This document shows, one piece after another, positions 1-64,000 of a DNA stretch of 64,000 nucleotides. The position numbers were made by a program, and so were the translations under genes. The DNA is from Spirochaetia bacterium (GTDB lineage: Bacteria > Spirochaetota > Spirochaetia > UBA9216). The notes under the pieces are model-generated. The model was not told the DNA's origin. It made no database searches and saw only the letters and a program-made list of their open reading frames with translations. The stretch covers positions 1,792,001 to 1,856,000 of the forward strand of contig OY776510.1 of the NCBI GenBank assembly GCA_963675665.1, written 5' to 3'. Position 1 is the stretch's first letter; the number at the start of each line of letters is the position of its first letter.

Positions 1-94
1 TTTCCGGATTGAAAACTCCATAATGGTTTGAAGAACAGGCCAGCTGGCATAATTTACAGCCTGTACATTTTGAAAGATCAAATTTTAAGGGCAT
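1..94 (-). CDS. 4Fe-4S dicluster domain protein, 5' part only (runs off the window)
   Basis: Hand translation gives MPLKFDLSKCTGCKLCQLACSSNHYGVFNPE with a CxxCxxCxxxC motif; AGGAGG RBS precedes the ATG at 94; not in the ORF track. Confidence 0.85.
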   Translation of the reverse strand, partial: MPLKFDLSKCTGCKLCQLACSSNHYGVFNPE

Positions 95-144
95 ACTACC
101 TCCTGAAAAAATTTCCAGCCATGGACGGCTGTAGTTATCAAGCG

Positions 145-208
145 GAAGTTTGGGAGTGAAACTACCAAACTTCAAAATTAAAAAAGTGCAGGGATGCGCT
201 TTTTTAAT
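145..208 (-). terminator. Two leader hairpins, candidate expression platform of the riboswitch
   Basis: Minus strand AAAAAAGCGCA-TCCC-TGCACTTTTTT (stem plus U-tract), then GAAGTTTGG...CCAAACTTC. Confidence 0.55.
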
Positions 209-305
209 TCCTCCTTTTCAAGAATGGAAGGCAGTATCGTTTCCAATCCTACCCGGCGGCCGGTCTCCATGGGAGGCTCCGTTAGGAAATAGCGGCTCGG
301 AGATT
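209..305 (-). ncRNA. Moco RNA motif (molybdenum/tungsten cofactor riboswitch candidate), probably the P3-less Tuco form
   Basis: Minus strand reads CTCCGAG..CCTAA..ATGG..GGGTAG..GGAAAC..CTGCCTTCC-ATTCTT-GAAAAGGAG, matching the Moco motif layout; lies upstream of a 4Fe-4S gene and next to a MoaD/ThiS gene. Confidence 0.8.
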
Positions 306-425
306 TCTACATTATAAATTATCTATACGGTAATGCAATTATATATTATGTGTTTCAGAAAGATATCACCATGAAGTCAGAACCATACTATAGACCAAGA
401 TTATATTACCTATTATTGTAGAATT

Positions 426-629
426 ATGATTATTGTTAACGGAAAATCCGTCGAATGGAGACCTGAACTTACATTCCAGGATGTATTTAAACAGATCGGT
501 TATACCATAAGCAACCCGCGGGTAATCGTAAAGGTAAACGGTATTACTGTTCCGAAGAACGAACGGAAAAAGTACAGTATTCCTGATTCTGCCGAAATAG
601 AGGTTATAAACACCCTGTGCGGAGGTTGA
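426..629 (+). CDS. ThiS/MoaD family sulfur carrier protein
   Basis: 67 aa, 'IIVNGK' start, C-terminal GG. Confidence 0.85.
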   Translation: MIIVNGKSVEWRPELTFQDVFKQIGYTISNPRVIVKVNGITVPKNERKKYSIPDSAEIEVINTLCGG

Positions 630-638
630 TGAAACAGC

Positions 639-2339
639 ATGAATAAAAAGATCTGGCTAACCGGCGCGCTTTCAATAGCCGTCATAATAATTACAGTTTT
701 TATTTATAACAATTTTATAACGGATAAAGATGCTGTTGCCGAAAAGCAGGCCGCAGCCGAGGCTGAACAGGCTGAAAGCCTCTCATACCGCGAACCGGGC
801 GAGGCTGATTATATCTCCCTTACTGAAGGCCGAAGCGGAATACTTGAATACTCAAATGATGTATTTTCTGCTGAATTTACAGAGTCCGGGGCCCTGCTGA
901 CCTCGCTTAAGCTGAATAAATATCTTGACGGCAGAGGTAATCCGGTAAATTTAATTTTTTCAGGCGACAGTGGCATGTCCGCTTTCACTCTTCATGACGG
1001 AGATTTTAACGGTAAGGTGATTACAGGACCTTATGAAGGCAGAATTAATGATGATAAGGTTGTTTTTACAGCTTTGTTGGAGGACGGAAACGGCAATAAG
1101 TTCAGGATTGTTAAAACCTGGGAATTTGCTGACGGCAGTTATATGTTGGGATTCAGGATTGAACTGATTTCTGTTGAGGGCGAGATTCCTCTCGGCAGCA
1201 ACGGTTACCTGTATTCGCTAGGGATTGGTCCCCAGCTCGGTCCGCCGGTTGAGAAGATGAACAGGGGTTACGTTTACCGGTATTTCTGTCTTCTGGATAA
1301 CGGAGAAAAAAGAAACGTCGGAACGCCTGAAGACAGCCTGACCCTTTCTTTGGATACGCCGTATCGCTGGCTCGGAATGGAGGGGCGGTATTTTGCGTAT
1401 GCCACAATACCGCAGCTTGATGATTACGATCCGGCCTGGGACGAGCGCCATGCAGAGGGTCTTTTTAAAAGAAATGAATACTACATTCAGCGGCCGCATG
1501 CAGCAGGGGCAGGCGGAGCAGGCTCTTTTGTATCGGATCAGTACTATATGTATTTCGGTCCGAAAGACAGGGCAGTACTTGAGTCTTTCGACAGCTCCGA
1601 TACAAACGTGTTCGGGCTTTCAGAACTTAACCTGGGGCTTCTGGCCGGAGACGGCGGGATTGTTTATGCCCTGTCGAATATTGTAAAGAATGTTTTGAAT
1701 GTTTTAAACAAGGTCGTTCCCAATTACGGTCTTGATATAATCCTCTTCGCCCTGATTATTCAGCTGCTTATTTTCCCGATTTCACGGAGAACGTATGATA
1801 ATGCAATAAGAATGCAGCTCCTTGGTCCCGGGATCGGCGAACTTAAAAAGAAATATAAATATAACGATCAGAAGATGAATGAAGAAACGATGAAGCTGTT
1901 TGAAGATAACAACGTCAAACCCCGCTCAAGTATGGTTCCTTTTGTAATACATCTTCCGTTTTTTATACTGACCTATGTTTTATTGCTGACCAATATTGAT
2001 TTCAGACTTGCCTCTTTTATTCCCGGCTGGATTAATGATATCTCTCTGCCGGAATATATACTGGATTTCTCTCCGGGCGTAATGCCGATTACCGGCTGGG
2101 ATAAAATTCGAATCCTGCCGGTGATAGCGCTGGCTGTATCCCTTGTTCAGTCAAGGTACATTCAGGCCCCGGCCGATTCCATCAGAAGTATGAGGATAAT
2201 GTCTTATCTCATTCCGGTTGTTATGTTTCTTGTTATTTATAATATGCCTTCGGGCGCTGTTCTTTACTGGCTTGCCATGACATCAACGAATCTGCTTATC
2301 CAGTGGCGGATTAAGGCCCGTTATGAAAATAAAAAATAA
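639..2339 (+). CDS. yidC: Membrane protein insertase YidC
   Basis: N-terminal anchor, periplasmic domain, NYG..II, 'YFGPK' and 'PSGAVLYW' motifs. Confidence 0.9.
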   Translation: MNKKIWLTGALSIAVIIITVFIYNNFITDKDAVAEKQAAAEAEQAESLSYREPGEADYISLTEGRSGILEYSNDVFSAEFTESGALLTSLKLNKYLDGRGNPVNLIFSGDSGMSAFTLHDGDFNGKVITGPYEGRINDDKVVFTALLEDGNGNKFRIVKTWEFADGSYMLGFRIELISVEGEIPLGSNGYLYSLGIGPQLGPPVEKMNRGYVYRYFCLLDNGEKRNVGTPEDSLTLSLDTPYRWLGMEGRYFAYATIPQLDDYDPAWDERHAEGLFKRNEYYIQRPHAAGAGGAGSFVSDQYYMYFGPKDRAVLESFDSSDTNVFGLSELNLGLLAGDGGIVYALSNIVKNVLNVLNKVVPNYGLDIILFALIIQLLIFPISRRTYDNAIRMQLLGPGIGELKKKYKYNDQKMNEETMKLFEDNNVKPRSSMVPFVIHLPFFILTYVLLLTNIDFRLASFIPGWINDISLPEYILDFSPGVMPITGWDKIRILPVIALAVSLVQSRYIQAPADSIRSMRIMSYLIPVVMFLVIYNMPSGAVLYWLAMTSTNLLIQWRIKARYENKK

Positions 2340-3243
2340 TACCCTTACAGCCGATTTGATGATCTTCTTTTCCGCCCTTCTCTGGGGCGGAGAATACGTT
2401 GTTGTTAAGGATATGCTTGATTATTTGCCTCCGAACTGGATAAACGCTTTGCGTTTTATTGCTGCAAGCCTGATAATGATACCGCTGTTCCGAAAGTATC
2501 TCCGGAGGCTGAACGCTGCCGAGCTAAAGGGCGGGGCGCTTCTCGGAGCGTTTATGTTCGGCGGGTTTACCCTGCAGACTATAGGTATTCAGTATACTAC
2601 AGCGGGAAAATCCGGGTTTCTGACATCAACTTATGTTGTTATGGTCCCTTTTATAGTATGGATATTCAAACAAAAATTCCCGGGCCTGAAATCCCTGGCA
2701 AGCGCTGTAATCCTGATTGCGGGTATTTCGCTGCTGTCGTTTGAAGGCGGCGGGGCGGGGCTTAACAAAGGCGACATGCTGACTCTTGGGGCCGCTCTTT
2801 GTTTCAGCGGAAGCATAATAGGTTTTGATTATTACTCAAAAAGATATCAGCCGATAAATCTGACCTTTGTTGAGATGCTGACAGGCGGTCTTTTGTCGCT
2901 TGTTATAGCTGTTTTTGCAGAGGATTTTCCCTCTTTCAGGGGGTACGGCGGGATGGAAATCTTTCAGATTCTGTATCTAGTTCTTCTTGGCTCGCTGCTT
3001 TGTCATGTACTTTCGAATGTGGCCATGAAATGGGCTGAACCGACCCATGCATCTATTCTGTGGTCGCTGGAATCGGTTTTTGCGTTGATCTTCGGAGTTA
3101 TTTTTCTTCATGAAACCATTAATCTCAGAATGTCCTTCGGGTTTGTGCTTGTGCTGATTGCCGTTGTTCTGACCGAAACGGGGGACGAGATAGCTTCGCA
3201 ATTCCGCGGGGTTATCTCGGCGGACCGAAAACGGAAAATATAA
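2323..3243 (+). CDS. DMT/EamA family transporter
   Basis: About 10 TM segments in two EamA repeats. Confidence 0.9.
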   Translation: MKIKNNTLTADLMIFFSALLWGGEYVVVKDMLDYLPPNWINALRFIAASLIMIPLFRKYLRRLNAAELKGGALLGAFMFGGFTLQTIGIQYTTAGKSGFLTSTYVVMVPFIVWIFKQKFPGLKSLASAVILIAGISLLSFEGGGAGLNKGDMLTLGAALCFSGSIIGFDYYSKRYQPINLTFVEMLTGGLLSLVIAVFAEDFPSFRGYGGMEIFQILYLVLLGSLLCHVLSNVAMKWAEPTHASILWSLESVFALIFGVIFLHETINLRMSFGFVLVLIAVVLTETGDEIASQFRGVISADRKRKI

Positions 3244-3299
3244 TATCTCCGGAATTAACCAGGTATAATGATCTTTTATTTTCTTTTATCTTCTTTTCC

Positions 3300-3360
3300 T
3301 TGCAAAAACAAATAACTAATGGTATCCTGAAAACGTTACCGGTATCGTTTCCAGGATACC
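3300..3360 (+). promoter_or_regulatory. Sigma70-like promoter overlapped by a 40-bp near-palindromic LacI-type operator
   Basis: TTGCAA-N17-TATCCT; GGTATCCTGAAAACGTTACC|GGTATCGTTTCCAGGATACC at 3321-3360 (2 mismatches). Confidence 0.75.
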
Positions 3361-3378
3361 GTGATAAAAGCAGGAAGT

Positions 3379-4383
3379 ATGACAGCTACAATTCGGGATA
3401 TAGCAGAGTATGCAGGGGTTTCAGTTTCAACAGTTTCAAGAGTTTTAAACGATAAACCTGATGTAAAAGAAGAAACCAGGCAGAAAGTTAATGAAGCAAT
3501 AAACAGGCTTGGTTACAGCCCGAATCTGGCTGCCAGGGGGTTGGTTCTTCAGAAAGCCAGCGTGATAGGTTTTATCACATCGGACATTACCAATCCGAAT
3601 TTTCCCGAACTGGCACGCGGGGTAGTTGCCCAGGCAAGAAAACATGGTTTTTCAGTAATGTTCTTTGATGCCAATAAAGACAGCAGGGTAGAGAAGGAGG
3701 CGATTGAGCTTCTCAGAAGCAAACAGGTCGACGGAATAATTCTTAATTTCGGCGAAACAGTTTCTGATGAATTGAAAAAGCTTAAAGCCGAGAATTTCCC
3801 CATAGTGCAAATTTACCGCAGAAAGGTCAGCACGGGGATATCAACGGTAGCTCTTGATAATATCGGGTCGGGCTATGCTGCGACATCATATCTTGCGGAA
3901 TTGGGGCACTGGAGAATCGGACATATTACCACAGGGGAAGGTTTTCAGTCGGGTTACGAAAGGCTGAAAGGTTATCGGAAGGGACTTTCGGGCGCCGGAA
4001 TAAGTTTCAATACTGCGCTTGTCCAGGTGGGAGTTAACAGTATTGATTCCGGCAAGGAATGCATGATGAACCTGCTGAAACTTGATCAGAAGCCGACCGC
4101 TGTATTTGTTTCGCATGATGTTATGGCCGTAGGCGCATATGAAGCAATATATTCAGCAGGGCTTAACATTCCCGAAGATATATCGGTAGTAGGACATGAT
4201 AATAATATCCTGTCCAGATCAGTCTGGCCGAGGCTTACAACAATTGATACGCATAAAAGCGAATTGGGAAAAGCAGGCGTCGATCTTCTTATTGAAGAGA
4301 TTGAGAATGAAGCGCCGTTAAATGAAGAAAGGGTTTTTGCAAGCGAATTGATTATCAGAAAGTCCTGTCGGTCGATTGTTTGA
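3379..4383 (+). CDS. LacI family transcriptional regulator
   Basis: TIRDIAEYAGVSVSTVSRVLN HTH plus PBP-like effector domain; ATG 3379 preferred over GTG 3361. Confidence 0.95.
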   Translation: MTATIRDIAEYAGVSVSTVSRVLNDKPDVKEETRQKVNEAINRLGYSPNLAARGLVLQKASVIGFITSDITNPNFPELARGVVAQARKHGFSVMFFDANKDSRVEKEAIELLRSKQVDGIILNFGETVSDELKKLKAENFPIVQIYRRKVSTGISTVALDNIGSGYAATSYLAELGHWRIGHITTGEGFQSGYERLKGYRKGLSGAGISFNTALVQVGVNSIDSGKECMMNLLKLDQKPTAVFVSHDVMAVGAYEAIYSAGLNIPEDISVVGHDNNILSRSVWPRLTTIDTHKSELGKAGVDLLIEEIENEAPLNEERVFASELIIRKSCRSIV

Positions 4384-4432
4384 GATTCAGGTTATGAAAA
4401 AAAACAGGCGATTGCTGTTTGATTTTTTTATA

Positions 4433-4470
4433 TTTTATTGAAAACGTTACCGGTAACGTTTTCAATAAAA
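4433..4470. promoter_or_regulatory. Perfect 38-bp palindrome, double LacI-type operator
   Basis: TTTTATTGAAAACGTTACC|GGTAACGTTTTCAATAAAA; same core as 3321-3360. Confidence 0.8.
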
Positions 4471-4503
4471 AAATGAATAAGGGATTATCCTTAAGGAGAT
4501 TTT

Positions 4504-5490
4504 GTGGTTTCAGAAAAGGATTTTATAGACAGATCTGTGGCGGCCATGGCGGCTCTTGGAATCGGCGATGCTGCGGGAGATTTGGGCAGGGATGATGCGG
4601 TTCGCCAGAAATTCGGCATAGTAACAAAACTGCTTCCCGAAGGGAAGAGTACCGATGATACGGAATTTACCGTACTTGCCGCACGCGCATTACTTGACAA
4701 CAGGGAAGACTTCACTCCGGCAGCAGTGGCCGACACATGGCGCAGGCTTGTTCTTTCGGACGGCGGCGCCAGGGAAAGGGGCGGTACGCCGCTATACGGA
4801 GCCTTATGGAATCTGTCGCAGGGTATTGAACCTCCGCTTTCGGGACAGGACAATACGCTGAATATAGACGACGGTGCGGCAATGAGGGCAGTACCCTTCG
4901 GTATTTTTTCCGGCGGAGATCCGAATGAAGCGGCACGCCTTGCCGGTATTGATGCATGTGTGAGTCATGATAAAGACGGCATCTGGGCCGCCCAGGCGAT
5001 TGCCGCCAGTGTTGCTGCGGCAATCGCCGGAGCAGCGCCGGATGATGTTGTTTCGACGGGGCTGAAGTTTATACCTGCAGACAGCTGGCTCGGACGACGC
5101 ATGAAACAGATGTCTGCAATTCTGGATGAAACTGATGATCCGTTTGAAAGATACGAAGCTCTTCATTCACGGTTATGGGCTCCGAGGCATTCCGTTTCGC
5201 CGGAAGCGATTCCCCAGATTTATGCTCTTTACAGAATGGCAAACGGAGATTTCAGGAAGGGGTTTATTCTTTCGGCCAATTTCGGCAGGGATGCAGACAC
5301 CGTCTGTGCTCTTGTGCTGGCTCTATGTGCAGCCGGTCAGGGGCAGTCCGTAATTCCGGATGAATGGATAGAGCAGGTCAGAAAACCTGCAGGGGTTTGT
5401 CTCGGATTCACCGTTAATGAAGATCTTGTTGATTTGGGAAAGCGGCTTGCAGAAGCTGCTTTGGAAGATGTCTCAAAGAGGAAAAAATGA
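4504..5490 (+). CDS. ADP-ribosylglycohydrolase family protein
   Basis: GDAAG, STDDTE and GRDADT metal-binding motifs; DGAAMRA. Confidence 0.9.
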   Translation: MVSEKDFIDRSVAAMAALGIGDAAGDLGRDDAVRQKFGIVTKLLPEGKSTDDTEFTVLAARALLDNREDFTPAAVADTWRRLVLSDGGARERGGTPLYGALWNLSQGIEPPLSGQDNTLNIDDGAAMRAVPFGIFSGGDPNEAARLAGIDACVSHDKDGIWAAQAIAASVAAAIAGAAPDDVVSTGLKFIPADSWLGRRMKQMSAILDETDDPFERYEALHSRLWAPRHSVSPEAIPQIYALYRMANGDFRKGFILSANFGRDADTVCALVLALCAAGQGQSVIPDEWIEQVRKPAGVCLGFTVNEDLVDLGKRLAEAALEDVSKRKK

Positions 5491-6386
5491 AAAAGGAATT
5501 GAGAAAGAAAATTTACCGGGACCGATATTTATATTTAATACTTCTGCCCGTCATGCTTTTCTTTGTCATCTGGCATTATGTTCCCATGTGGGGCGCGCGT
5601 ATAGCGTTTCAGGATATTAAATATATCGGAGCTAACGAGTGGGTCGGATTAAAGCATTTTCGTATACTTTTTTCTTCTCCCGTGTTTTTCAGGGTTTTTA
5701 TGAATACGCTGGTTATAAGCGCGATGAAAATTCTTCTTCTATTTCCGCTTCCGATTATACTTGCTTTCTTGTTTAATGAAGTCAGAAGTGCGGGATACAG
5801 AAGGATGCTGCAGAGTGTAATATATATTCCCCATTTTCTTTCATGGGTTGTTATCGCAGGTATTTTTATTTCACTGCTTGCTTCACCGGCCGGGGTTGTA
5901 AATAAAATTATTATTTTCTTCGGCGGCGAACCTGTTCCCTTTATGACTTCCACTTCACATATCCGCTGGGTTTTTGTTGTTTCGGAAGCCTGGAGAAGTA
6001 TCGGTTGGGATTCAATTCTATATATAGCGGCAATAAATAATATCAGTCCCGTTCTCTATGATGCTGCAGAAGTTGACGGTGCAAACAAATGGCAGCAGGC
6101 TGTTTCTATTACGCTGCCGGCGATTCTTCCCACCATTATCACCGTATTCATACTAAATCTCGGTTTTTTTATGAATGCCGGCTTTGATCAGGTCTTCAAT
6201 ATGATGAACGATGCGGTTATCAACAGTGTGGATATTATCGACACTTATGTTTACAGGGTTGGACTTATTAAAGGTAATTTTTCTCTCGGCACCGCCGCAG
6301 GTTTGTTTAAGGGCTGCATCGGGCTGGTGCTTGTTCTGTCCACGGACAGGTTGAGCCGCAAGGTTTCCGGGGAGGGTGTATGGTAG
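5487..6386 (+). CDS. Carbohydrate ABC transporter permease (LplB/YteP-like)
   Basis: PHFLSWVV; LYDAAEVDGA EAA loop. Confidence 0.92.
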   Translation: MKKELRKKIYRDRYLYLILLPVMLFFVIWHYVPMWGARIAFQDIKYIGANEWVGLKHFRILFSSPVFFRVFMNTLVISAMKILLLFPLPIILAFLFNEVRSAGYRRMLQSVIYIPHFLSWVVIAGIFISLLASPAGVVNKIIIFFGGEPVPFMTSTSHIRWVFVVSEAWRSIGWDSILYIAAINNISPVLYDAAEVDGANKWQQAVSITLPAILPTIITVFILNLGFFMNAGFDQVFNMMNDAVINSVDIIDTYVYRVGLIKGNFSLGTAAGLFKGCIGLVLVLSTDRLSRKVSGEGVW

Positions 6387-7270
6387 GAAGGCGGAGAAGG
6401 AATACCCTTGTATATATTATTATTCTTGTTGTTCTCGGAATACTTGCGCTGGTAATGATCTATCCAATCTATAACCAACTGGTTATTTCGCTTACCGGTT
6501 CGGAATATATTGCTGAAGCGGACGGAACCACATTGATTCCACGTGATTTTACTATTGATACATATAAACATGTTCTGGCTATTCCCAAAGTTTACCGCGG
6601 TATCCTAAACAGTTTACTGATTACCGGTCTGGGTTTGTTTGTAAATATAGTCCTGTCAAGTATGGGAGCATATGTTTTGATAAACAAGGACCTGGCCGGT
6701 CGTCAGGTTTTCATGACGATGATTGTAATCACAATGATTTTTGAAGCAGGACTTATTCCCGATTATTTTCTGATGAAAGATCTTCACCTGCTGAACAGGT
6801 ACTGGTCGGTTGTTTTGTATAAAGCGGTTAATCCTTATTACCTGATTATACTGATGCGGTTTTTTACCGCTGTTCCGAAATCCCTGATTGAAGCGGCCAG
6901 AATAGACGGATACGGAGATTTTAGGATTTTATTTAAAATCGTAATTCCTATAAGTATTCCCGGAATAGTAACTATCAGCCTCTTTTACGGTGTTTTTCAC
7001 TGGAACGAATATTTCAGAGCCATGATATACCTGACGGATGAAGCTAAATGGCCGTTGCAGGTAATATTGAGAGAATTGATTGTGTCCATGGAAAAGGCCG
7101 CGTTCATAGGCGGAACAAATTTCCAGAGACTTACAGGCGCGGCTGCAATAGATTTTAAAGCTATAAAAGCGTCGCTGATTATTATTGCAATTCTGCCGAT
7201 TCTTGTTTTCTATCCCTTTATCCTGCGTTATTTCGTAAAGGGCCGGACTTCAGGAGCGGTAAAAGAATAG
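6380..7270 (+). CDS. Carbohydrate ABC transporter permease
   Basis: EAARIDG loop; WNEYF; KWPLQ. Confidence 0.92.
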   Translation: MVGRRRRNTLVYIIILVVLGILALVMIYPIYNQLVISLTGSEYIAEADGTTLIPRDFTIDTYKHVLAIPKVYRGILNSLLITGLGLFVNIVLSSMGAYVLINKDLAGRQVFMTMIVITMIFEAGLIPDYFLMKDLHLLNRYWSVVLYKAVNPYYLIILMRFFTAVPKSLIEAARIDGYGDFRILFKIVIPISIPGIVTISLFYGVFHWNEYFRAMIYLTDEAKWPLQVILRELIVSMEKAAFIGGTNFQRLTGAAAIDFKAIKASLIIIAILPILVFYPFILRYFVKGRTSGAVKE

Positions 7271-7300
7271 AAAAGTCAACCATATTTCAGGAGGTTACGT

Positions 7301-8707
7301 ATGAAAAAAATTGTAGTAGCGGGATTGATTCTTCTGACAGTGCTTTCCGGTGTTTTTGCCGGAGGGGCCCAGGAAGAAGCCGTTGCCCAGGATGGTGTTA
7401 CTACTATCCGAATTGTCGCCAAGGATTTTCCGGCTTCGGATCCGGCAAACATTGCGCATCTGAGGCAGATCGAAACAGCGTTTGAGTCGTATTCAGGCAA
7501 GAAGATTGCACTGGAACTTGTACCGGTTCCGGAGGGAGCATACTCAGAGAAGGTTAACCTTATGCTGCTTTCCGGTGATATTCCCGATCTGATCTATTTT
7601 CAGGGAGGCGATGATGTAATTGCCAACCAGGGGCTTCTTGTAGACCTTGGCCCGTATGTTGAAAAATCTCCGGTCATGCAGAATGTATTGATGGATTTCA
7701 ACAAACAGAGGCTGGAAAACTATCCTTACCTGCTCTGGCTTGCTCCTCCCCGTGCCCGTACTGCATTGGTAAGAGACGACTGGTTTAAAGAGGCGGGCGG
7801 AAAAATCCCCGTAACGGTTGATGATTATTATAAATTGTTCACAGCAATTAAAAAGAATCATCCTGATGTACCCGTAATGACGGATACAGGCAATACCGAT
7901 CGAATGGATTATACTTTTAACCATGCATTCGGGCTTACGGCAACCTGGGTGAAAGAAAACGGCGGGTATGTTTATAATAAGGTCAGTTCCGGAAGCAGGG
8001 ACAAGCTTGCTTTTTATCAGAAACTTTTTGCCGAAGGTCTTCTGGATTCCGAATACGTTACTACCAAATGGGACACCATGGAAGACAAGTTTTATACCGG
8101 CAGAGTTGCCCTTGTTTACGGTACGGCAGGTATTGTTCTTGACATCTATGGAAACAAGCTGATAGAGACTCAGGGCACTGATGTTGTTGCCCTGCCGCCG
8201 GCAAAAGGTGTAGGCCGGGGATATGCTGTATCATCGGCTAAAGAAACAAGAGGTTGGGCGATAAGTTCCACATCAGAGCATCCGGACCTGGTCTTTGAAC
8301 TGCTTGAGTTTCTTGCTACCGACGAGGGGCAGTATCTTGACAGATACGGTATTGAGGGAACACATTATAATATGGAGAACGGAAAGGTTGTATTTACCGA
8401 CGAAAAAGCAAACTGGTGGCCCCACTTCCATGAAGTAATGAGCTGGGAAGCTCCCACTCCCCTGCTTGGCCCTGCCGGTCTGAAAGGCTGGGAATTTATA
8501 CAGAAATATTCAGTCGGAGATCCGGATTTTCCGATTCCCGAAGAACTGTCTCCAACATGGGATGCTCTTGAGAATCTTTACAAGGAATACAGTTACAAGA
8601 TTATCAGCGGTGAATACGGTATCGACAAATTTGATGAGTTCAAAGCTGAATGGTATAAACTCGGCGGCGATAAGGTAACAGCTTATGCCAATGAAGTTTT
8701 AAAATAA
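7301..8707 (+). CDS. Carbohydrate ABC transporter substrate-binding protein
   Basis: Signal peptide ending FAGGAQE; SGDIPDL; YGIEGTHY. Confidence 0.9.
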   Translation: MKKIVVAGLILLTVLSGVFAGGAQEEAVAQDGVTTIRIVAKDFPASDPANIAHLRQIETAFESYSGKKIALELVPVPEGAYSEKVNLMLLSGDIPDLIYFQGGDDVIANQGLLVDLGPYVEKSPVMQNVLMDFNKQRLENYPYLLWLAPPRARTALVRDDWFKEAGGKIPVTVDDYYKLFTAIKKNHPDVPVMTDTGNTDRMDYTFNHAFGLTATWVKENGGYVYNKVSSGSRDKLAFYQKLFAEGLLDSEYVTTKWDTMEDKFYTGRVALVYGTAGIVLDIYGNKLIETQGTDVVALPPAKGVGRGYAVSSAKETRGWAISSTSEHPDLVFELLEFLATDEGQYLDRYGIEGTHYNMENGKVVFTDEKANWWPHFHEVMSWEAPTPLLGPAGLKGWEFIQKYSVGDPDFPIPEELSPTWDALENLYKEYSYKIISGEYGIDKFDEFKAEWYKLGGDKVTAYANEVLK

Positions 8708-8775
8708 TTTTTAATTATCAGGAAAAGGGCCCGGGAGGAACTCTTCCGGGCTTTAATTTACGGAGGTGAAAATCA

Positions 8776-10872
8776 GTGGATCCGAAACTATACCTTGAGA
8801 AGGTTTACGGAGGACTGATCGGTAAATGCGCCGGCGTAAGACTCGGCGCTCCTGTTGAACCCACCATATGGACTTACGAGCGAATCAGGGAAACATACGG
8901 GGAGATTACCGGTTACATCAAAGACTATAAAAACTTCGCAGCAGATGATGATATAAACGGACCGCTTTTTTTTATCAGAACTCTTATAGACCACCCGGGG
9001 CCGGTAACGCCCCTGAATGTCGGAAGAGCCTGGCTGAATTATACACGTGAGGGGATTGGCTTTTATTGGTGGGGCGGGTACGGCCGAAGTACCGAACATA
9101 CCGCGTATCTGAATCTCAAGGATGGTATTGATGCTCCCGAATCAGGCAGTATAAAAATAAACGGGGAAACCATCGCCGAACAGATAGGCGGACAGATATT
9201 TATTGATTCGTGGGGTTGGGTTATTCCGGACAACCCCGGTGAAGCTGCGCGCCACGCGGCTATGGCCGCTTCGGTAGGACACGACCGCAACGGTATTTAC
9301 GGCGCTAAATTTATTGCAGCCTGTATTTCACTGGCTTTCTCGGACATGGACATATCGCGGATAATCGACAGGGCTTTAACTGAAATACCCCCTGAATCCG
9401 AATACGCGCGGGTTGTCAAAGCCGTAAGGGATTATCACAGTTTTTCGCCGGACGACTGGCGCGGCGCACGGCAGTTTCTCGAAGTAAACTTCGGTTATGA
9501 TCGTTATGGCGGAGTCTGCCATATTATTCCAAACGCCGGTGTTTGTGCGCTTGCCCTGTATTACGGGAACGGCGATTTTTCCCGTACCATCGAGATTGCA
9601 ACGATGTGCGGCTGGGACACCGACTGTAATGCCGGCAATACCGGCGCCATTTTGGGTGTGCTTGCAGGGCCCCGCGGTATTCCGGAACGATACAGAAGGC
9701 CAATCAATGACTGGCATGCCGCAAGCTCAATATCGGGTGCTTTAAACAATATAAACCTGCCTTCCGCAAGCCGCGAGCTGGCTGTTTTGGGATTAAGACT
9801 GAAAGGAGAAAGTGTTCCCGAAGAATGGCTGGACGGCTGTTTCAGCGATGATATTGTGCTTGATTTTTCTCTTCCCGGAGCTACAGCCGGGATAAGGACC
9901 AGTTCCAGTTACCTTGCCCCGATATCCCCCGGCCGGGACTTTTACTCGGACGGCGGGCTGGTAATACTGCTGGACCGGCTGGTAAGGGGCGATACGGCGC
10001 GAATCTTTTATAAGCCCTTTTATCAGCGTGAAGATTTTGATGACGAGCGCTATAAACCGACATTTACTCCGACTGCATTTCCCGGCCAGCAGTTTCTAAT
10101 AAAAGGCAGGGTTTCCCGGATAAGCGGACAGCGAATTGCCTTGGCGCCTTATGTTGCGGATGCGAAAACAAAAAAAATAATTCAGGGAGAATATATCTTT
10201 CCGGATGATAAAGATGATTTTGAATTTAACTGGGTGCTGCCCGGAGTCCCTTTTGCAATTAGTGAAACCGGACTGCTGGCAACCAATTTCGATAGTGAAA
10301 AATACCTGGGAAAGATTGTACTTGATGAATTTTCGGTTTCAGGCAAGCGTGAATTCGATATACAATTTGCCGATGAATCCGAGGCCTTCCAGGGTTTGTC
10401 GCGTTGTTCGGCAGTCGGCGGATACTGGGCTGTAGAGGACGGATCTTTGCATGTAATAACCCGGGATGAGTTCCTGCTGTTTGCAGGGCCTTACTATACC
10501 GCAGACAGCGAGATCTCCGCCGAACTTGTTCCTGAATACGGCGAAAGCCACTTACTTTCATTCAGGTCCCGCGGAGCTGAATACGGTTACTTTTTCGGCC
10601 TTCACGGCGGCAACAGAGTTGCGCTGCTTAAAAAAGACGGTGATGTAGCCGTGTTGTCTGAGCAGGATTTTAAATGGCAGCCGGGAGGCAACTATACTCT
10701 TGAAGTGTCAGCGGTAACTTCTGAAGAAGGATTGATTATTACATGCGGCATAAACGGCACCGGATTAATAAAACATATCGATAAGACTCCGCATCCCTAT
10801 GGAATGGCCGGGCTCGGCAAAATCAAACCGGGAAGAACCCGGTTTGTTAATCTTCATGTCAGGGAGCTGTAG
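8776..10872 (+). CDS. Long ADP-ribosylglycohydrolase family protein with C-terminal beta-rich extension
   Basis: GVRLGAPVE, ADDDING and GWDTDCNAG motifs; about 340 extra C-terminal residues. Confidence 0.88.
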   Translation: MDPKLYLEKVYGGLIGKCAGVRLGAPVEPTIWTYERIRETYGEITGYIKDYKNFAADDDINGPLFFIRTLIDHPGPVTPLNVGRAWLNYTREGIGFYWWGGYGRSTEHTAYLNLKDGIDAPESGSIKINGETIAEQIGGQIFIDSWGWVIPDNPGEAARHAAMAASVGHDRNGIYGAKFIAACISLAFSDMDISRIIDRALTEIPPESEYARVVKAVRDYHSFSPDDWRGARQFLEVNFGYDRYGGVCHIIPNAGVCALALYYGNGDFSRTIEIATMCGWDTDCNAGNTGAILGVLAGPRGIPERYRRPINDWHAASSISGALNNINLPSASRELAVLGLRLKGESVPEEWLDGCFSDDIVLDFSLPGATAGIRTSSSYLAPISPGRDFYSDGGLVILLDRLVRGDTARIFYKPFYQREDFDDERYKPTFTPTAFPGQQFLIKGRVSRISGQRIALAPYVADAKTKKIIQGEYIFPDDKDDFEFNWVLPGVPFAISETGLLATNFDSEKYLGKIVLDEFSVSGKREFDIQFADESEAFQGLSRCSAVGGYWAVEDGSLHVITRDEFLLFAGPYYTADSEISAELVPEYGESHLLSFRSRGAEYGYFFGLHGGNRVALLKKDGDVAVLSEQDFKWQPGGNYTLEVSAVTSEEGLIITCGINGTGLIKHIDKTPHPYGMAGLGKIKPGRTRFVNLHVREL

Positions 10873-10881
10873 TATAGCTGT

Positions 10882-11148
10882 ATGAAAGCCGCGGCAGGGA
10901 AGACCGAAAAGGGAGATTCTCTGGTTACAGTATACCGAAGCAACTCTGATGAATGCAAAGTAACAATAAATTCGCCCGTAAGAGAGATGTTTAAAGAACT
11001 TCAGGATAATGCTGTTTATACGGCACTTGAAGAAACCGGGGCTGAAGGTCTGACTGTTGAAGTAAATGATTATCAGGCTCTTGATTTTGTGCTGACGGCC
11101 AGGGTAAAGGCTGCATTGTTCCGCCTCCGGGAAAAGGAAGAAGGATGA
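10882..11148 (+). CDS. citD: Citrate lyase acyl carrier protein-like (gamma subunit), attachment Ser absent
   Basis: AG..E..D N-terminus and ALDFVLTARVKAALFR C-terminus; upstream of citE and citF. Confidence 0.75.
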   Translation: MKAAAGKTEKGDSLVTVYRSNSDECKVTINSPVREMFKELQDNAVYTALEETGAEGLTVEVNDYQALDFVLTARVKAALFRLREKEEG

Positions 11149-12005
11149 GAAGCTGGCTTTATGTACCTGCCGACAGGCCTAAAATGATTATCAATGCAGG
11201 AATTTACGGTGCGGACGGGATTGTCTTTGATCTTGAAGATTCGACTGGCGCCGGGGAGAAAGATGAAGCCCGGATACTTGTTGCCGAGGTATTCAGGCGT
11301 TATGATTTTTCGCCGGGCGCAGAAAGGCCTTCCGTGTTGTGCGTTCGCATAAACGGCCTTGACTCCGGGTTGTGGCGCGAGGACCTTGAATCGCTTATAC
11401 CGGCCGGAGTCAGACTGATAAGGATTCCTAAAGTAGAAAGCCGTGAGCACGTTCTTGAGGTTTGCGGGCTCCTGGAAAAGCTTGAGGCGGCTGAAGATCT
11501 GGTTCCCGGTGCGGTAAAAATTCAGGCAATTCTGGAAACACCGAAAGGCGTAGAGAATGTTTTTAACATTGCGGATGCCTCGCCGAGGCTTTCCGGCCTG
11601 AGTTTCGGCGCCGAGGATTTCTGTGCTTCCGCAGGTCTTGACCGATCAGGACCGGCATACATTCTTGATTATCCAAGAAGCAGAATTGCCAACGGCGCTG
11701 CAGCCGCAGGTATTGAAGCCTGGGACACAGTCTGGTCGAATTATACCGATCTGCAGGGCCTCCGCGAAGATGCCCTGCGTGCACGGAATCTCGGATTTTC
11801 CGGAAAATCGGTCATACACCCGGATCAGATAGAAATTGTAAACAGTATCTTCGCCCCGACAGAAGTGCAGATTGAATGGGCCAAAAAAATCCTGTCTGCG
11901 GCTTCGGATGAATCCGGGGTTTTCGGGGTTGACGGTATGATGGTGGATGCTCCCGTTATTGCGAGGGCCAGGCGGATACTCGGCAGCGGAGAAGCCGATG
12001 TCTGA
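11145..12005 (+). CDS. citE: Citryl-CoA lyase-like protein (CitE/HpcH family)
   Basis: RSWLYVP, FDLEDS, VRING, LETPKG, FGAEDF, GKSVIHP and MVDAPV motifs. Confidence 0.9.
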   Translation: MRSWLYVPADRPKMIINAGIYGADGIVFDLEDSTGAGEKDEARILVAEVFRRYDFSPGAERPSVLCVRINGLDSGLWREDLESLIPAGVRLIRIPKVESREHVLEVCGLLEKLEAAEDLVPGAVKIQAILETPKGVENVFNIADASPRLSGLSFGAEDFCASAGLDRSGPAYILDYPRSRIANGAAAAGIEAWDTVWSNYTDLQGLREDALRARNLGFSGKSVIHPDQIEIVNSIFAPTEVQIEWAKKILSAASDESGVFGVDGMMVDAPVIARARRILGSGEADV

Positions 12006-13398
12006 ACGGCCGAAGAGTTTAAAAGAAGCTGTCGGCGCTTCCGGTCTTAAAAACGGAAGCCGAATAAGTTTTCATCACCATCTGAGACTCGGTGACAGGG
12101 TTGTGGAACAGGTACTGATGTTGCTCGGTTCCATGGGGTTTAAAAACCTGACGCTTTGTGTTTCTTCATTGATGGGCAGTTCATGCGAAGCTGTGCTTGA
12201 AGCGATAAAGTCCGGCGTAGTCTGTGCAATCGAAACAACAGGCTTGAAAGAACCTGTCGCATCAGCAATGCTTGAAGGCCTTATTCCCAATCCTGTTATT
12301 TTCCGGAGCCACGGCGGCAGGGCCAAAGCGATTGCGTCCGGCCGTATAAAAATAGATGTCGCTTTTATAGCTGTTTCGGCTGTGGACAGGGCCGGAAATG
12401 CAAACGGGACTGACGGGCCGAACCGTTTCGGTTCATTAGGGTATGCTCTTGTCGACGCCGATTATGCAGCGCATGTAATTCTTGTCAGCGATTATATTTC
12501 CGAAGCGCCCCTCGGGATGATAAGCATTCCGGCGGAAAAAGCCGATCAGATAGTCATGGTAGACTCCATTGGCGACAGGGCGGGAATTTTCGGGGGGTCC
12601 ATCAGAATCTCGAGCAGTCCCGTTGAACATCTGATTGCGCGCAGGGCTTTATCTGTTCTTGACGCATCGGGAGTGATAAAACATGGATTTGCCTTTCAGG
12701 CCGGAAGCGGGGGCGTCAGCCTTCTTGTTTCACGGATGGTATCTGATCTGATGCGTACCAGGGGTATTACAGGAGAATTTGCCGCCGGCGGGGCAACCGG
12801 TACTCTGTCGGAATTGTTAAAGGAGGGGCTGTTCAGGCGACTGTATGATGTGCAGAGTTTTGACGATGAAGCTGCGCTGTCGTTAAAAAGTAACCCCAAT
12901 CACATCGAGATGAGCGCGTCTCTCTATGCCGACCCGGACAACCCGGACTGTATCGCGCATAAACTTGACGTAATGATTCTTTCCGCCACAGAGGTGGATT
13001 ATGATTTTAATATTAATTCAATAACCGGCAGCAACGGACGTATTCTCGGAGCTCTCGGCGGAGCCCCCGATACAGCAGCCGGCGCCGGCCTGACTGTTGT
13101 TGTTCTGCCGTCCTTTCGAAATCGTATTCCGACGGTAAGAAACCGGGTTCATACAATCTGTACTCCCGGGAAAACAGTAGACGTTATCGTTACCGAAAGA
13201 GGTATCTGTATAAATCCGGAGCGTCCTGATATTGTTGAAGCTGCTGACAGGGCCGGGATTCAGGTTGTTTCCCCGGAAAATCTGAGCCGTCTGGTATGCA
13301 AAATTACCGGTGTTCCGGATTATCCCGTGAAAGGAAAAAAACTTGCAGGGATTGTTGAATACCGGGACGGTTCTATTCTTGACAGAATATTCATTTGA
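11998..13398 (+). CDS. citF: Citrate lyase alpha subunit-like CoA transferase
   Basis: ISFHHHLR, RSHGGRA, GSLGYA, DVQSFD and EYRDG motifs; start moved to ATG 11998. Confidence 0.9.
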   Translation: MSERPKSLKEAVGASGLKNGSRISFHHHLRLGDRVVEQVLMLLGSMGFKNLTLCVSSLMGSSCEAVLEAIKSGVVCAIETTGLKEPVASAMLEGLIPNPVIFRSHGGRAKAIASGRIKIDVAFIAVSAVDRAGNANGTDGPNRFGSLGYALVDADYAAHVILVSDYISEAPLGMISIPAEKADQIVMVDSIGDRAGIFGGSIRISSSPVEHLIARRALSVLDASGVIKHGFAFQAGSGGVSLLVSRMVSDLMRTRGITGEFAAGGATGTLSELLKEGLFRRLYDVQSFDDEAALSLKSNPNHIEMSASLYADPDNPDCIAHKLDVMILSATEVDYDFNINSITGSNGRILGALGGAPDTAAGAGLTVVVLPSFRNRIPTVRNRVHTICTPGKTVDVIVTERGICINPERPDIVEAADRAGIQVVSPENLSRLVCKITGVPDYPVKGKKLAGIVEYRDGSILDRIFI

Positions 13399-13442
13399 CT
13401 GCCGTAGTTGATAATATCCACCCTTTATAATAATATTCAATC

Positions 13443-14231
13443 ATGCAGAGAATAGGTTTCTTGGGAGCCGGAAACATGGCTTTTGCCATAGCCGGAGCGA
13501 TCTCGGAAAAGTTTGATGATGTAGTCATAGTCCCTTATGATATAGCGGAAGAGCGGATTAAATTATTCGCAGCAAGTTTCAGAAATGTTGAGCCGGTTTC
13601 AGACCCTGCCGATTTTGCGGACAGGTGCGACGTGCTTTTCCTGTCGGTAAAACCGCAGATGATGAAAGACGCAATAGCGCCTCTTTCCGGATTCAGCGGA
13701 TTGGCGATTTCGATAGCAGCCGGCCTTAAGATTACATTTTATGAAGAGCTGATGCCTGATGCGCGTATAATAAGGGTTATGCCGAACACGCCCTGTCTTG
13801 TAGGGGAGATGGCTGCAGGCTATGCCGCAGGCCGAAGCGTAACGGATAAGGACATGGCTGTTGCAGAAAGGCTTTTAAAAGCCGCCGGGACAGCCGTGGT
13901 TGTAGACGAATCCAGAATTGATGCAGTGACGGGCGTTTCCGGTTCCGGGCCGGCATATTTTGCCCGGATTGTCGAGGCTTTTATTGAAGCCGGTATTAAA
14001 GGCGGCCTGTCTTCGGAGCTGTCGCGTGAACTGGCTCTGCAGACAATGAGAGGCACCGCTGCATTGCTTCAGCAGAAGAATATGAGTCCCGAAGAGCTGG
14101 TAAAGATGGTCAGTTCGCCGAACGGCACAACCGTCGCCGGGCGGGAAGTGCTCGAAGCATCGGATTACAGGGAAGTTATAGGCCGTACCGTGGCCAGAAC
14201 AATAGAGCGAAGCAGGGAGCTTGGAAAATGA
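13443..14231 (+). CDS. proC: Pyrroline-5-carboxylate reductase
   Basis: GAGNMA, VKPQ, RVMPNTP, SGSGPAY, SPNGTT. Confidence 0.95.
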   Translation: MQRIGFLGAGNMAFAIAGAISEKFDDVVIVPYDIAEERIKLFAASFRNVEPVSDPADFADRCDVLFLSVKPQMMKDAIAPLSGFSGLAISIAAGLKITFYEELMPDARIIRVMPNTPCLVGEMAAGYAAGRSVTDKDMAVAERLLKAAGTAVVVDESRIDAVTGVSGSGPAYFARIVEAFIEAGIKGGLSSELSRELALQTMRGTAALLQQKNMSPEELVKMVSSPNGTTVAGREVLEASDYREVIGRTVARTIERSRELGK

Positions 14232-15505
14232 ATTTAAGCGTACGGACAAGAAAGCTGAAGGAATCTTCATACCGTCTTGCAGCAGTCAGTGGAAAATTAA
14301 GAAACGAAGCACTTCTGAAAACTGCAGCTGCGCTGCGCAGTAATGCTGATCTGATAATTGGTGAAAACAAAAAGGACCTCGAAAACGCAGAGAAGCAGCA
14401 GCTTGCTTATGCACTGGTTAAGCGGCTTTCGATCAATGAATCAAAGCTTGATCAGATGGCCTCAGGACTGGAATCTCTGGCAAACCTTCCGGATCCGCTC
14501 GGTAAAACATCACTGAAGCGCGAACTTGACAAGGGTCTGGTTCTTGAGCGGATAAGCGTGCCGATTGGCCTTATAGGGGTTATTTTTGAGTCGAGGCCCG
14601 ACGCGCTTGTCCAGATTGCCGGGCTCTGCATTAAAAGCGGCAATACGGTTATTCTCAAGGGCGGTTCGGAAGCGCTGAATTCCAACCGGATTCTTTCCGA
14701 ACTGATTGTCGACGCGGTTGAAGCGGTATCAGATGATTTTCGCGACACAATAATGCTGGTTGAAAGCCGCGAAGACATAAATACTCTGCTCGGGTTCGAT
14801 CAGTATATAGATCTGATGATACCGAGGGGATCGAACGCTCTTGTTCGTTATATAATGGACAACACAAAGATTCCCGTTATGGGACATTCCGACGGCATCT
14901 GCCATATGTATGTTGATGAAAATTTTGAGCTTGAGCAGGGTCTTGAGTTAATCCGGGATGCGAAATGTCAGTATCCGGCAGTTTGCAACGCTATCGAAAC
15001 GCTGCTTGTTCATGAGAAATCGGCTGAAAAGCTGATTCCGCTGCTGCCCGGAAAGATGCCTGAAGTCAGGCTGCTCGGCGATGAGCGGACCTGTGAACTG
15101 ATAGATGCGGCACCGGCCTCCGATGAAGACTGGGATACCGAATACAATGATCTGGTATTGTCAGTCAGGGTGGTCGGCGGGCTTGCCGAAGCTGTTGATT
15201 TTATAAACCTGCACGGCAGCCATCATACCGATTGCATACTGACGACGGATGAAGAAAACGCAAGGTTTTTCATGATGAACGTAGATTCAAGCTCGGTGAT
15301 GAAAAACTGTTCAACCCGCTTTGCCGACGGTTTCAGGTACGGTTTCGGCGCCGAGGTGGGGATATCCACCGGCAAGATACACGCCCGCGGCCCGGTGGGG
15401 CTTGAGGGGCTGACCATATATAAATATTTTCTTAACGGCGAAGGACACACGGTAAAACCATATGCCGACGGCGATAAGGAATTTACTCATAAGGATATGC
15501 AATGA
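14228..15505 (+). CDS. proA: Gamma-glutamyl phosphate reductase
   Basis: FESRP, CNAIETLL, FGAEVGIST, HARGPVG. Confidence 0.95.
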   Translation: MNLSVRTRKLKESSYRLAAVSGKLRNEALLKTAAALRSNADLIIGENKKDLENAEKQQLAYALVKRLSINESKLDQMASGLESLANLPDPLGKTSLKRELDKGLVLERISVPIGLIGVIFESRPDALVQIAGLCIKSGNTVILKGGSEALNSNRILSELIVDAVEAVSDDFRDTIMLVESREDINTLLGFDQYIDLMIPRGSNALVRYIMDNTKIPVMGHSDGICHMYVDENFELEQGLELIRDAKCQYPAVCNAIETLLVHEKSAEKLIPLLPGKMPEVRLLGDERTCELIDAAPASDEDWDTEYNDLVLSVRVVGGLAEAVDFINLHGSHHTDCILTTDEENARFFMMNVDSSSVMKNCSTRFADGFRYGFGAEVGISTGKIHARGPVGLEGLTIYKYFLNGEGHTVKPYADGDKEFTHKDMQ

Positions 15506-16275
15506 AGCTTTTGGTCAAAATAGGCTCGGCATTAATCAGCCGTGACAACAGAATAGATTATAACTGGCTCAAGGACAAGGTTAATGAACTTGCGGCGCTC
15601 TACCGCGAAGGGGTGAAGCTGATAATTGTCAGTTCGGGGGCAGTTGCCGCCGGCATGGAGATACGAAGCCTCAGAACACGCCCGACCGATACGGTAAGCC
15701 TTCAGATGCTTTCGGGAATGGGACAGGTCCGGCTCAGTAAATATTACAAGGATCTCTTCAAGGAAAAATACATCTTCACGGCGCAGTTGCTTCTGACTCA
15801 TCATAATTTCGATAACGAATCTGAAGTGGGCGCGATAATTGAAATCCTGAACCGCTGCCTAGACGAGGGCGTAATACCGATTATTAATGAGAACGACATG
15901 GTCAACAAGGAAGAGTTTGATTCGGAGGGAAATTTTACCGACAACGATATTCTTGCGGCCTTTGTCGCTTCATCGGTTAAGGTCGACAAAGCCCTTATCC
16001 TGACGAATGTCGACGGGCTTTATGCAGAGAATCCGCATAACGGCGGGAATGACAAGCCGAAGCTGATCACCCGCGTTGAGAAGATAGATGATAATATTAA
16101 ATCAATGGCGGCAGACGGTAAAAGCGGTCTGGGCCTCGGAGGTATGAAGTCGAAAGTCCTTGCCGCAGAAATGATAACCGGGGCCGGGATCGAAACGATT
16201 GTAGCGAACGGTAATTATTCAATAATTGATATCCTTGAAAACAAAGCGCCCGCGACAGTATTTACTGTGTTATAG
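15502..16275 (+). CDS. proB: Glutamate 5-kinase (short form, no PUA domain)
   Basis: VKIGS, VSSGAVAAG, NEND, DND, GGMKSK. Confidence 0.93.
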   Translation: MKLLVKIGSALISRDNRIDYNWLKDKVNELAALYREGVKLIIVSSGAVAAGMEIRSLRTRPTDTVSLQMLSGMGQVRLSKYYKDLFKEKYIFTAQLLLTHHNFDNESEVGAIIEILNRCLDEGVIPIINENDMVNKEEFDSEGNFTDNDILAAFVASSVKVDKALILTNVDGLYAENPHNGGNDKPKLITRVEKIDDNIKSMAADGKSGLGLGGMKSKVLAAEMITGAGIETIVANGNYSIIDILENKAPATVFTVL

Positions 16276-16291
16276 TAAAAACGGAGTGTTT

Positions 16292-16966
16292 ATGAAAAAG
16301 TTATCTTTATTTATTGCAGTTCTGTCGGTGCTTCCGGTGCTGTTGTTTGCCGGAGGGAAAACTGAAGTTTCCGGTGTTCCGGCTATGGTAGACGGGGTAA
16401 TCGAATATCTTGAAGGTTCTGTTACTGTAAATAATGAGACTGCGGATTTCGGGATGAAAATTCCTTACGGGGCAATCGTAAAAACAGGTCCTGAATCGTA
16501 CTGTGAAATAGTATTCGACAGCAAGAACATTTTCAGGGTAATGGAGTCAACGGTTGCAACAATTAAGCTTTCGGTTAATGACCCGGAAATACTGATAGAG
16601 AAGGGAGCTTTAGGCGCTTTTTTTGCCAAACTTGATTCTTTTACAAGCGATGAACCCTTTAAAATCAGGACACAAACAACCCTTGCAGGGATAAGGGGCA
16701 CCGCTTTTTTTGTAAAGGCTGTTGATGCTGAAACTACATATGTCTGTATATGCAACGGAGAAATTGAACTGTCCGAAACCGACGGGAGCAATTCTGCTGA
16801 TTTCAGTTCGGGCCATCACAAGGCGGCATGGTACCGGGGAAAAGAAGGCGACATTGAAATCAGCAGCGCACCGCTGCTGTACCATAATGATGAAGATATG
16901 AATAAGCTGGCTGATCGGATAGGCGAAAAAATCCCCTGGGATGACAACTATAATACGGAGTACTGA
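16292..16966 (+). CDS. Exported FecR-domain protein
   Basis: Signal peptide MKKLSLF..FAGG; KTGPES and AGIRGTAF motifs. Confidence 0.75.
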   Translation: MKKLSLFIAVLSVLPVLLFAGGKTEVSGVPAMVDGVIEYLEGSVTVNNETADFGMKIPYGAIVKTGPESYCEIVFDSKNIFRVMESTVATIKLSVNDPEILIEKGALGAFFAKLDSFTSDEPFKIRTQTTLAGIRGTAFFVKAVDAETTYVCICNGEIELSETDGSNSADFSSGHHKAAWYRGKEGDIEISSAPLLYHNDEDMNKLADRIGEKIPWDDNYNTEY

Positions 16967-16974
16967 TATATCGC

Positions 16975-17652
16975 ATGACATACAAAGGAATAATCTTTGA
17001 TTTCAACGGGACCCTTATATGGGACACCCCGCTTCACAAGGAAGCATGGCTTAGGTTCAGTCGTGAGCTTGACGTTGAACTGACGGAAAAGCGCTACTAT
17101 AATGATGTTCACGGGCGGTCTACGAAAAATATACTGGAACTTCTTCTGGAACGTAAACTGGGCTCCGATGAATACGAATATCTTTCAAATCGAAAAGAGT
17201 CTTTATACATGCAGGCCTGTCTTGATAACCCGGATATTTACTGTTTTGCGCCGGGGGTTAACGATTTTCTCGATTACCTTGTAAAAAAGAATATTCCAAG
17301 AACAATCGCAACAGCCTCCGACAGGCAGAACCTTGATTTTTTTATTGAAACCCTTGAACTTAACCGCTGGTTTGATACCGAACTGTTTGCCTATGACGAC
17401 GGGCACATTAAGAACAAGCCTGAACCGGACCTTTATCATAAAGCCGCAGAGAAACTCGGAACTGAAGTTGAATCGCTTGTTGTAGTTGAGGATACATTTT
17501 TCGGTGTTCTTGCCGCCAAAAACGCAGGCGCCGGCTACCTTATAGTAACCGGACCTGCCGAAGACCAGCATGATGAATTGGACGGTCTGGAGGGGATTGA
17601 CCAGTTTATTTCCGACTTTACCGAGATTGATAGAAATCTATTTTCCGTGTAA
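16975..17652 (+). CDS. HAD family phosphatase (beta-PGM/CbbY-like)
   Basis: FDFNGTL, KPEPD, VVEDT. Confidence 0.88.
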   Translation: MTYKGIIFDFNGTLIWDTPLHKEAWLRFSRELDVELTEKRYYNDVHGRSTKNILELLLERKLGSDEYEYLSNRKESLYMQACLDNPDIYCFAPGVNDFLDYLVKKNIPRTIATASDRQNLDFFIETLELNRWFDTELFAYDDGHIKNKPEPDLYHKAAEKLGTEVESLVVVEDTFFGVLAAKNAGAGYLIVTGPAEDQHDELDGLEGIDQFISDFTEIDRNLFSV

Positions 17653-19009
17653 CAAACATCAGGAAACCTGTTATTGCAAATACTCCGGAAGAGCCGATTA
17701 GAAGCGCCCAGTCTTCCGACTGAAGTGTAATAAAAAGAAACAGATACACACTTATCATAACCGGTGTAATATACCAGGCTTTTTTATCTTTCCCTAGGAC
17801 CGAATAAGTATACAACCCCAGCATAAGAGTGACTGCTGCGGATGATACCAGGTAAGAGAGGTTGAAACTTATGTGTTCTGAAAATGAAAGAAGAAGCAGG
17901 AAGAAAATTATATTCGCTGTTCCGGCAAGAATATACTGAATAATATGAATTTTACGGTTGAAAAAATGCTCAAACATGAACAGGGTTATAAACGGGATAA
18001 GGATAAACAAAACTGCGTATTTTGCAGCCCGTTCGTTCTGTTCGTAATGATCATGCACATTTATAAGATCAGTCCGAATATATGAAGTTGAGGTGTCTTC
18101 AGGGTAGTAACAGTCCGCAGAATATTCATTATAGGCAAGGTTTCCCGGGGCAGTTTTTTCATTCCAGCTGACAGGCAGTCCGCTGCTCAGGCTGCTACAG
18201 TTCCATTCCGCGCTGAAGCCGGTTTCGGTAATAACATGATTGTCCGGCAGACATAATCCGCTGAACGACGGGGAAGGCCAGTTTCCCTGTATTTCAGCCC
18301 TGTTTACGGTGCCCAGCGGAAGGAAGGCAACTGTTTCGGCGCCGCCTACTGCTATTATAATATTAAATTTTACAGGAAGGTCCGATTCCCCGGTTTCACT
18401 TTGCACCGGCGATAAAGAATAAATCCCCCCTGAATCAAGTCCGAGTCCCCGGTCCCCGGGCAGAAAACTCAGCCCGGCATCCTGCCATAAAGCCGTCTCA
18501 ACATTTTTTATTCCTTTCTGGTTGAAGAAGGGTATTACCAGCTCGGCTTGTTCCGGAAACAGTTTTTCATTGTCCGCTGTATCAGCTCCGATTTTTTCCG
18601 GCAGAAAGCTGCCTTCCAGATAAAGGCTGCCAGTGAACACGGGTGTATAGAAAATGCCCCGGTACTTGTTTTCGGTATCCAGTATAATTTTAATGTTGAG
18701 GTTTTCAGGCGTATACCACTGGCTGAACTCTTCATCGTGAAATTCACTTGTAGTTCTGCCCTCGCTGCTTACATAGACCTTTTCAATGCGCCTGATTCCG
18801 GGGACTTTCAGCACCGGTCCTGAAAATCTTAACGTGCCTCCGGCTGCGGACGAAATTTCCTGTTTAACCTCTGAAGCCCTCCAGGCTCTTTCGGTAATCA
18901 GAGATCTGACCATCGACAGCGGAGCCAGCATGACCAGAGTCAGAACAATAAGAATCAGAGCCTTGAAACCCTGGGTTTCAGTGATATTTGAAATCAGTTT
19001 TTTCATCAT
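17618..19009 (-). CDS. creD: Inner membrane protein CreD
   Basis: WPSPSFSG, ERAAKYAVLFI, LLLLSFSEHI, EDWALLIGS, MFVTRKID. Confidence 0.9.
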   Translation of the reverse strand: MMKKLISNITETQGFKALILIVLTLVMLAPLSMVRSLITERAWRASEVKQEISSAAGGTLRFSGPVLKVPGIRRIEKVYVSSEGRTTSEFHDEEFSQWYTPENLNIKIILDTENKYRGIFYTPVFTGSLYLEGSFLPEKIGADTADNEKLFPEQAELVIPFFNQKGIKNVETALWQDAGLSFLPGDRGLGLDSGGIYSLSPVQSETGESDLPVKFNIIIAVGGAETVAFLPLGTVNRAEIQGNWPSPSFSGLCLPDNHVITETGFSAEWNCSSLSSGLPVSWNEKTAPGNLAYNEYSADCYYPEDTSTSYIRTDLINVHDHYEQNERAAKYAVLFILIPFITLFMFEHFFNRKIHIIQYILAGTANIIFFLLLLSFSEHISFNLSYLVSSAAVTLMLGLYTYSVLGKDKKAWYITPVMISVYLFLFITLQSEDWALLIGSSGVFAITGFLMFVTRKIDFYQSR

Positions 19010-19064
19010 ATCTCCTGTTTGATAATGTTGATACCTATCATAATTGTAAAATACAGCTCAAAGC

Positions 19065-19092
19065 AGGCAGAATTTAGGCAAAATCAAGGCAG
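19065..19092. promoter_or_regulatory. Three AGGCA direct repeats at 11-bp period, candidate OmpR-family binding site
   Basis: AGGCAG at 19065, AGGCAA at 19076, AGGCAG at 19087, between divergent creD and the regulator. Confidence 0.6.
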
Positions 19093-19130
19093 TTGCTTGC
19101 AGTTCGGCAGCTATGTGATATTGTATTCTT

Positions 19131-19814
19131 ATGCATACCGTAGCCGTAATTGATGATGAAAGAAATATACGAAGCCTGATTAACCTTGCATTGGGGAAGG
19201 AAGGCTATAATGTTACAGAGTATTCCGATGGAGAGTCCGCCTGGATCGGACTGCAGACCGGGATGCCCGATGTGATTGTTCTGGATATAATGATGCCGAG
19301 GATGAACGGACTTGAGCTGTGCCGCAGAATAAAAGAAGTGAACCCTTCTGTTCCCGTTATATTCCTTTCCTCAAGGGATGATGAGTACGACAAAGTGCTC
19401 GGACTTGATTCCGGCGGAGATGATTATGTATGTAAACCGTTCAGCATGATGGAGCTTACGGCAAGAATCAGGGCGGCGGTAAGGCGGTCGGGAGCAGCGT
19501 TCCAGACTACAGGCGCCGTATACGACATAGAATGCGGACCTTTATCAATGTGTACGCCGGAGCTGGCAGTAAGCTGGAAGGGGGCCCAGATAAAATTATC
19601 AGTGACTGAATACAGGATCCTGTGCTTGCTTGCTTCCGCCCCCGGAACGGTACGCACCCGGGAGCAGCTTATGGAGGCCGCGTTTCCTGAAGATTCCTAC
19701 GTTAACGAAAGAGCCGCAGACAGTCATATCAAGCGGATTCGCAGGAAAATCAAGGATGTTGATCCTGATGCTGAAATCATTGAAGCTGTTTACGGTTTGG
19801 GTTACAGGCTTTGA
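19131..19814 (+). CDS. OmpR-family response regulator (ChvI/CreB-like)
   Basis: REC domain plus winged helix (DSHIKRIRRK, VYGLGY). Confidence 0.93.
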   Translation: MHTVAVIDDERNIRSLINLALGKEGYNVTEYSDGESAWIGLQTGMPDVIVLDIMMPRMNGLELCRRIKEVNPSVPVIFLSSRDDEYDKVLGLDSGGDDYVCKPFSMMELTARIRAAVRRSGAAFQTTGAVYDIECGPLSMCTPELAVSWKGAQIKLSVTEYRILCLLASAPGTVRTREQLMEAAFPEDSYVNERAADSHIKRIRRKIKDVDPDAEIIEAVYGLGYRL

Positions 19815-19827
19815 ACGGGAAAAGAAT

Positions 19828-21396
19828 ATGCTGAGACCCAGGCTGCGCTTCCGCAGAATATCGGTAAAACTGCTCGCATTCAACATCCTGCTCCTGTCTC
19901 TGCCGATGGTCAGTCTGCTGTATCTTGATACGTATGAGAGGCAGCTCCTGCGGGCGCAGGAGAATTCGATGATTCAGCAGGGACGGCTGCTGAGCGCCGC
20001 ACTTAACGGTTCGGCGGCCCTTGAAGAAGATGCTGCGCTGATTCTTAAAAACCTGAAAAACAGAGGGGTTTCAAGAATCAGGATTGTCGATTCACACGGC
20101 CGCCTTTTGGCCGACAGCGCGCAGCCGGTAGAACCCCCTGTTACGGCTGAGTCTAAATACTGGCGGACCGACGTCTCTACCTCGGCTGAAGAAACCTTGT
20201 TGTATCGGGCCGCGGTTTACCCGCTGAATGCTGTTAAAAAACTGTTGTTTCCGCCGGCCCCTGATTTGGGCAGCGGGGAATATTACAGCGGAAAGTCTGT
20301 ATTTGACGGTCCCGAGATTACGGTTGCCCTTGACGGACGCTACGGCGCGTCCACCAGACTTTCAAGCGGCGGACAGCGTTCGATTAACCTTTATTCGGCA
20401 ATTCCCGTTTTTGCTGAACCGGAAGAGCTTACCGTAACCGGCGCGGTCCTGGTTTCCCGTTCGACATACCAGATTCTCAGTTATCTGTATGAATTCAGGC
20501 TTGATATTATTCGAATATTCGTAATCTTTCTTGCTGTTTCAGTTGTCATATCATTCTCTCTGGCAATGAGCATAACGGTTCCGGTTGTACGACTGAAGAA
20601 CGAGGCGGGTAAAATTCTGGACGAATCAGGAAATTTTCGCAGCCATTTTACCGGGTCCAGGCGGCAGGATGAAATCGGCGAACTTTCCAGATCGCTTACA
20701 ATGCTGAGCACCGAACTTGAAAACAAGATGGACTTCATCAACCGGTTTACAGCAGACATGCTTCACGAGCTTAAAAATCCCCTGTCCGCAATAAAAGGAG
20801 CGGCACAAATGGCCCTTGCCGCTGAAGGAACAGAAGGCAGTTTTGATTTAAGGTCCATGATGAATCATATTCTTAATGAAGAGAAACGAATGGAACGTCT
20901 GTTATCCGAGTTGAGAAAACTGAGCAGTCTTGAGAATCGTATTGAAAATGAGCAGACGGAGGATGTAGATGTCTCTGCAGTATTGCCTGTGATTCTTGAA
21001 CGCTATCCGGGTATTGTTTTCCGGGATAATTCCATGGACGGCTTAAAAGTGAGAATAAATGTAGACAGGTTTGTTCAGGCTGTTACCAATCCTGTTGATA
21101 ATGCGGTTTCGTTTAATTCCGATAGCAATGCAGTCAGCGTGTATCTCGATGAACGCGCAGGGTTCTGTGTTATAACGGTAGAGGATAATGGTCCGGGCCT
21201 TTCGGAAAAAAGCCGGGCGAGGGTTTTTGAACGGTTTTATTCCGAACGTAGCGAAACCGACCGAAACGAGCATTCCGGGTTAGGCCTTTCTATCGTCAAA
21301 TCAATCACCAGCTATTACGGAGGCCGGTGCAGTATAGAGAACAGGCCCTCGGGAGGGTGCCGCTTTAAACTGGAATTCCCTGTTTGTGCCGTATAA
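19828..21396 (+). CDS. Sensor histidine kinase (ChvG/CreC-like)
   Basis: 2 TM, HAMP (DEIGELS), HELKNPL, DNGPG, GLGL; start at ATG 19828. Confidence 0.92.
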   Translation: MLRPRLRFRRISVKLLAFNILLLSLPMVSLLYLDTYERQLLRAQENSMIQQGRLLSAALNGSAALEEDAALILKNLKNRGVSRIRIVDSHGRLLADSAQPVEPPVTAESKYWRTDVSTSAEETLLYRAAVYPLNAVKKLLFPPAPDLGSGEYYSGKSVFDGPEITVALDGRYGASTRLSSGGQRSINLYSAIPVFAEPEELTVTGAVLVSRSTYQILSYLYEFRLDIIRIFVIFLAVSVVISFSLAMSITVPVVRLKNEAGKILDESGNFRSHFTGSRRQDEIGELSRSLTMLSTELENKMDFINRFTADMLHELKNPLSAIKGAAQMALAAEGTEGSFDLRSMMNHILNEEKRMERLLSELRKLSSLENRIENEQTEDVDVSAVLPVILERYPGIVFRDNSMDGLKVRINVDRFVQAVTNPVDNAVSFNSDSNAVSVYLDERAGFCVITVEDNGPGLSEKSRARVFERFYSERSETDRNEHSGLGLSIVKSITSYYGGRCSIENRPSGGCRFKLEFPVCAV

Positions 21397-21510
21397 AACA
21401 CAGAACAGCTTCTTTTTTTTTGTTTTTATAAAAAAATATGTAACTTTTGATATGTTAAATTATTTATTAAATGGAGGGGGGGAGATTATATAATTCTTTT
21501 TGGAGGAAGT

Positions 21511-22146
21511 ATGAAAAAGGTCGTTTTGATGGTTCTATTCGTAGTTTTGATTCTACCTCTTGGTCTTTTTGCAGCAGATGACTATGGATTCACTTACGGA
21601 GATTGGGAAATCGTTGGAAACAGGGTTTTTCAGAATGATGTTGAAACAGGTATAGCAAAAGCCTGGCTGAGGTATCCTCAGAAAGGTGTTGTTGAATATA
21701 ATTTCAATGTCAGATATGAGGACGGTTTTTTGGATGACCAGCATGCCGGTTTCGGTCTGCACATCTTTGTTGACAAGCCTGCAAAGGGTTTCAGCTGGGG
21801 AGAAGGAAAGTCTTACCTGTTATGGTTGAACTATGATGCAAATCCTGTTTCAAAGGATATACCCGCCGGACTCAGTGCCCAGATTTATAAAAGCAATGCA
21901 AACTGGGATATGGAATTGGTTGAGTCCGTCAGCCTTTCGGCTCTTGAGAAAGCTATTTTAAAATATCCGAAAAGCACCAAGGTGCCTATCAAAATAGTCG
22001 CAGACGGCAGGACCGGAATAATTAAACTTTATGATCCCGTTAATGCCGGGCTGTTTTATACCCTTAAACTCGGTAACTGGATGCCGTTATCGGGTGATTA
22101 CGTAACGCTTAGAACAAACAGCGGAGCATTCAGCTTCGGTTATTAA
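21511..22146 (+). CDS. Exported hypothetical protein, predicted beta-rich
   Basis: GGAGG RBS, signal peptide, own terminator. Confidence 0.7.
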   Translation: MKKVVLMVLFVVLILPLGLFAADDYGFTYGDWEIVGNRVFQNDVETGIAKAWLRYPQKGVVEYNFNVRYEDGFLDDQHAGFGLHIFVDKPAKGFSWGEGKSYLLWLNYDANPVSKDIPAGLSAQIYKSNANWDMELVESVSLSALEKAILKYPKSTKVPIKIVADGRTGIIKLYDPVNAGLFYTLKLGNWMPLSGDYVTLRTNSGAFSFGY

Positions 22147-22156
22147 GTAATACCAA

Positions 22157-22195
22157 ATAAAAAAACCGCATCTTTTCGGGATGCGGTTTTTTTAT
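22157..22195. terminator. Bidirectional intrinsic terminator
   Basis: AAAAAAACCGCATC-TTTTCGG-GATGCGGTTTTTTT between convergent genes. Confidence 0.85.
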
Positions 22196-22243
22196 GGGCG
22201 GCTGTTCTGAATCACAAGCCGATTATCTCTAAAGTTATTACAT

Positions 22244-22708
22244 CTAAAGTTCATTGGCATATGCGGTCAGTTTTTCCGTCCAGACGTCGCTTTTCCTTTC
22301 GAAGTCTGAAAATTGAACTGTTTTTACAGGAGCCCCGCCTGTTTCGGTCAGTTTTTCAAGTACTTTGTCCTGACCGCTGCCCGAGAATGTAAGCAGGTAT
22401 GATACGTTCCTGAATTTTTCTTTGTTGGTTGAGAGATATTTACGGATAGGCGGGGTAATGTTTGAGGCCCAGACTGGACCGCATACTATAACCAGGTTAT
22501 AGTCTTCCGGTTTTTCTTCCGGCTCTATTATATCAACCGGTTCTTCTTTCATTGCGAGTCTGCCGCCTGCAAGCCAGCCGAAAGGTCCCTTGAAACTCTT
22601 TTTCGAAATTATTTCGGCAAGGTCACAGTCAAGATATTCAGCCAGTTTTTTCGCTACTTTTCTGGTTGAACCCGATCTTGAATAGTACACAACTAATTTG
22701 TCCGGCAT
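22244..22708 (-). CDS. Flavodoxin family protein
   Basis: VVYYSRSGST, GPVWA; start MPDK after GGAGG. Confidence 0.85.
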   Translation of the reverse strand: MPDKLVVYYSRSGSTRKVAKKLAEYLDCDLAEIISKKSFKGPFGWLAGGRLAMKEEPVDIIEPEEKPEDYNLVIVCGPVWASNITPPIRKYLSTNKEKFRNVSYLLTFSGSGQDKVLEKLTETGGAPVKTVQFSDFERKSDVWTEKLTAYANEL

Positions 22709-22722
22709 ATTCAGTCCTCCAT

Positions 22723-24060
22723 TCAATTCAGATATTTGTTATTGTTTCTGATATTTTCTATACAATTAAAAAATACACCCAGTTCATAAGCAAGATCAAG
22801 TATGGTATACCTGTTTCTCATACACTGAGCTTTAGCAAAAGCCGACACTGCAGTTTTCCGGCTCATGTTGATTTCTTCAGGTGAAACAGGGCATCCGGCG
22901 GTTTTAAGCATCTGTCTGAGCTTGTCATAATCAGGAAGTTTTGCCTCTACCTTACTTTTCAGTTCTCCCCATCCTGCCTTAATGCGGATGAGCCTGGTCC
23001 GTAACTGCTGCTGATCAAGGTGTTTTTGTCTGCAGATTTCAATATATTCCCTCCATGACGGCAGATTTTCCATAAGTTGTTCTATTTCGACAGTGCGCCG
23101 CTCCCACGGGGGGTATGCGGCAACTGCTGTTTCGATATCAATATCATCAGCATTCAACGAGAAGACTTCGGTCATAAGAGCGCTGACGCAGCAGATTCCG
23201 ACAGAAACCTGAAACCCGTGGGATACCGGGTTTCCGTCAGCGCCGAGATGCCCGGACATTTCCCAGATGTGGCTCAGCAGATGCTCCGCCCCCGAGGCTG
23301 CTCTTGAACGTCCCAGGATTTGCATTGCCAGCCCGCTGAGGTTGAGACCTTCAAAGACATCGGACAGTTTTTCCGATTTGCCTGCCGCAAGGGCTTCCGG
23401 GGCGTCAAGCCATTTGTCAAGATTCGGCTGGATTATATTCCAGACGTTTAAGTCAATCGGATCAGCTCCTGTAAAATCAGCGATTATCCAGTCGGCGCCT
23501 GCGGTGAGTTTGCTGGCCAGGTCTCCAAAGCCGGCGGCTGACGCTTCGGGGGGAGCTGTTCCCAGAATGCGTGTGTCCGCTATAACAGCTTTGGGGGCAG
23601 GGCATTCCATTGTCTGTTTTCTGCCGTTTCTGGTCAGTGCTGCACCTGAAGAACAATATCCGTCCATTGATGCGGCTGTGCCTATGCAGAGGTAAGTCCT
23701 GTCAAGCTCGAATGCTGCACGTTTGACAAGATCGTTTATGGTTCCGGAACCGACTGATACGGGGATTATTTTCCTGTTTTGTCCGATCCTTTCCTTTATC
23801 GCCCGTGTGTTTGTATAATCAGCCTGAAGCCGGGGTTGTGCATTGAATATTAGCGGGGGTGCGGTTTTAATTCCTGCAGAACCGAAAAGATTTTCTGCTG
23901 TCATGCCGGCCGCAGCCCATGTGTTTTCATCAGCAACAATCATGGCGGTGCCCTGTGGCCAGTAGGTTTTGAAACATTCGGGGCATTTATCAATTACGCC
24001 TTCGCCGAAAATCAGTTCGTCTGTATCTTTTGTCTGTGAAAGTATCTGATCGAATTTCAT
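22723..24060 (-). CDS. sn-glycerol-1-phosphate dehydrogenase (AraM/EgsA family)
   Basis: GSGTINDL, TAASMDG, ASGAEH, SHG. Confidence 0.88.
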   Translation of the reverse strand: MKFDQILSQTKDTDELIFGEGVIDKCPECFKTYWPQGTAMIVADENTWAAAGMTAENLFGSAGIKTAPPLIFNAQPRLQADYTNTRAIKERIGQNRKIIPVSVGSGTINDLVKRAAFELDRTYLCIGTAASMDGYCSSGAALTRNGRKQTMECPAPKAVIADTRILGTAPPEASAAGFGDLASKLTAGADWIIADFTGADPIDLNVWNIIQPNLDKWLDAPEALAAGKSEKLSDVFEGLNLSGLAMQILGRSRAASGAEHLLSHIWEMSGHLGADGNPVSHGFQVSVGICCVSALMTEVFSLNADDIDIETAVAAYPPWERRTVEIEQLMENLPSWREYIEICRQKHLDQQQLRTRLIRIKAGWGELKSKVEAKLPDYDKLRQMLKTAGCPVSPEEINMSRKTAVSAFAKAQCMRNRYTILDLAYELGVFFNCIENIRNNNKYLN

Positions 24061-24176
24061 ACGGCATAATATCATAAAATACACTTGATTTTTACCCGCT
24101 ATTCGATAAACTTATCGATAAGGGAAGGCTTTTTAATGTTTGAAACTTTTGAAATGCCGACCATAATGTAACGGAG

Positions 24177-25841
24177 ATGATATTTATGTATAGCGGCAGT
24201 CTGGCTGACTCTCTGCAGTTGGCAATTTCTGTAAACTGTTTAACCCTTCTTGTGATCATAACGGCAATCTACCTGGGGTACTTTTTGCAGACTAAAGAAA
24301 AAGCATTTTTCGCCGGGGCGTTTGTTACTTTCAACATAATGCTGTTTGTCCTGGCTGAGACCATTATTATAATAACCGGATGGGTTGATAATGTCTTTCT
24401 TGGAAGGCAGCTTCACCGGCTGGAGCAGATCCCTATTTTTCTTTTTCTTGCAACTCTGCCATATTTCTTAATATATGCATTTCCTGCAAAGGGCGCGGTT
24501 AAAAGGATTCTGGAACTGTTTTTCTGGGTCGGATTGGCAATAACCGCGGCAATATCAATTGCCGCGTATGTATTTCCGGATTCACTTGTTTCCGTTGCTG
24601 CGCCTTCAGTGACACCGGCTGCATCTCCGGGTGATTTTACAAGAGGGCTTGAAGGTTCATTGTTTGTTGTGCGGGATATCATGCTGGCGGTTTATATCAT
24701 GCTGGCGCTGCTGTATTCGATTTACTATCTGGTCAAAAAGAACCCCAATTTTCAGAGTTTGATGCTTTTTCTCGGAATTCTCATGGCCATCTTCGGCGGG
24801 GCAGATGATCTGCAATACTTCTATACAGGCAAGAATCTTTTGTTTAACGGTTTGCGTTTTTCAAGATTTGTTCTCTGTTCAACAATTATGCTTCTTTTCT
24901 TTGTTGCCGCTGTTTTCAGCAAATACTTCAAGTCGCATACAATGCTTGAAAAAACAACCCACGATTTGGCAGTTTCGGAAAACAAGTATTCTCTTCTGAT
25001 GGATGCAGCTAATGAAATAATGTTTTCGCTTTCGGAGGATCTTACTATCATTACAGCAAATTCCAAGGCTTCGCAGTTATTCAGGCTTACCGAAGACAAT
25101 GTAAATTTTATGGATTGTCTCTATCACAGTGATTATGAATCAAAGGCAGACGATACCTTCTTTCGTGAGCAACTGCTTGAGCTTCGGGAAAACGGAAAAA
25201 AATTATCTCTCAATACATATATAATGGATCCGGTAACACGGGAACCGGTTGAATATCACTTCAGGTTTGACTGTTTTTATGATGATGAGAACCTGGAACT
25301 GATAGGCAGGGCCTGGCCTACTGCATCGTCAAAGCTGATGGATTTTATCGGAACGGAAAGACTGTCGCTTGGTGTAGATAATTATATTACTATGGTCGGT
25401 GATATAGTTGACCGGCTGACTGCAAATACAAAAAGGTGCCTCGATGAAGGCGACGTGATGATGATGAAAATGGGACTTCAGGAGATGATTGTCAATGCTA
25501 TGGAGCATGGAAACCTGAACGTAACGTTTGATGAAAAAACAAAGGCCCAGGAAGAAGGGCGGCTGTTTGAGTTTATGAGTGAACGTCGTCAGTTGCCGGA
25601 ATTTCGGGACAAAAAAGTCAATATAGATTATTATTTTGATGAAACCAAGGTTATCTACCGTATTACCGATATGGGCGAAGGTTTTGATTATCATAAAATA
25701 ATGGACAGGGTAAAGAACGAAGTTAACCAGCAGGAGCTTTCTCACGGACGCGGGATAATAATGACTCAGGCTGTTTTTGACAAGGTTGAATACAACGATA
25801 AAGGCAATCAGGTTCTTCTTGTGAAAGAATTTGCCAAATAA
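24177..25841 (+). CDS. Multi-TM sensor with PAS-like region and RsbW-type HATPase domain
   Basis: About 7 TM segments; EMIVNAMEHGN, DMGEGFD, HGRGI, YNDKGN; no HisKA H-box. Confidence 0.75.
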   Translation: MIFMYSGSLADSLQLAISVNCLTLLVIITAIYLGYFLQTKEKAFFAGAFVTFNIMLFVLAETIIIITGWVDNVFLGRQLHRLEQIPIFLFLATLPYFLIYAFPAKGAVKRILELFFWVGLAITAAISIAAYVFPDSLVSVAAPSVTPAASPGDFTRGLEGSLFVVRDIMLAVYIMLALLYSIYYLVKKNPNFQSLMLFLGILMAIFGGADDLQYFYTGKNLLFNGLRFSRFVLCSTIMLLFFVAAVFSKYFKSHTMLEKTTHDLAVSENKYSLLMDAANEIMFSLSEDLTIITANSKASQLFRLTEDNVNFMDCLYHSDYESKADDTFFREQLLELRENGKKLSLNTYIMDPVTREPVEYHFRFDCFYDDENLELIGRAWPTASSKLMDFIGTERLSLGVDNYITMVGDIVDRLTANTKRCLDEGDVMMMKMGLQEMIVNAMEHGNLNVTFDEKTKAQEEGRLFEFMSERRQLPEFRDKKVNIDYYFDETKVIYRITDMGEGFDYHKIMDRVKNEVNQQELSHGRGIIMTQAVFDKVEYNDKGNQVLLVKEFAK

Positions 25842-25874
25842 GGTAACATTAATAACATAATAGCGAGGTAGAAA

Positions 25875-26444
25875 ATGAAAGTAATCGGGATAAACGGAAG
25901 CCCGAGAAAAGACGGAAATACTTATGCGATGATAAATACTGTCTTCAGTGTGCTGGAATCCAAAGGTATTGATTGTGAGATGTTCCAGCTCGGCGGCAAT
26001 GCTCTAAGAGGCTGCACCGGCTGCAACTGGTGTAAAGACCATAAAGAGGGCCGCTGCGTAATAGAAAGCGACTGTATTAACGATGCCATCAGAAAGATGG
26101 TTGAGGCAGATGCGGTAATTATCGGATCGCCTACCTATTTTGCGGCCCTCACAACCGAGACCAAGGCTTTAATTGATCGCGCAGGAAGAATTTGCCGTTC
26201 ACAGGGGCTTCTGCGTCGAAAGGTGGGTGCCGCCGTGACCCCGGCAAGACGCGCAGGGACCCTGAATGTATTTCAGGCGATAAACAATTTCTTTCTGGTT
26301 CAGGAAATGATCGTGCCGGGCTCTTCATACTGGAATGTAGGTATGGCGGCCGGTCCGGGAGATTTTGATAATGATGCCGAAGGGGTTGGGATAATGACTA
26401 CCCTGGGTGAAAACATTGCATGGCTGCTTGAAAAGACAAACTGA
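25875..26444 (+). CDS. Iron-sulfur flavoprotein (multimeric flavodoxin family)
   Basis: NGSPRKDGNT, CTGCNWC...C, GSPTYF. Confidence 0.9.
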   Translation: MKVIGINGSPRKDGNTYAMINTVFSVLESKGIDCEMFQLGGNALRGCTGCNWCKDHKEGRCVIESDCINDAIRKMVEADAVIIGSPTYFAALTTETKALIDRAGRICRSQGLLRRKVGAAVTPARRAGTLNVFQAINNFFLVQEMIVPGSSYWNVGMAAGPGDFDNDAEGVGIMTTLGENIAWLLEKTN

Positions 26445-26506
26445 TTAATTCTGTTGATATAGATTTAAATACATAACTTCACTTTTCTTTTTTGTAATAT
26501 TTTATC

Positions 26507-26550
26507 TTGACAAATCAAAATTTTGCTTTCATAATAAATGAAACGTTTCA
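26507..26550 (+). promoter_or_regulatory. Sigma70 promoter with LacI-type operator at the start site
   Basis: TTGACA-N17-CATAAT, then palindrome TGAAACGTTTCA (26539-26550). Confidence 0.8.
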
Positions 26551-26604
26551 AAATACGATTCAATTTTGTATAATTTTATTGGGGGTAGTATAAAAGCGTT
26601 TACC

Positions 26605-28830
26605 ATGAGTACTATCAAAGATGTAGCAAAACTTGCCGGAGTTTCTTTGGGAACAGTCTCTAATGTTCTCAACGGAAAGAAAGCTGTTAATCCTGATAAA
26701 GCAAGACGGGTACAGCAGGCGATTGAAGAACTGAACTATAAACCGCATCAAACCGCCCGCAGTCTTAAAACCAGCCGAAGCATGAATGTGGCTGTGGTAT
26801 TACCCGATATTCTTGATCCGATGAGGGCAAGTCTTTTTACCGGAATCGAAAGAGTGCTGTCTCAGCAAGGTTATGCTGTAAGCCTTTATACAACTTCTGA
26901 AGTCCCTGCAAAGGAAACATCAATTATTCAACGGGTTCTTGAACAGCGTGCTGACGGTCTTATTATTTCAACCTGTCAACCTCAGAACGAGAGGCTGTTC
27001 AGCATGCTTCAGGAAAACGACACATCGGTTGTGCTTGTCGAAAGAGCAGTGGCTGCAGTAGACTTTCATCTTGTTGAATTTGATAATTACTCTTCAATAT
27101 TCAGTCTTGTTACCGGGTTTCTGTCGGAAGAAAAGAACGACAATATTTTGATTGCGGGGCAGACAGGTTTTTCAAGTGAGGACAGGTGCGTCGATGCTTT
27201 TCAGAATGCATACAAGGGCAAAGGGGAAAATGCAGACGGAAAGTTCATAAGATCCGGTTTCAATAAAGAGAATGCATTCAGGGAGTTTACGCGTTATCTG
27301 CAGAAAAACAAAATGCCTGATAATGTGATAACTACAGGAACTCCCTTAATGAACGGAGTTATGAAAGCCATTGAAATGCAGTCAATTGAAACCGACAAGC
27401 GGCCTGGACTGTACGCTCTTTCTGAAGAGAATTGGGCCGGAACGGCATCTTACGATTTCACTGCAATTCCGCGAAGGCCTATAGCGCTTGGAGAAGCAGC
27501 GGCAGAACTGCTGCTTTCCGAAATAAAATCGGCACGCCCGGCTGATATAAGCAGCACAAAAATATCGAATATAGATTACAGAACCAAAAGCTACTCCGCT
27601 TTCATCGGGAATGATCGGGAAAAAACCATTAAAATATTAATGCTTGACAGCCCGGCTTACAAAGCGGTTAAGAGTCTGTCATTCGATTTTGAGAAAAAAT
27701 ACGGAATTAAGATCGAATATACTGCGCTGAATTATGAAGAAATTGCCGAGACAATCGGAGATGAATCCAGAAGGGCGGAATATGATGTTCTACAGCTGGA
27801 TATACCATGGTTGCCTGATCTTGTTCAGAGCAGGGCTCTTCTCGAATTGAGCGATTACAATAAGGAAATTGAAACAATTGCCCGGGAATTTATTCCAGGT
27901 GTTCTTTCAGCGTATTCACGGTTTGACGACGGAATCTATGCCATGCCCTTTATGTTTGGGACTCAGCTTTTGTATTACAGAAAAGATCTGTTCGAGGATC
28001 AGGCTTCACAGATTGAGTTCAGGGAAAAATACGGGTTTGAACTCAAAGTTCCGAAAACCTGGACGGAATTCAATCTTATTGCAGAGTTTTTCACAAGGAC
28101 ATGCAACCCCGAATCTCCTGTTGAATACGGGACGACTCTCGGCGGCAAGATGTACAGCGGTGCAGTCTGCGAATTTCTTCCGAGGCTTTGGGCTTACGGA
28201 GGGGCAATAATCGATGATAACGGCCGAATAAATCCTGATACTACTGCATTTAAAAAATCGCTCAATGTTTATAAGCAGAGTTTCAGATATGCTCATCCGG
28301 ACTCGACGGAGTACTGGTGGGATGAACAATTGAGAGATTTTAAAGCCGGAAAAGCTGCCATGATGATAATGTTTATTGCTCATGCGGTTGACCTGGCTGA
28401 TTCCGCCGGGTCCGAGATAAACGGGAAAATAGGGTATGACGTTATTCCGGGAAGCACACCGCTTCTGGGAGGATGGTCCATCGGTATAAATGCTGCGAGT
28501 TCAAAGGCCGCTGAAGCATTCACTTTTATCAAGTGGGCGGCATCCAAGGAACTTGCAATACCTCAAACAATACTCGGCGGTTCAACTGCTTCCATCTCTC
28601 TTTATAAAAGCTCGGAACTGCTTACAATTTATCCGTGGCTGCCGAAAGCTGTTGAAAGTTTCAAGTTGAGCAGAAAGCGTGATGTTTCACGAAAAAGTAC
28701 AGCAGGAAAACTTTCAGAAAAAGATTTTGAATTGATTCTGGGCCGGGCAGTTAACGAGGCTGTATCGGGGAAGAAATCAATTGATGATGCAGTTCAGGAA
28801 ACCCTCAACCACATTCAGGAACTGCTGTAG
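26605..28830 (+). CDS. LacI regulator fused to a C-terminal sugar solute-binding domain
   Basis: TIKDVAKLAGVSLGTVS HTH; C-terminal half has DIPW, LYYRKDL and LGGWSIGI typical of sugar SBPs; one continuous ORF. Confidence 0.85.
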   Translation: MSTIKDVAKLAGVSLGTVSNVLNGKKAVNPDKARRVQQAIEELNYKPHQTARSLKTSRSMNVAVVLPDILDPMRASLFTGIERVLSQQGYAVSLYTTSEVPAKETSIIQRVLEQRADGLIISTCQPQNERLFSMLQENDTSVVLVERAVAAVDFHLVEFDNYSSIFSLVTGFLSEEKNDNILIAGQTGFSSEDRCVDAFQNAYKGKGENADGKFIRSGFNKENAFREFTRYLQKNKMPDNVITTGTPLMNGVMKAIEMQSIETDKRPGLYALSEENWAGTASYDFTAIPRRPIALGEAAAELLLSEIKSARPADISSTKISNIDYRTKSYSAFIGNDREKTIKILMLDSPAYKAVKSLSFDFEKKYGIKIEYTALNYEEIAETIGDESRRAEYDVLQLDIPWLPDLVQSRALLELSDYNKEIETIAREFIPGVLSAYSRFDDGIYAMPFMFGTQLLYYRKDLFEDQASQIEFREKYGFELKVPKTWTEFNLIAEFFTRTCNPESPVEYGTTLGGKMYSGAVCEFLPRLWAYGGAIIDDNGRINPDTTAFKKSLNVYKQSFRYAHPDSTEYWWDEQLRDFKAGKAAMMIMFIAHAVDLADSAGSEINGKIGYDVIPGSTPLLGGWSIGINAASSKAAEAFTFIKWAASKELAIPQTILGGSTASISLYKSSELLTIYPWLPKAVESFKLSRKRDVSRKSTAGKLSEKDFELILGRAVNEAVSGKKSIDDAVQETLNHIQELL

Positions 28831-28903
28831 ACAGACGATTCCTATTATCCTGCAGTTCCCTGTGCGGGGAGCTGAAAGGAAAAAATATTTTACAGGAGGA
28901 TAT

Positions 28904-30019
28904 ATGGCAAAAATCGACTATGACCTTGATCTTCAGATAGAACCCGAAATGCCTGAAAAGAAAGATTTCAGGATAGGCTGTATTGGCGCAGGTTTTATTA
29001 TGAAAGATTGTCATTTGGTTGCTTACAGAGACGCTGGATTCAATCCTTATGCGATTACTTCACTTAGCAGAGAAGAATCGGAAGCTGTTGCCGCGGAGCA
29101 CAATATACCCAGGGTTTACGACAGCTGGAAGGATCTGATAAAAGATCCGGAGATCGAAATTCTTGATATTGCGATTCCGCCGGATAAACAGCTTGAAGTT
29201 GTAGAAGCTGCAGCGAAAGAAAGCAGTCATATCAGGGGGATTCAGGCACAAAAACCGCTGGCGATGAACCTGAAAGAAGCTGTAAAGATTGTCAAGGTCT
29301 GCAAGGACGCAGGAATTACTCTCGGGGTGAATTCTAATATGCGTTATGATCAGTCAATCCGTGCGCTTAAGGCTGTTCTTGATCGGGGGTATCTTGGTGA
29401 GCCCGTTCTTGCAACTATCGACATGAGGGCGATTCCCCACTGGCAGGATTTTCTGAAGAAATACGATCGTATCGAGATTCTTAACATGGGAATCCATCAC
29501 CTGGACGTTTTCAGGTATCTGTTTGGTGATCCGGAAAAGATTACAGCTGTCACCAGAAAAGACCCGAGGACCGCTTTTGAGCATATCGACGGGATATCAC
29601 AGGTTACCTATAAATACGCCAACGATTTTATGGCTACTACGCTGGATGACGTTTGGGCGGGACCTGCGGAGGGTGCCGAGAAGGATTATTACATTAGATG
29701 GCGGGTCGAAGGTACGGACGGAATAGCACAGGGAACTATAAGCTGGTTTAATTATCCGGTTCCGACGCCCAGTACCATGGATTTCACGACAAAACAGTTT
29801 CCAGGTTATTGGTTTAAACCGCGCTGGAATAAAGTATGGTTTCCGGATGCATTTCAGGGAACAATGGCGCAGCTTCTGAGGGCGGTTGAGAGCGGAACCG
29901 AACCGGAAATAAGCGGAAGGGATAATCTGAAAACTCTCGCAGCTGTAGATGCAAGCTACAGATCCATCGCTGAAGAGAGAACTGTAGCTCTTGCAGAAGT
30001 ATTGAGAGAAATTCAGTAA
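28904..30019 (+). CDS. Gfo/Idh/MocA oxidoreductase
   Basis: IGAGFI, QKPLA, GIHHLD; AGGAGG RBS before ATG 28904. Confidence 0.9.
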   Translation: MAKIDYDLDLQIEPEMPEKKDFRIGCIGAGFIMKDCHLVAYRDAGFNPYAITSLSREESEAVAAEHNIPRVYDSWKDLIKDPEIEILDIAIPPDKQLEVVEAAAKESSHIRGIQAQKPLAMNLKEAVKIVKVCKDAGITLGVNSNMRYDQSIRALKAVLDRGYLGEPVLATIDMRAIPHWQDFLKKYDRIEILNMGIHHLDVFRYLFGDPEKITAVTRKDPRTAFEHIDGISQVTYKYANDFMATTLDDVWAGPAEGAEKDYYIRWRVEGTDGIAQGTISWFNYPVPTPSTMDFTTKQFPGYWFKPRWNKVWFPDAFQGTMAQLLRAVESGTEPEISGRDNLKTLAAVDASYRSIAEERTVALAEVLREIQ

Positions 30020-30064
30020 GAAATATTTTTTTATAGGAGGAATGATAAAAAGTCTTCATGAGCT

Positions 30065-30217
30065 GGTGAATTGATATACTGCCTTAACTTTAATTGAGGC
30101 AGTAAGGTTACTGTTCGACATTTTTACTGGTCCGCGAGACCGTTTAGGAGATTGAAGAGCCGTAACCGAAACATTCAATGGTCTGCGAGACCGGATAGGA
30201 GAATGGAACAATTCACC
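30065..30217 (+). ncRNA. Candidate bridge RNA of the IS110 element
   Basis: Outer stem GGTGAATTG/CAATTCACC encloses a hairpin (30077-30104) and two similar GGTC-YGCGA-GACC..TAGGAG modules. Confidence 0.7.
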
Positions 30218-30252
30218 GTATAGGCACTGCTTCAAACTATTGGAGATAGAAC

Positions 30253-31365
30253 ATGAAGATGAGTATTGGCGTGGATCTTCACAAAACGCAGTTTACAGTA
30301 TGCCTTTTAAGTGAAGACCGAAAAATTGATCAATTGGGAATGTATCCGACCAGCGGAAATGGTTATGGAGCATTTCTGAAAATGCTGGATGAATATTGTG
30401 AAGAGGAATATGAGTTGAGAGCAGCGGTGGAAACAACCGGGAATGCCCGTTATTTCCGCAATAAACTGTTAAAGGCTGGAGTCGAAGTGGTTGTAGTGAA
30501 TACTTTGAAATTCAAGGTAGTGAATGAATCTGTAAAAAAGACAGACAAACATGATGCACGCACCCTGGCGGAGTTTCTTGAGAAAGACATGCTGCCTGAA
30601 TCGATATTATGTTCCCAAGAGAGTGAGGATATTCGAAGGGTGCTGAAATCCAGGTCGATACTGGTAAAATCTGTTGTGTCGTTAAAGAACCAGGTGCATG
30701 GCTTATTACTTGGTTATGGAATAGAGACCAAACGCGGACAGCTGCAGAGTAAAAAAGAAAGGCAGCGAATCCTGAACGGTCTCGAGGACCACGACTTTTA
30801 CGGAAGCGCTGCCAAAACGGTAATACCGTTACTGGATATGATAGATAATCAGGCATCGCAAGTCAAGCAGCTTGAAAAGGTTTTGGCTGAGCTTGTGGAG
30901 GACGATGAAGATGTTGAGCTTCTGCAGACAATACCAGGCGTGGGTCTAATAACAGCAGCAACAGTAAGAGCCTATACAGACGATATCGGCAGATATGATA
31001 GTGCGAAGAAATATGCAGCAAACGCCGGGCTTGTGCCATGGGTGCAGAACTCAAATATGACAATACATCATGGACATATAACAAAGCGTGGGCCTGTAGA
31101 ACTGAGGACAGCCTTCGTACAGATGGTGATGGGAATGGTTCGTATGCAAAAGAAGACCGGGACGTACCGAATAATGACGAAGTATGCAGCGATGAAGAAG
31201 CAGAAAGGCTCGGGTAAGAGTGTAATAGCTGCCGCCCGCAAGATGAGCACTTTGGTATATACAATTTTAAAAACCAGAGAGCCGTTTGATCCGATGAAAA
31301 TGGCTTTTAGAAAAGAATACAGGGAAATGCAGGCAGCAGCATGGGAAGCTGTAATGGTCGGTTGA
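30253..31365 (+). CDS. IS110 family DEDD recombinase/transposase
   Basis: GVDLHK, VETTG and KTDKHDA (DEDD); IPGVG and GLVP..QNS Tnp domain. Confidence 0.95.
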   Translation: MKMSIGVDLHKTQFTVCLLSEDRKIDQLGMYPTSGNGYGAFLKMLDEYCEEEYELRAAVETTGNARYFRNKLLKAGVEVVVVNTLKFKVVNESVKKTDKHDARTLAEFLEKDMLPESILCSQESEDIRRVLKSRSILVKSVVSLKNQVHGLLLGYGIETKRGQLQSKKERQRILNGLEDHDFYGSAAKTVIPLLDMIDNQASQVKQLEKVLAELVEDDEDVELLQTIPGVGLITAATVRAYTDDIGRYDSAKKYAANAGLVPWVQNSNMTIHHGHITKRGPVELRTAFVQMVMGMVRMQKKTGTYRIMTKYAAMKKQKGSGKSVIAAARKMSTLVYTILKTREPFDPMKMAFRKEYREMQAAAWEAVMVG

Positions 31366-31427
31366 TATCCGACCAGATCATAAGCTTATATTTTTAGCTT
31401 GTGGTTGACTTTTTATAGGAGGAATTA

Positions 31428-32330
31428 ATGTTACAGGTAGGAATTTTCAACGGATACTTTCCGTATACCCTTGAAAAACAGATAAGCTGTCTGAAGGAAA
31501 ACGGTTTTCAGACTGTACAATTAGATCTTGCGTTCAAGGACATGGACTTTTCGGCGGGAACAATAACCAAAGAAAAATGCCACAAGGTGAGAGATGCATT
31601 CAGAGATGCCAATCTGCCGATTTGCGCCATATCCGGATACACAAATATCATTCATCCCGATCTTGACGAGAGAAAGAAAAGAGTCGGTTACCTTAAAGAA
31701 ATTATCAGGCATGCACGGGACCTTGGAACTCCGTATGTAATTTCCGAGACGGGAACGTACAACACCGAAAGCGATTGGGTTCATCATCCCAAAAACAAGA
31801 CTGAAGAAGGTTATGAAGAATGCGTTAAGGTCCTCGGAGAGCTTGTCCAGGAAGCCTATGATCACGGCGCAGTATTCCTGGTTGAAAACTATGTCAACAA
31901 CGTTATCGGTTCGATAGACGAAGTAAACAGACTGTTTACCGATATCAATCACACAGCCATGGGCCTTCTTATGGATCCGACGAATTACTTCGACGATTCA
32001 AACATAGATCATATGGATTTTACACTGAACAGGATATTCGATTCGGTCTCGGACAAAATCAGGATTGCTCATGCAAAGGACTGTAAAAGAGCTGAAAACA
32101 CGGTTGAAAAGCACGCTGAAATAGATGCATCGGAAGCGCACACCTTCCGCGGCGCCGGCGCTGTAGAACTTCCTGCACCGGGGACTGGCTCGCTTAATTA
32201 TGAACTGTATTTCAGAAGACTATCAGAGCGGCACACGAATATTCCGATTATCATTGAACACCTTGAAGAGGATTATATTCCGACAGCCAAGAAGTTTGTT
32301 GATGATACATTGAAGAAAGTAGGTTATTAA
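31428..32330 (+). CDS. Sugar phosphate isomerase/epimerase (TIM barrel)
   Basis: VEN, MDPTN, HAKD, PGTG, IIEH. Confidence 0.88.
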   Translation: MLQVGIFNGYFPYTLEKQISCLKENGFQTVQLDLAFKDMDFSAGTITKEKCHKVRDAFRDANLPICAISGYTNIIHPDLDERKKRVGYLKEIIRHARDLGTPYVISETGTYNTESDWVHHPKNKTEEGYEECVKVLGELVQEAYDHGAVFLVENYVNNVIGSIDEVNRLFTDINHTAMGLLMDPTNYFDDSNIDHMDFTLNRIFDSVSDKIRIAHAKDCKRAENTVEKHAEIDASEAHTFRGAGAVELPAPGTGSLNYELYFRRLSERHTNIPIIIEHLEEDYIPTAKKFVDDTLKKVGY

Positions 32331-32544
32331 CATGGAAATAAACTGGAACAACGCCGTTCCGTGCGCGTTTAACCCATGCGGCAACATGGATTATTATAAC
32401 GACACACAGAACAACGAAGTATTGGTACCTTCATTATAGCTGTTCCGGTTAATTAATTCAATCTCGGCTTCTCTTTGCACCATGTTACATGACGGATCTG
32501 TCTGTATGCAGATGTCAGGAGGCCGGTATTCTCAGGAGGAGAAA

Positions 32545-33600
32545 ATGAAAAGAGCAGCTATCGTATTGATGATGGCGCTGGTAATGCTTGCCATTACCGG
32601 AGGATTTGTTCTTGCTGAAGGTCAGCAGGAAAAAGCGGACGGCGGTTTTGTAATCGGGTTCAGTAACGGTTATATAGGAAACGGCTGGAGGACCCAGATG
32701 ATCGATTCGGTTGAAGATCTGGGCGCTTTCTATAAGGGAAAAGGCTGGGTAGAAGATATTATCATTCAGAATGCGGGTCTTGATGTAAATACCCAGATCG
32801 GACAGATTCGTAATATGATCGCAATGGGTGTTGACCTTCTTCTTATTGATCCCAATTCGGAAACAGCCCTGAACCCGGTTATAGAAGAAGCCTCCGATAT
32901 GGGAATTCCCGTTATAGCGCTTGATGCACCAGTAACCAGTCCTGATGCAATAAATATTGTAATCGATCAGGTAAAATGGGGTGCCAATCTTGCTGAATGG
33001 TTCTGCAAAGAGATCGGCGGAAAAGGCGATATTGTAATCGTCAGCGGAATAGCGGGGCATCCTGCAAATGTTAACAGGCTCAGGGGCATGCATGCAGTCC
33101 TTGATAAGTATCCCGGAATAAATGTTCTTACCGAAGTAAACGGAAACTGGGACCAGGCAAGTTCGCAGCAGGTGGTTTCAAACCTTCTTACTTCCTATCC
33201 TGAAATAGACGGTGTTCTGACCCAGGACGGAATGGCCCTTGGTGCAGTTAATGCATTTATCGCTGCCGGCCGGGATGTACCTGTTGTTACCGGTGAGCTG
33301 ATGATGGGGTATGTAAAAAAATGGAAAGAACTTAAAGATTCAACCGGGTTCGCTTCATACGGACAGAATAACCCTCCGGGAATCGGCGCAACAGCTCTCG
33401 GTGTGGGCGTTAGAATGCTGATGGGAAAAGAACTCAAGGACGGACTTCTTGAAGACGGAAATTTCCTTTATTACAATGTTAAAGACCATGTGACAAATGA
33501 TAATCTTGATAAGTACTTTGATAAATATCAGTTTGAACCTGACGCATATTTTATTGACGAATGGATGGCTGAAGAAGAACTGGACGCATTGTTCAAGTAG
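32545..33600 (+). CDS. Monosaccharide ABC transporter substrate-binding protein
   Basis: Signal peptide; GNGWRTQM; GNWDQ; AGGAGG RBS. Confidence 0.9.
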   Translation: MKRAAIVLMMALVMLAITGGFVLAEGQQEKADGGFVIGFSNGYIGNGWRTQMIDSVEDLGAFYKGKGWVEDIIIQNAGLDVNTQIGQIRNMIAMGVDLLLIDPNSETALNPVIEEASDMGIPVIALDAPVTSPDAINIVIDQVKWGANLAEWFCKEIGGKGDIVIVSGIAGHPANVNRLRGMHAVLDKYPGINVLTEVNGNWDQASSQQVVSNLLTSYPEIDGVLTQDGMALGAVNAFIAAGRDVPVVTGELMMGYVKKWKELKDSTGFASYGQNNPPGIGATALGVGVRMLMGKELKDGLLEDGNFLYYNVKDHVTNDNLDKYFDKYQFEPDAYFIDEWMAEEELDALFK

Positions 33601-33698
33601 GTTTTAAAGCGGAAAGCAGGTGTATTCAGTCTTTTTTTGGGCTGAAAACACCTGCTGCCGTATTGCTTTTCTTAATCTATGATAAATGAGGTATTTCT

Positions 33699-35231
33699 AT
33701 GTTTCCACAGGATGAAATTCTGTTTGAAGCCCGAAGTATAGAAAAATATTTCGGCGGTGTAACCGCTCTTGCGGATGGAAATCTGAAAATATATAACGGT
33801 AGAATTTGCGGTCTTCTCGGGGCGAACGGTTCAGGGAAATCAACAATATCCAGGATTATTAACGGTATTTACCAGCCTAGCGGCGGCGAACTGCTTTACA
33901 GGGGAAAGCCTGTGGACATCAACTCGCCTGCGGCTGCTGCAGCAATGAATATAGCCATGATACACCAGCACCTAAGTCTTGTGCCCGAGCTTACCGTATG
34001 GCAGAACATCTGCCTTGGCATAGAAACACGTTCGCGAGCCGGTTTCCTGACAGATTCCGATTCGAAACGGGCTGCAGAGAAGGTTTTAAGAGAATTTTCA
34101 GATTCCATAGGTCTTGATGACCGGGTTAAGAATCTTTCTCCGGCTGAAAAGCAACTGGTAGAAATAGCCAAAGCTTTTATAAAAGAACCCGATATTCTGA
34201 TACTGGATGAACCGACTGCAGCATTGGAGCAGGAAGAGGTTAAAAAGCTTTTTACTGTTCTTCGGAGATTCAAGAACCGTATGGCAATGATTTTTATCTC
34301 ACATCGAATGTGGGAGGTTTTTCAGATTTGTGATTATATAACCGTTTTTAAGGACGGTAAAAGTGTAGGCGATATTAATTTCGGCACCGAGAAAAAGGAT
34401 GAGAAAAGAATAGTCTCCATGATCACCGGCGATGACGAAGGCTGCAGTGAGCGAGAGATTATTCCTGCTGAACAAAGAGTGAAAGAAACGCAGTTCAGGG
34501 TCAAAGGACTCTCTATAAAAGGACTGCTGCATGATATAGAGCTGGACGTTAAAGAAGGAGAAATACTCGGATTGTCCGGATTGCAGGGGCAGGGACAGGA
34601 AGAGCTGCTGCTTGCGCTTGCGGGATTTCTTCCATGTTCGGGTGAATTTCTGTTCAGGGGCGAGTCCATAAAGGTCAGGCATACGAAAGATGCAATAGCA
34701 AACGGAATAGTACTGGTGCCCGGCGAGCGCAATGAGGAAGGGCTTTTTGTGCAGCATGATATAAACACTAACCTGGTATTTCCACAATTCTCCGGAAAAC
34801 GGCACAAAGGTGTTTTGAAAACCGCGGCAATCAGGGAGCAGTCACTGTCTGTAATGAAAAAACTGTCTGTAGCTGCCCGTGATGAAACCCAGAAAGTGAG
34901 CGAGCTTTCGGGAGGAAATCAGCAAAAGGTTGTTGTCGGTAAATGGCTGGCTCTTGAACCGAAGGTCCTGCTTTTGTCGGACCCCGCAAAGGGTGTTGAT
35001 GTTCACGCAAAGGAAGAGCTTTACAACGTTGTGCGTGAGCTTGCTGAAAAAGGAACATCTGTTGTTCTGTTTGCCAGTGATAATACCGAGCTGATTTCCA
35101 TATGCGATCGGATTTGCGTAATGTTTGAAGGCTGTATTGTGGAAAATCTTGAAAACGACTGTCTGACGGATGAAGTTCTGGTAACTCACGCGCTTCAGGT
35201 CGGATGCAGACGGGGGGAAGATGATGAATAA
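33699..35231 (+). CDS. Sugar ABC transporter ATP-binding protein (RbsA-like)
   Basis: GANGSGKST, LDEPT, LSGGNQQK. Confidence 0.93.
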   Translation: MFPQDEILFEARSIEKYFGGVTALADGNLKIYNGRICGLLGANGSGKSTISRIINGIYQPSGGELLYRGKPVDINSPAAAAAMNIAMIHQHLSLVPELTVWQNICLGIETRSRAGFLTDSDSKRAAEKVLREFSDSIGLDDRVKNLSPAEKQLVEIAKAFIKEPDILILDEPTAALEQEEVKKLFTVLRRFKNRMAMIFISHRMWEVFQICDYITVFKDGKSVGDINFGTEKKDEKRIVSMITGDDEGCSEREIIPAEQRVKETQFRVKGLSIKGLLHDIELDVKEGEILGLSGLQGQGQEELLLALAGFLPCSGEFLFRGESIKVRHTKDAIANGIVLVPGERNEEGLFVQHDINTNLVFPQFSGKRHKGVLKTAAIREQSLSVMKKLSVAARDETQKVSELSGGNQQKVVVGKWLALEPKVLLLSDPAKGVDVHAKEELYNVVRELAEKGTSVVLFASDNTELISICDRICVMFEGCIVENLENDCLTDEVLVTHALQVGCRRGEDDE

Positions 35232-36186
35232 AAGAATTAAACAGTTGAAAAACAGTACCGTCTTTCCTGTTTTTGCAGTGCTTGTCCTGCTTGTAATAAT
35301 CAATGCTGTAATTCAGCCGAGATTTTTCAGTCTTGTTACCTTCAGGATTAATGCATCAACATTTACGCCGATGATTCTGGTGGCAATGGCCCAGGCAATT
35401 GCAATTCTACTGGGTGCGATTGACCTGTCGGTGGGTTCGACCATTACTCTTATTAATGTTGTGCTTGCGGTTATGATGAAGGATACAGGCGCAAGCGTTG
35501 TCCTGGCCATTGCTGCCGGCGTTCTAATCGGTATGGCAACCGGACTTGTTAACGGGCTGACCATAGGTGTTTTAAAACTGCCGGCAATGGTCGCCACCTT
35601 TGCGACTTCTTCGATATGGTACGGAATCTCACTGCTGATAATGCCGCAGCCCGGCGGGTATGTTCCGCCGTTTTTTTACCGATTGTACAGAAAGATGTTT
35701 ATTTTTATGCCGGCGCCCCTGCTTGTTGTGGGTCTTGCGCTGCTGATCTGGTATGTAATAACAAAACGAACGCTTTTCCGCTACATTATGGCGGTTGGAG
35801 GGAATGAAGCCGCAGCCGATGCCGCGGGAATTAATGTTATTGCAGTAAAAATGAAGGCTTTTATTGTCAGCGGAATATTCACGTCGCTTGCCGCTATAGC
35901 CATTACGTGTCAGGCGGCTTCCGGAGATGCCAGTATTGGGCAGCCGTTTACCCTTCAGTCTGTAGCAGCGGTTATAGTCGGCGGTGTGGCTTTCTCAGGC
36001 GGAAGGGGAAAGATGACGGGCGCCGTTGCCGGAGCCCTTGTGTTCGGTTTTCTGACGAATGTAGTATTCTTTGCAAATATTCCGTCGCTGTATCAGGATT
36101 TAATACGCGGACTGATAATTATCGCGGCCCTCGGTATAGCCATAATTCCCAATTTAAGAAAAACAATACCGGGAACGGAGGTCTGA
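35221..36186 (+). CDS. Sugar ABC transporter permease (RbsC-like)
   Basis: IDLSVG, GGNEAAA, GG..FSGGRG. Confidence 0.92.
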   Translation: MMNKRIKQLKNSTVFPVFAVLVLLVIINAVIQPRFFSLVTFRINASTFTPMILVAMAQAIAILLGAIDLSVGSTITLINVVLAVMMKDTGASVVLAIAAGVLIGMATGLVNGLTIGVLKLPAMVATFATSSIWYGISLLIMPQPGGYVPPFFYRLYRKMFIFMPAPLLVVGLALLIWYVITKRTLFRYIMAVGGNEAAADAAGINVIAVKMKAFIVSGIFTSLAAIAITCQAASGDASIGQPFTLQSVAAVIVGGVAFSGGRGKMTGAVAGALVFGFLTNVVFFANIPSLYQDLIRGLIIIAALGIAIIPNLRKTIPGTEV

Positions 36187-36187
36187 T

Positions 36188-37162
36188 ATGAGTGAAAATA
36201 TTGGCAGAAACTACAGATTTTCCATAAGGCGACTAAAAGAAAACCGGGTGGCAATGGCTTATATAATAGCAGTACTTCTTTTTCTGCTTGGCGGTATCAT
36301 CAATCCGGGATTCCTGCATCCTAATCACCTTCTGAATATTCTGAGCCTTTCGTCCTTCCTTGGGATAGTTGTTCTTTCACAGACCCTTGTAATAATTTCC
36401 GGGGGTGAAGGTATTGATTTGTCTGTCGGTGCGATCATCTCGCTGAGTACTGTTATTGCTTCACAGATTATGAACGGATCCGACGCCATGCTTGTACCGG
36501 CTGCTCTGGCTGTTCTTGGAGTGGGGTTTCTGCTCGGCCTTGTAAACGGTGCAGGGACGGCATTTCTTCGGATTCCGCCGCTTGTAATGACCCTCGCGAT
36601 GTCAAGCGTTATACAGGGAGTAGCGCTTGTCTACACACAGGGGCAGCCGAAAGGAAGGGCGTCTGACCTTCTGATTGCAGCAGGATCCGGTCGAAGCGGT
36701 CCGTTTCCCAACATTCTGTTTATCTGGATTATTGTAGTAGCAGCTGCGGTTGTTATTCTGCAGCGTACACGTACCGGCAGGATATTATACGGAACAGGTG
36801 AAAATGATCTGACTGCGGAGCTGTCCGGAATCAGAACACGACGGGTACGTTTTCTTGTTTTCGGTTTCAGCGGTATGATGTCGGCTTTTGCAGGGTTATG
36901 TCTTCTCGGTTATACGGGAACATCATATCTGGATCTTGGCTCAACATATGTAATGCCGACAATAGCAGCGGCCGTTATCGGCGGGGTAGCTTTATCGGGT
37001 GGCAACGGTTCTTACCTTGGAGCTGTTGCCGGGACCATTGTTCTGACTACGCTTAACAGCATAATGATAAGTCTGAAATCGGGTGAAGGCGGAAGGCAGA
37101 TTGTATATGGAGCAGTAATTCTTCTGGTGCTTACAATATATTCAAAAAGGGAGAGACGATAA
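36188..37162 (+). CDS. Sugar ABC transporter permease (RbsC-like)
   Basis: GIDLSVG, IGGVALSGGNG. Confidence 0.92.
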   Translation: MSENIGRNYRFSIRRLKENRVAMAYIIAVLLFLLGGIINPGFLHPNHLLNILSLSSFLGIVVLSQTLVIISGGEGIDLSVGAIISLSTVIASQIMNGSDAMLVPAALAVLGVGFLLGLVNGAGTAFLRIPPLVMTLAMSSVIQGVALVYTQGQPKGRASDLLIAAGSGRSGPFPNILFIWIIVVAAAVVILQRTRTGRILYGTGENDLTAELSGIRTRRVRFLVFGFSGMMSAFAGLCLLGYTGTSYLDLGSTYVMPTIAAAVIGGVALSGGNGSYLGAVAGTIVLTTLNSIMISLKSGEGGRQIVYGAVILLVLTIYSKRERR

Positions 37163-37163
37163 G

Positions 37164-38414
37164 GTGAATCATAAAGAGAGAATACGTGCAGCATTAAATC
37201 ACAAACCGGGGCCCGTACCGATTGATTTCGGGGCTTTTCCTACCACCGGTATACATATCTCCATTGTAGAGAAATTGCGTGAATTCTACGGCCTGGAAAA
37301 ACATCCGGTTAAGGCCATTGAGCCGTACCAGATGCTTGGCGAAATCGAGGACGACCTGAAAGATGCATTGGGCGTAAGCACAAAGCCTGTCTGGGGACAG
37401 TGGACAATGTATGGGTTCAAGAATGAAGATTTCAGGCCGTGGAAAACCCCCTGGGGACAGGAAATCCTTGTTGCCCGTGATTTTGTAACAACTGAAAAAA
37501 ACGGTGAAATCTCAATATATGCCGGTGGTGATACAAATTATCCACCCGCGGCAATTCTTCCCGATGGCGGTTATTTTTTTGATTCAACAATAAGGCAGAA
37601 GCCTATTATTGAAAGTGAGCTTGATCCGGCTGATAATCTTGAAGAATTCGGGCTGATAAGCGCAGAAGATCTTGAATACTATAAAAGAACTGCTGAGCAG
37701 CTGGATGCCGACGATCGTTTTATTGTGGGAAATCTCGGCGGCACTGCCATCGGCGATATAGCCTGTGTCCCCGGGCCGATGCTTAAAGACCCGAAGGGAA
37801 TCAGGGATGTCACCGAATGGTATATGTCTACGGCAATAAGACAGGATTATATCCATGAAGTTTTTGAAGCACAGACAAATACAGCAATAGCAAACCTGGA
37901 GAAAATACACGCTGTGCTGGGAGATACCATATCGGTTGCCTATATGTGCGGAAATGATTTCGGAACGCAGAACGGACCTTTCTGTTCAAACAAAACCTTT
38001 CAGACACTATATATGCCTTACTATAAAAAGATGAATAACTGGGTCCATGCGAATACTGAATGGAAGACGTTTAAACACTCGTGCGGTGCAATAATGCCGC
38101 TGATTCCAGAGCTGATTGAATCCGGGTTTGACATTCTTAACCCGGTTCAGTGGACCGCAACCGGAATGGATATGACCCAGCTCAAGGACAAATTCGGTGC
38201 AGATATTGTGTTCTGGGGAGGCGGGGTTGATACCCAGCAGACTCTTCCTTTCGGAACGCCGGAAGATGTCCGCAGGCAGGTATTGAAAACATGTGAAAAT
38301 TTTTCAGGGAACGGAGGCTTTGTTTTCAATACTATCCATAATGTTCAGGCAAAAACTCCTGTTGAAAATTTTGTGGCAATGATAGATGCTGTTAAAGAGT
38401 TCAACGGGGAATAA
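37164..38414 (+). CDS. Uroporphyrinogen decarboxylase/MtaA-CmuA family methyltransferase-like protein
   Basis: DFGTQ, HSCG, LNPVQ, WGGGVDTQ, GGFVFNTIHN. Confidence 0.85.
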   Translation: MNHKERIRAALNHKPGPVPIDFGAFPTTGIHISIVEKLREFYGLEKHPVKAIEPYQMLGEIEDDLKDALGVSTKPVWGQWTMYGFKNEDFRPWKTPWGQEILVARDFVTTEKNGEISIYAGGDTNYPPAAILPDGGYFFDSTIRQKPIIESELDPADNLEEFGLISAEDLEYYKRTAEQLDADDRFIVGNLGGTAIGDIACVPGPMLKDPKGIRDVTEWYMSTAIRQDYIHEVFEAQTNTAIANLEKIHAVLGDTISVAYMCGNDFGTQNGPFCSNKTFQTLYMPYYKKMNNWVHANTEWKTFKHSCGAIMPLIPELIESGFDILNPVQWTATGMDMTQLKDKFGADIVFWGGGVDTQQTLPFGTPEDVRRQVLKTCENFSGNGGFVFNTIHNVQAKTPVENFVAMIDAVKEFNGE

Positions 38415-38415
38415 T

Positions 38416-38456
38416 AAAAAACCGCCGAAGGCTGGGCGCCACGGCGGTTTTTTTAT
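38416..38456. terminator. Bidirectional intrinsic terminator
   Basis: AAAAAACCGCCG..CGGCGGTTTTTTTT between convergent genes. Confidence 0.8.
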
Positions 38457-38482
38457 CATCTTGTTTCTTTATACTAAAATAT

Positions 38483-41400
38483 TTATTTTGAGTTTATAAG
38501 CTCTTTTTTCTTTTCCTCATCGTTCATCATTCCTGCAAGCCCTGACGAGTAAACGGTGTCCGAATCTTCAACAAGGTCCTTGATGTCCATATCATGCTTG
38601 AAACGAAGCACGTTCAGCATAAAAATGTTCAGCTGGTTCAGGATGTTGGGAGGAAGCTGGTTGCCGTCTACCTCAACAGACATTGTCGGAAAGTTCCTTT
38701 CGCGGGCCCATGGAGTATAGATTCCCTGAATAACGCGTCCGATAAGACAGGCGAAAGGCGATATATTGACAACGCCGGAGTAGCCTTCTTCCATTGCGGT
38801 TGCAGCCGAGCCTGAAGATACTGCAATCTCGGAGTTAAGTTCAAGGTTAACGAAGTTGTCTTCAACAGTCTTCATTATCCTGTTCATGTCGTGCGGCGCG
38901 GAAGGTACGAGGTTGTTAACATTAAGCGCATGAAGAGCTTTGTGTTCCATGGATGCTTTCCATTTCTTTTCAATCTGATAGTACACCCAGGTTCTGAATT
39001 CTTTTGTAAAAGGTCTGAGAATAACCGGTTTAAGCTTTATTCGTTTCTTGATATCGTAATCGCGGACAAAATCTGTGTAATGAATCCATTCGGCGATACT
39101 CGAAACTTTAGCAATTATTCCCTTGTTGGCAAAGTTTTCGATCAGTTCGTCTACAGCAAAGTCGTCCCGCCTTACGAATATTTCACCTACAATAAGGACC
39201 TTCGGGCACTCAAGCGGGTTTTTCTTAAGCGGTATTTTTGCCATTTCATGGCCCATCTGTTTCAGCGCCGGATAGAGAGAATCAAGGTTATCGCCTACCG
39301 ATTTAACTACCTTCTTCCAGGATTTCTTGTATTCAATCATCGCTGTTTTCGAATTTTCGGCACATGCTCTAAGTGTAGTCTGCATATCTTTCAGATAATC
39401 TGTTGCAGTTACTGCTTTCCAGACGTACTGTGAAAAGCCGGGACCGAGTTCATTGTACGAGTTGTCGGCGCTCAGCGTAAACACAACTATATTATCAATC
39501 CGGAGATCCTTGAAGAGGTTCTCATAGAACACATAATACTGCCCTGTCCGGCACGGGCCGGTTGTAATCGGAACGAAGAGAGCATAAATCTTGTCTTTTC
39601 TGTATGCAGGCGAGGCCATGAACTTAAGCGCACCGCCGAGAACAAGCTGTGAAGGAACACATTCCTTTCCGGACATGTAATTTCTTGCATGCTCAAGGGT
39701 TTTTGCATCGGCTACGGGCATTGACCGGGCATTGAAACCCTGTGCGGTAAGCGCTGCGGCAACAAGTTCGGATGCAATCTCTCCCATGTTTGAAACAATC
39801 AGCTCAACACGGTCGTTGTTCATAACCGGGATTTTTTCGCCTGTGTTGATGTTCTCAATAAACAGGTTTCCTTCGTTTTTGAATCTCAGACCGTTGTCGT
39901 AGCGTTCCTGCTCGATATTTTCGATCTTGCTTCTGTACCCGTCGATAATATCAAGGAAAGCCTCAACACGTGTATCAATACCTGCATCGGCGCTGTGTGA
40001 ATCAAGTTCGAGGACCAGGAAGGGTTTTGTTCCCATTATCCACTTGAGATAATGGAGCATAAAGGAGTCAGGCGCACATGAAAAATTGCTTATCCATGTT
40101 GCATATATATTATCTTCCTGTTTGATCATCCGGGCGGCTTTCATGTCCTGCTGACCGTAATACCAGTACATATTGTCGTATATTTCTTCATTTTCAAAAG
40201 GAAGAATGTCATATGGAATAACTGTAAAATTCTTTGATGTGAATTTTTTCGGAATGCCCATGTTTGCTTCACGGGTGAAAGCGTTGTACGGACGACCGAG
40301 GAGCGCAATAACCGGTTTTTCACTCTTGCGTGCAAACTCAAGCGCTTCAAGTCCGAGTTCTTTCAGTTTATGCAGAAACTCTTCCTGCTTCTGAACAGCG
40401 ACGCCAAACGCTTTTTTTATCTCGCTTTCCGAAATATCAAGCTGTTTACCGAGTTTCTGGAAAAGCTCAAGCGCCTTGTCGCGTCCGAATTTAAAGGAAA
40501 CAACAAGTTCGAGAATCTTGTTTTCTGCAATTTCCGGGAATGCTTTCTTTATGTAGTAAGGCAGACCCTGCGTTATGGGACAGAAATTGGCATGCACGTC
40601 GGCTTCATAGGAAGGCATATCGCGAAAATGCGGCAGGAAGATGTAATCACATCCCTTGTCTATAATGTCCTGGACAGCACCGTGAGCAATTTCCGAAGGA
40701 AAGCAGTATGTGCTTTCGCATCTGGCAACGCCGTCATGTGCGATTTTATCCGAGAGAACTGTTTTGATTCCCAGCGTATGGAAGAACCATGAATACAACG
40801 GGTAAAGTGTATGAACCGAGAAAGCCCGCGGGATACCTACGGTATAATCACGTTTTTGAACGAAGGTTTCAGGATCGGCGGCACAATCAACGAAAAGCAG
40901 ATCTGATCGCCTCTGTACAAAATCGGCCGTATCTGTGGCGGTCTCAATCTTTTTCCGGCTGTTTGTGTATTTTGAACAGCGTCCGCCGAACATGTACTTG
41001 TGGCCGTTGACCTGCAGCACCTGTATGGGACAGTCGTTTTCACAGGCCTTGCATCTGAATTCCTTTTCGTAGACAATTTCGGTATTGAGGATCGCATCAA
41101 GATCGTAATCAGTTTTTTCAAGCAGTCCGTCGGCATATTTCTGCTTTGCAAGCAGACCTACGCCGAAACATCCCATCAGTTCGGGCGACGGCGGAACAAG
41201 AATTTCCTTGCCTACCATCATTGCAAAAGCCAGTGGAATAGCCTTGTTTTTTGCAACTCCGCCCTGGAGGAAAATTTTGTTTCCTATTGTTCTGTTTCCG
41301 ACAACCCTGTTAAGGTAGTTTGATACGATCGAAGTAACAATTCCGGCGGTAATGTCCTCGCGGACAGCTCCCTGCTGAATTGCTTTTCTGATATCGGAGT

Positions 41401-42820
41401 TGATAAAGGCTGAACAGTGTTCGCCGAATTTGAGCGGGTTTTCCGCCTTGATTGCTATGTCCCCGATTTCAGCAGCGCTCCTGATGTTAAGATCTCCTGA
41501 AGCGGATTCCTCAAGAAATGAACCTGTTCCTGCCGAACAGGCTTCGTTCATGGCATAATCAATCGGTACTTTGTGGTTGAGAAGCACATACTTGGCGTCC
41601 TGACCGCCTATTTCGAAAATAGTGTCTACGTCATCGCTGAAGTATGTAGTGCCGTACGCGTGGGCGATAATCTCGTTGTATACGCCGGATGTTTCCAGGA
41701 AAACGCCCAGAATCTCACGTGAAGAACCGGTGGTTGAAGTCAGGCTGATTTTTATTTTTTTATCGCCGATGTCTTCCTTGATTTTTTTCTTTATTTCAAC
41801 GATACAGCCTTTAAGTGCTTTAACCGGATCGCCGTGTGTCCGTCCGTAATGTTCGGCTACAATCTGATCGGTTTCAATATCGATAAGACAGGCCTTGGTT
41901 GTTGTTGAACCTCCGTCGACGCCGAGTATATACTCTTTCCCCGCAACGACCTTGCCCATATCAGCCTTGAAATAGGTAACCTTGTCCATAACGCTGGACA
42001 GTTTGTCGTACCTGGGAAACTTGATTTCATTATTTTTAAGAAGCTTGTCGACGGAAGGCATTGTGCTTCCGTTTGCTTCCGCAAGAAAAGCCGCTCCGTA
42101 TGCTTCAAAATAAGGAGCTTCTTCAGGAATGATAAACTCGATTTCAGGGGCTTTTTCCCTGATGAACCGGATAATATGCTTATTCAGCGTAATTCCACCG
42201 GCAAGAAGGACTTTGCCCTTTTTAATTCTGGCCCTGTTAAGAAAGTCTATAACCTTGGTTGCCATGACATCGCTTAACGAAAGTACAATATCGTCCTTGG
42301 TTGCTTCGCGTTTATTCAGTCTGTGCGTACAGTCTGATTTCATAAACACCGAACATCTGGCCGAAAGAGAAAGTACTTTTGCATTCGGATCAACTCCGGC
42401 TACATCATCAAGGACCATATCCATTCGGCCAAGCTGCTGCTTGAAAAACTCTCCTGTACCTGATGCGCATTTGCTTCCGGTAAAGTTGTTGAGAATCTTG
42501 TTGTTCTTGTCAATTGTATATACGGTCAGATCTTCCCCGCCCATGCTGACAACAGCATCAATGTTGAGTCCCATCTGATTTAAAGCATTCTCAATACATA
42601 CAGTTTCTATGATGCTGTTGATATTGAAAAGATATCTGCCTTCCGTACCGGTTACGATCGCCTTGGCGTCGGAAGAAATTTTTCTTCCCTCTAAAGATTT
42701 CTTTAACGTTGAAACAAAGTCTCCCTCGTGAGGAAGGACGCTGCTCCAGGAAATCTTTCCATCTTCCAGCATAACGACTTTTATGCTTGATGATCCAATG
42801 TTAATTCCTAGATTCTGCAT
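38483..42820 (-). CDS. CoA-substrate-specific enzyme activase (two BadF/BcrAD ATPase domains plus C-terminal domains)
   Basis: KCASGTG, GVDGGSTTTK, EIGGQDAK, ACSAGTG, CxxCxxxC. Confidence 0.9.
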   Translation of the reverse strand: MQNLGINIGSSSIKVVMLEDGKISWSSVLPHEGDFVSTLKKSLEGRKISSDAKAIVTGTEGRYLFNINSIIETVCIENALNQMGLNIDAVVSMGGEDLTVYTIDKNNKILNNFTGSKCASGTGEFFKQQLGRMDMVLDDVAGVDPNAKVLSLSARCSVFMKSDCTHRLNKREATKDDIVLSLSDVMATKVIDFLNRARIKKGKVLLAGGITLNKHIIRFIREKAPEIEFIIPEEAPYFEAYGAAFLAEANGSTMPSVDKLLKNNEIKFPRYDKLSSVMDKVTYFKADMGKVVAGKEYILGVDGGSTTTKACLIDIETDQIVAEHYGRTHGDPVKALKGCIVEIKKKIKEDIGDKKIKISLTSTTGSSREILGVFLETSGVYNEIIAHAYGTTYFSDDVDTIFEIGGQDAKYVLLNHKVPIDYAMNEACSAGTGSFLEESASGDLNIRSAAEIGDIAIKAENPLKFGEHCSAFINSDIRKAIQQGAVREDITAGIVTSIVSNYLNRVVGNRTIGNKIFLQGGVAKNKAIPLAFAMMVGKEILVPPSPELMGCFGVGLLAKQKYADGLLEKTDYDLDAILNTEIVYEKEFRCKACENDCPIQVLQVNGHKYMFGGRCSKYTNSRKKIETATDTADFVQRRSDLLFVDCAADPETFVQKRDYTVGIPRAFSVHTLYPLYSWFFHTLGIKTVLSDKIAHDGVARCESTYCFPSEIAHGAVQDIIDKGCDYIFLPHFRDMPSYEADVHANFCPITQGLPYYIKKAFPEIAENKILELVVSFKFGRDKALELFQKLGKQLDISESEIKKAFGVAVQKQEEFLHKLKELGLEALEFARKSEKPVIALLGRPYNAFTREANMGIPKKFTSKNFTVIPYDILPFENEEIYDNMYWYYGQQDMKAARMIKQEDNIYATWISNFSCAPDSFMLHYLKWIMGTKPFLVLELDSHSADAGIDTRVEAFLDIIDGYRSKIENIEQERYDNGLRFKNEGNLFIENINTGEKIPVMNNDRVELIVSNMGEIASELVAAALTAQGFNARSMPVADAKTLEHARNYMSGKECVPSQLVLGGALKFMASPAYRKDKIYALFVPITTGPCRTGQYYVFYENLFKDLRIDNIVVFTLSADNSYNELGPGFSQYVWKAVTATDYLKDMQTTLRACAENSKTAMIEYKKSWKKVVKSVGDNLDSLYPALKQMGHEMAKIPLKKNPLECPKVLIVGEIFVRRDDFAVDELIENFANKGIIAKVSSIAEWIHYTDFVRDYDIKKRIKLKPVILRPFTKEFRTWVYYQIEKKWKASMEHKALHALNVNNLVPSAPHDMNRIMKTVEDNFVNLELNSEIAVSSGSAATAMEEGYSGVVNISPFACLIGRVIQGIYTPWARERNFPTMSVEVDGNQLPPNILNQLNIFMLNVLRFKHDMDIKDLVEDSDTVYSSGLAGMMNDEEKKKELINSK

Positions 42821-42952
42821 TTAGCTATCCTTATATATAAATAAGTTAATATTAGTGTTTTAAAATAGTAAGCTTTCAGCTTAAACAGATGTAATCTATC
42901 ATAAATAGGAGATTGTGTCAGTATATCAGCAACAGGCTGGGATGGAATTCGG

Positions 42953-43597
42953 TCAATTGTGCCTTACAAGCGGATTGGGAAAGCCGATACCGCTCAAAAG
43001 ACTTTTTATATGCGCAATGTCTTCTTTTTTTACTGCCGGAATAATAATACGCATCATACCGCTATCCGATAATTCAAGTTCCGCTTCAAGGCCGGCGTTT
43101 TTAACCTTTTTCAGACAGTTTTGGGCATTATCAGCCCGGGAATATGAGGCAATCTGGATTTTATAACTTTCGGGAATGCCCTCGGGATGGACCTCTTCAG
43201 TTTTTACAAGTGTGTTTTCAGATACGCCTGCCGGAAGCGATACCACCTCAAGCTTTACAAGGGCAATCCCGCTTACAGACATATCTATCTGTTCGGCGGC
43301 TGCATGCGAAAGGTCAATCACCCTGCCGGCAACAAACGGGCCCCGATCGTTGATTCTTACGGTTACGGAACGGTCATTTTGCAGGTTTGTTACTTTTACC
43401 AATGTGTTGAACGGGAGGGTTTTGTGGGCAGCCGTGAGTTTGTTAGTATCGAAGATCTCTCCGTTGGCGGTTTTTCTTCCCTGAAACTTTCCTCCGTACC
43501 AGGAGGCCTGCCCGGTTTCAAAGGCGAAGAGGGGGATAACTGCAAGTATAAATAAAACCGGTATTAATACCGTGATAATTCTGAGGGTTCTGTTCAT
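42953..43597 (-). CDS. rlpA: RlpA family lytic transglycosylase with SPOR domain
   Basis: ASWYG, TAAHKTLP, INDRGPF. Confidence 0.92.
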   Translation of the reverse strand: MNRTLRIITVLIPVLFILAVIPLFAFETGQASWYGGKFQGRKTANGEIFDTNKLTAAHKTLPFNTLVKVTNLQNDRSVTVRINDRGPFVAGRVIDLSHAAAEQIDMSVSGIALVKLEVVSLPAGVSENTLVKTEEVHPEGIPESYKIQIASYSRADNAQNCLKKVKNAGLEAELELSDSGMMRIIIPAVKKEDIAHIKSLLSGIGFPNPLVRHN

Positions 43598-43741
43598 AGG
43601 TTACTTATCGGCAAAAATATGGGATCAATTCAAGAGTAAAGGAATAGCGGATTAGGTATATCCAATTTATTTAGATACTTTTATATTTTGCCCACCTTTA
43701 CCTGTTATAAAATTTCTATTTGCTGTTTTTCTTATCAAGTA

Positions 43742-44965
43742 TTATAAATTTCCATATTCTGATAGATTTCCGGCTTCATCAATGTAAGACTCATTATATT
43801 TGTAAGTATAGTCACCACTTAATGAAAAATTATGAGAAATAGATGGATCTACCCATCCTGAAGAATTTGTAAAGATAAATACAAATCCACCTGATTCATT
43901 TTCAACTTGAACGTCATATTTTGCTTTAAAACAATCATCGCCATTATAGGGATTCATATAGGCTGTTCCATTAGAAACGAAACATGAACTTCTATATTGT
44001 GGTGCTACAGTATCAAGCGTGAAAGTAAAATTCTTTGAAAAAGAACTGATTATGCCTATTCGATCACTGACATCGACATAAAGATTATGAACTCCTTCTT
44101 CTTCTGGCAGTTGAATTGTTTTTGAATTATTATAGTAAAATGAGGTCAGTAGTGTTTCTTTTGAGGGATCAGTCCAAATTTGAACTCTATAAACATTTTG
44201 CATATCACCAGTAAAAACAATATCACGACTATTACTATACCCTTCCTCATTAGACGCATCCAAATCATCTATAAGATAATCCCCATAAATTTCACCCAAA
44301 ACAGAGCAAAATTTTGAATTTGACGGTTCGCTCCATCCATATTTATTTGAAGCAAGAGCTCTTATATAGTATGAGCCAGCTTCTACATTTTCAAACATAA
44401 ACTCTGCTTCAGTCTCAGTTGTCTCATAGAAATGAACAATATTAGTGAAATCTGTTTCAGTTGAAACTTCTATTCTATTTATAAAGTTATCAGGATCATA
44501 ATAATTATAGGTTCTCCATTCAACATATATTCGGGAACTACCGCCTACTGTAGAAGAATAAATATAGGGAGTTGATGGTGTATAGTCATTTGGATCATAT
44601 ACATAAAACGAACCAGAACGTGGGTAATTAGAATCTCCATAAGAATTATAAGAGCATAACTCAAATAAGTACAATTGAGGAGATAGAATACCAACATTTA
44701 TCAAAGTATTATCATTGCCTTCTACAGAAAATTTAAAAATCTGTTCTGATTCGTCAGTTAATAATAATTTATAACCTTCAGCATCAGAAACAGATTCGAA
44801 AGTAAATATAACTTCTTCTCCAATTACATTATATATCTCATAATTACTTGGTGCGGATGGTGGATCTTCAGTTGTCGTATCTGGAGCTTGAATACAACTT
44901 ATAAAGATAAAGATTATCAAGATAATAAATACTAATATCACTTTTTTCAAAATACTGCTCTCCAA
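43742..44965 (-). CDS. Hypothetical lipoprotein with fibronectin type III-like repeats
   Basis: Lipobox FISC; YNSYGDS and YYIRALASNKYGWS; visibly AT-rich DNA; start uncertain. Confidence 0.7.
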   Translation of the reverse strand: MESSILKKVILVFIILIIFIFISCIQAPDTTTEDPPSAPSNYEIYNVIGEEVIFTFESVSDAEGYKLLLTDESEQIFKFSVEGNDNTLINVGILSPQLYLFELCSYNSYGDSNYPRSGSFYVYDPNDYTPSTPYIYSSTVGGSSRIYVEWRTYNYYDPDNFINRIEVSTETDFTNIVHFYETTETEAEFMFENVEAGSYYIRALASNKYGWSEPSNSKFCSVLGEIYGDYLIDDLDASNEEGYSNSRDIVFTGDMQNVYRVQIWTDPSKETLLTSFYYNNSKTIQLPEEEGVHNLYVDVSDRIGIISSFSKNFTFTLDTVAPQYRSSCFVSNGTAYMNPYNGDDCFKAKYDVQVENESGGFVFIFTNSSGWVDPSISHNFSLSGDYTYKYNESYIDEAGNLSEYGNL

Positions 44966-45351
44966 AGTATGTTTACATCATTTAATATTAATAATAACTG
45001 ATTATATCTCCATATATTCTATATCTCAATTAGAATTTTACATTCTTAAAAAAGCTGATCCTGGTTTATGTTTATTTCTATTATTTATGATATTGTCTTT
45101 TTAACAAAAAGCGGGACTTTAGATGAACATTCTATACCACCGATGCTAACTTTGAGCGGAATCGGCATCGGATTGAATGTGGTCAGAGCCATAATCCACA
45201 GGTCAATACAACCAGTTTATGATTTAAACGGCGAACTAACTTCTACTACATATCAACATTTCTTAACTGAGTAACCTGTTCTAATTGGCAGCTTTCATTC
45301 ATTCGTTCGACAGTTGATATATTCCTTTTCTATCTATATAATTTCCGAACT

Positions 45352-46941
45352 ATGAAATCTAATTCGACACACTGGGCCGATATAACGGCTGATAAAATTA
45401 TAAGAGAAAAGGGCAAAAAAGACGTCTATGTCTGTGCTTCTGGTATTACACCTTCGGGAACGGTGCATATAGGGAATTTTCGCGAGATAATTTCGGTGGA
45501 ACTTGTGGTAAGAGCGCTGCGCGAAAAGGGCTGCAACGTAAGGTTTATATACTCCTGGGATGAATACGACGTGTTCCGCAAGGTGCCTGCAAACATGCCA
45601 GAGCAGGAGACCCTGGAAAAATGCCTGAGGCAGCCGATTACTCTTGTGCCTGATGTACTGGGAAATGAAGAGAGTTACGCGCGGGCCAATGAAAAAAGGC
45701 TGGAAGTTCTGCTGCCGTCGGTAGGCGTTATCCCTGAATATATCTACCAGGCTGCCGAATATCGTAAGGGAAGGTATGCCCCGGGAATGAAAACGGCGCT
45801 CGAAAAGCGTTCCAAAATTATAGATATCCTGAATGAACACCGCACAGCGCCGCTCGCTGAAGACTGGATGCCGGTAAGCGTTTTCTGTACAGCCTGTAAT
45901 CGCGACACTACAAAGGTTGAAAGTTTCGACGGCGACTGGAGCATAAACTACAGTTGCGAGTCATGCGGAAACAGGGAAAATCTTGACCTTCGAAATACGG
46001 GCGCAGCAAAGCTGCCCTGGAGAATCGACTGGCCCATGAGATGGAAAGAAGAGGGTGTTGATTTTGAACCGGCGGGGAAAGATCATCACTCCGAAGGCGG
46101 ATCATTTGATACTGCCGAGATGGTGGTTGAGAAGATTTACGGAGGAACTCCTCCGGTAAGTTTTCAGTATGATTTTATCAGGATAAAGGGACGCGGCGGA
46201 AAAATATCGTCTTCATCAGGCGAAGTCGTCAGCTTGCCCGACGTGCTTGAAGTTTATCAGCCCGAAGTTGTCCGTTATATGTTTGCCGGAACAAGGCCGA
46301 ATACGGAATTTGCAATCTCGTTTGATCTTGATGTATTAAAAATCTATGAAGATTACGATAAATGCGAAAGAACGTACTACAATAAGCCCGATTCTGAAAA
46401 AGCCCTTAAAAAATGGGAAAAGCAGGCCAGGATCTATGAGCTTTCCCAGGTAGACAAGCCGGAAGCGGAGATGCCGTATCAGATTCAAATCAGGCACCTT
46501 TGCAACCTGCTTCAGATTCAGTCCGGGGATATCGGGAAGGTAATAGAGAATCTGGGTGATGTTGCCGATAATCAGAAAGCCAAGCTCGGAAAACGTGCGG
46601 AATGCGCCTGGAACTGGGTAAAGGAATTTGCACCGGATGATTTCAGGTTTGAAATTAAAGCGTTGGGCGATAAACCGGCTGATGTTACCGAAGCCCAGGC
46701 AGGAGCCCTTGGGTATCTGGCTGAGGCGGTCAGGGATAAAATGGATGTGATGGATGAGAAGGAATTCAGCACTAACGTATATGCCGCGGCTGAAGAATTC
46801 GGTCTTGATTCAGCTGAGTTTTTCCCGGCCGTTTATCTGGCGCTTATAGGAAAGAGCAAGGGGCCGAGGCTTGTCGGGTTTCTTTATGCTATCGGAAGCG
46901 AAAGGGTCTATTCTCTTCTTTCCGTTTACGGCAGGAAATAA
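45352..46941 (+). CDS. lysS: Lysine-tRNA ligase, class I
   Basis: HWAD, SGTVHIGN, KISSS, GPRL. Confidence 0.95.
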   Translation: MKSNSTHWADITADKIIREKGKKDVYVCASGITPSGTVHIGNFREIISVELVVRALREKGCNVRFIYSWDEYDVFRKVPANMPEQETLEKCLRQPITLVPDVLGNEESYARANEKRLEVLLPSVGVIPEYIYQAAEYRKGRYAPGMKTALEKRSKIIDILNEHRTAPLAEDWMPVSVFCTACNRDTTKVESFDGDWSINYSCESCGNRENLDLRNTGAAKLPWRIDWPMRWKEEGVDFEPAGKDHHSEGGSFDTAEMVVEKIYGGTPPVSFQYDFIRIKGRGGKISSSSGEVVSLPDVLEVYQPEVVRYMFAGTRPNTEFAISFDLDVLKIYEDYDKCERTYYNKPDSEKALKKWEKQARIYELSQVDKPEAEMPYQIQIRHLCNLLQIQSGDIGKVIENLGDVADNQKAKLGKRAECAWNWVKEFAPDDFRFEIKALGDKPADVTEAQAGALGYLAEAVRDKMDVMDEKEFSTNVYAAAEEFGLDSAEFFPAVYLALIGKSKGPRLVGFLYAIGSERVYSLLSVYGRK

Positions 46942-47015
46942 TTTTTATTATTCTGGAAAAAGAATAAATGGTGATATAAGATTAATATTATATAGATTGT
47001 AAAGTATGAACAAAG

Positions 47016-47390
47016 ATGAAAACTAAAGCTATTATTGCTGAAGATGAAAGTATTTTAAGATTATTTCTCTCAATGACCCTTTCCGCGTTCGGGGTTGATA
47101 TAAAATATGAGGCTCAGAACGGTGCTGAAGCTGTGAAAGCCGTACGGGAACACAATCCCGATGTTGCCTTTCTTGATATTAATATGGATTCAAAGGAAGA
47201 CGGTCTCGATGCCTGTGAGGCAATAAAATCGGAATATCCGGAGACCAAAGTCTATTTTATTTCAGCTTACCCGGAACGTGTTTTTCAGAATCGACTTAAG
47301 TCTCTGAGTTATGACGGCTATCTCGAAAAGCCCGTTAACAAAGAGTTTCTGAAAACTTTTCTTATAAATAATTCTTTAATAACAGTTTAA
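47016..47390 (+). CDS. Single-domain response regulator
   Basis: AEDE, LDINM, SAY, KP. Confidence 0.88.
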   Translation: MKTKAIIAEDESILRLFLSMTLSAFGVDIKYEAQNGAEAVKAVREHNPDVAFLDINMDSKEDGLDACEAIKSEYPETKVYFISAYPERVFQNRLKSLSYDGYLEKPVNKEFLKTFLINNSLITV

Positions 47391-48586
47391 TATCTGAACC
47401 AATCCAGAAGCCTTCTTAACAGGGTTCCTTTATCTGTGTTCTCGGCTGCAGTCAGAATTCCCGACTGAAGAACTTCATTATTACCGAGATGTAATTCCCA
47501 TCGGCCGATAATGCTTCCGGCGGTCACCGGAAGTTTGATATCGTTGTAATATGTTTTAAATTCAAGTTCATCTATGGCTGCTGTTTCGATTAATTCTCTG
47601 GTCGGCATGCTGAACCTGACGCCAAGCAGCGGTTTCGCTGCGCCGCGAAGCGGGATTGTTTTATCCCCGGGAGGAACAGGCGTATAAGCTGTCCAGGCAT
47701 GGAAACCGTAGGTTAAAAGAACTGCGGCGTCAAACGCCCTTCGCAGTCCGCCGTCCGACGCGGTTGTTCCGGGACCGCCCATTGTAACAAGAATAAGCCT
47801 TCTTCCGTTCTGCTCGGCGGTTACGGCGAAATTATAGCCTGATTCGTCTATATACCCGGTTTTGAGCCCGTCGACACCCGGCATTCTGCCGATCAGCAGG
47901 TTGTGATTAGGCTGGGTTATCGGGCCGTAAACGGATTCACCGGAAGGCGGAAGATTTTCGGGTTTCGGATAGGTAAAGTTCCGTTGTGTATGCAGGTCTT
48001 CAAAATAATTGAGATTTTCATCAATATAGATGCGGCAGAACGAAGCGTATTCGCGTGCAGTCGTGATATTCTTTTCCGACAATCCTGAGGAATCATCAAA
48101 ATGGGTTTTGTTCATTCCAAGACGTTCAGCTTCCTTGTTCATCAAACCTACGAAATCGGCAACGCTGCCGGCGAGAAATTCCGCAACGGCAATTCCCGCG
48201 TCGTTGCCCGAAGGCAGAGCCAGCCCCTGCATGAGCTCCATCAGGGTAACCTTCTGCCCCTGCTCAATAAACATCAGTGAAGAGCGCGGAGGAAGGTTTC
48301 TGAAGTCGGCATTTTCAGATATCGGAACAATGGTGTCGGGCGAAACCTTGCCGTCTTTGATAAAACCCGAAATCACATATAAAGTCATCAGTTTCGTCAT
48401 TGACGCCGGCGGCGCAGGGTTGTCGGCATTTTTCTCAAATAATACCTTGCCGGTTTCAGCATCAATAAGGATAGCGGATTCTGCATTTATCAGGGGGGCG
48501 GGAGTTTTGGGAGCTGAGAATAACGTAACCGGTATTAAAACAGCTACTAACAGGATAATAAGTATACAACTCAGGATCTTTTTCAT
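47387..48586 (-). CDS. D-alanyl-D-alanine carboxypeptidase (S11)
   Basis: ASMTK, SGN, KTG. Confidence 0.92.
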   Translation of the reverse strand: MKKILSCILIILLVAVLIPVTLFSAPKTPAPLINAESAILIDAETGKVLFEKNADNPAPPASMTKLMTLYVISGFIKDGKVSPDTIVPISENADFRNLPPRSSLMFIEQGQKVTLMELMQGLALPSGNDAGIAVAEFLAGSVADFVGLMNKEAERLGMNKTHFDDSSGLSEKNITTAREYASFCRIYIDENLNYFEDLHTQRNFTYPKPENLPPSGESVYGPITQPNHNLLIGRMPGVDGLKTGYIDESGYNFAVTAEQNGRRLILVTMGGPGTTASDGGLRRAFDAAVLLTYGFHAWTAYTPVPPGDKTIPLRGAAKPLLGVRFSMPTRELIETAAIDELEFKTYYNDIKLPVTAGSIIGRWELHLGNNEVLQSGILTAAENTDKGTLLRRLLDWFRY

Positions 48587-48626
48587 GAAAGCAGTATTAC
48601 AGTAATCCGTTGCTGAATGCAAGGGT

Positions 48627-49898
48627 TTAAAAGTCATGAAGGCTTTGTTCTATTTCATACATTAAATCTTCAGGCAGGAGTTGCGACGGGGCAAAATCCA
48701 TCAGGTTAATATACATTTTTTCTTTTTCCTCATCTGAAACAGGCACTATGTCTGTTACAGATCTGCTGCCCTTCGACATGTCGGAACCTGAAGCATGATA
48801 AGGTCTGACGGCCGGGTCTCCCATGGTTATAATACCCAGAAACCATGTATCGTCGGCATACCCTTCGGTATTGTACCACGATTTAAAAGCTGCGCCCCAG
48901 CAGGCCCCAAGCCCCAGTGATTTATGAAACTCAACCGGATAATATACTCCGCCGGTTTTTGTCGAGCCGAGGATGGCAATGCATGAATCGGTTTGGGTAA
49001 GGTAGTAATCAGCAAGGTTGTTTACAGTGTATCTTGCAGCCTGACAATCAAACAGGTTATAGAAATTTCCTTTAACATTATTATTTGCTATATCTTCGGT
49101 TTTTATAATTTCGTAATTGTCGTCGACATCTATAAAAAGTGCGGGCGGAAAGGCATGAATCCACTGATAAACATATTCAGATCCCCCGGATGTCAGTTTG
49201 TCCAGATATGCTGATTTTGTAGTGTTACCGTCATCCTGGTAGAGTTCAACCGAACCGTATATTGAATCCAGCCCGAAATCGTTATTCCGGTAGTTTTTAT
49301 GCCAGTCGTCGTCCTTGAAAATGAATGCTCCATCGTAAACAGGTGTGGAATTCGAACGGATTCGATAATTATGAAGCTTGTCGAAATAAAAATTAATCTC
49401 ATCTGCAGTTCCGTCTATTCTTGATACATAAAAGTCAATTGCAAGATCACTGTGAGAATCAAAATACCCGTTGCTGTCGGTATCGAGCCAGTTTGCATCA
49501 AGATCCATATAATAAAGATCCGTAGGAAACACCTCGTAGGTTCCGAAGGCGGTCTGTTCATACCAGACGGGCGGAATGTCCCCGATAAAAAAACCGCATT
49601 CTGCTTTTCCATTATATGATTGAAGGAGTAATTTCAATTCATAAGAATCTTCCGCGGGATCCAGCAATATTATATTTGAAGCAATTCCGTCTTTTGAGAT
49701 ATCCGTGCAGTAGGTTTTAATTCTGCTTTCAGTTTGGTCATAGATCGATTCATTTACTATCACCAGTACTGTATTCGGAAGATACTCGTCCGGTGTGAGA
49801 GATGGTTCAAGTACAAACAGTGAACAGCCCGATAGAACAGCAAAGGTCAGAACAACAATTGCCGGAGAAAGAAATGCTGCTGTTCGGGATGCCTTCAT
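48627..49898 (-). CDS. Lipoprotein with probable peptidase C25 (gingipain-like) domain
   Basis: Lipobox LSGC; IGDIP, TDLYYMDLD, VSRI, WIHA, FDCQ, MGDP. Confidence 0.55.
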   Translation of the reverse strand: MKASRTAAFLSPAIVVLTFAVLSGCSLFVLEPSLTPDEYLPNTVLVIVNESIYDQTESRIKTYCTDISKDGIASNIILLDPAEDSYELKLLLQSYNGKAECGFFIGDIPPVWYEQTAFGTYEVFPTDLYYMDLDANWLDTDSNGYFDSHSDLAIDFYVSRIDGTADEINFYFDKLHNYRIRSNSTPVYDGAFIFKDDDWHKNYRNNDFGLDSIYGSVELYQDDGNTTKSAYLDKLTSGGSEYVYQWIHAFPPALFIDVDDNYEIIKTEDIANNNVKGNFYNLFDCQAARYTVNNLADYYLTQTDSCIAILGSTKTGGVYYPVEFHKSLGLGACWGAAFKSWYNTEGYADDTWFLGIITMGDPAVRPYHASGSDMSKGSRSVTDIVPVSDEEKEKMYINLMDFAPSQLLPEDLMYEIEQSLHDF

Positions 49899-50005
49899 GC
49901 TAATAATTATATGTTCATCTTTTCAGTAATCAAGAATATATAGGTATTTTTTTAAAAACAGGTTATGATATATGTATATTAGAATCAGCAATGAGGAGAA
50001 AAAAT

Positions 50006-51172
50006 ATGAAAAGTTTTAAACGTCCTGCAAGTATTCTGTTTTTTACGATAATCATGCTGATAGCGCCGATTCTAACGGTTCTTGCCAACGCGTTTATCAA
50101 CATACTTCCTCTCTGGGGGGCCGGTAATCTTTTTGCCAGAATGACAGTTTCGGATATCATTATTCTGTTAATATATCCTTTGGCCGCCGTTTCCATCTAT
50201 ACTGTAACAAAAGCCGGGTGGTGGATTTTCATTGCTTCGGCAATCAGTATTTTTGTTTATAATATTGCCGCATATATAAATAACCCGATGATTTCGTTAA
50301 TCGGCGTTTTTCTTTTTAATCTGCTGCTGTTTGTTGCCGCGGGTTTCTTTTTCAGAAAGCATATTATTGCTCCGTACTTCAACCCGCGTCTGCGGTGGTG
50401 GGAGCAGGCCAGCCGTTATGACATAAACCTGGGGGTATCGCTTGAATACAGCGATTCGTATGAACTCGGATATCTTGAGGATGTTTCATTGGGCGGATGT
50501 TTTATAAGAATTTCCGAGAATATCAAAATCGGGCATGTCTATCAGCTCAGGTTATCATTGGGAAATGAAATGTCCATATCGGTAAAGGGCAGAATAATGA
50601 GAAGCGTTTTTGACGACTGCAGTCTGCCCGGATACGGAGTGATGTTTTCCAACCTTACGGAAACTGAAAAAGACGGTCTGCTGAATATGATATCCGGTCT
50701 GAATAAAATTGGAATCGGTGAAAACGGCGTAAGCGGCGAAGGCAAGACCGAATCCATTAATCAGCGTGCTTATGATCGCTATACGGTGAACATCAGTATT
50801 TCTTTTCGCTACAAGGGTGAAATATTGCCTGCAAAGCTTATCAATCTTTCAAGTACGGGAGCTTGCCTTGAAACAATGCTGGATATGGAGATGGGGGAAT
50901 TCTGCGGTTTTTACTGTACCCTTGGGTATAATTCAGCAGACGTGGACGGAGTAATCAAATGGAAAAGAAAGCTTGAGCATCACCGTCACTATGGAATAGC
51001 ATTTATAAATGAATCCAAAAGGCAGAAAGCCGATATAAGTCAAATTCTGGGCACCATAAAAGCTCTCGGCGGCAAAATCAGGCCCCGCGACCGGAAAGAA
51101 TACGACAAGCTTGTTGAGAAGACCCTGCCAGGAACACCGTATAGAATTTTCCAGAAATCCAGGAAAATTTAG
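50006..51172 (+). CDS. Membrane protein with two PilZ domains
   Basis: 4 TM; DVSLGG and QRAYDR..NLSSTG. Confidence 0.8.
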   Translation: MKSFKRPASILFFTIIMLIAPILTVLANAFINILPLWGAGNLFARMTVSDIIILLIYPLAAVSIYTVTKAGWWIFIASAISIFVYNIAAYINNPMISLIGVFLFNLLLFVAAGFFFRKHIIAPYFNPRLRWWEQASRYDINLGVSLEYSDSYELGYLEDVSLGGCFIRISENIKIGHVYQLRLSLGNEMSISVKGRIMRSVFDDCSLPGYGVMFSNLTETEKDGLLNMISGLNKIGIGENGVSGEGKTESINQRAYDRYTVNISISFRYKGEILPAKLINLSSTGACLETMLDMEMGEFCGFYCTLGYNSADVDGVIKWKRKLEHHRHYGIAFINESKRQKADISQILGTIKALGGKIRPRDRKEYDKLVEKTLPGTPYRIFQKSRKI

Positions 51173-51206
51173 GGTAACTGTCTGCGGGATTGCATTCTAA
51201 AATGCT

Positions 51207-52109
51207 TTAAAAAAGTATTCGCTTAAGCAGGCCGTCGTTTCTACGCCATTTAGGATTGACCTTGACTCTTAAATCAAGATGAACGAAATAGGGAAACAGG
51301 CCGTTCAGTTCTTTCTGGGATTCAACTCTGATCCTTTTAATATTTTCGCCTTCGCGCCCGACAAGAATTCCCTTCTGGCTGTCTCTTTCGGTTACGAGAA
51401 ATGCCCTGACCCAGAGTTTTTTTATTTCCCCCGTTTCTTTATATTTCATTTCCATATCGGCTATTTCGACATAGATTGAATGAGGCAGTTCCTGCCTGGA
51501 CAATCCTATGGCTTTTTCCCTGACAATTTCCATTATTCTGAATTCAGGCTGCTGGTCGGTATAGTAATCTTCCGGATACATGGGTTCTCCCTCAGGCGCC
51601 ATCTCAAACAAACGGTCGACTACCGCCCTGACCCCCGTACCCTTTGCTGCCGAGACTGGAAAGACTCTGCCCGAGTCCAGTATTTCTGCTGCACCCTGCT
51701 CGCGAATAAAGACCGCTGCTGTGTCCGGAGAGCTTTCCGGAAGATCTGTCTTGTTCAGCAGAACAAGTGTTTTGTCCAGATGCGGCAAAAGCATCCGGAG
51801 GATTTCAGTTTCTTCTTTTCCCGGGGGACGGCTTGTGTCCATCATATAAATTACTATATCAGACTCTTCAAGCGATGAGCCGGCAAGCTCCTTGAGGCAG
51901 TTGTTGAATTTTTTATCGGAGTTGTGATACCCCGGTGTGTCTATAAAAATCAACTGTCCTGCGTCTTCTGTTATGATTCCGCGGATTTTGTTTCTTGTAG
52001 TTTGAGGAACCGGAGAAACTATAGAAACTTTCTCCCCGCAGATACTGTTTAAAAGAGTTGATTTTCCTGCCGAAGGCCGGCCGATTATCGATATAAAAGC
52101 TGACTTCAT
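51207..52109 (-). CDS. era: GTPase Era
   Basis: GRPSAGKST, QTTR, DTPG, NKTD, KH domain. Confidence 0.95.
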   Translation of the reverse strand: MKSAFISIIGRPSAGKSTLLNSICGEKVSIVSPVPQTTRNKIRGIITEDAGQLIFIDTPGYHNSDKKFNNCLKELAGSSLEESDIVIYMMDTSRPPGKEETEILRMLLPHLDKTLVLLNKTDLPESSPDTAAVFIREQGAAEILDSGRVFPVSAAKGTGVRAVVDRLFEMAPEGEPMYPEDYYTDQQPEFRIMEIVREKAIGLSRQELPHSIYVEIADMEMKYKETGEIKKLWVRAFLVTERDSQKGILVGREGENIKRIRVESQKELNGLFPYFVHLDLRVKVNPKWRRNDGLLKRILF

Positions 52110-52257
52110 TGCTATATTTTAGTAAATTATATAAAATAAACAATAGTAAAAGCAAATGAAACATGGAATAGTACAGTTAAACTGAATTATTTAATCAGTA
52201 ACATCGCTATCGGGCTGCTCTGCAGCTTAAAGCGTATATTTTGGAGGATCTTTGTAA

Positions 52258-52845
52258 ATGAGCGAAAAAGAAAAAGATAAAGATAAAGGCAAAGAACAGG
52301 AGCAGGAAGCAACACTGGAAAAAATGTTGAAGACCAGAACAATTATTCTTTCCGGTGAAGTAAACAAGGAGCTTGCCGAGAAGGTTATCAGGCAGCTTCT
52401 CCTTCTTGAAGCTGATTCTGATGAACCTGTAAAAGTGTTTATAGATTCTCCCGGCGGAGATGTTGATGCCGGATTTGCAATATTCGACATGATCAGATTT
52501 GTTAAACCGGAAGTTTATACAATAGGGATGGGACTTGTCGCAAGCGCCGGAGCGCTGATTCTTCTTGCTGCTCCCAAAGACAGAAGAATAGGACTTCCCA
52601 ACTCTCATTATCTTATCCATCAGCCGCTTTCCGGAATGCGTGGTGTAGCAACAGAAATTGAAATACATGCCAAAGAGCTTGAGAAGCTCCGGATTAAACT
52701 AAATAATCTTATAGCTGAAGAAACCGGCCAGAAAATTGACCAGGTTGAGAAGGACACTGATCGCGATTACTGGATGGGTTCTGCTGAAGCGCTTGATTAC
52801 GGACTTATTTCAAAGGTTGTCAAAAGCAGAAATGAGATGGAATGA
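52258..52845 (+). CDS. clpP: ATP-dependent Clp protease proteolytic subunit
   Basis: DSPGG, ASAG, IHQP, DRD. Confidence 0.93.
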   Translation: MSEKEKDKDKGKEQEQEATLEKMLKTRTIILSGEVNKELAEKVIRQLLLLEADSDEPVKVFIDSPGGDVDAGFAIFDMIRFVKPEVYTIGMGLVASAGALILLAAPKDRRIGLPNSHYLIHQPLSGMRGVATEIEIHAKELEKLRIKLNNLIAEETGQKIDQVEKDTDRDYWMGSAEALDYGLISKVVKSRNEME

Positions 52846-52908
52846 TAAAAGTACATCCATGTACTTTTATCATTTTGAAGTTTAAGAAACTGCGTTTCTT
52901 AAACTTCA
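52842..52908. terminator. Two tandem hairpins after clpP
   Basis: TGATAAAAGTACAT-CC-ATGTACTTTTATCA and GAAGTTTAAGAAAC-TGC-GTTTCTTAAACTTC. Confidence 0.55.
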
Positions 52909-52969
52909 CTACAATAGTGTCCGTACTTGGACTATGTTGATCTGCGAACAAGAGTTTTTTACGGGAGTA

Positions 52970-53923
52970 ATGATGAATATTTCAGATGCTTTAAAGAATA
53001 CTTTCGGCGGGTTTGAAAAATCTGCAGTTCCAGCCGGCTCGAATTTTATCTCGGGAAAGGTCCGCGATATTTTTGATAAGGGCGACAAGCTGGTCATTTC
53101 AACAACGGACAGAATCTCCGCTTTCGACAGGGTACTTTCTACTATTCCGTACAAGGGAGAAGTTCTGAACCGGTTGTCGCTTTTCTGGTTTGAGAATACA
53201 TCGGATATCGTGTGCAATCATATTGCTGAAAAGATAACAGCCCGCACCGTAGCGGTGAAGAAATGTGAAGTTCTTCCAGTCGAGGTTATAGTTCGAGGGT
53301 ATCTGACGGGTTCCGCCTGGCGTGATTACAATGAAGGTCGGTCCGTTTCCGGGATAAATCTTCCTTCCGGAATGAAAATGAACCAGAGATTTGATACCCC
53401 TCTGTTGACTCCTTCGACCAAGGCGGAGCAGGGAGAGCATGATATGCCGGTAAGCTGTGATGAAATAGTAAAAACCGGTCTTGTAGAAGAAAGCCTGTGG
53501 CGGAAGGTTGAGAAAGCGGCCCTTGATTTATTTAAATTCGGAAGCGAGGTCCTTGAATCAAGAGGATTGATTCTGGTTGATACAAAATATGAATTCGGCC
53601 TTCTCGACGGAGAGCTTGTTGTTGTTGACGAGATGCATACGCCTGATTCCAGCCGGTTCTGGTATGCAGACACCTATAACAAGCTTTTTGAAGCCGGAGA
53701 AAAGCAACGGAAGATAGACAAGGAATATCTGCGGCAGTGGTTAATGGAAGAAAAGAACTTTATGGGAAATGGAGAATCTCCGGAGATTCCGGACGATGTC
53801 CGAATGGAAGTAAGCCGCCGTTATGTACAGGCTTTTGAACTTATTACAGGTCTTGATTTTGTTCCCGAGGCGCCGGTGCCTGAGGAAGAAATCATGGCGA
53901 TTACCGCATACCTTGAGCAGTAA
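52970..53923 (+). CDS. purC: SAICAR synthetase
   Basis: GKVRD, DRISAFD, DTKYEFG, TPDSSRFW, DKEY. Confidence 0.95.
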   Translation: MMNISDALKNTFGGFEKSAVPAGSNFISGKVRDIFDKGDKLVISTTDRISAFDRVLSTIPYKGEVLNRLSLFWFENTSDIVCNHIAEKITARTVAVKKCEVLPVEVIVRGYLTGSAWRDYNEGRSVSGINLPSGMKMNQRFDTPLLTPSTKAEQGEHDMPVSCDEIVKTGLVEESLWRKVEKAALDLFKFGSEVLESRGLILVDTKYEFGLLDGELVVVDEMHTPDSSRFWYADTYNKLFEAGEKQRKIDKEYLRQWLMEEKNFMGNGESPEIPDDVRMEVSRRYVQAFELITGLDFVPEAPVPEEEIMAITAYLEQ

Positions 53924-54016
53924 ACCCGGTACAGAGGAATAATATAAAAGCCGTAAAGTAATTCGCTATGCGGCTTTTTTAAAAGCATCAGAAAAAAAGC
54001 CCGGTATACAATCAAT

Positions 54017-55066
54017 ATGAGAGCTTTATTCTGCCTTGTAATCGCCGCCGGATTGTTTTTCTGCAGCTGTGAATCCGGTAATTCCGAAGATGAATCTTTT
54101 CTTATCATGTCCTGGAACGTTCAGAATCTCTTCGACGATGTAGATAATGGCACCGAATACCGGGAATACGATCCCGCTAACGGAGAATGGGATTATGATA
54201 ATTTCAGCAGGAAAGCTGAAGCTCTGGCGGAAGTTATTATAGCCGCAGCTGCCGGAGGGCCTGATATAGTACTTCTGCAGGAAGTAGAAAATGAAAATGC
54301 CCTTGCACATCTGAATGATAACTATCTTAAAGACTGCGATTATATTTATTCTTTGTTTTTACCCACAGCGGAATCCGCTATAGGCTGCGGAGTCCTGAGC
54401 AGACTGCCGATCAGCGGAGTAAGCAGCCATTCGGTCATGCTTGACGGTAAGGCGATGGGCAGAAACATTTCTGCCGTTGATTTCGCCATGGACGATAACT
54501 CAACTGCGTTCAGGGTCTTTGTTAATCACTGGAAGTCGAAACTCGGGGGAGCTGAAGAGACCGAACCTGCCCGCCTTGCAGCAGCTGAAATGCTTGGAGG
54601 ACTGATGAAAAAATCGGTTGAAAAGAATGCGGCCCTTGCCGTAATTGCCGCCGGAGATTTTAATGAGTCTCACGATGAGTTCAGAAGGACTGAGGGCAGC
54701 TATCCCACGGCGCTTTGTCCGGTGTCTGCATTGCCCCCAGACGGTGTTGAATCAGCTTTGGGATTATTGTATTCTTCAGATCCTGACGATGTTGCGGTAA
54801 ATCCCGGAACGGTGTTCTTTAATCCCTGGTCTTCTTCAGAGTTTTTCGGAAGCTATTTTTACAGTGGCTGCTGGGAGACCATAGACCAGTTCTTCTGTAC
54901 CGCCGCTCTTTTTGACGGAACAGGATGGGAGTATTCAGGTTTTTCGGTTGCCGTTACCGGATTCAATTCCACGTCTGAAGGTTATCCGCTGGAATGGCGG
55001 ACTTCGTCGTCAGACGGATATTCGGATCATTACCCTGTGCTGCTTGAATTAAAGAGGGCTGAATGA
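54017..55066 (+). CDS. Endonuclease/exonuclease/phosphatase family lipoprotein
   Basis: SWNVQNLFD, QEVE, NHWKSK, GDFN, SDHYP. Confidence 0.9.
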   Translation: MRALFCLVIAAGLFFCSCESGNSEDESFLIMSWNVQNLFDDVDNGTEYREYDPANGEWDYDNFSRKAEALAEVIIAAAAGGPDIVLLQEVENENALAHLNDNYLKDCDYIYSLFLPTAESAIGCGVLSRLPISGVSSHSVMLDGKAMGRNISAVDFAMDDNSTAFRVFVNHWKSKLGGAEETEPARLAAAEMLGGLMKKSVEKNAALAVIAAGDFNESHDEFRRTEGSYPTALCPVSALPPDGVESALGLLYSSDPDDVAVNPGTVFFNPWSSSEFFGSYFYSGCWETIDQFFCTAALFDGTGWEYSGFSVAVTGFNSTSEGYPLEWRTSSSDGYSDHYPVLLELKRAE

Positions 55067-55714
55067 TCACTCTGTCTCGTTAACCATGTTTACCTGATAA
55101 AAAAGGTGTTCAAGTTCCAGACAGATGTTTATATTGTGTATTGTACAGGCTGGTTCCTCTTTATCAATTTCTCCCCGCTGGTTAATTCTGAGTTCGATTG
55201 ATGCAAAGTTGAGAATCCCGCGGATGCCGGAATCTATCATGAGTTCGAGTGTTGCCGCAGCTTCGCTGTCCGGTACAGCAATTATCCCAACACGTGTATC
55301 GTTTTTTCTGACAAACTCTTTCATCTCTCTGACGTGGTAGATTGGCACTCCGGAGGTTTTTGAAACATTTTCCGGCGCAATATCAAATCCTGCAATTATT
55401 TTAATTCCTTCGGTTCTGAATTCTTCATATTGCATCAGTGCTGTTCCGATCCGTCCGCATCCGGCTACTATTACCTCCTGGGGTTTGTCGCGGCCAAGGA
55501 CGACATCAAGCTTTTCTATAAGCATGTCTATATCGTAGCCTCCGCGTTTGTTGCCGGGCAGACTTAGTACTGAAAAGTCTTTTCTTACAAGGGAAGGGGT
55601 TACTCCAATTGCATCTCCGAGGTTGTTGGAGAAGACCCGTTCGAGGCCGAGTGCTTTTAATTTAAACAACAGTCTTTTGTATTTTGATAATCTGAGTATC
55701 AATTCCTTGTTCAT
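55067..55714 (-). CDS. rex: Redox-sensing repressor Rex
   Basis: RLSKY, VRKDFS, GGY, GCGRIG, GILNFA. Confidence 0.9.
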   Translation of the reverse strand: MNKELILRLSKYKRLLFKLKALGLERVFSNNLGDAIGVTPSLVRKDFSVLSLPGNKRGGYDIDMLIEKLDVVLGRDKPQEVIVAGCGRIGTALMQYEEFRTEGIKIIAGFDIAPENVSKTSGVPIYHVREMKEFVRKNDTRVGIIAVPDSEAAATLELMIDSGIRGILNFASIELRINQRGEIDKEEPACTIHNINICLELEHLFYQVNMVNETE

Positions 55715-55761
55715 TTGCAGAAAACTCTCCTTGTTGTGAAAAATGGACAATATAATAATTT

Positions 55762-55785
55762 TTGTTGTTATTTGAATCACAACAA
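55762..55785. promoter_or_regulatory. Rex operator
   Basis: TTGTTATTTGAATCACAA (55765-82) fits TTGTGAA-N4-TTCACAA; a weaker site lies at 55734-50. Confidence 0.75.
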
Positions 55786-55957
55786 CTTGTCTATTATATA
55801 TTTTTATTTTATTATATGCAAGATTTTATTTTAAAAAGCATCAAAATAATGCAAGAAATGACCTATATTTTATTTAAATGTATTGACTTTTTACATAATC
55901 TAACTATTCTCTATTAATAAGGTTAAATCCCAAATACAAAGATACACAGGAGGAACT

Positions 55958-56446
55958 ATGGCTGTAGAGACGGCTCCTCAAATAGAATTTTCCAATGAAT
56001 TAGTATCATTTATCGAGGACTGGAAATCCAAACCCGGTAATTTGATCATGGTACTGCACAGGGTGCAGCAGGAATTCGGTTTTATACCTCGTGAAGCGGC
56101 AATCAGGGTTGCCGAAATGCTTGATACTCCGTTGGCAAAGATCTACGGAGTTATTACGTTTTATCATTTTTTCAAACTTGATAAGCCCGGAAAATACAAT
56201 ATTCAGGTATGTATGGGAACGGCATGCTATCTGAAGGGAGGAGAAGATCTTCTTAATGAACTTGAGACACTTCTCGGTATCAGCGTGAATGAAGTGACCG
56301 ACGACGGACTGTTTTCAATCGAATCAGTTAGATGTGTCGGCTGCTGCGGTCTGGCTCCGGTAATGATAGTAGGCGGAGAGGTTTTCGGCAAAGTTACCAG
56401 GGACGAACTGCCTGAGGTAATCGCAAGGTTTAGAGAAAAAGAATAA
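55958..56446 (+). CDS. Hydrogenase NuoE-like subunit (HndA/HydC)
   Basis: CMGTAC, CVGCC. Confidence 0.92.
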   Translation: MAVETAPQIEFSNELVSFIEDWKSKPGNLIMVLHRVQQEFGFIPREAAIRVAEMLDTPLAKIYGVITFYHFFKLDKPGKYNIQVCMGTACYLKGGEDLLNELETLLGISVNEVTDDGLFSIESVRCVGCCGLAPVMIVGGEVFGKVTRDELPEVIARFREKE

Positions 56447-56447
56447 A

Positions 56448-57029
56448 ATGCATGCAGCTGTCTGCGATTTCATACTGGATTGTCTGCAGAATTCAATTGA
56501 AGCGGATGCTTCGGAAATCAGATTATTGATTGACGAGACCGACGATTTTTTTTCTGTGACGATTGCGGATAACGGAATCGGAATGACGGATGCAGAGCAG
56601 TGCAGAGCTGTTGATCCTTTTTATACCGACGGACTGAAGCATTCAAAACGCAGGGTAGGTCTTGGCCTGCCGTTTATGATTCAGGCGGTACAGCTTGCCG
56701 ACGGCGCATGGTCGCTGTCATCGGAAAAAGGCATCGGTACCGAAGTGAGTTTTTCCTTCAGGTCCGGGCATGTCGATACGCCTCCGACAGGCGATATCAG
56801 CGGTATGATTTTACAGGCTTTTATGTTCGACGGTGATTATGAACTTGTGGTTGAACGGAAGTTGGTTAGGAACAACAGGAGCAATTGTTACTTTTTAAAA
56901 CGATCGGAGATTAGGGAAGTTCTTGGTGATTTGAACGACGCAGATTCGCTTGTTATGGCAAGAGAGTTTCTACGTTCCCAGGAAGAAGATTATCTTCTTA
57001 ATAAAGAAGATTTAGAAGGAGACAGATGA
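56448..57029 (+). CDS. Stand-alone HATPase (histidine-kinase-like ATP-binding) protein
   Basis: QNSIEA, DNGIGM, DPFYT, GLGLP. Confidence 0.85.
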   Translation: MHAAVCDFILDCLQNSIEADASEIRLLIDETDDFFSVTIADNGIGMTDAEQCRAVDPFYTDGLKHSKRRVGLGLPFMIQAVQLADGAWSLSSEKGIGTEVSFSFRSGHVDTPPTGDISGMILQAFMFDGDYELVVERKLVRNNRSNCYFLKRSEIREVLGDLNDADSLVMAREFLRSQEEDYLLNKEDLEGDR

Positions 57030-57421
57030 TGGCTAAAATGACTCTGGAAGAACTCAGAAAGCTGCGGGACAGCAAAAAGGGTGAGCTTCATAAAAGAGAT
57101 ACAGAAGGTAAAAGTATACATATTATCATTGGAATGGGTACCTGCGGTATTGCTGCCGGGGCTAAGGTATCGCTTGATGCATTCCTTGATGAAATCGAAA
57201 AGCACAAAGTTGAGAACGTGACTGTAAAACAGACCGGTTGTATGGGTCTGTGTTACGTTGAACCAACTGTTGAAGTGAAGGTTCCCGGAATGCCCGATAC
57301 TATTTATGGAAATGTAGATGCGCAAACCGCGCGCAAAATTATTACGGAGCATATCCTTGAGGGAAAGCTTGTGGATAATCATATCTTCGACAAGCCCGCC
57401 AAAGATATTGTCAAGGAATAA
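57029..57421 (+). CDS. Thioredoxin-like 2Fe-2S ferredoxin (HndB/HydD)
   Basis: GMGTCGIAAGA, TGCMGLC. Confidence 0.9.
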   Translation: MAKMTLEELRKLRDSKKGELHKRDTEGKSIHIIIGMGTCGIAAGAKVSLDAFLDEIEKHKVENVTVKQTGCMGLCYVEPTVEVKVPGMPDTIYGNVDAQTARKIITEHILEGKLVDNHIFDKPAKDIVKE

Positions 57422-57432
57422 CGGAGGTTAGT

Positions 57433-59226
57433 ATGGCAGTAAAGAACTATATACTTGTTTGCGGCGGTACAGCCTGCGAATCAAGTAAGGCAACAGAAAT
57501 CTTCGATGCGCTTAAGTCTGAAGCGGAAGCCCAGGGCGTGCATAATGAAGTTCAGATAGTTAAAACAGGATGTTTCGGTTTCTGTGAAAAAGGACCGATT
57601 GTTAAAATTCTTCCGGAAGAAGCTTTTTACGTCGAGGTCAAACCGGAAGACGCAAAAGAAATCATTTCCGAATCTATTGTTAAAGGAAGAATGGTAAAAA
57701 GACTTCTTTATGTAGATGAAGAAGAACAGAATAAAGATGAATTTGATATTGAAAATATAAAGTTTTATCAAAAACAGGTAAGAATTGTACTTCGAAACTG
57801 CGGTTTTATTGATCCCGAAAAGATTGATGAATATATCGCCCGTGAAGGCTATGCAGCACTTGAAAAGGTCCTGTTTGATATGAGTCCTGATGATGTGATC
57901 AATGAACTCAGGGAGTCGGGACTCAGGGGGCGCGGCGGTGCCGGTTTCCCGACCTGGATGAAATGGAATTTCACAAAGAATGTTACAAACGACCAGAAAT
58001 TTATAGTCTGTAATGCCGATGAGGGCGACCCCGGCGCATACATGGACAGATCTACTCTTGAAGGCGACCCGCACTCCGTACTTGAAGCTATGACTATAGC
58101 CGGATACGCTGTGGGTGCAAGCAAGGGTGTTATTTATATCCGGGCGGAATATCCGCTTGCAATTGAAAGGCTTGAAATTGCCATCAAACAGGCACGGGAA
58201 TACGGCCTGTTGGGAAAAGATATTCTCGGAAGCGGTTTTGATTTTGATTTTGAGATCAGGCTTGGCGCCGGTGCATTTGTCTGCGGTGAAGAAACTGCTC
58301 TGCTTCGTTCAATAGAAGGCAACCGGGGTATGCCTACTCCCAAACCGCCTTTTCCGGCAGTTGAAGGTCTGTGGGGAAAACCGACAGTTATAAACAATGT
58401 TGAAACCTGGGCGAATATTCCCATGATTATTATCAAAGGCGGCGAATGGTTCCGTTCAATCGGTACCGAGCGTTCATCAGGAACCAAGGTATTTGCCCTT
58501 ACCGGTAAAATAAATAACTCGGGTCTTGTTGAGGTTCCTATGGGAACAACTCTTCGCGAGATCGTTTTTGATATCGGCGGAGGAATCCGCGGCGGTAAGA
58601 AATTCAAGGCTGTACAGACCGGCGGACCGTCAGGCGGTGTAATCACGTCCGAGTTCCTCGATACTCCGATTGATTTTGATCAGTTGACGGCAATCGGCTC
58701 CATGATGGGTTCCGGCGGAATGATTGTCATGGACGAGGACGACTGTATCATCGATGTCGCCAAATTTTACCAGGCGTTCTGTGTTGAAGAATCCTGCGGA
58801 AAATGTGCTCCATGCCGAATCGGAACAAGAAAACTCTATGATATTCTGGACAAGATTTCAAAGGGAAAAGGCACACATAAAGACCTTGAAAACCTCGAGA
58901 TTATCGGTACTGCAATGAAAAAAGCTGCTCTCTGCGGCCTCGGACAAACTGCGCCGAACCCGATTCTTTCATCAATGAATTATTTCAGGAATGAATATCT
59001 TGAACATATTGACGACAAGGTATGTAAGGCCGGCAAATGTAAGGATCTTGTCAGGTTTGAAATAAACCCGGACAAGTGTATCGGTTGTACCGTATGCGCC
59101 AGAAAGTGTCCGGTCGGATGTATCAGCGGCGAAAGAAAACTGCCGCATGTAATAGATCAGGATCAGTGTGTCAAGTGTGGTGAATGTTATGCTGCATGTA
59201 AATTCGGCGCAATTACCAAGAGATAA
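57433..59226 (+). CDS. Hydrogenase NuoF-like diaphorase subunit (HndC/HydB)
   Basis: GRGGAGFP, NADEGDPG, ESCGKC, two C-terminal 4Fe-4S motifs. Confidence 0.95.
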   Translation: MAVKNYILVCGGTACESSKATEIFDALKSEAEAQGVHNEVQIVKTGCFGFCEKGPIVKILPEEAFYVEVKPEDAKEIISESIVKGRMVKRLLYVDEEEQNKDEFDIENIKFYQKQVRIVLRNCGFIDPEKIDEYIAREGYAALEKVLFDMSPDDVINELRESGLRGRGGAGFPTWMKWNFTKNVTNDQKFIVCNADEGDPGAYMDRSTLEGDPHSVLEAMTIAGYAVGASKGVIYIRAEYPLAIERLEIAIKQAREYGLLGKDILGSGFDFDFEIRLGAGAFVCGEETALLRSIEGNRGMPTPKPPFPAVEGLWGKPTVINNVETWANIPMIIIKGGEWFRSIGTERSSGTKVFALTGKINNSGLVEVPMGTTLREIVFDIGGGIRGGKKFKAVQTGGPSGGVITSEFLDTPIDFDQLTAIGSMMGSGGMIVMDEDDCIIDVAKFYQAFCVEESCGKCAPCRIGTRKLYDILDKISKGKGTHKDLENLEIIGTAMKKAALCGLGQTAPNPILSSMNYFRNEYLEHIDDKVCKAGKCKDLVRFEINPDKCIGCTVCARKCPVGCISGERKLPHVIDQDQCVKCGECYAACKFGAITKR

Positions 59227-59241
59227 TCAAGGAGAATAACA

Positions 59242-60993
59242 GTGAGTACTGTAGATATAAAGATTAACGGCAGACCGATGACTGTACCTGCCGGAACTTC
59301 GATTTTAAAAGCTGCAAAGCTTGCCGGATCCAAGATTCCGACGCTTTGCTATCATTCGGACCTTGCCCCCTGGGCAGCATGCGGCATCTGTGTTGTCAAG
59401 ATTGAGGGAAATCCGAGAATGGTAAGATCATGCTCGACCCTGGTTTCGGAAGGTCAGAATTATATTACCCAGGATCCGGAGATTCATCAGATCAGAAAGA
59501 CCGTCATCGAGATGACTCTTGCCGATCACCCGCAGGAATGTCTGACCTGCGGAAGAAACCAGACATGCGAGCTTCAGAGGCTTGCGGCTGAATACGGGAT
59601 AAGGGAAATTCCGTTCGACAGAAATGTCAAACGGCTTGAAAAGGACACTTCAACACCTGCTATTGTTCTTGACCCTTCAAAATGTATCCAGTGCGGACGC
59701 TGCGCCCAGGTTTGTCAGCAGCTGCAGGATGTATGGGCCCTTGAGTTTATCGGCCGCGGCGAAAAGACAAGACTTATGCCTTCCGCTGGTGTTCTTTTGA
59801 ATGAAAGCCCATGTATCAAGTGCGGCCAGTGTTCCGCTCACTGCCCGGTCGGCGCTATTTATGAAAAGGATGAAACAAACCTGTTTCTTAATGCTCTCAA
59901 GGATGAATCGAAGCACATTGCCGTGCAGATTGCTCCTGCAGTCCGCGTAGCTATTGGCGAAGCTTTTGATATGGAACCGGGCTCTATAGTGACCGGAAAG
60001 ATTTACGCAGCGCTGCGACGTCTTGGCGTTCATGCTGTTTTCGATACAAACTTTTCTGCCGACCTGACAATAATGGAAGAAGGTTCGGAGTTTGTTGAAC
60101 GTGTTGTAAACGGCAAGGGAGCGCTTCCTCAGCTTACTTCATGCTGCCCTGCATGGACAGATTACATGGAAAAATACTATCCGGATATGATTCCGAACTT
60201 CTCAACGGCAAAATCCCCGCAGATGATGCAGGGTGCGATTATCAAAACCTACTATGCCGAGAATAAGGGCATTGATCCCAAAGATATCTACTCAGTGTCA
60301 ATAATGCCCTGTACCGCAAAAAAGTTTGAAAGAATACGGGATGAGAACATGACATCTTCCGGTTATGATGATGTCGATCTTGTTTTAACGACAAGGGAGC
60401 TTGCCAGAATAATCAAGACAGCCGGTATCGATTTTGCAAACCTTCCTGAAGAAGAAGCAGACAGCCCGATTGGGAAATACACCGGCGCCGGAACAATTTT
60501 CGGTGTTACCGGAGGCGTTATGGAAGCCGCGATTCGTTCTGCATATTTCCTTATTACAAAAGAGGAGCTTGCAGACGTAAATGTCAAGGCTGTTCGGGGA
60601 ATGGAAGGCGTCAAGGCAGGCGAAGTTGACATAAAAGGTACAAAGGTCAAGGTTGCCGTGGCCCATGGAATGGCTAATGTCAAGTCGGTTCTGGACGAAG
60701 TCAGGGAAGCGAGAGAGAAAGGTCTTGAGCCTCCTTATCACTTCATTGAAGTTATGGCATGCCGCGGCGGTTGTATTGCCGGTGGCGGACAGCCTTACGG
60801 AACAGAAGATGATGTACGCGAAAAGAGAATCGCGGGACTGTATACCGATGACGAGAAAAGCGAGATCAGATGTTCACATAACAATCCTGAAATCACGCAG
60901 ATCTATAAGGATTTCCTCGGTACACCGCTGTCAGAGAAATCACATCATCTTCTTCATACACACTACACGCCAAGGCCTGTATATCAGAAATAG
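59242..60993 (+). CDS. [FeFe]-hydrogenase catalytic subunit, group A (HndD/HydA)
   Basis: H-cluster motifs TSCCPAW, MPCTAKKFE and EVMACRGGCIAGGGQP. Confidence 0.95.
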   Translation: MSTVDIKINGRPMTVPAGTSILKAAKLAGSKIPTLCYHSDLAPWAACGICVVKIEGNPRMVRSCSTLVSEGQNYITQDPEIHQIRKTVIEMTLADHPQECLTCGRNQTCELQRLAAEYGIREIPFDRNVKRLEKDTSTPAIVLDPSKCIQCGRCAQVCQQLQDVWALEFIGRGEKTRLMPSAGVLLNESPCIKCGQCSAHCPVGAIYEKDETNLFLNALKDESKHIAVQIAPAVRVAIGEAFDMEPGSIVTGKIYAALRRLGVHAVFDTNFSADLTIMEEGSEFVERVVNGKGALPQLTSCCPAWTDYMEKYYPDMIPNFSTAKSPQMMQGAIIKTYYAENKGIDPKDIYSVSIMPCTAKKFERIRDENMTSSGYDDVDLVLTTRELARIIKTAGIDFANLPEEEADSPIGKYTGAGTIFGVTGGVMEAAIRSAYFLITKEELADVNVKAVRGMEGVKAGEVDIKGTKVKVAVAHGMANVKSVLDEVREAREKGLEPPYHFIEVMACRGGCIAGGGQPYGTEDDVREKRIAGLYTDDEKSEIRCSHNNPEITQIYKDFLGTPLSEKSHHLLHTHYTPRPVYQK

Positions 60994-61013
60994 GCAATAG
61001 AAGTGTTTATTAT

Positions 61014-61058
61014 GCCGCACCGGGTTTCGTAAAACAGAGCCGGGTGCGGTTTTTTTTA
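61014..61058 (+). terminator. Intrinsic terminator of the hydrogenase operon
   Basis: GCCGCACC..GGTGCGG followed by a T-tract. Confidence 0.75.
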
Positions 61059-61176
61059 TTAATTTAAAACAGGAAAACAGGTATAGCAGCGCCTTCCGGA
61101 TAGAATCGATTATTAAAACATTCTTTAAATATCGGGTTTTATATATCCGTGTTAGAATAAAAAAAAGGAGAATTTT

Positions 61177-62874
61177 ATGAAAAGATTTTTAGTTTTAACA
61201 ATCATGATCTTCGTTGTTCTTCTGGGGGCATGCGTCACAACCGGTGAGACTTCAAATGTCTCGGCAACGGAGGTGAAAGAGCAGCCGAAAAGCCCTGTTG
61301 CAGAAGTGCCGGAAGCTGTCGGAGGCAGCGGGACACTTGTAATTCTTCACACGAATGATCACCACGGGCACCCTCTCAGTTTTTATAATTACCCGGCGGC
61401 CGGGCAGGGGGGACTTCCTGCACGGGCGACACTTGTCGATGATATCAGAGGGCAATATAAGAATGTGCTTGTTCTTGACGCCGGCGACATAAACACCGGC
61501 AGACCGGAATCAATGTTCTTTGATGCAGAACCGGATATTATCGGATATAACTATATAGGTTATGATGCCGCAGCTTTGGGGAATCATGAATTTGATAAAC
61601 CGCATCAAATTTTAAAAAATCAGATGGCGCTTGCTGAATTTCCTTTTCTGTCTGCAAATGTTAAATATAAAACCGGCGGATATGTAGCGGAACCCTATAT
61701 CATAAAAGAATTCAATGATTTGAAAGTCGGAATCTTTGGATTAACAACAACCGAAATAAACGAAATTGCGGGTGATGTTGACACAATAAAGGATCTTCTG
61801 ATTGAGGATGAGGTGAAAGCCGCTAAAGAAATGGTAGCAATCCTTAAAGACAGGGAGAAGGTTGATGTCATTGTAGCTCTTACACATCTTGGAAATTACA
61901 GCACTGCAGATCTCGGCACACGTTATGTGGCCGCAAATGTTCCTGAAATTGATCTTATAATTGGAGGACATACTCATATGCCTGATATCATGGCAAGCGG
62001 GCATTGGGATATGACGACTCCTTTTGAGGAAAATGGAGTGCCTATTGTGATAACGCAGGAATGGGGCCTTCAGCTTGGAAAGGTTGTTATGGAAATCGAA
62101 GACGGCGAAGTAACTGATCTTAGTTGGGAGATGCTTCCCGTAAATGTTATGACGGGTGGCGGGGACAACGTAACGTACGTCACGGAAAAAATAGAGGAGG
62201 ATCCGGAACTTCTGTCAATACTTCAGCCTTATGCAGATCAGGTGGATGCTGTTCTTTCTGAAGAAATCGGCACGGCAGCTGATGAATTTCCATCGGAAAA
62301 TGTTCGTGTAAGCGAAACTGCTGTAGGTGACCTTGTTGCGGATGCGTTGTTGTGGAAAACAAGAGAGCTGGGCGCGCAATTTGCAATCGTCAATTCGGGC
62401 GGAATACGAAGTCCGATTGCAAAGGGAACAATAACAAAAAAAGATATCTATTCCTGTGTCCCTTATGATAACTCAGTGTTTCTTCTGACTATGAAGGGAA
62501 CGGACGTTCTTGAATTGTTTAATACAATAGGAAAAATCAAACAAGGTAAAGGCGGATTCCCTCAGGTTTCATCGGGAATTTCATTTGTAATTGATGCAGG
62601 CTCAGAAAAAGTAAGTGATATTCTTATAAACGGTAAAGCTGTTGATCCTGAAGGTCTTTACATAATCGCAACTAATTCATTTCTTGCGGGCGGCGGCGAC
62701 GGTTACTCCGTGTTTAAAAATGCTGAAAAAAGATACGACACCTCGGTTTTTCAAAGAGATGTACTGATTGAATATATTCAGTCTTTCGGGAAGCCGGTAG
62801 AACCGAAAACATACGACAGATTCGACGTTATAAACGGAGTTTCCATGATTGAAGAATTCGATGATGCTGCATAA
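61177..62874 (+). CDS. 5'-nucleotidase/UDP-sugar hydrolase family lipoprotein
   Basis: Lipobox LGAC; HTNDHHG, DAGD, GNHEFD, GGHTH, NSGGIR. Confidence 0.92.
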   Translation: MKRFLVLTIMIFVVLLGACVTTGETSNVSATEVKEQPKSPVAEVPEAVGGSGTLVILHTNDHHGHPLSFYNYPAAGQGGLPARATLVDDIRGQYKNVLVLDAGDINTGRPESMFFDAEPDIIGYNYIGYDAAALGNHEFDKPHQILKNQMALAEFPFLSANVKYKTGGYVAEPYIIKEFNDLKVGIFGLTTTEINEIAGDVDTIKDLLIEDEVKAAKEMVAILKDREKVDVIVALTHLGNYSTADLGTRYVAANVPEIDLIIGGHTHMPDIMASGHWDMTTPFEENGVPIVITQEWGLQLGKVVMEIEDGEVTDLSWEMLPVNVMTGGGDNVTYVTEKIEEDPELLSILQPYADQVDAVLSEEIGTAADEFPSENVRVSETAVGDLVADALLWKTRELGAQFAIVNSGGIRSPIAKGTITKKDIYSCVPYDNSVFLLTMKGTDVLELFNTIGKIKQGKGGFPQVSSGISFVIDAGSEKVSDILINGKAVDPEGLYIIATNSFLAGGGDGYSVFKNAEKRYDTSVFQRDVLIEYIQSFGKPVEPKTYDRFDVINGVSMIEEFDDAA

Positions 62875-62909
62875 TAGACTGTTATCAGGGATTTTTATTT
62901 AATGAGAAA

Positions 62910-62938
62910 ATACAGCCTGCCTGTCCGGGCAGGCTGTA
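62910..62938. terminator. Hairpin between convergent genes
   Basis: TACAGCCTGCC-TGTCCG-GGCAGGCTGTA. Confidence 0.65.
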
Positions 62939-62953
62939 ATTATATTTGCATTT

Positions 62954-64000
62954 TCAGTCTATCGGAAGTGTGAAACTGAATGTGGAACCTTTGCCGGGTG
63001 TTGATTTTGCATTTATTTTGCCTCCCATCCGTTCGATTATGGAACGTGAAATGGCAAGACCCAGCCCGGTGCCTTTGCTGAAATGATCAATCTGATAGAA
63101 GCGTTCGAATATGTACCCGATTGTTTCGTGCGGAATTCCCTCTCCGGTGTCGGAAACTGAAAACAGTGCGGAATTATTAACCTTTTTACATTTTACTGTT
63201 ATTGTTCCGTGTTCCGTATATTTAAATGCGTTGTTAATAAGATTGATGAAAACCTGTTTAAGTCGTTCCCTATCCGCTTTCAGGAGTATCGGTTTTTCCG
63301 GTTTTTCTACTGTAAATTCGATATCCTCAGATTCAAGATCGGAGTATAGTAATGCTACATCATCCAGAATTGCATATGCATCTATGATTTCCGGTGATAA
63401 TTCCATTGTTCCGGATTCTATTGATGATATGTCCAGAATATCATCAATAATTTTAAGAAGGAGACGGCTGCTCTGGTTGATTATTTTCTTGAATTTTACC
63501 TTCTCTTCTTCTGTAGGATCCAGTGTCAGCAGATCCGAAAAACCCAGAATGGCGTTCAGAGGCGTGCGGATTTCATGGCTCATATTTGCAAGAAATGCAG
63601 ATTTCAGCCGTTCCGATTCTTCCGCCTTGTTGCGGGCATTTCGAAGCTCATCTTCGATAAGTTTATATTCGGTAATATCCTGTGTCCAGCCGAAGAGCCT
63701 GTCGTTTTCATAATAGGCCTCTCCGGAAAGCCATTTGGGAGTACTGTATTTCGAAAGAATCTTATATTCAAATTTTTGACTCGAATTGCCGGTTTCAGAT
63801 GAGAATAATTGTGATATTTGGGTTTCAAGTTCCAATATTACTTCTTCAGACATAAAAGATTTAATGATATCGTCTGTTATCTGAGTATCTTCTTTTATTC
63901 CGTATATTTTATAAACTTCATTCGACCAAATCCAGAGGTTGTTTTTTAAATTCTTTTCCCAGTATCCTATCTTTGCATAACGCATAACTGAGGCAAGAGT
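62954..64000 (-). CDS. PAS-domain sensor histidine kinase (probably 5'-truncated by the window)
   Basis: FLANMSHEIRTPLN, NAFKYT, DTGEG, GTGLGL; frame is open to the window edge. Confidence 0.9.
   Translation of the reverse strand, partial: TLASVMRYAKIGYWEKNLKNNLWIWSNEVYKIYGIKEDTQITDDIIKSFMSEEVILELETQISQLFSSETGNSSQKFEYKILSKYSTPKWLSGEAYYENDRLFGWTQDITEYKLIEDELRNARNKAEESERLKSAFLANMSHEIRTPLNAILGFSDLLTLDPTEEEKVKFKKIINQSSRLLLKIIDDILDISSIESGTMELSPEIIDAYAILDDVALLYSDLESEDIEFTVEKPEKPILLKADRERLKQVFINLINNAFKYTEHGTITVKCKKVNNSALFSVSDTGEGIPHETIGYIFERFYQIDHFSKGTGLGLAISRSIIERMGGKINAKSTPGKGSTFSFTLPID

Follow-up and report, generated by a model that had tools for sequence, protein, structure and literature searches.

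The window analyzed here, a 64-kb stretch of a spirochaete genome, contains a lacI gene followed by eight genes on the + strand, in the order short ADP-ribosylglycohydrolase (ARH) gene, two CUT1 permease genes, solute-binding protein (SBP) gene, a second ARH gene encoding 698 amino acids, and citD-, citE- and citF-like genes. Gene identities were assigned by Pfam and NCBIfam profile scores, which are given with the ORF positions and the putative operators:

3329..3352, no strand: putative LacI-type operator upstream of lacI, a copy of the core palindrome with two mismatches
3361..4383, + strand: LacI-family repressor (Pfam/NCBIfam; top NCBIfam matches CytR, RbsR and PurR, each under its cut-off)
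4433..4470, no strand: putative operator ahead of the first ARH gene, a perfect 38-bp palindrome (core 4440-4463)
4504..5490, + strand: short ARH-fold hydrolase, 328 aa (PF03747, 143.3 bits, cut-off 26)
5487..6386, + strand: ABC permease 1 (permB), CUT1 sugar type (BPD_transp_1)
6380..7270, + strand: ABC permease 2 (permC), CUT1 sugar type (BPD_transp_1)
7301..8707, + strand: periplasmic solute-binding protein (SBP_bac_1, PF01547, 89 bits)
8776..10872, + strand: long ARH-fold hydrolase, 698 aa (PF03747, 193 bits, residues 12-305)
10882..11148, + strand: CitD-like subunit (PF06857, 62.8 bits; TIGR01608, 49 bits, cut-off 63.5)
11145..12005, + strand: CitE-like acyl-CoA (citryl-CoA-type) lyase (PF03328, 173 bits; TIGR01588, 241 bits, cut-off 443)
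11998..13398, + strand: CitF-like CoA-transferase subunit (PF04223, 489 bits; TIGR01584, 533 bits, cut-off 501)

An earlier note on this DNA had described a tightly coupled ARH-ABC-ARH-citDEF row, and ORF positions, spacing and profile matches confirm it. Neighboring genes either overlap by 4-8 nt or are separated by at most 68 nt: the short ARH gene overlaps permB by 4 nt and permB overlaps permC by 7 nt, gaps of 30, 68 and 9 nt separate permC from the SBP gene, the SBP gene from the long ARH gene and the latter from citD, citD and citE share 4 nt, and citE and citF overlap as well. The longest ORF for citF begins at 11947, and the ATG at 11998 matches the start of the homologue alignment. 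No ATPase gene for the ABC importer is present in the operon, so the ATPase must come from elsewhere. The closest solved structures to the SBP are AlgQ1/AlgQ2 and the 5gx8/5gub family (phmmer against the PDB, E values 6e-14 to 1e-12). Generic scans were uninformative, returning 18 promoter-like sites, with 20.5 expected, and 17 terminator-like sites, with 16.2 expected.

Control of the row by LacI, also proposed before, is supported by the two putative operators. Two matches were obtained in none of 100 shuffled sequences, and the 5.15-Mb genome holds only these two sites within three mismatches of the 20-mer operator core, one before lacI and one before the first ARH gene. The same pair was found in six of 80 related loci scanned, all from spirochaetes and with LacI on the + strand; no other locus of the 80 gave two matches.

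Both ARH proteins have the fold of the ARH/DraG/Tri1 family (PF03747) and its invariant acidic motifs; in the long ARH these are D57-D58-D59 and D281-T282-D283, which are invariant across its family. They differ from DraG and Tri1 in scoring far under the equivalog cut-offs, the short ARH being an equivalog of neither (46 bits against 337 for DraG, 30.5 against 490 for Tri1), and in their setting within a sugar-import operon. The best PDB matches to solved ARHs are remote for both (E values 1e-5 and 0.007), and orthologues of the short ARH with 35-70% identity occur in related clusters. A further difference lies in the approximately 390 extra residues of the long ARH, where two C-terminal β-sandwich domains of lectin/CBM66-like type follow the ARH domain (residues 12-305). 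The AF2 model of residues 331-698 has a pLDDT of 88.7 and aligns with CBM66 (4b1m) at a Foldseek TMt of 0.80 and an rmsd of 2.0 Å. The genome encodes only two ARHs, both within the operon.

We then compared 80 Spirochaetota and Bacillota loci that surround long-ARH homologues, among which loci of related genomes are not independent (the CitF proteins of L012 and L097 are identical). ABC genes, counted as any of permB or SBP, are kept in 76 loci, and 64 have exactly two ARH genes. CitE/CitF occur in 14 loci, AtuA plus DUF4387 in 53 and a citryl-CoA synthetase/lyase set in one, and two of these three lyase systems are found together in none of the 80. Different acid-cleaving systems thus attach, in a mutually exclusive manner, to one conserved ARH/ABC core. 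Twelve loci show none of the three; in four of them the sequence stops within 439 bp past the long ARH gene, whereas L059, L079 and L081 have none despite full 10-kb flanks. In the class sample, no lyase gene lies within 1.5 kb downstream in G095 and G071 (SBP-long-ARH) or in G053 (long ARH only).

The expectation that citDEF would be syntenic with ARH genes elsewhere was borne out. CitD/E/F genes follow the long ARH gene in the spirochaete loci L005-L008, L012 and L013, and rearranged ARH/ABC clusters with CitDEF occur in Bacillota (L020, L028, L034, L038, L042, L060 and L065). Among 151 genomes of the class, all ten copies of the window's CitF clade adjoin a long-ARH-type gene, including one ARH pseudogene and one divergent paralogue. 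Because the arrangement is conserved across phyla, it exceeds chance; the linkage of ARH/ABC and citDEF genes is not a coincidence. In a quick CitF tree, the window protein, the only CitF of its genome, belongs to a separate spirochaete ARH-linked clade (15 rows, SH-aLRT 100, stem 0.6), the Bacillota ARH-linked proteins form another (support 100), and CGX-type ARH-linked CitF is nested among canonical enzymes. By this tree, CitF was recruited to ARH loci on at least three separate occasions.

The lyase resembles citrate lyase (E. coli citCDEFXG, EC 4.1.3.6) in its three adjacent genes of the order gamma-beta-alpha, in a CitF that passes the equivalog model and in a CitE that keeps the positions at which E. 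coli, canonical and ARH-linked proteins do not vary, including DLED, VR.N, E138 and GAED. In contrast to citrate lyase, its genes lie inside an ARH/ABC operon and not beside a citrate carrier, its CitF falls into a separate, long-stemmed clade, and its CitE and CitD score under their equivalog cut-offs. Moreover, Lys10 of the CitD-like protein aligns with Ser14 of E. coli CitD, the residue that carries the prosthetic group. This column is Lys or Arg in all ARH-linked spirochaete CitDs of two alignments (7/7 and 9/9), whereas 18 of 19 canonical CitDs from that class have Ser here, as do all seven ARH-linked CitDs from Bacillota. The loss of the carrier serine from ARH-linked spirochaete CitD is a new point that emerges from this window. 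The accessory genes follow the same pattern: CitG and CitX are absent from the window's genome (one contig, 96.4% complete), and it has no real CitC, the best match reaching only 24 bits. CitG was likewise not found in any of four other spirochaete genomes whose sole CitF is ARH-linked, but is present in G137, which has a canonical CitF besides, and in all four Bacillota genomes with a Ser-bearing ARH-linked CitD. The lysine in CitD and the lack of CitC, CitG and CitX mean that the complex cannot operate via a tethered thioester. The earlier view that CitEF is not merely an ordinary citrate lyase therefore agrees with the missing carrier serine, the low CitE score and the lack of CitC/G/X.

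The row is a real, widely conserved and unstudied nutrient-uptake operon; a literature search found no paper describing such an operon. From its content we infer the nature of the substrate and each catalytic step. We favor, at somewhat better than even confidence, a LacI-repressed catabolic operon for a probably acidic glycoconjugate, most likely composed of one or two furanosyl units, ribofuranosyl or similar, and citrate or a very close analogue, and served by a carrier-less lyase acting on free acetyl-CoA. The conjugate would be imported by the binding protein and the two permeases, energized by the ATPase from elsewhere. The two cytoplasmic ARH-fold enzymes would act as glycosidases that free the sugar, with the lectin-like domains of the long ARH holding the glycan, and the sugar would pass to a ribokinase encoded elsewhere in the genome. 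The CitD/E/F-like complex would convert the freed acid to acetate and a 2-oxo acid, which in the case of citrate would be oxaloacetate. Judged solely from the missing parts, CitF most likely charges the acid with CoA taken from free acetyl-CoA; CitE would then cleave the acyl-CoA and regenerate acetyl-CoA, and CitD may be retained as a structural or CoA-binding subunit. The overall scheme put forward earlier, of an imported conjugate from which ARHs free the sugar while the acid is CoA-activated and cleaved, is thereby supported by the synteny and by the non-ordinary lyase.

The identity of the acid can be approached through the alternative back ends. In 53 of the 80 loci, the place of CitEF is taken by homologues of the citramalate lyase CmlAB of Raoultella planticola (AtuA family plus DUF4387; PDB 9ERQ/9EVF; Berg laboratory). 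The AtuA and DUF4387 proteins match its CmlA/CmlB chains at E values of 1e-120 to 1e-135 and 2e-32, respectively, and share with them, by eye, identity at about half of the aligned positions. CmlAB has a fold unrelated to that of CitDEF and reportedly splits citramalate directly; no match was detected in the window's genome, and control genomes gave none either. Since the CmlAB homologues occupy the same place and never occur with CitEF, their most likely role is the corresponding step, the removal of acetate from a 2-hydroxy-2-substituted succinate. In the spirochaete loci L162 and L163, the same LacI-ARH-ABC-ARH row is instead followed, directly after the long ARH gene, by a SucC-like protein with the citrate-binding domain of ATP-citrate lyase (PF16114), a SucD-like protein and a citryl-CoA lyase (NF004869, 243.5 bits, cut-off 212); in L160 and L014, the contig breaks off and only the SucC-like gene can be seen. 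Such two-step citrate cleavage (CCS/CCL) is known from Hydrogenobacter. It shares with the mechanism proposed for the window a free citryl-CoA-type thioester, but its activation uses ATP and CoA in place of a CoA transfer, and it is absent from the window. In Bacillota, L042 and L034 have full canonical citrate lyase sets with CitC, CitG and CitX (CitE 454.8 and 443.9 bits, cut-off 443.4; CitF 763 bits).

These back ends point to citrate (CCS/CCL, canonical CitDEF) as well as citramalate (CmlAB), so they do not pin the acid down, and the CitE and CitD scores mean that it may differ from citrate. A less probable alternative leaves the operon logic unchanged and takes the acid to be (S)-citramalate or another 2-substituted malate, which a citramalate-type CitD/E/F would split into acetate and pyruvate. 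The prevalence of close CmlAB homologues and the low CitE score fit it, the classical citramalate lyase of Clostridium is built like citrate lyase, and aerobic Bacillus and Paenibacillus would presumably need no special citrate lyase. Against it stand the citrate-binding domain and the citryl-CoA lyase past its cut-off in the CCS/CCL loci, the canonical citrate lyases of L042 and L034, and the fact that identity of about one-half to CmlA leaves substrate specificity unfixed.

For the sugar, indirect support for its proposed release by the putative ARHs comes from ribokinase-like PfkB genes, which are present in 46 of the 80 loci. Ribokinase was always the top match of the four kinases scanned; the L042 protein passes the TIGR02152 cut-off (352.8 against 299.65 bits), and the other three lie just under it (252-294 bits). 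The window's operon contains no ribokinase gene, and the best ribokinase-like gene of the genome, at 233 bits, falls short of the cut-off and is located ~540 kb away. ARH genes also occur in ribose-utilization (Rus) loci of Bacteroidetes, nutrient loci with ribokinases and variable hydrolases including ADP-ribosylglycohydrolases, which, the authors propose, serve to liberate ribose from as yet unknown nutrients that contain it (Glowacki et al., bioRxiv 10.1101/574913). As far as the parts of that report touching on ARHs go, the ARH genes there are uncharacterized too, uptake is of the SusC/D type instead of a CUT1 ABC importer, and no acid-moiety lyase is described. Our own literature search by phrase returned no ribose-citrate compound. 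We know of none that joins ribose and citrate.

It is unlikely, though conceivable, that the ARHs cleave a non-ribosyl bond, whether in a furanoside or pyranoside of another kind or in an ester or amide linkage with the acid, and that the ribokinase-like proteins phosphorylate a different sugar. Their distance from solved ARHs would allow this, as would the incomplete distribution of the kinase genes and the single pass among four, the resemblance of the C-terminal domain to CBM66, which we take to be a fructofuranose binder, and the esterase genes (PF00756) in some clusters and CN_hydrolase in G128. The retained acidic motifs, the consistent best match of the kinases to ribokinase and, weakly, the CytR, RbsR and PurR matches of LacI argue for ribose, and to our knowledge every characterized ARH acts at ribose C1''.

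All biochemically characterized ARHs that we know of act on ADP-ribosylated macromolecules or O-acetyl-ADP-ribose, which would suit a DraG-like role in regulation or repair, in which they take ADP-ribose off a protein, for example to switch on the transporter or the lyase, rather than a catabolic one. We consider this very improbable: the genome's only two ARH genes both lie inside a LacI-repressed sugar-type ABC operon, the DraG and Tri1 scores are far too low, the neighbors scanned in the window and 18 related loci hold no other kind of domain, and a one-enzyme regulator does not explain two to four ARH paralogues beside ribokinase and four unrelated lyase types. Least credible of all is an ordinary citrate lyase placed by chance behind an unrelated sugar operon, for although CitF passes the citF cut-off and co-transcription is read from gene layout, this is largely refuted by the 10/10 adjacency and the rearranged recurrence in Bacillota, the lost serine and absent CitC/G/X, the 9-nt gap before citD, and a second, lower-identity CitF elsewhere in five sampled genomes holding the window's clade, that of G137 with CitG ~17 kb away.

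If the reading as an operon for an acidic, probably ribosylated conjugate is true, ARHs, which are known for removing ADP-ribose from proteins, would here serve nutrient uptake.

Within the window, one tightly spaced run of genes combines a LacI-type repressor, two proteins with the ADP-ribosylglycohydrolase (ARH) fold, an ABC importer and proteins resembling the three subunits of citrate lyase:

3361-4383, + strand: LacI-family repressor (PF00356, 76 bits; PF13377, 112 bits)
4504-5490, + strand: short ARH-fold gene, 328 aa (PF03747, 143.3 bits)
5487-6386, + strand: CUT1-type permease 1 (BPD_transp_1)
6380-7270, + strand: CUT1-type permease 2 (BPD_transp_1)
7301-8707, + strand: binding protein (SBP_bac_1)
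8776-10872, + strand: long ARH-fold gene, 698 aa (PF03747, 192.9 bits)
10882-11148, + strand: citD-like gene
11145-12005, + strand: citE-like gene
11947/11998-13398, + strand: citF (TIGR01584)

Within the operon, neighbouring genes share 4-8 nt or leave gaps of at most 68 nt, with 9 nt between the long ARH gene and citD. The genome, a single contig of 5.15 Mb that is 96.4% complete, contains no ARH gene besides these two and no CitF besides that of the operon. The two permeases and the binding protein make up a CUT1-type sugar importer; an ATPase domain (ABC_tran) was not found among the operon's genes in a domain scan. The permeases match the models of UgpA/E, MalF/G and archaeal GlcT/U, all below cut-off. 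The closest solved relatives of the binding protein are AlgQ1/AlgQ2 and the 5gx8/5gub family, which we take to be binders of acidic oligosaccharides.

Two candidate operators were identified near the repressor gene:

4433-4470: perfect 38-bp palindrome, candidate operator upstream of the first ARH gene
3329-3352: candidate copy with two mismatches, upstream of lacI

The two matches together occurred in no shuffled sequence, and the 20-mer core, allowing up to three mismatches, is restricted to these two sites in the whole genome. With a helix-turn-helix, a periplasmic-binding-protein-like domain and a palindrome in front of the genes that it would control, the LacI protein is the putative regulator of the operon. 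The same operator pair is present in only six of 80 related loci (L007, L008, L009, L011, L012 and L016), which are the spirochaete loci that have LacI on the same strand. No operator copy precedes citD or proC, and a generic promoter and terminator scan returned sites no commoner than in shuffled sequences; a hairpin at 10824-10846 lies within the coding region of the long ARH and has a poor T tail. The putative extent of the transcript is therefore drawn solely from gene spacing and synteny. The genes proC, proA and proB (13443-16275, + strand) start 44 nt past citF. Since they were not found behind the cluster in related loci, they probably form a separate unit. Elsewhere in the window (17618-21396), a creD-like gene (- strand) adjoins creB/creC-like two-component genes (+ strand); it reaches 387 bits for CreD (NCBIfam), over the cut-off, and CreB and CreC stay below theirs.

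The 80 loci surround homologues of the long ARH in species genomes of Spirochaetota and Bacillota, and the proteins of the window and their neighbours were mapped onto them. Among these loci, which are not independent samples, ABC genes are present in 76, exactly two ARH genes in 64, and CitE and/or CitF in 14. Six of the latter are spirochaete loci with the gene order of the window, and four are Bacillota loci in which a LacI-permease-permease-SBP-ARH-CitD-CitE-CitF row is divergent from the long ARH. Three more Bacillota loci carry full CitDEF together with CitC, CitG and CitX, and the remaining one (L084) has a CitE fusion only. At L084 (13442-17205), the ARH/ABC cluster is Bacillota-like although the contig bears the label of a Paracoccaceae MAG; behind the cluster come a protein of 592 aa, which has an HpcH/CitE domain at its C-terminus, and one of 662 aa with an FGE-sulfatase domain. 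AtuA (PF07287) and DUF4387 are found together in 53 of the 80 loci, and no locus combines AtuA with Cit proteins. Twelve loci show no lyase; in four of them the sequence ends at most 439 bp past the long ARH, whereas the flanks of three are complete. The ARH/ABC core was also found without an adjoining lyase in three sampled spirochaete genomes.

The linkage was also examined in 151 sampled genomes of the class Spirochaetia. CitF is present in 30 of them and falls into two identity groups. The window-type group (53-100% identity) lies beside a long-ARH-type gene at all 10 of its loci; in genome G101 this gene is a pseudogene, and in G123 it is a paralogue of 33% identity. The G101 copy (G101:C175:16305-18406, locus L149) stands beside CitDEF and is broken by in-frame stops, with two TGA in one half and two TGA, two TAG and one TAA in the other; CitD, CitE and CitF are open. 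The second group (41-49% identity) comprises 20 loci that represent ordinary citrate-lyase operons, none of them with a long ARH and 10 with CitC, CitG or CitX within 1.5-kb flanks. Five genomes of the sample contain both kinds of CitF. The earlier note had proposed that the operon imports a small ribosylated or glycosylated hydroxy-acid conjugate, that the ARHs free the sugar and that the CitDEF-like enzymes activate and cleave the acid. The gene row on which it built is confirmed, and because citDEF adjoins ARH/ABC genes in related loci and in the class sample alike, its linkage to them extends beyond this genome; comparative genomics thus lends support to the interpretation. In a CitF tree obtained by a quick search, with SH-aLRT as its only support value, the spirochaete ARH-linked sequences form a clade of their own (15 rows, 100 SH-aLRT, stem 0.6), four of the Bacillota ARH-linked sequences form another, and those of the CitCGX type lie inside the canonical citrate lyases.

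Citrate lyase is a textbook prosthetic-group enzyme. The CitF of the window exceeds the TIGR01584 equivalog cut-off (533 bits vs 501.45), whereas CitE stays below that of TIGR01588 (241.3 vs 443.4 bits) and CitD below that of TIGR01608 (49 vs 63.5). CitE retains the columns that are invariant across the E. coli, canonical and ARH-linked proteins. In E. coli CitD, Ser14 is the carrier of 2'-(5''-phosphoribosyl)-3'-dephospho-CoA. The alignment at this column is fixed, since the flanking Gly and Asp are invariant, and the CitD of the window lacks the carrier serine of the gamma subunit: Lys occupies the column in the window and six related loci (7/7), and Ser in seven Bacillota ARH-linked CitDs. 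In the class sample, all nine ARH-linked CitDs have Lys or Arg and 18 of 19 canonical ones have Ser. The remaining one, a third kind with Ala at this column, occurs at L104 in a 1.8-Mb genome (G002); the CitF beside it is 49% identical to that of the window and is basal in the canonical clade.

Citrate lyase has accessory enzymes for making and transferring the prosthetic group (CitG, CitX) and for acetylation (CitC). CitG and CitX gave no match in the window's genome (one contig, 96.4% complete), and CitC gave only a 24-bit match, which spans 65 positions in an ORF of 163 aa at another place. Four other spirochaete genomes whose only CitF is ARH-linked (completeness 78-97%) likewise gave no CitG. 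The gene occurs in G137, where a canonical set is present too, and in each of the four Bacillota genomes with Ser retained in the ARH-linked CitD. A complex prediction for CitF, CitE and the CitD-like protein scored 0.89, but its control, with CitF swapped out, reached 0.80, so that the score is uninformative on binding.

Could the basic residue itself carry the group? Because Arg can stand in for Lys, a covalent carrier role of these CitDs seems unlikely. We propose instead that CitF would use free acetyl-CoA as donor, that CitE would cleave the free acyl-CoA, and that CitD would be retained for a structural or CoA-binding role. In classical citrate lyase, the subunits in isolated form can use CoA thioesters. 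CitD-like proteins with Lys or Arg form a large family: a search of a 50%-identity library with a profile built from them retrieved 1035 relatives. In the best 150 of these, the serine column holds Lys in 70, Arg in 19 and Ser in 45, corresponding to at least 89 Lys/Arg clusters at 50% identity. Named members of ten such clusters sampled, which include Acidaminococcus proteins, carry the annotation citrate lyase ACP or gamma subunit. The same clusters also contain proteins of about 375 aa named from Methanomicrobia MAGs and called citrate lyase ACP or beta subunit, which are CitD-CitE fusions.

The nature of the acid is indicated by the lyase genes attached to the core. The AtuA proteins of the loci match PDB entries 9ERQ/9EVF at E values of 1e-120 to 1e-135 and the DUF4387 proteins at 2e-32; the depositors named these chains citramalate lyase CmlA and CmlB. 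According to a 2026 preprint, the Raoultella planticola CmlAB enzyme (Berg laboratory) splits citramalate directly, giving pyruvate and acetate (10.64898/2026.01.16.699985). A literature search for a primary paper on the CmlAB citramalate lyase returned only this preprint, which uses the enzyme, and a search for DUF4387 returned no paper. PF07287 gave no match in the window's genome nor in control genomes, a result that reads as "not found" only. Two loci, L042 and L034, have CitE and CitF both over the citrate-lyase equivalog cut-offs. A third type of back end, citryl-CoA synthetase with citryl-CoA lyase (CCS/CCL), follows a LacI-ARH-ABC-ARH row in two spirochaete genomes:

L162:9183-12455 (genome G148): CCS/CCL-type sister operon, in place of CitDEF
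L163:2418-6509 (genome G128): CCS/CCL-type sister operon, in place of CitDEF

Here the row continues with SucC-like, SucD-like and citryl-CoA lyase genes. The SucC-like protein has the citrate-binding domain of ATP-citrate lyase, and the citryl-CoA lyase scores 243.5 bits against a cut-off of 212. In genome G058 and at locus L014, the contig ends with a SucC-like gene behind the long ARH.

One and the same core has thus independently acquired several unrelated, mutually exclusive systems for cleaving acetate or acetyl-CoA off citrate or citramalate. This is our main argument that the imported compound would contain citrate or a very close analogue, although the back ends disagree on the acid, citrate vs citramalate. 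Accessory genes were also noted. In G128, a CN_hydrolase (amidase-type) gene lies between the long ARH and the SucC/SucD-like/citryl-CoA lyase set and may point to an amide linkage in certain substrates. PF00756 esterase genes occur inside some clusters (L033:7554-9956, L077:12111-12869), so the substrate may be released from larger ester-linked material; the L033 protein (800 aa) is probably extracellular because it has S-layer-homology domains.

Almost all that is known of the ARH fold concerns the reversal of protein ADP-ribosylation. Against a PF03747 gathering cut-off of 26.2 bits, the profile is covered from position 2 to 287 by the short ARH and over its full length (1-287) by the long one. 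Across 14 homologues of the long ARH, no variation occurs at D57, D58, D59, D281, T282 and D283, and the short ARH has the acidic motifs STDDTEF and GRDADTV. We take these motifs (N-terminal D-D, C-terminal D-x-D-T), mapped to the ARH3/DraG ligands without superposition, to be the binuclear metal site; by motif, both proteins would thus possess its acidic residues. Neither the DraG equivalog (46 vs 337) nor the Tri1 model (30.5 vs 490) reaches its cut-off, and both ARHs are far from every solved ARH. A family-level database search with the long ARH returned its own family name only. This family of about 700-aa proteins has more than 4500 database matches, with 47-68% identity among the best 120. 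For the C-terminal 368 residues of the long ARH, two beta-sandwiches are predicted (pLDDT 88.7, pTM 0.82). The best Foldseek matches are the galactocerebrosidase lectin domain, CBM66 (TMt 0.80-0.82, rmsd ~2 Å, 17-18% identity) and legume-type lectins, so that a glycan-holding role would fit these predicted domains. CBM66 binds terminal fructofuranose.

As for the sugar, ribokinase-like PfkB genes are present in 46 of the 80 loci. Ribokinase was the best match for all four of these proteins scanned, one of them over the equivalog cut-off (352.8 vs 299.65). The LacI protein of the window scores best with CytR, RbsR and PurR, each below cut-off. A study on Bacteroidetes reports that ribose-utilisation loci there likewise recruit ARH genes (10.1101/574913). 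The operon of the window contains no kinase gene, and the genome's best ribokinase-like gene (233 bits) lies outside it. We know of no ribose-citrate compound, and a phrase search of the literature found no mention of a ribosyl-citrate-type compound. Searches for ribofuranosidase or ribosylhydrolase returned PARylation reviews only.

We considered whether the ARHs might instead cleave the ribosyl-ribose bond in the prosthetic group of CitD. The idea was rejected, because the same core goes with CmlAB and CCS/CCL and the CitD of the window lacks the attachment serine; to our knowledge, neither CmlAB nor CCS/CCL uses such a group. Methanopterin, bacillithiol, glycosyl-glycerates, alpha-ribazole and citrate siderophores, considered as further candidate substrates, fit no lyase back end.

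The operon is built of known kinds of parts: a sugar-type catabolic operon, ARH hydrolases and a citrate lyase. A literature search found no published description of an ARH/ABC operon with a lyase, and the papers retrieved for ADP-ribosylglycohydrolase, ABC transporter and citrate lyase together appear to be transcriptome or genome lists. New from the window are the CitD that lacks its carrier residue and the sister operons of the CCS/CCL type. Tentatively, and as a combination that we hold to be rather doubtful in its entirety, we propose an undescribed (oligo)ribofuranosyl-citrate nutrient, ARH ribofuranosidases that consume it, and a large, overlooked family of citrate-lyase-like enzymes free of the prosthetic group. 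The conjugate would be a widespread natural product, common in sediments, soils and guts, the ARH-fold proteins would represent a new class of catabolic glycosidases, and a CitD whose serine is replaced by Lys or Arg would mark complexes running on free acetyl-CoA.

If this is true, a large branch of citrate lyase has dropped its prosthetic group and is mis-annotated as acyl carrier protein, and its mode of action on free CoA thioesters becomes testable. The four unrelated citrate- and citramalate-cleaving systems on the same core would be an unusually sharp guide to the metabolite, and the binding protein and the LacI/operator pair offer a ready handle for ligand capture. Catabolic glycosidase activity would then be a second role of the ARH fold, and by far the commoner one, and an abundant environmental metabolite would still be missing from chemistry.

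Follow-up and report, generated by a model that had tools for sequence, protein, structure and literature searches.

In IS900, the transposase runs antisense to the gene that is hit, so that the hed ORF uses host signals. IS900 is said, in the title of a 1997 paper by Doran, to target translation initiation signals. Both IS900 and IS901 are described as inserting between the Shine-Dalgarno (SD) sequence and the start codon (PMC2942039). RNA guides have been described for other elements: in the bridge RNA of IS621, the left guide, which corresponds to the bottom strand, lies on the 5′ side of the stem-loop, the right guide lies on its 3′ side, and both include the CT core, as presented in PMC11208158. 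The seekRNAs of IS1111-type elements have the reverse guide order relative to IS621 and come from a non-coding region located downstream, according to the account of Siddiquee et al. (PMC11187229).

We analysed a stretch of 64,000 nucleotides from the genome of a Spirochaetia bacterium (GCA_963675665.1, contig OY776510.1), referred to here as the window. The initial annotation of the window had noted that the 16-mer TTTTTATAGGAGGAAT is present at both junctions of an IS110 element. This observation holds: the window contains the 16-mer at 30028-30043 and at 31410-31425 and nowhere else, and two matches were obtained in 0 of 100 shuffles. The features of the locus are collected in Table 1.

Table 1 Features of the inserted element, its predicted bridge RNA and the neighbouring genes. 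For the element's limits, the crossover is placed after the left AGGAG, one of the positions possible within AGGAG.
Feature	Position	Strand	Basis or remark
Upstream gene, GFO/IDH/MocA oxidoreductase, co-oriented	28904-30019	+	Pfam
Target's own TTTTTAT	30028-30034	+	Directly 5′ of left AGGAG
Left AGGAG core copy, the target's SD	30035-30039	+	Common to both junctions, 15 copies
IS110-family element as inserted	30040-31421	+	1382 bp; copy comparison and metagenome contig skipping 1382 bases
TG-A-TAAAAA, candidate extended -10 box	30043-30051	+	By eye; putative promoter function
Left terminal inverted repeat ATAAAAAGTC	30045-30054	+	By eye; kept in relatives
5′ stem-loop of predicted bridge RNA	30077-30104	+	Minimum-free-energy fold; 3′ half within compensated enclosing stem
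Predicted target-binding loop	30106-30167	+	Outer stem GGTTAC/GTAACC; fold and covariation
Target loop 5′ strand CGA-CAT-TTTTA-CT	30116-30128 (CAT 30119-30121)	+	Complementary to bases before ATG
Target loop hairpin	30129-30141	+	
Target loop 3′ strand G-TTT-AGGAG-ATT	30142-30153	+	Covaries with bases left of site
Predicted donor-binding loop	30167-30215	+	Complementarity to element ends
Donor loop 5′ strand CATTC	30172-30176	+	Complement of donor-right GAATG
Donor loop hairpin	30180-30192	+	
Donor loop 3′ strand G-GAT-AGGAG-AAT	30193-30204	+	Matches donor-left TAT-AGGAG
IS110-family recombinase gene, 370 aa	30253-31365	+	ORF list, Pfam, NCBIfam
Right end	31405-31416	+	Hand-counted; conserved in all relatives
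TTGACT, candidate -35 box	31405-31410	+	Putative promoter role
Right terminal inverted repeat GACTTTTTAT	31407-31416	+	
Regenerated ribosome-binding site	31417-31430	+	Right AGGAG 31417-31421, native spacer GAATTA (6 nt), ATG 31428-31430
Downstream gene, xylose-isomerase-like TIM-barrel protein	31428-32330	+	Pfam; its SD is the target

The 370-aa protein displays the IS110-family domain arrangement, with an N-terminal RuvC-like DEDD domain (PF01548 DEDD_Tnp_IS110, residues 5-155, E 9e-18) and a C-terminal Tnp domain (PF02371 Transposase_20, residues 222-303, E 1e-17). With the NCBIfam model NF033542 (“IS110 family RNA-guided transposase”, cut-off 140) it reaches 216.8 bits, and its closest solved relatives are ISCro4 (9t56, E 7e-16) and IS621 (8wt6, E 6e-15), with similarity mainly in residues 202-348. 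After the recombinase stop codon only 31366-31416 (~50 nt) remains of the element. The stop codon of the upstream gene is located 15 nt 5′ of the AGGAG, and the element therefore resides inside an operon. A terminator scan of 29900-31500 returned no terminator-like site, a promoter scan of the same region returned no excess over shuffles, and a search of the element region against Rfam returned no matching family at E values up to 1.

The genome, a single 5.15-Mb contig, contains 15 near-identical copies of the element, with a 1366-bp interior that is at least 99.9% identical: 8 of the copies are identical and the other 7 share one C-to-T change 35 nt from the right end. In isolate sequencing runs, words from the element are found at ~13 times the depth of the flanks. 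All 15 copies read (variable)-(T/A)AGGAG-GAATGATAAAAAGTC at the left junction and GTTGACTTTTTAT-AGGAG-(5-7 variable nt)-ATG at the right junction, and across them the junctions share AGGAG and nothing else. The element itself supplies the adjoining letters, TTTTTAT on the right and GAAT on the left. The 16-nt shared repeat is thus real in the window copy, because its target also carried TTTTTAT before and GAAT after AGGAG, letters that agree either by chance or through a target preference, and does not hold in general.

The same junctions bear on a staggered-cut origin in the style of DDE transposons, by which the 16-bp direct repeat would be a target-site duplication. The perfect 16-nt direct repeats flanking the window copy have this appearance, but the other 14 copies share AGGAG alone, the letters adjoining it are constant element ends, and the protein is a DEDD/serine IS110-type recombinase. 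A target-site duplication of 16 bp, whether fixed or variable, is ruled out by this 15-copy comparison, as expected from the initial annotation’s view that there is no long target duplication, and we assign the staggered-cut explanation a negligible probability.

The empty site that had been reconstructed on paper also occurs in nature. A 295-nt contig from marine metagenome run X5, which belongs to another study, joins window position 30027 to 31410: it skips 1382 bases and carries one copy of the 16-mer, the 16 letters of which fit either side. Moreover, the flanking genes are adjacent in three relatives, one from the same genus and two from the same family, and the orthologous locus of each contains a single AGGAG 5-7 nt before the ATG, as anticipated for an empty allele in related genomes. 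The short shared core without target duplication that characterizes the IS110 family is therefore seen both in the 15 copies and in the single-copy empty allele.

Each of the 15 copies is located at an AGGAG 5-7 nt 5′ of an ATG, in the same orientation as the following gene. Pfam domains align from the N-terminus in 13 of the 15 downstream ORFs, and the genes behind copies include phosphoglucose isomerase, KDPG aldolase, Orn/DAP decarboxylase and a pyridine-nucleotide disulphide oxidoreductase. As a background, we counted sites in an IS-free version of the genome, accepting a start codon if it opens at least 60 codons and stands 4-9 nt after AGGAG. Such a start codon was found at 623 of 2780 (A/T)AGGAG sites and 172 of 766 TAGGAG sites, and at 18-22% of comparable AGGAG sites overall.

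A possible reading of this bias is that the element recognizes only NN-AGGAG: the link to start codons would then be a by-product of selection and of the fact that non-genic AGGAG is mostly SD, and the CAU of the guide RNA described below would be structural. By a crude gene map, SDs using ATG do make up 58-70% of non-genic AGGAG sites, yet 15 of 15 is still improbable even assuming that every genic insertion is purged (3e-4 to 5e-3). Occupied sites also show a preference within the genome for the bases and the spacing that the guide predicts. Their agreement with TAAAA, the sequence that the guide predicts ahead of the ATG, is 3.07 of 5 positions, versus 1.96 for all 910 AGGAG-N(4-9)-ATG sites in the genome and 2.15 for 72 sites whose left flank is alike (p about 3e-4), and the AGGAG-to-ATG spacing is 6 in 12 of 15 of them versus 33-42% of the background.

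Scans of genome and metagenome collections returned 160 loci related to the element. We excluded 20 of these as distant or truncated (mostly Lentisphaeria, 32-41% identity), and the remaining 140 were combined with the 15 own copies into a set of 155, 47 of which were dropped as unparsed. The relatives, at 53-88% protein identity, come from several phyla and from metagenomes, among them Oceanispirochaeta, Marispirochaeta, Alkalispirochaeta, Treponema, Syntrophales, Desulfobacterales, Dehalococcoidales and Dysgonamonadaceae. They keep the same element ends, ...TTGACTTTTTAT-AGGAG and AGGAG-G(A/C/T)(A/C/T)(T/C)G-ATAAAA.

An ATG follows AGGAG at a distance of 3-9 nt in 82 of the 88 unique right junctions, a set that includes the own copies, and in 45 cases this distance is 6 nt; the remaining 6 include one with a GTG at 6 nt and one located behind a tandem-duplicated right end. 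The placement of AGGAG before ATG was likewise found in 20 of 20 copies from two other genomes plus one more. Together with the 15 of 15 own copies, these junctions support the initial proposal that translation-initiation regions are targeted, and the survey of copies and relatives gave AGGAG a few nucleotides before ATG, in line with the TAGGAG before start codons that had been predicted. The range of spacings, from 3 to 9, is in itself a point in favour of recognition of NN-AGGAG alone.

The ~210-nt region upstream of the recombinase gene appears to encode a two-loop bridge RNA. The minimum-free-energy fold of 30056-30252 is more stable than that of shuffles (z = -4.65), and in an alignment of 40 distinct left ends compensatory changes are found in 15 of 33 consensus pairs, among them pairs of the two small hairpins, of the target loop's outer stem and of an enclosing stem. 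Each predicted loop follows one plan: stem, strand, hairpin, strand. This compensated structure, together with covariation of the target and donor loops with the flanks, corresponds to the two-loop RNA expected in the IS110 family.

In the donor loop, the 3′ strand (G/A)AT-AGGAG mirrors donor-left TAT-AGGAG. Of 14 distinct pairs, 11 show full complementarity between the 5′ guide and donor-right +1 to +5, two have one mismatch and one is a mis-parsed row. Compensatory pairs include CATTC/GAATG and, at one locus, CATAC/GTATG; CATGC/GCATG and CGTGC/GCACG were further recognized by eye. AGGAG is present in both guide loops, and the joined ends of the element read TAT-AGGAG-GA-ATG, which bears out the view that the donor site is an SD mimic.

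The 3′ strand of the target loop is G-NNN-AGGAG across the parsed loci, and its variable bases covary with the left flank of the insertion site. The flank base equals the guide base in 81 of 87 sites at -1 (44.9 expected) and in 68 of 87 sites at -2 (36.3 expected), with no covariation at -3, the third N. A family-level permutation over 56 distinct guide pairs came up to the observed value in 0 of 5000 shuffles. The guide is TTT in our genome, CAA in Syntrophales, where the sites are AA-AGGAG, and TAC in Oceanispirochaeta, where 7 of 10 copies are at TAC-AGGAG sites. Our own guide reads TTT-AGGAG, yet A stands at -2 in 10 of our 15 sites: either this position is tolerant, or there is another contributor.

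The 5′ strand of the target loop is CG-N-CAT-NNNNN-NT, and CAT is constant in the parsed loci, the statistics filter itself having required CAT in this strand. The three bases that follow CAU are complementary to ATG-1, ATG-2 and ATG-3, with excess counts of 16.1, 14.9 and 7.4, none of which is surpassed elsewhere in its row, and the complementarity persists with one site per guide (n = 36). For example, ATG-1 is C in 10 of 36 sites for which the guide has G and in 2 of 46 otherwise (p = 0.0035). In the family permutation, the 56 guide pairs score 2.02 of 4 versus 1.43, and 0 of 5000 shuffles reach the observed value. We detected no covariation of the target guide with ATG-5 and ATG-6, and no complementarity signal between the 5′ guide and the coding positions after ATG. 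Anchoring the right flank on AGGAG instead gave no clear complementarity in any of seven registers (best p = 0.018), so that a gap of variable length, ~1-4 nt, would be required between the recognized segments for NNN-ATG to be paired.

Sense pairing of the target loop 5′ strand with the left T-run was also considered: it fits our genome and some Oceanispirochaeta sites, and is ruled out by the Syntrophales and Marispirochaeta sites.

In all of these counts, neither the sites of a single genome nor related families can be treated as independent. Part of the cross-family covariation could come from host base composition, but the anti-diagonal pattern of the complementarity and the within-genome control argue against composition as the whole effect. 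For recognition of NN-AGGAG alone, the lack of a clear AGGAG-anchored signal on the right and of covariation at left -3, ATG-5 and ATG-6 is as expected, whereas the bases after CAU show position-specific antiparallel complementarity with ATG-1 to ATG-3 and nowhere else, and occupied sites prefer the predicted bases and a spacing of 6. We therefore regard that simpler recognition as unlikely. Taken with the observed anatomy, site bias, empty allele and guide-flank covariation, these sequence patterns make it probable that the element is an active IS110-family insertion sequence guided by a bridge RNA, and that the guide RNA is apparently hard-wired for translation-initiation regions.

In the mechanism that we propose, the 3′ strand of the target loop would read NN-AGGAG on the bottom strand, while the CAU-NNN of the 5′ strand would pair with NNN-ATG on the top strand, that is, with the start codon and the three bases preceding it, a segment usually located 6 nt after AGGAG. 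The donor loop would read the joined ends of the element, ...TTTTTAT-AGGAG-GA-ATG-ATAAAAAG..., which resemble a miniature SD-plus-ATG. The donor would in this way be a compressed copy of the target type, and both loops would read SD-plus-ATG. Exchange within the shared AGGAG would result in insertion in the orientation of the gene and without target duplication, and AGGAG and the gene’s native spacer would remain before the ATG.

In the window, the downstream gene does keep its ribosome-binding site, as the initial annotation had suggested, with AGGAG and the native 6-nt spacer GAATTA standing before the ATG at 31428-31430. This gene is presumably still expressed, given the retained SD and spacer and the absence of a terminator-like site in the element. 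The RNA and recombinase gene of the inserted element would end up within the host transcript, and the element could then be expressed by read-through. By analogy with IS621 as described in PMC11208160, we infer a circular intermediate with a junction promoter: at the circle junction TTGACT would be followed, after 17 nt, by TG-A-TAAAAA, which makes a candidate promoter.

Extended to the relatives, this mechanism would describe a widespread clade, a generalization that we offer tentatively and with a confidence falling just short of even. In such a clade, an invariant AGGAG and CAU would read the SD and the start codon on opposite strands with a flexible gap between them, and 2-3 nt beside each would be programmable. 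The donor would be a mini SD-ATG, each insertion would regenerate a target on both sides, so that elements and the 96-138-nt miniatures described below could stack in tandem before genes, and the element, transcribed from host promoters, would be a polarity-neutral passenger of operons. Its guide geometry would be one not described for IS621.

Our genome also contains elements of 96-138 nt that have AGGAG on both sides. These miniatures have the left end GAATGATAAAA, the right end TTTTA(T/C) and three hairpins with compensated stem variation. A strict pattern detected 9 copies in the genome, and in a looser scan 13 of 21 rows had the miniature left end and first hairpin. Three miniatures are arranged in tandem near 2.973 Mb, and two directly abut full copies of the element, with one AGGAG in common. 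A search at seven flanking loci, using gathering scores, assigned the miniatures to no Rfam family. The joined ends of a miniature would match the donor loop, and mobilization in trans, which the shared ends also suggest, is thus likely. The hairpin and U-run of a miniature just 5′ of an SD could alter the expression of the following gene.

Between 5 and 7 of the 15 own sites adjoin a miniature, the last hairpin of which is found in their left flanks; the left T-run is inflated as a result, and part of it is thereby explained.

The element could conceivably target the miniature itself, or a leader that ends in an SD, in the manner of REP-targeting IS110 members. The hairpin and T-run of the repeat family in these left flanks and the two copies that directly abut a full miniature would be accounted for in this way, but at least 8 of the 15 own sites are without the repeat, and relatives elsewhere are found at SDs with unrelated left flanks. 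The window site also lacks the repeat, and ordinary SDs between genes are found at the empty sites orthologous to it, all of which makes repeat targeting very improbable.

Recognition of the SD and start codon by a guide RNA would provide a sequence-level account of an old observation, that some IS110-family elements are found at translation-initiation signals. It would amount to a natural safe-harbour strategy: the sites occur in abundance, in transcribed non-coding DNA, and insertion itself restores them. The design space of bridge RNAs would be widened as well, as the non-coding region is upstream yet the guides are reversed, the right guide lies off the core, and the gap between recognized segments is seemingly tolerated over several nucleotides. 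For annotation, a copy of an IS110 element inside an operon need not imply a dead downstream gene, and central genes, among them phosphoglucose isomerase and a dihydrolipoamide-dehydrogenase-like gene, are found directly behind copies.

Among the titles and abstract openings returned by our literature search, none concerned SD targeting by a bridge RNA; the supplementary target motifs of Durrant 2024, or those of a bioRxiv preprint on non-coding clusters, could include the clade. SD targeting by a bridge RNA is not the subject of PMC7823733, PMC3196728, PMC11187229 or the bioRxiv preprint, as far as passages from them indicate, and the terms “ribosome binding” and “start codon” are absent from the text of the bioRxiv preprint on non-coding clusters. 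A 2026 preprint presents 86 covariance models of diverse bridge RNAs, and the bridge RNA class of the clade may already be catalogued there or elsewhere without an SD and start-codon reading.

The element inserts with strict orientation, in the region that is reported for IS900 and IS901 of Mycobacterium avium (IS110 family). In IS900 and IS901 the insertion is described as falling between the SD and the ATG, whereas exchange here takes place within the SD (AGGAG), so that the gene keeps its spacer; the recombinase gene, unlike that of IS900, is co-oriented with the target gene. Our literature search returned no RNA-guide explanation for IS900 in the abstracts and text portions that it covered.

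IS621/ISEc21, of the IS110 group, belong to the same protein family and likewise have their non-coding region upstream of the recombinase gene. The two-loop RNA of IS621, with stem, guide, stem-loop and guide in each loop (PMC11208160, PMC11208158), resembles the one predicted here, one strand per loop pairing bottom-left and the other top-right in the published descriptions. Target duplication is also absent there and the -35 and -10 boxes are likewise split between the ends, as described in the same two papers. The protein similarity is distant, however (E about 1e-15, mainly residues 202-348), and the invariant shared sequence is AGGAG here and a CT dinucleotide in IS621. The guide order also departs from that presented in PMC11208158: it is reversed, the top-strand complement being 5′ of the stem-loop and the bottom-strand match 3′ of it, and the 5′ strand, which is the right guide, contains no core complement and is at a variable distance from the core. 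For such a variable gap between recognized segments, we found no precedent in the published descriptions of IS621 or in structural accounts.

The reversed order is instead that of the IS1111-group seekRNA elements (ISEc11, ISKpn4, ISPa11) presented in PMC11187229, and it is the covariation that points to this order in the clade. The group also has inverted repeats adjoining the ends. Its targets are attC sites, REPs and similar sequences rather than SDs, and its non-coding region is downstream of its transposase gene, unlike 30056-30252, which is upstream. By its sequence, the clade thus combines a predicted upstream RNA with IS1111-type guide order. Since papers already describe IS900 and IS901 as inserting between the SD and start codon, and bridge RNAs have been described as well, what is new in the present system is the reversed guide order and the matching miniature elements.

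The single 5.15-Mb contig that contains the window (G000:C1) also carries a family of miniature elements, 96-138 nt long, which has a further example in L016, a related locus from the collection scans. The miniature elements are located at Shine-Dalgarno (SD) sites with AGGAG at both boundaries and share the terminal letters of the IS, GAATGATAAAA on the left and TTTTAT on the right. Each forms three hairpins whose stem changes are compensatory, and the last of these, with its U-run immediately 5' of the SD, looks like a terminator. A search of the miniature elements against Rfam matched no family. In the same genome, three miniature elements form a tandem array, and two IS copies are directly adjoined by miniature elements.

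Positions of example miniature elements and of the variable IS position
Feature	Location	Strand
Miniature element	G000:C1 2973164-2973371	-
Miniature element	G000:C1 894794-894942	-
Miniature element	G000:C1 4930026-4930172	-
Miniature element	G000:C1 1454621	+
Miniature element	G000:C1 2525924	+
Miniature element	L016:1500-1612	
Variable position C/T	window 31374; element interior (1366 bp), position 1331	

The 15 full IS copies of this genome fall into two sublineages at one right-end position, which is C in 8 and T in 7, and this split suggests two recent bursts. Contigs from sequencing runs X1 and X3 matched the window at 30037-30072 and from 31402 on. In one contig, ~36 nt from the start of the element, in diverged form, are separated by six other letters from the ~20 nt that end it; this contig probably represents a further derivative, miniature or deleted, at another place in that organism's genome. 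In G002 and G009, draft genomes of relatives from the same genus and family, short matches to both element ends, 84-97% identical, lie at contig ends; these genomes, too, probably have several copies of the element, at which their assemblies break.

Among the related loci, L045 has a tandem duplication of the right end 3' of the recombinase gene, with two copies of ...CTCACGG(T)TGACTTTTTATAGGAG followed by the downstream ATG; recombination more than once at the regenerated AGGAG may have left this duplication. The target-loop 3' guide of L073 is itself duplicated (GTGA-AGGAG-ACC-GTGA-AGGAG), ~150 nt 5' of the recombinase start. In L071, from a Leptospira MAG, the target-loop guide has AGAG instead of AGGAG and the left junction reads AGAGG, which may represent a natural change of the otherwise invariant word.

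Follow-up and report, generated by a model that had tools for sequence, protein, structure and literature searches.

The left end of an IS110-family element very probably encodes a bridge RNA whose core is the segment at positions 30065-30217 of the window, i.e., of the whole stretch of 64,000 nucleotides that was analysed. The sequence-only reading of this DNA had called for covariation between loop positions and target or donor bases across homologues, and such covariation is present in the donor loop (equalled by 0/500 shuffles), in the left target guide (0/3000) and, more weakly, in the right target guide (0/5000). We further propose, tentatively, that this is a distinct branch of bridge RNAs, in which the target loop would read two separate half-sites with a flexible gap of 2-5 nt, the Shine-Dalgarno sequence (SD) through a guide of 7 nt and the start codon with 3 more bases through a second guide.

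The insertion sequence that carries this segment is evidently an active IS110-family element, with the following features.

30040-31421, + strand: IS110-family insertion sequence of 1382 bp, present in 15 genome copies that are 99.9-100% identical
30033-30039, + strand: left target half-site, the host Shine-Dalgarno ATAGGAG; [T/A]AGGAG lies directly 5' of the element in 15/15 copies
30040-30044, + strand: right donor (RD) GAATG, which covaries with model columns 69-73; predicted partner, the donor-loop 5' guide
30043-30051, + strand: putative extended -10 of a junction promoter (TG 30043-44, TAAAAA 30046-51)
30045-30054, + strand: left subterminal inverted repeat ATAAAAAGTC, matching the reverse complement of 31407-31416 at 10/10 positions
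30226-30235, + strand: segment 3' of the outer stem of the RNA, the complement of the 5' hairpin's 3' arm (30094-30103); alternative or pseudoknot helix
30253-31365, + strand: transposase/recombinase gene of 370 aa with Pfam and NCBIfam matches and its own SD, GGAG, at 30242-45
31405-31410, + strand: TTGACT, near-invariant across relatives; putative -35 box of the junction promoter
31407-31416, + strand: right subterminal inverted repeat GACTTTTTAT, partner of the left repeat at 30045-30054
31415-31421, + strand: left donor (LD) ATAGGAG, the replacement Shine-Dalgarno for the downstream gene; 15/15 right junctions read ...TATAGGAG, then N5-7, then ATG
31422-31430, + strand: right target, consisting of the spacer GAATTA and the start codon (ATG) of a xylose-isomerase-like TIM-barrel gene that lies downstream at 31428-32330

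Junctions are identical at all 15 copies in the organism's own genome, and the break points of DNA contigs from four runs of one study fall at 30027-30035 and 31421, flank depth being 13-16x in two of the runs. Neither a circle nor an empty-site joint appeared in these contigs, in which rare forms are dropped. The left flank ends ...TATAGGAG and the element begins GAATG. Orthologous loci in two relatives lack the insertion, reading ATAGGAG-N5-ATG and TTAGGAG-N6-ATG (lineage L177 was left out of this comparison). As the left flank is variable from -6 outward and the right junctions from +1, the crossover is placed somewhere within AGGAG 30035-30039. The non-coding ends measure 213 nt on the left and 56 nt on the right, and the subterminal inverted repeats match at 7-10 of 10 bp in 80 of 81 lineages, with 6/10 in one. 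Some 76 miniature elements share the ends of the insertion sequence, tandem arrays among them.

The transposase bears out the earlier attribution of the segment to an IS110 non-coding end. It matches PF01548 (DEDD_Tnp_IS110; 9.3e-18), PF02371 (Transposase_20; 1.4e-17) and the NCBIfam model NF033542, 'IS110 family RNA-guided transposase', with 216.8 bits, above its cut-off of 140. Both the DEDD RuvC-like N-terminal domain and the Transposase_20 C-terminal domain are present, as are the residues D, E, D, D and the serine within the G--P----S motif; D8, E60, D98, D101 and S267 are invariant among 34 relatives and align to ISCro4 and IS621, the assignment of catalytic residues following the IS621 literature in the portions accessible.

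The long non-coding end is predicted to encode a conserved structured RNA, composed of a 5' stem-loop and two stem/internal-loop modules.

30065-30073, + strand: outer stem, 5' strand GGTGAATTG, pairing with CAATTCACC at 30209-30217 (88.8% of cells paired; double changes at 6/9 pairs)
30078-30087 and 30094-30103, + strand: 5' hairpin of 10 bp (83.1% paired; double changes at 10/10 pairs)
30106-30167, + strand: module 1, the predicted target-binding loop (helices 3-5, 96-99.8% paired)
30106-30111 and 30162-30167, + strand: proximal stem of module 1, GGTTAC/GTAACC
30113-16 and 30157-60, + strand: inner pairs of module 1
30119-30124, + strand: predicted right target guide CAUUUU, the complement of top-strand AAAATG, i.e., the start codon plus 3 bases 5' of it
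30128-30142, + strand: distal hairpin of module 1, (T)GGTC-CGCGA-GACC(G), arms 30128-32 and 30138-42, followed by GT-TTAGGAG
30144-30150, + strand: predicted left target guide UUAGGAG, with the letters of the left flank's top strand; it would pair with the bottom strand
30168-30208, + strand: module 2, the predicted donor-binding loop, with a distal hairpin at 30179-30193 (arms 30179-83 and 30189-93)
30172-30176, + strand: right donor guide CAUUC, which covaries with the element's first 5 bases
30195-30201, + strand: predicted left donor guide AUAGGAG, with the same letters as the element's last 7 bases (7/7)

The 9-bp outer stem, the long hairpin and both modules had been described in the sequence-only reading, and all were found where it had placed them; the 5' strand of module 1 reads ACATTTTTACT. 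Folding of the + strand gave -64.2 kcal/mol (z -4.45; 0/200 shuffles equal), compared with z -2.28 for the - strand (4/200 shuffles equal). In an alignment of 88 matches (87 distinct) made with a covariance model, 92.4% of cells are paired and 29/41 pairs show compensatory changes, which 0/500 shuffles match and which slid controls (23-42% paired) do not approach; these figures tilt in favour of structure because the alignment was fitted to the covariance model, and the shuffle controls leave in relatedness and host base composition. Twelve of 147 nhmmer matches were excluded as not near full length. Helix 6, in module 2, is 100% paired, with double changes at 4/5 pairs. The U.G pair closing the distal hairpin of each module is invariant (87/87) and would become C.A on the opposite strand, therefore the + strand is taken as the strand that is read. 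No Rfam family was found over 29900-31500 at E up to 1.

Module 2 is the predicted donor loop, as shown by covariation for the right donor. The right donor and its guide are paired in 98.8% of cells and double changes occur in 24 cells; 0/500 shuffles are equal, and slid controls reach 20-41%. All five Watson-Crick pairs are present in 117 of 126 sites, and they come in six pair types: GAATG/CAUUC (98), GAACG/CGUUC (6), GTATG/CAUAC (5), GCACG/CGUGC (5), GCATG/CAUGC (2) and GAGTG/CACUC (1). The earlier claim that module 2 spells the donor ATAGGAG-GAATG thus holds, in that the flank reads ...TATAGGAG and then GAATG and CAUUC covaries as described. Across the family there is almost no variation in the left donor guide or in the right end ...TATAGGAG, for which reason the predicted left donor pairing is argued from identity. 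The same reading had cautioned that CATTC could instead pair with GAATG at 30201-05. This pairing may form in the free RNA, but it was rejected as the cause of conservation, being 91.5% paired with zero double changes and equalled by 500/500 shuffles.

Module 1 is the predicted target loop, with a left side that is strong and a right side that is weak but significant in one register. On the left, guide and flank are identical at -6 in 113 of 118 sites and at -7 in 96 of 115, over T, A, C and G guide types (0/3000 shuffles), and positions -5 and -4 shift jointly with the guide in rare lineages; the left flank of L038, where the anchor was misplaced, was excluded from these counts. Position -8 was rejected as a specified base, with identity in 32/112 sites and 955/3000 shuffles equal.

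On the right side CAU is present in 111/115 sites having a right flank. Complementarity between the three bases that follow CAU and those preceding ATG is 0.543, compared with 0.330 in shuffled data (0/5000), and this ATG-anchored complementarity also holds where spacing differs from 6 (0/5000 shuffles); these tests omitted 15 of 115 sites that had no CAU, or no ATG at 4-9 nt. A register anchored on the core was rejected, because at spacings other than 6 it was non-significant (567/5000); a whole-matrix scan for it gave one cell above Z = 3, and the top of 952 mutual-information tests was the NNN-ATG register. No complementarity to the right target was seen in columns 23-24. Roughly half of the right guide's three variable positions pair, and complementarity over the spacer as a whole is 2.57 of 6 vs 2.13, a count that omitted the 4/115 sites without CAU; the right target guide is the weakest of the four predicted guides. 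AGGAG and ATG are separated by 6 nt at 53 of 115 sites, and spacings of 5, 7 and 8 nt occur at 18, 13 and 11 sites, respectively. The lineages that have lost CAU (L166, L167, L171, L172, L067) have non-SD targets. Of the target that the earlier reading had predicted from module 1, TTAGGAG-AAATG, the first half stands, as UUAGGAG is exact and -6 and -7 covary; the second half requires revision, as NNN-ATG is not adjacent to the SD and usually lies 6 nt (5-8) after AGGAG.

AAUG, 3' of AGGAG, was considered as an extra or handshake guide and rejected, given that by eye its variable second base tracks neither the right donor nor the flanks; no such signal appeared in the scan's top 30. The 5'-strand guides of both loops, including the bases 3' of CAUUC (AAU) and of the target-loop guide, showed no complementarity to AGGAG.

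The distribution of the element within its own genome, counted with IS copies excised in silico, follows the same sites. Each of the 15 copies separates a Shine-Dalgarno AGGAG from an ATG 5-7 nt off and runs in the same direction as the gene. Occupancy was 13/128 for TAGGAG with ATG at 5-7 nt and 0/638 for TAGGAG without such an ATG; other SDs with ATG were occupied in 2/282 (AAGGAG), 0/271 (CAGGAG) and 0/97 (GAGGAG) cases. Position -7 is read loosely, with A at 9 of 13 TAGGAG-type sites vs the guide's U; the A-bearing sites match the donor guide. Occupied and free N6 sites did not differ significantly in their match to the right guide (2.40 vs 1.88 of 4, p = 0.12). The association with ATG need not amount to targeting, as insertions elsewhere would disrupt genes and may have been lost.

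Expression of the RNA could come from two sources. Abutting the ends of the element brings TTGACT to 17 nt from the extended -10, and GATAAAA is invariant in 28 relatives, whereas in the integrated state a promoter is unsupported (4 promoter-like sites vs 3.4 expected). No terminator-like sites were found inside the element, and host read-through can also transcribe the RNA, since the chromosomal element is always co-oriented inside a transcribed leader. Further, the 3' arm of the 5' hairpin could form an alternative helix with 30226-30235; this helix is 86.3% paired, with 165 double-change cells and 0/500 shuffles, and its duplex energy is -17.1 kcal/mol within a lineage vs -11.0 kcal/mol across lineages, the own-lineage pairing being better in 79/80.

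We propose the following mechanism. Once the element is circular, its abutted ends would provide a promoter (TTGACT, 17 nt, TG-n-TAAAAA), from which the RNA would start near 30058. The two internal loops would each hold one DNA partner through pairing with both strands, and the DEDD/Ser recombinase would exchange strands within AGGAG, so that the element comes to separate the SD from the start codon, oriented like the gene. The right end would bring a new TAGGAG at the original distance to the ATG, and the downstream gene would thereby keep a ribosome-binding site.

Another version of this mechanism, which we consider improbable yet the most credible of the alternatives, has only the left target and the two donor guides, with CAU retained for folding or protein contact and insertions at other TAGGAG sites, most of which lie within genes, lost by selection. 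The small spacer complementarity and the non-significant comparison of occupied and free sites are both what it expects; the CA of CAU is able to pair with the UG of a conserved AAUGA across the loop, and natural SD-to-ATG spacing peaks at 6 nt as well. However, AAUGA persists in lineages where CAU is lost (L166, L171, L172), so intramolecular pairing fails to explain CAU, and every lineage lacking CAU has also left SD-ATG targets. The complementarity after CAU is specific to the ATG register when the two registers are compared at the same sites, the NNN-ATG signal heads all 952 tests, and none of the 638 TAGGAG sites without an ATG is occupied.

Two further accounts dispense with a guide RNA. 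The internal ATAGGAG and CATTC could act at the DNA level, as transposase-binding or single-stranded DNA hairpin sites like the subterminal repeats of other transposons; subterminal inverted repeats of 10 bp are indeed present in the element, and DNA repeats would give the same matches to the ends. We judge this highly unlikely, because the helices accept G.U and not C.A, with two invariant U.G pairs indicating a folded + strand transcript, and because folding is much more favourable for the + strand than for the - strand. Module 1 also follows the host flank and not the element's own ends, which a self-recognition repeat would not do, and related recombinases have been shown experimentally to use such RNAs, according to the parts of that literature accessible. 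More unlikely still is a cis-regulatory leader that controls translation or transcription of the transposase mRNA, its likeness to ends and flanks being incidental. The region does lie directly 5' of the transposase start, and the conserved alternative helix (30094-30103/30226-30235) suggests a switch in conformation close to the transposase SD; nevertheless, no leader would covary with DNA outside the element, nor, through six types of complementary pair, with the element's first five bases, and a regulatory role of the helix is compatible with guide function.

Set against known systems, the predicted bridge RNA resembles that of IS621 in several respects, as far as the accessible portions of Durrant et al. 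2024 and Hiraizumi et al. 2024 describe the latter. In both, the left end encodes the RNA, 5' of a DEDD/Ser recombinase; a 5' stem-loop precedes the target loop, after which comes the donor loop; in each loop there is pairing with both DNA strands (predicted here); the joined ends rebuild a sigma-70-type promoter (also predicted here); and the target loop is less conserved than the donor loop. By the same accounts the differences are considerable. Each loop's 5' side is predicted to bind the top strand here and the bottom strand in IS621, which confirms the inverted guide order noted in the sequence-only reading. The four IS621 guides overlap the core dinucleotide and no core overlap is visible here, where 2-5 unpaired bases would separate a seemingly ATG-anchored right target guide from the crossover. 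The subterminal repeat is 10 bp compared with 2-3 bp, and the transposase is only a distant relative (phmmer 58.7 bits, mostly in the C-terminal domain).

The IS1111-type seekRNA elements ISEc11, ISKpn4 and ISPa11 (Siddiquee et al. 2024, in the text available) offer the closer parallel for the guides, with a top-strand complement 5' and a bottom-strand complement 3'. The repeats here also fall within the 7-17 bp range given for the subterminal inverted repeats of the IS1111 group, a junction promoter is shared (putative here), and in a single pairwise comparison the transposase aligns to an ISEc11-family transposase over 306 residues at 24% identity (E 6e-20). Unlike the IS1111 group as described there, the long non-coding region lies 5' of the transposase and not 3', although the same source notes only a few IS1111 exceptions with an upstream non-coding region, e.g., ISMtsp17; the clear two-loop RNA inside an outer stem likewise sets this element apart from the IS1111-type seekRNAs in that account. 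The element is thus best described as an apparent hybrid, with IS1111-like guide layout and repeats and an IS110-group RNA position. As to the earlier suggestion of a new programmable recombinase variant, a variant it is, but the inverted guide order was already known from IS1111-type seekRNAs, so the novelty is that of a variant and no new principle.

Insertion between a ribosome-binding site and a start codon has been reported for some IS110-family elements, in the accessible text of Plague 2010 on IS900/IS901. These two belong to the Mycobacterium avium complex, another host phylum, and the comparison is one of published descriptions only, in the portions accessible. We found no guide-RNA account of their specificity in the literature searched. 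The orientation of IS900 and IS901 relative to the target gene is the opposite one. Doran 1997 and Inglis 2003 are reportedly the works on which the 2010 account of IS900/IS901 draws.

This old observation would now gain a molecular reading, in the form of two short RNA guides, and the hybrid layout bears on the divergence of the IS1111 and IS110 groups. Should the separate reading of two half-sites be true, the SD that is split by the element would be replaced, and its placement would always let host transcription run through the element's RNA and transposase. A donor junction of about 12 bp would suffice for movement, which would explain the roughly 76 end-sharing miniature elements, tandem arrays included, and the alternative helix would let the transcript switch between folding as guide RNA and folding as mRNA. 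If the flexible spacing of the half-sites is real, a design rule for bridge recombinases would be relaxed, and a compact system would be available whose natural landing pad is nearly universal in bacteria. With its SD-restoring right end and many miniatures, this would be an RNA-guided element that occupies a low-cost niche and spawns non-autonomous passengers.

The bridge-RNA-like ncRNA at 30065-30217 is part of an insertion sequence (IS) of 1382 bp whose single long open reading frame (ORF) encodes a 370-aa transposase with both IS110-family domains (PF01548 at 9.3e-18, PF02371 at 1.4e-17). The product passes the NCBIfam model 'IS110 family RNA-guided transposase' (216.8 bits; cut-off 140), and residues D8, E60, D98, D101 and S267, unchanged throughout an alignment of 34 relatives, align with those of the solved ISCro4 (E 7e-16) and IS621 (E 6e-15), both distant relatives. 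The source genome, one contig of 5.15 Mb, holds 15 copies, eight identical and seven with one mismatch over 1351 nt, and contigs from DNA runs (four runs, one study) end at the IS termini, with depth 13-16x that of the flank in two runs. Judged from its sequence, the IS is a genuine member of the IS110 family, was active recently and would encode a bridge RNA. Near the right end (window ~31373), one C/T difference divides the copies 8 to 7 and the DNA-run contigs also branch near window 30765, which suggests two sub-lineages.

Features in the window
30040-31421: the IS
30045-54: left subterminal inverted repeat, ATAAAAAGTC
30046-30051, + strand: TAAAAA box, preceded by TG-n, nearly invariant in the family
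30253-31365, + strand: transposase ORF
31405-31410, + strand: TTGACT box in the last bases of the IS, nearly invariant in the family
31407-16: right subterminal inverted repeat, GACTTTTTAT
100-210, - strand, and 52840-~52950, + strand: miniature elements

All 15 copies have [T/A]AGGAG and then GAATGATAAAAAG at the left junction and ...TTGACTTTTTATAGGAG, 5-7 variable bases (6 in 12 copies, 5 in two, 7 in one) and ATG at the right junction, so the IS lies between the Shine-Dalgarno (SD) sequence and the start codon and is always gene-oriented. TAGGAG is regenerated at its original distance by the final bases of the IS itself. Variation begins at -6 outward on the left flank (counting host bases leftward from the IS start) and at +1 on the right, which places the crossover inside the shared AGGAG, and rare relatives with A at -4 in the target and G in the donor narrow it to the last three bases. 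The window copy sits between a GFO/IDH/MocA oxidoreductase gene and a xylose-isomerase-like TIM-barrel gene; two relatives have no insertion at the orthologous locus, where the sequence runs ATAGGAG-N5-ATG in one and TTAGGAG-N6-ATG in the other, N5 and N6 being the bases between AGGAG and ATG. No terminator-like site was found within the IS, so host read-through into the downstream gene appears possible. An ATG in the first bases of the IS, 2 nt past the host SD, opens a 10-codon ORF (window 30042-30074, stop TGA at 30072-74), which is probably incidental since it is not kept in relatives with different first five bases.

The stems and motifs of the sequence-only reading were all found in place. 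The + strand of 30040-30252 folds at -64.2 kcal/mol (z -4.45; 0/200 shuffles as good), the - strand with a z of only -2.28. Relatives were drawn from 76 loci in reference genomes, by record title mostly Spirochaetota with some Desulfobacterota-type, Clostridia, Bacteroidota and Dehalococcoidia MAGs, and from metagenomes, where the best 80 out of 330 matches were used. A covariance model of 28 sequences and a structure drawn up here matched 88 places in 87 loci. In the resulting alignment, which is fitted to the model and favours the structure, 92.4% of 3515 cells hold standard pairs and 29 of the 41 pairs show changes in both partners; none of 500 shuffles matched the observed value on any of five pairing measures, and sliding the partners by 1-3 columns lowered pairing to 23-42%. 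A U.G pair closes both distal hairpins in 87/87 sequences, which fits a transcript of the + strand and not of its complement. No Rfam family matches the RNA region. In four relatives (loci L074, L070, L042 and L049) module 1 or the entire left end is deleted or replaced, and these are likely decayed copies.

When the ends are joined, the TTGACT and TAAAAA boxes are separated by exactly 17 nt, and this junction would form a promoter with a start near 30058, giving an RNA whose 5' end lies ~7 nt before the outer stem. Promoters at joined ends are documented for IS621 and ISEc11. The 10-bp subterminal inverted repeat begins 5 nt from each end and matches at 7-10 of 10 positions in 80/81 lineages. 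At one relative locus (L044:~1990-2060) the right end is tandemly duplicated, with two ...GACTTTTTATAGGAG copies ~27 nt apart, which an earlier insertion there could have left behind.

Just past the outer stem, 30226-30235 offers the 3' arm of the 5' hairpin (30094-30103) a second complementary partner. In this second helix 86.3% of cells pair and 165 are double changes (0/500 shuffles); RNAalifold chose it unprompted, and its duplex energy is better within its own lineage than with other lineages in 79/80 cases. Its covariation equals that of the hairpin in strength, and it lies near the ribosome-binding site of the transposase. It may either compete with the hairpin as an alternative fold or form a pseudoknot together with the outer stem.

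For comparison of the guides with DNA, 135 near-full matches of 147 were profile-aligned over the conserved core, giving 130 unique sites with 87 distinct cores, and each RNA was compared with its own DNA ends. In module 2 (30168-30208) the guide CAUUC is Watson-Crick complementary to the first five bases of the IS in 117/126 sites, with six pair types.

Donor pairs, first five bases of the IS with their guide
GAATG with CAUUC: 98 sites
GAACG with CGUUC: 6 sites
GTATG with CAUAC: 5 sites
GCACG with CGUGC: 5 sites
GCATG with CAUGC: 2 sites
GAGTG with CACUC: 1 site

The remaining nine sites have 3-4 Watson-Crick pairs, or 4 or 5 of 5 with G.U included. Scored like a helix, guide and DNA end pair in 98.8% of cells, with double changes in 24 (0/500 shuffles; slid controls 20-41%). 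The sequence-only reading, which had taken module 2 as the donor loop, had cautioned that CAUUC could instead pair with GAAUG at 30201-05 within the RNA. That pairing reaches 91.5%, but with zero double changes and 500/500 shuffles equal, and where the guide changes the DNA end changes along with it while GAAUG stays; this speaks against the caveat and supports the donor-loop reading. The 3' strand of module 2, AUAGGAG, is identical to the final seven bases of the IS. Guide and end hardly vary in the family, down to ~50% protein identity, so AUAGGAG would be the left donor guide on identity only.

Module 1 (30106-30167) is read as the target loop. Its 3' strand, UUAGGAG at 30144-30150, equals the left flank. 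Guide and flank agree in 126/126 sites at both -1 and -2, 125/126 at -3, 122/125 at -4, 114/118 at -5, 113/118 at -6, 96/115 at -7 and 32/112 at -8. At -6 guides carry A, T, C or G, and the flank has the same base in 86, 13, 10 and 4 sites, respectively. Shuffling the guides over 24 types gave the identity seen at -6 or at -7 in 0/3000 shuffles and that at -8 in 955/3000, so the guide is 7 nt long and the proposed guide TTAGGAG proved exact. With the IS copies removed in silico from their own genome, 13/128 TAGGAG sites with ATG at 5-7 nt were occupied, against 2/282 for AAGGAG, 0/271 for CAGGAG and 0/97 for GAGGAG with ATG. At -7, A was used at 9/65 sites and T at 4/37.

The right half of the target appears to be read more loosely. 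In 111/115 sites having a right flank, CAU, which is complementary to ATG, is retained on the 5' strand of module 1, with six highly variable bases directly 3' of it. Spacings of 6, 5, 7 and 8 nt between AGGAG and ATG occur in 53, 18, 13 and 11 of the 115 sites, respectively. A scan of guide columns against flank positions anchored on the core gave a faint diagonal only (best Z 3.6), and anchoring on the ATG was clearer, the top of 952 tests pairing the third base before ATG with the third after CAU (Z 8.4). Contingency tables showed that the bases at -1, -2 and -3 before ATG depend on the guide (e.g., guide C goes with G in 8/12 sites against 5/88 otherwise), and the two guide bases closest to the hairpin gave no signal. 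Complementarity over three bases was 0.543 against 0.330 with shuffled guides (0/5000 shuffles; 100 sites, 23 guide types), and 1/5000 shuffles reached it at spacing 6; at other spacings the ATG-anchored complementarity stands (0/5000), whereas the core-anchored does not (567/5000). Host composition and relatedness are only partly controlled in these statistics, about half of the positions pair and no more, and occupied and free N6 sites in the own genome did not differ significantly (p = 0.12). No TAGGAG site without ATG was occupied (0/638), which could reflect loss of gene-disrupting insertions. We read CAUUUU for AAAATG as a real but tolerant guide, with a few unpaired bases between guide site and crossover. 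The AAATG half-site predicted from the sequence thus had the right content and the wrong position, as its ATG most often lies 6 nt past AGGAG and the half-site is not adjacent to the SD.

Five lineages without CAU have very different targets, e.g., CACAGAG and CACGGAG repeats. These lineages, metagenome loci L166, L167, L171 and L172 and locus L067, have guides of CCACAGAG or CACGGAG type and occupy such repeats, not SD-ATG sites; L172 holds two tandem copies 8 nt apart. This looks like natural reprogramming.

A miniature element of ~100-145 bp is also present in the genome, in about 76 copies by nhmmer (E up to 1e-3). These are mutually diverged and have only the termini in common with one another and with the IS (left GAATGATAAAA, right TTTTATAGGAG or CAGGAG). 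An ATG follows 4-9 nt downstream of 47/63 right ends, GGAG precedes 27/41 left ends, tandem arrays hold 2-5 copies, and five full IS copies adjoin the right end of a miniature element. They carry three internal hairpins and are mostly located between GGAG and an ATG. They are probably non-autonomous passengers of the IS family, and their ends may explain why many left flanks in this genome read ATAGGAG, matching the donor guide, instead of TTAGGAG of the target guide.

Like IS621, the family has a (here predicted) upstream two-loop RNA, but the strand sides within the loops are swapped, as the inverted guide order noted from the sequence had implied, and the overlap of guides on the core in IS621 is not visible here. 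According to Siddiquee et al., IS1111-type seekRNAs put the top-strand complement first, the reverse of the IS110 type, and IS1111 elements have subterminal repeats and a downstream non-coding region, with an upstream one in a few exceptions. On that account the present family shares guide order and subterminal repeats with the IS1111 type and differs in its upstream non-coding region. One pairwise alignment gave the transposase 24% identity over 306 residues with an ISEc11-family protein. IS900 and IS901 insert between SD and start codon, according to Plague 2010, and a 2026 preprint reports 86 models with 32,190 predicted bridge RNAs, many of them unlike IS621; the present family may well be listed in such catalogues. 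Literature searches on IS110 bridge RNAs, SD targeting and IS900 start-codon insertion gave no description of a bridge RNA that reads SD and ATG.

Covariation backs three of the four guide assignments, two strongly and one weakly, and identity the fourth, and the sequence-only reading of the ncRNA appears essentially right. The interest of the family lies in its SD/ATG target logic, its SD-restoring end and its mixed IS110/IS1111 layout, and further in a possibly flexible spacing of the half-sites, the miniature derivatives and the alternative helix.
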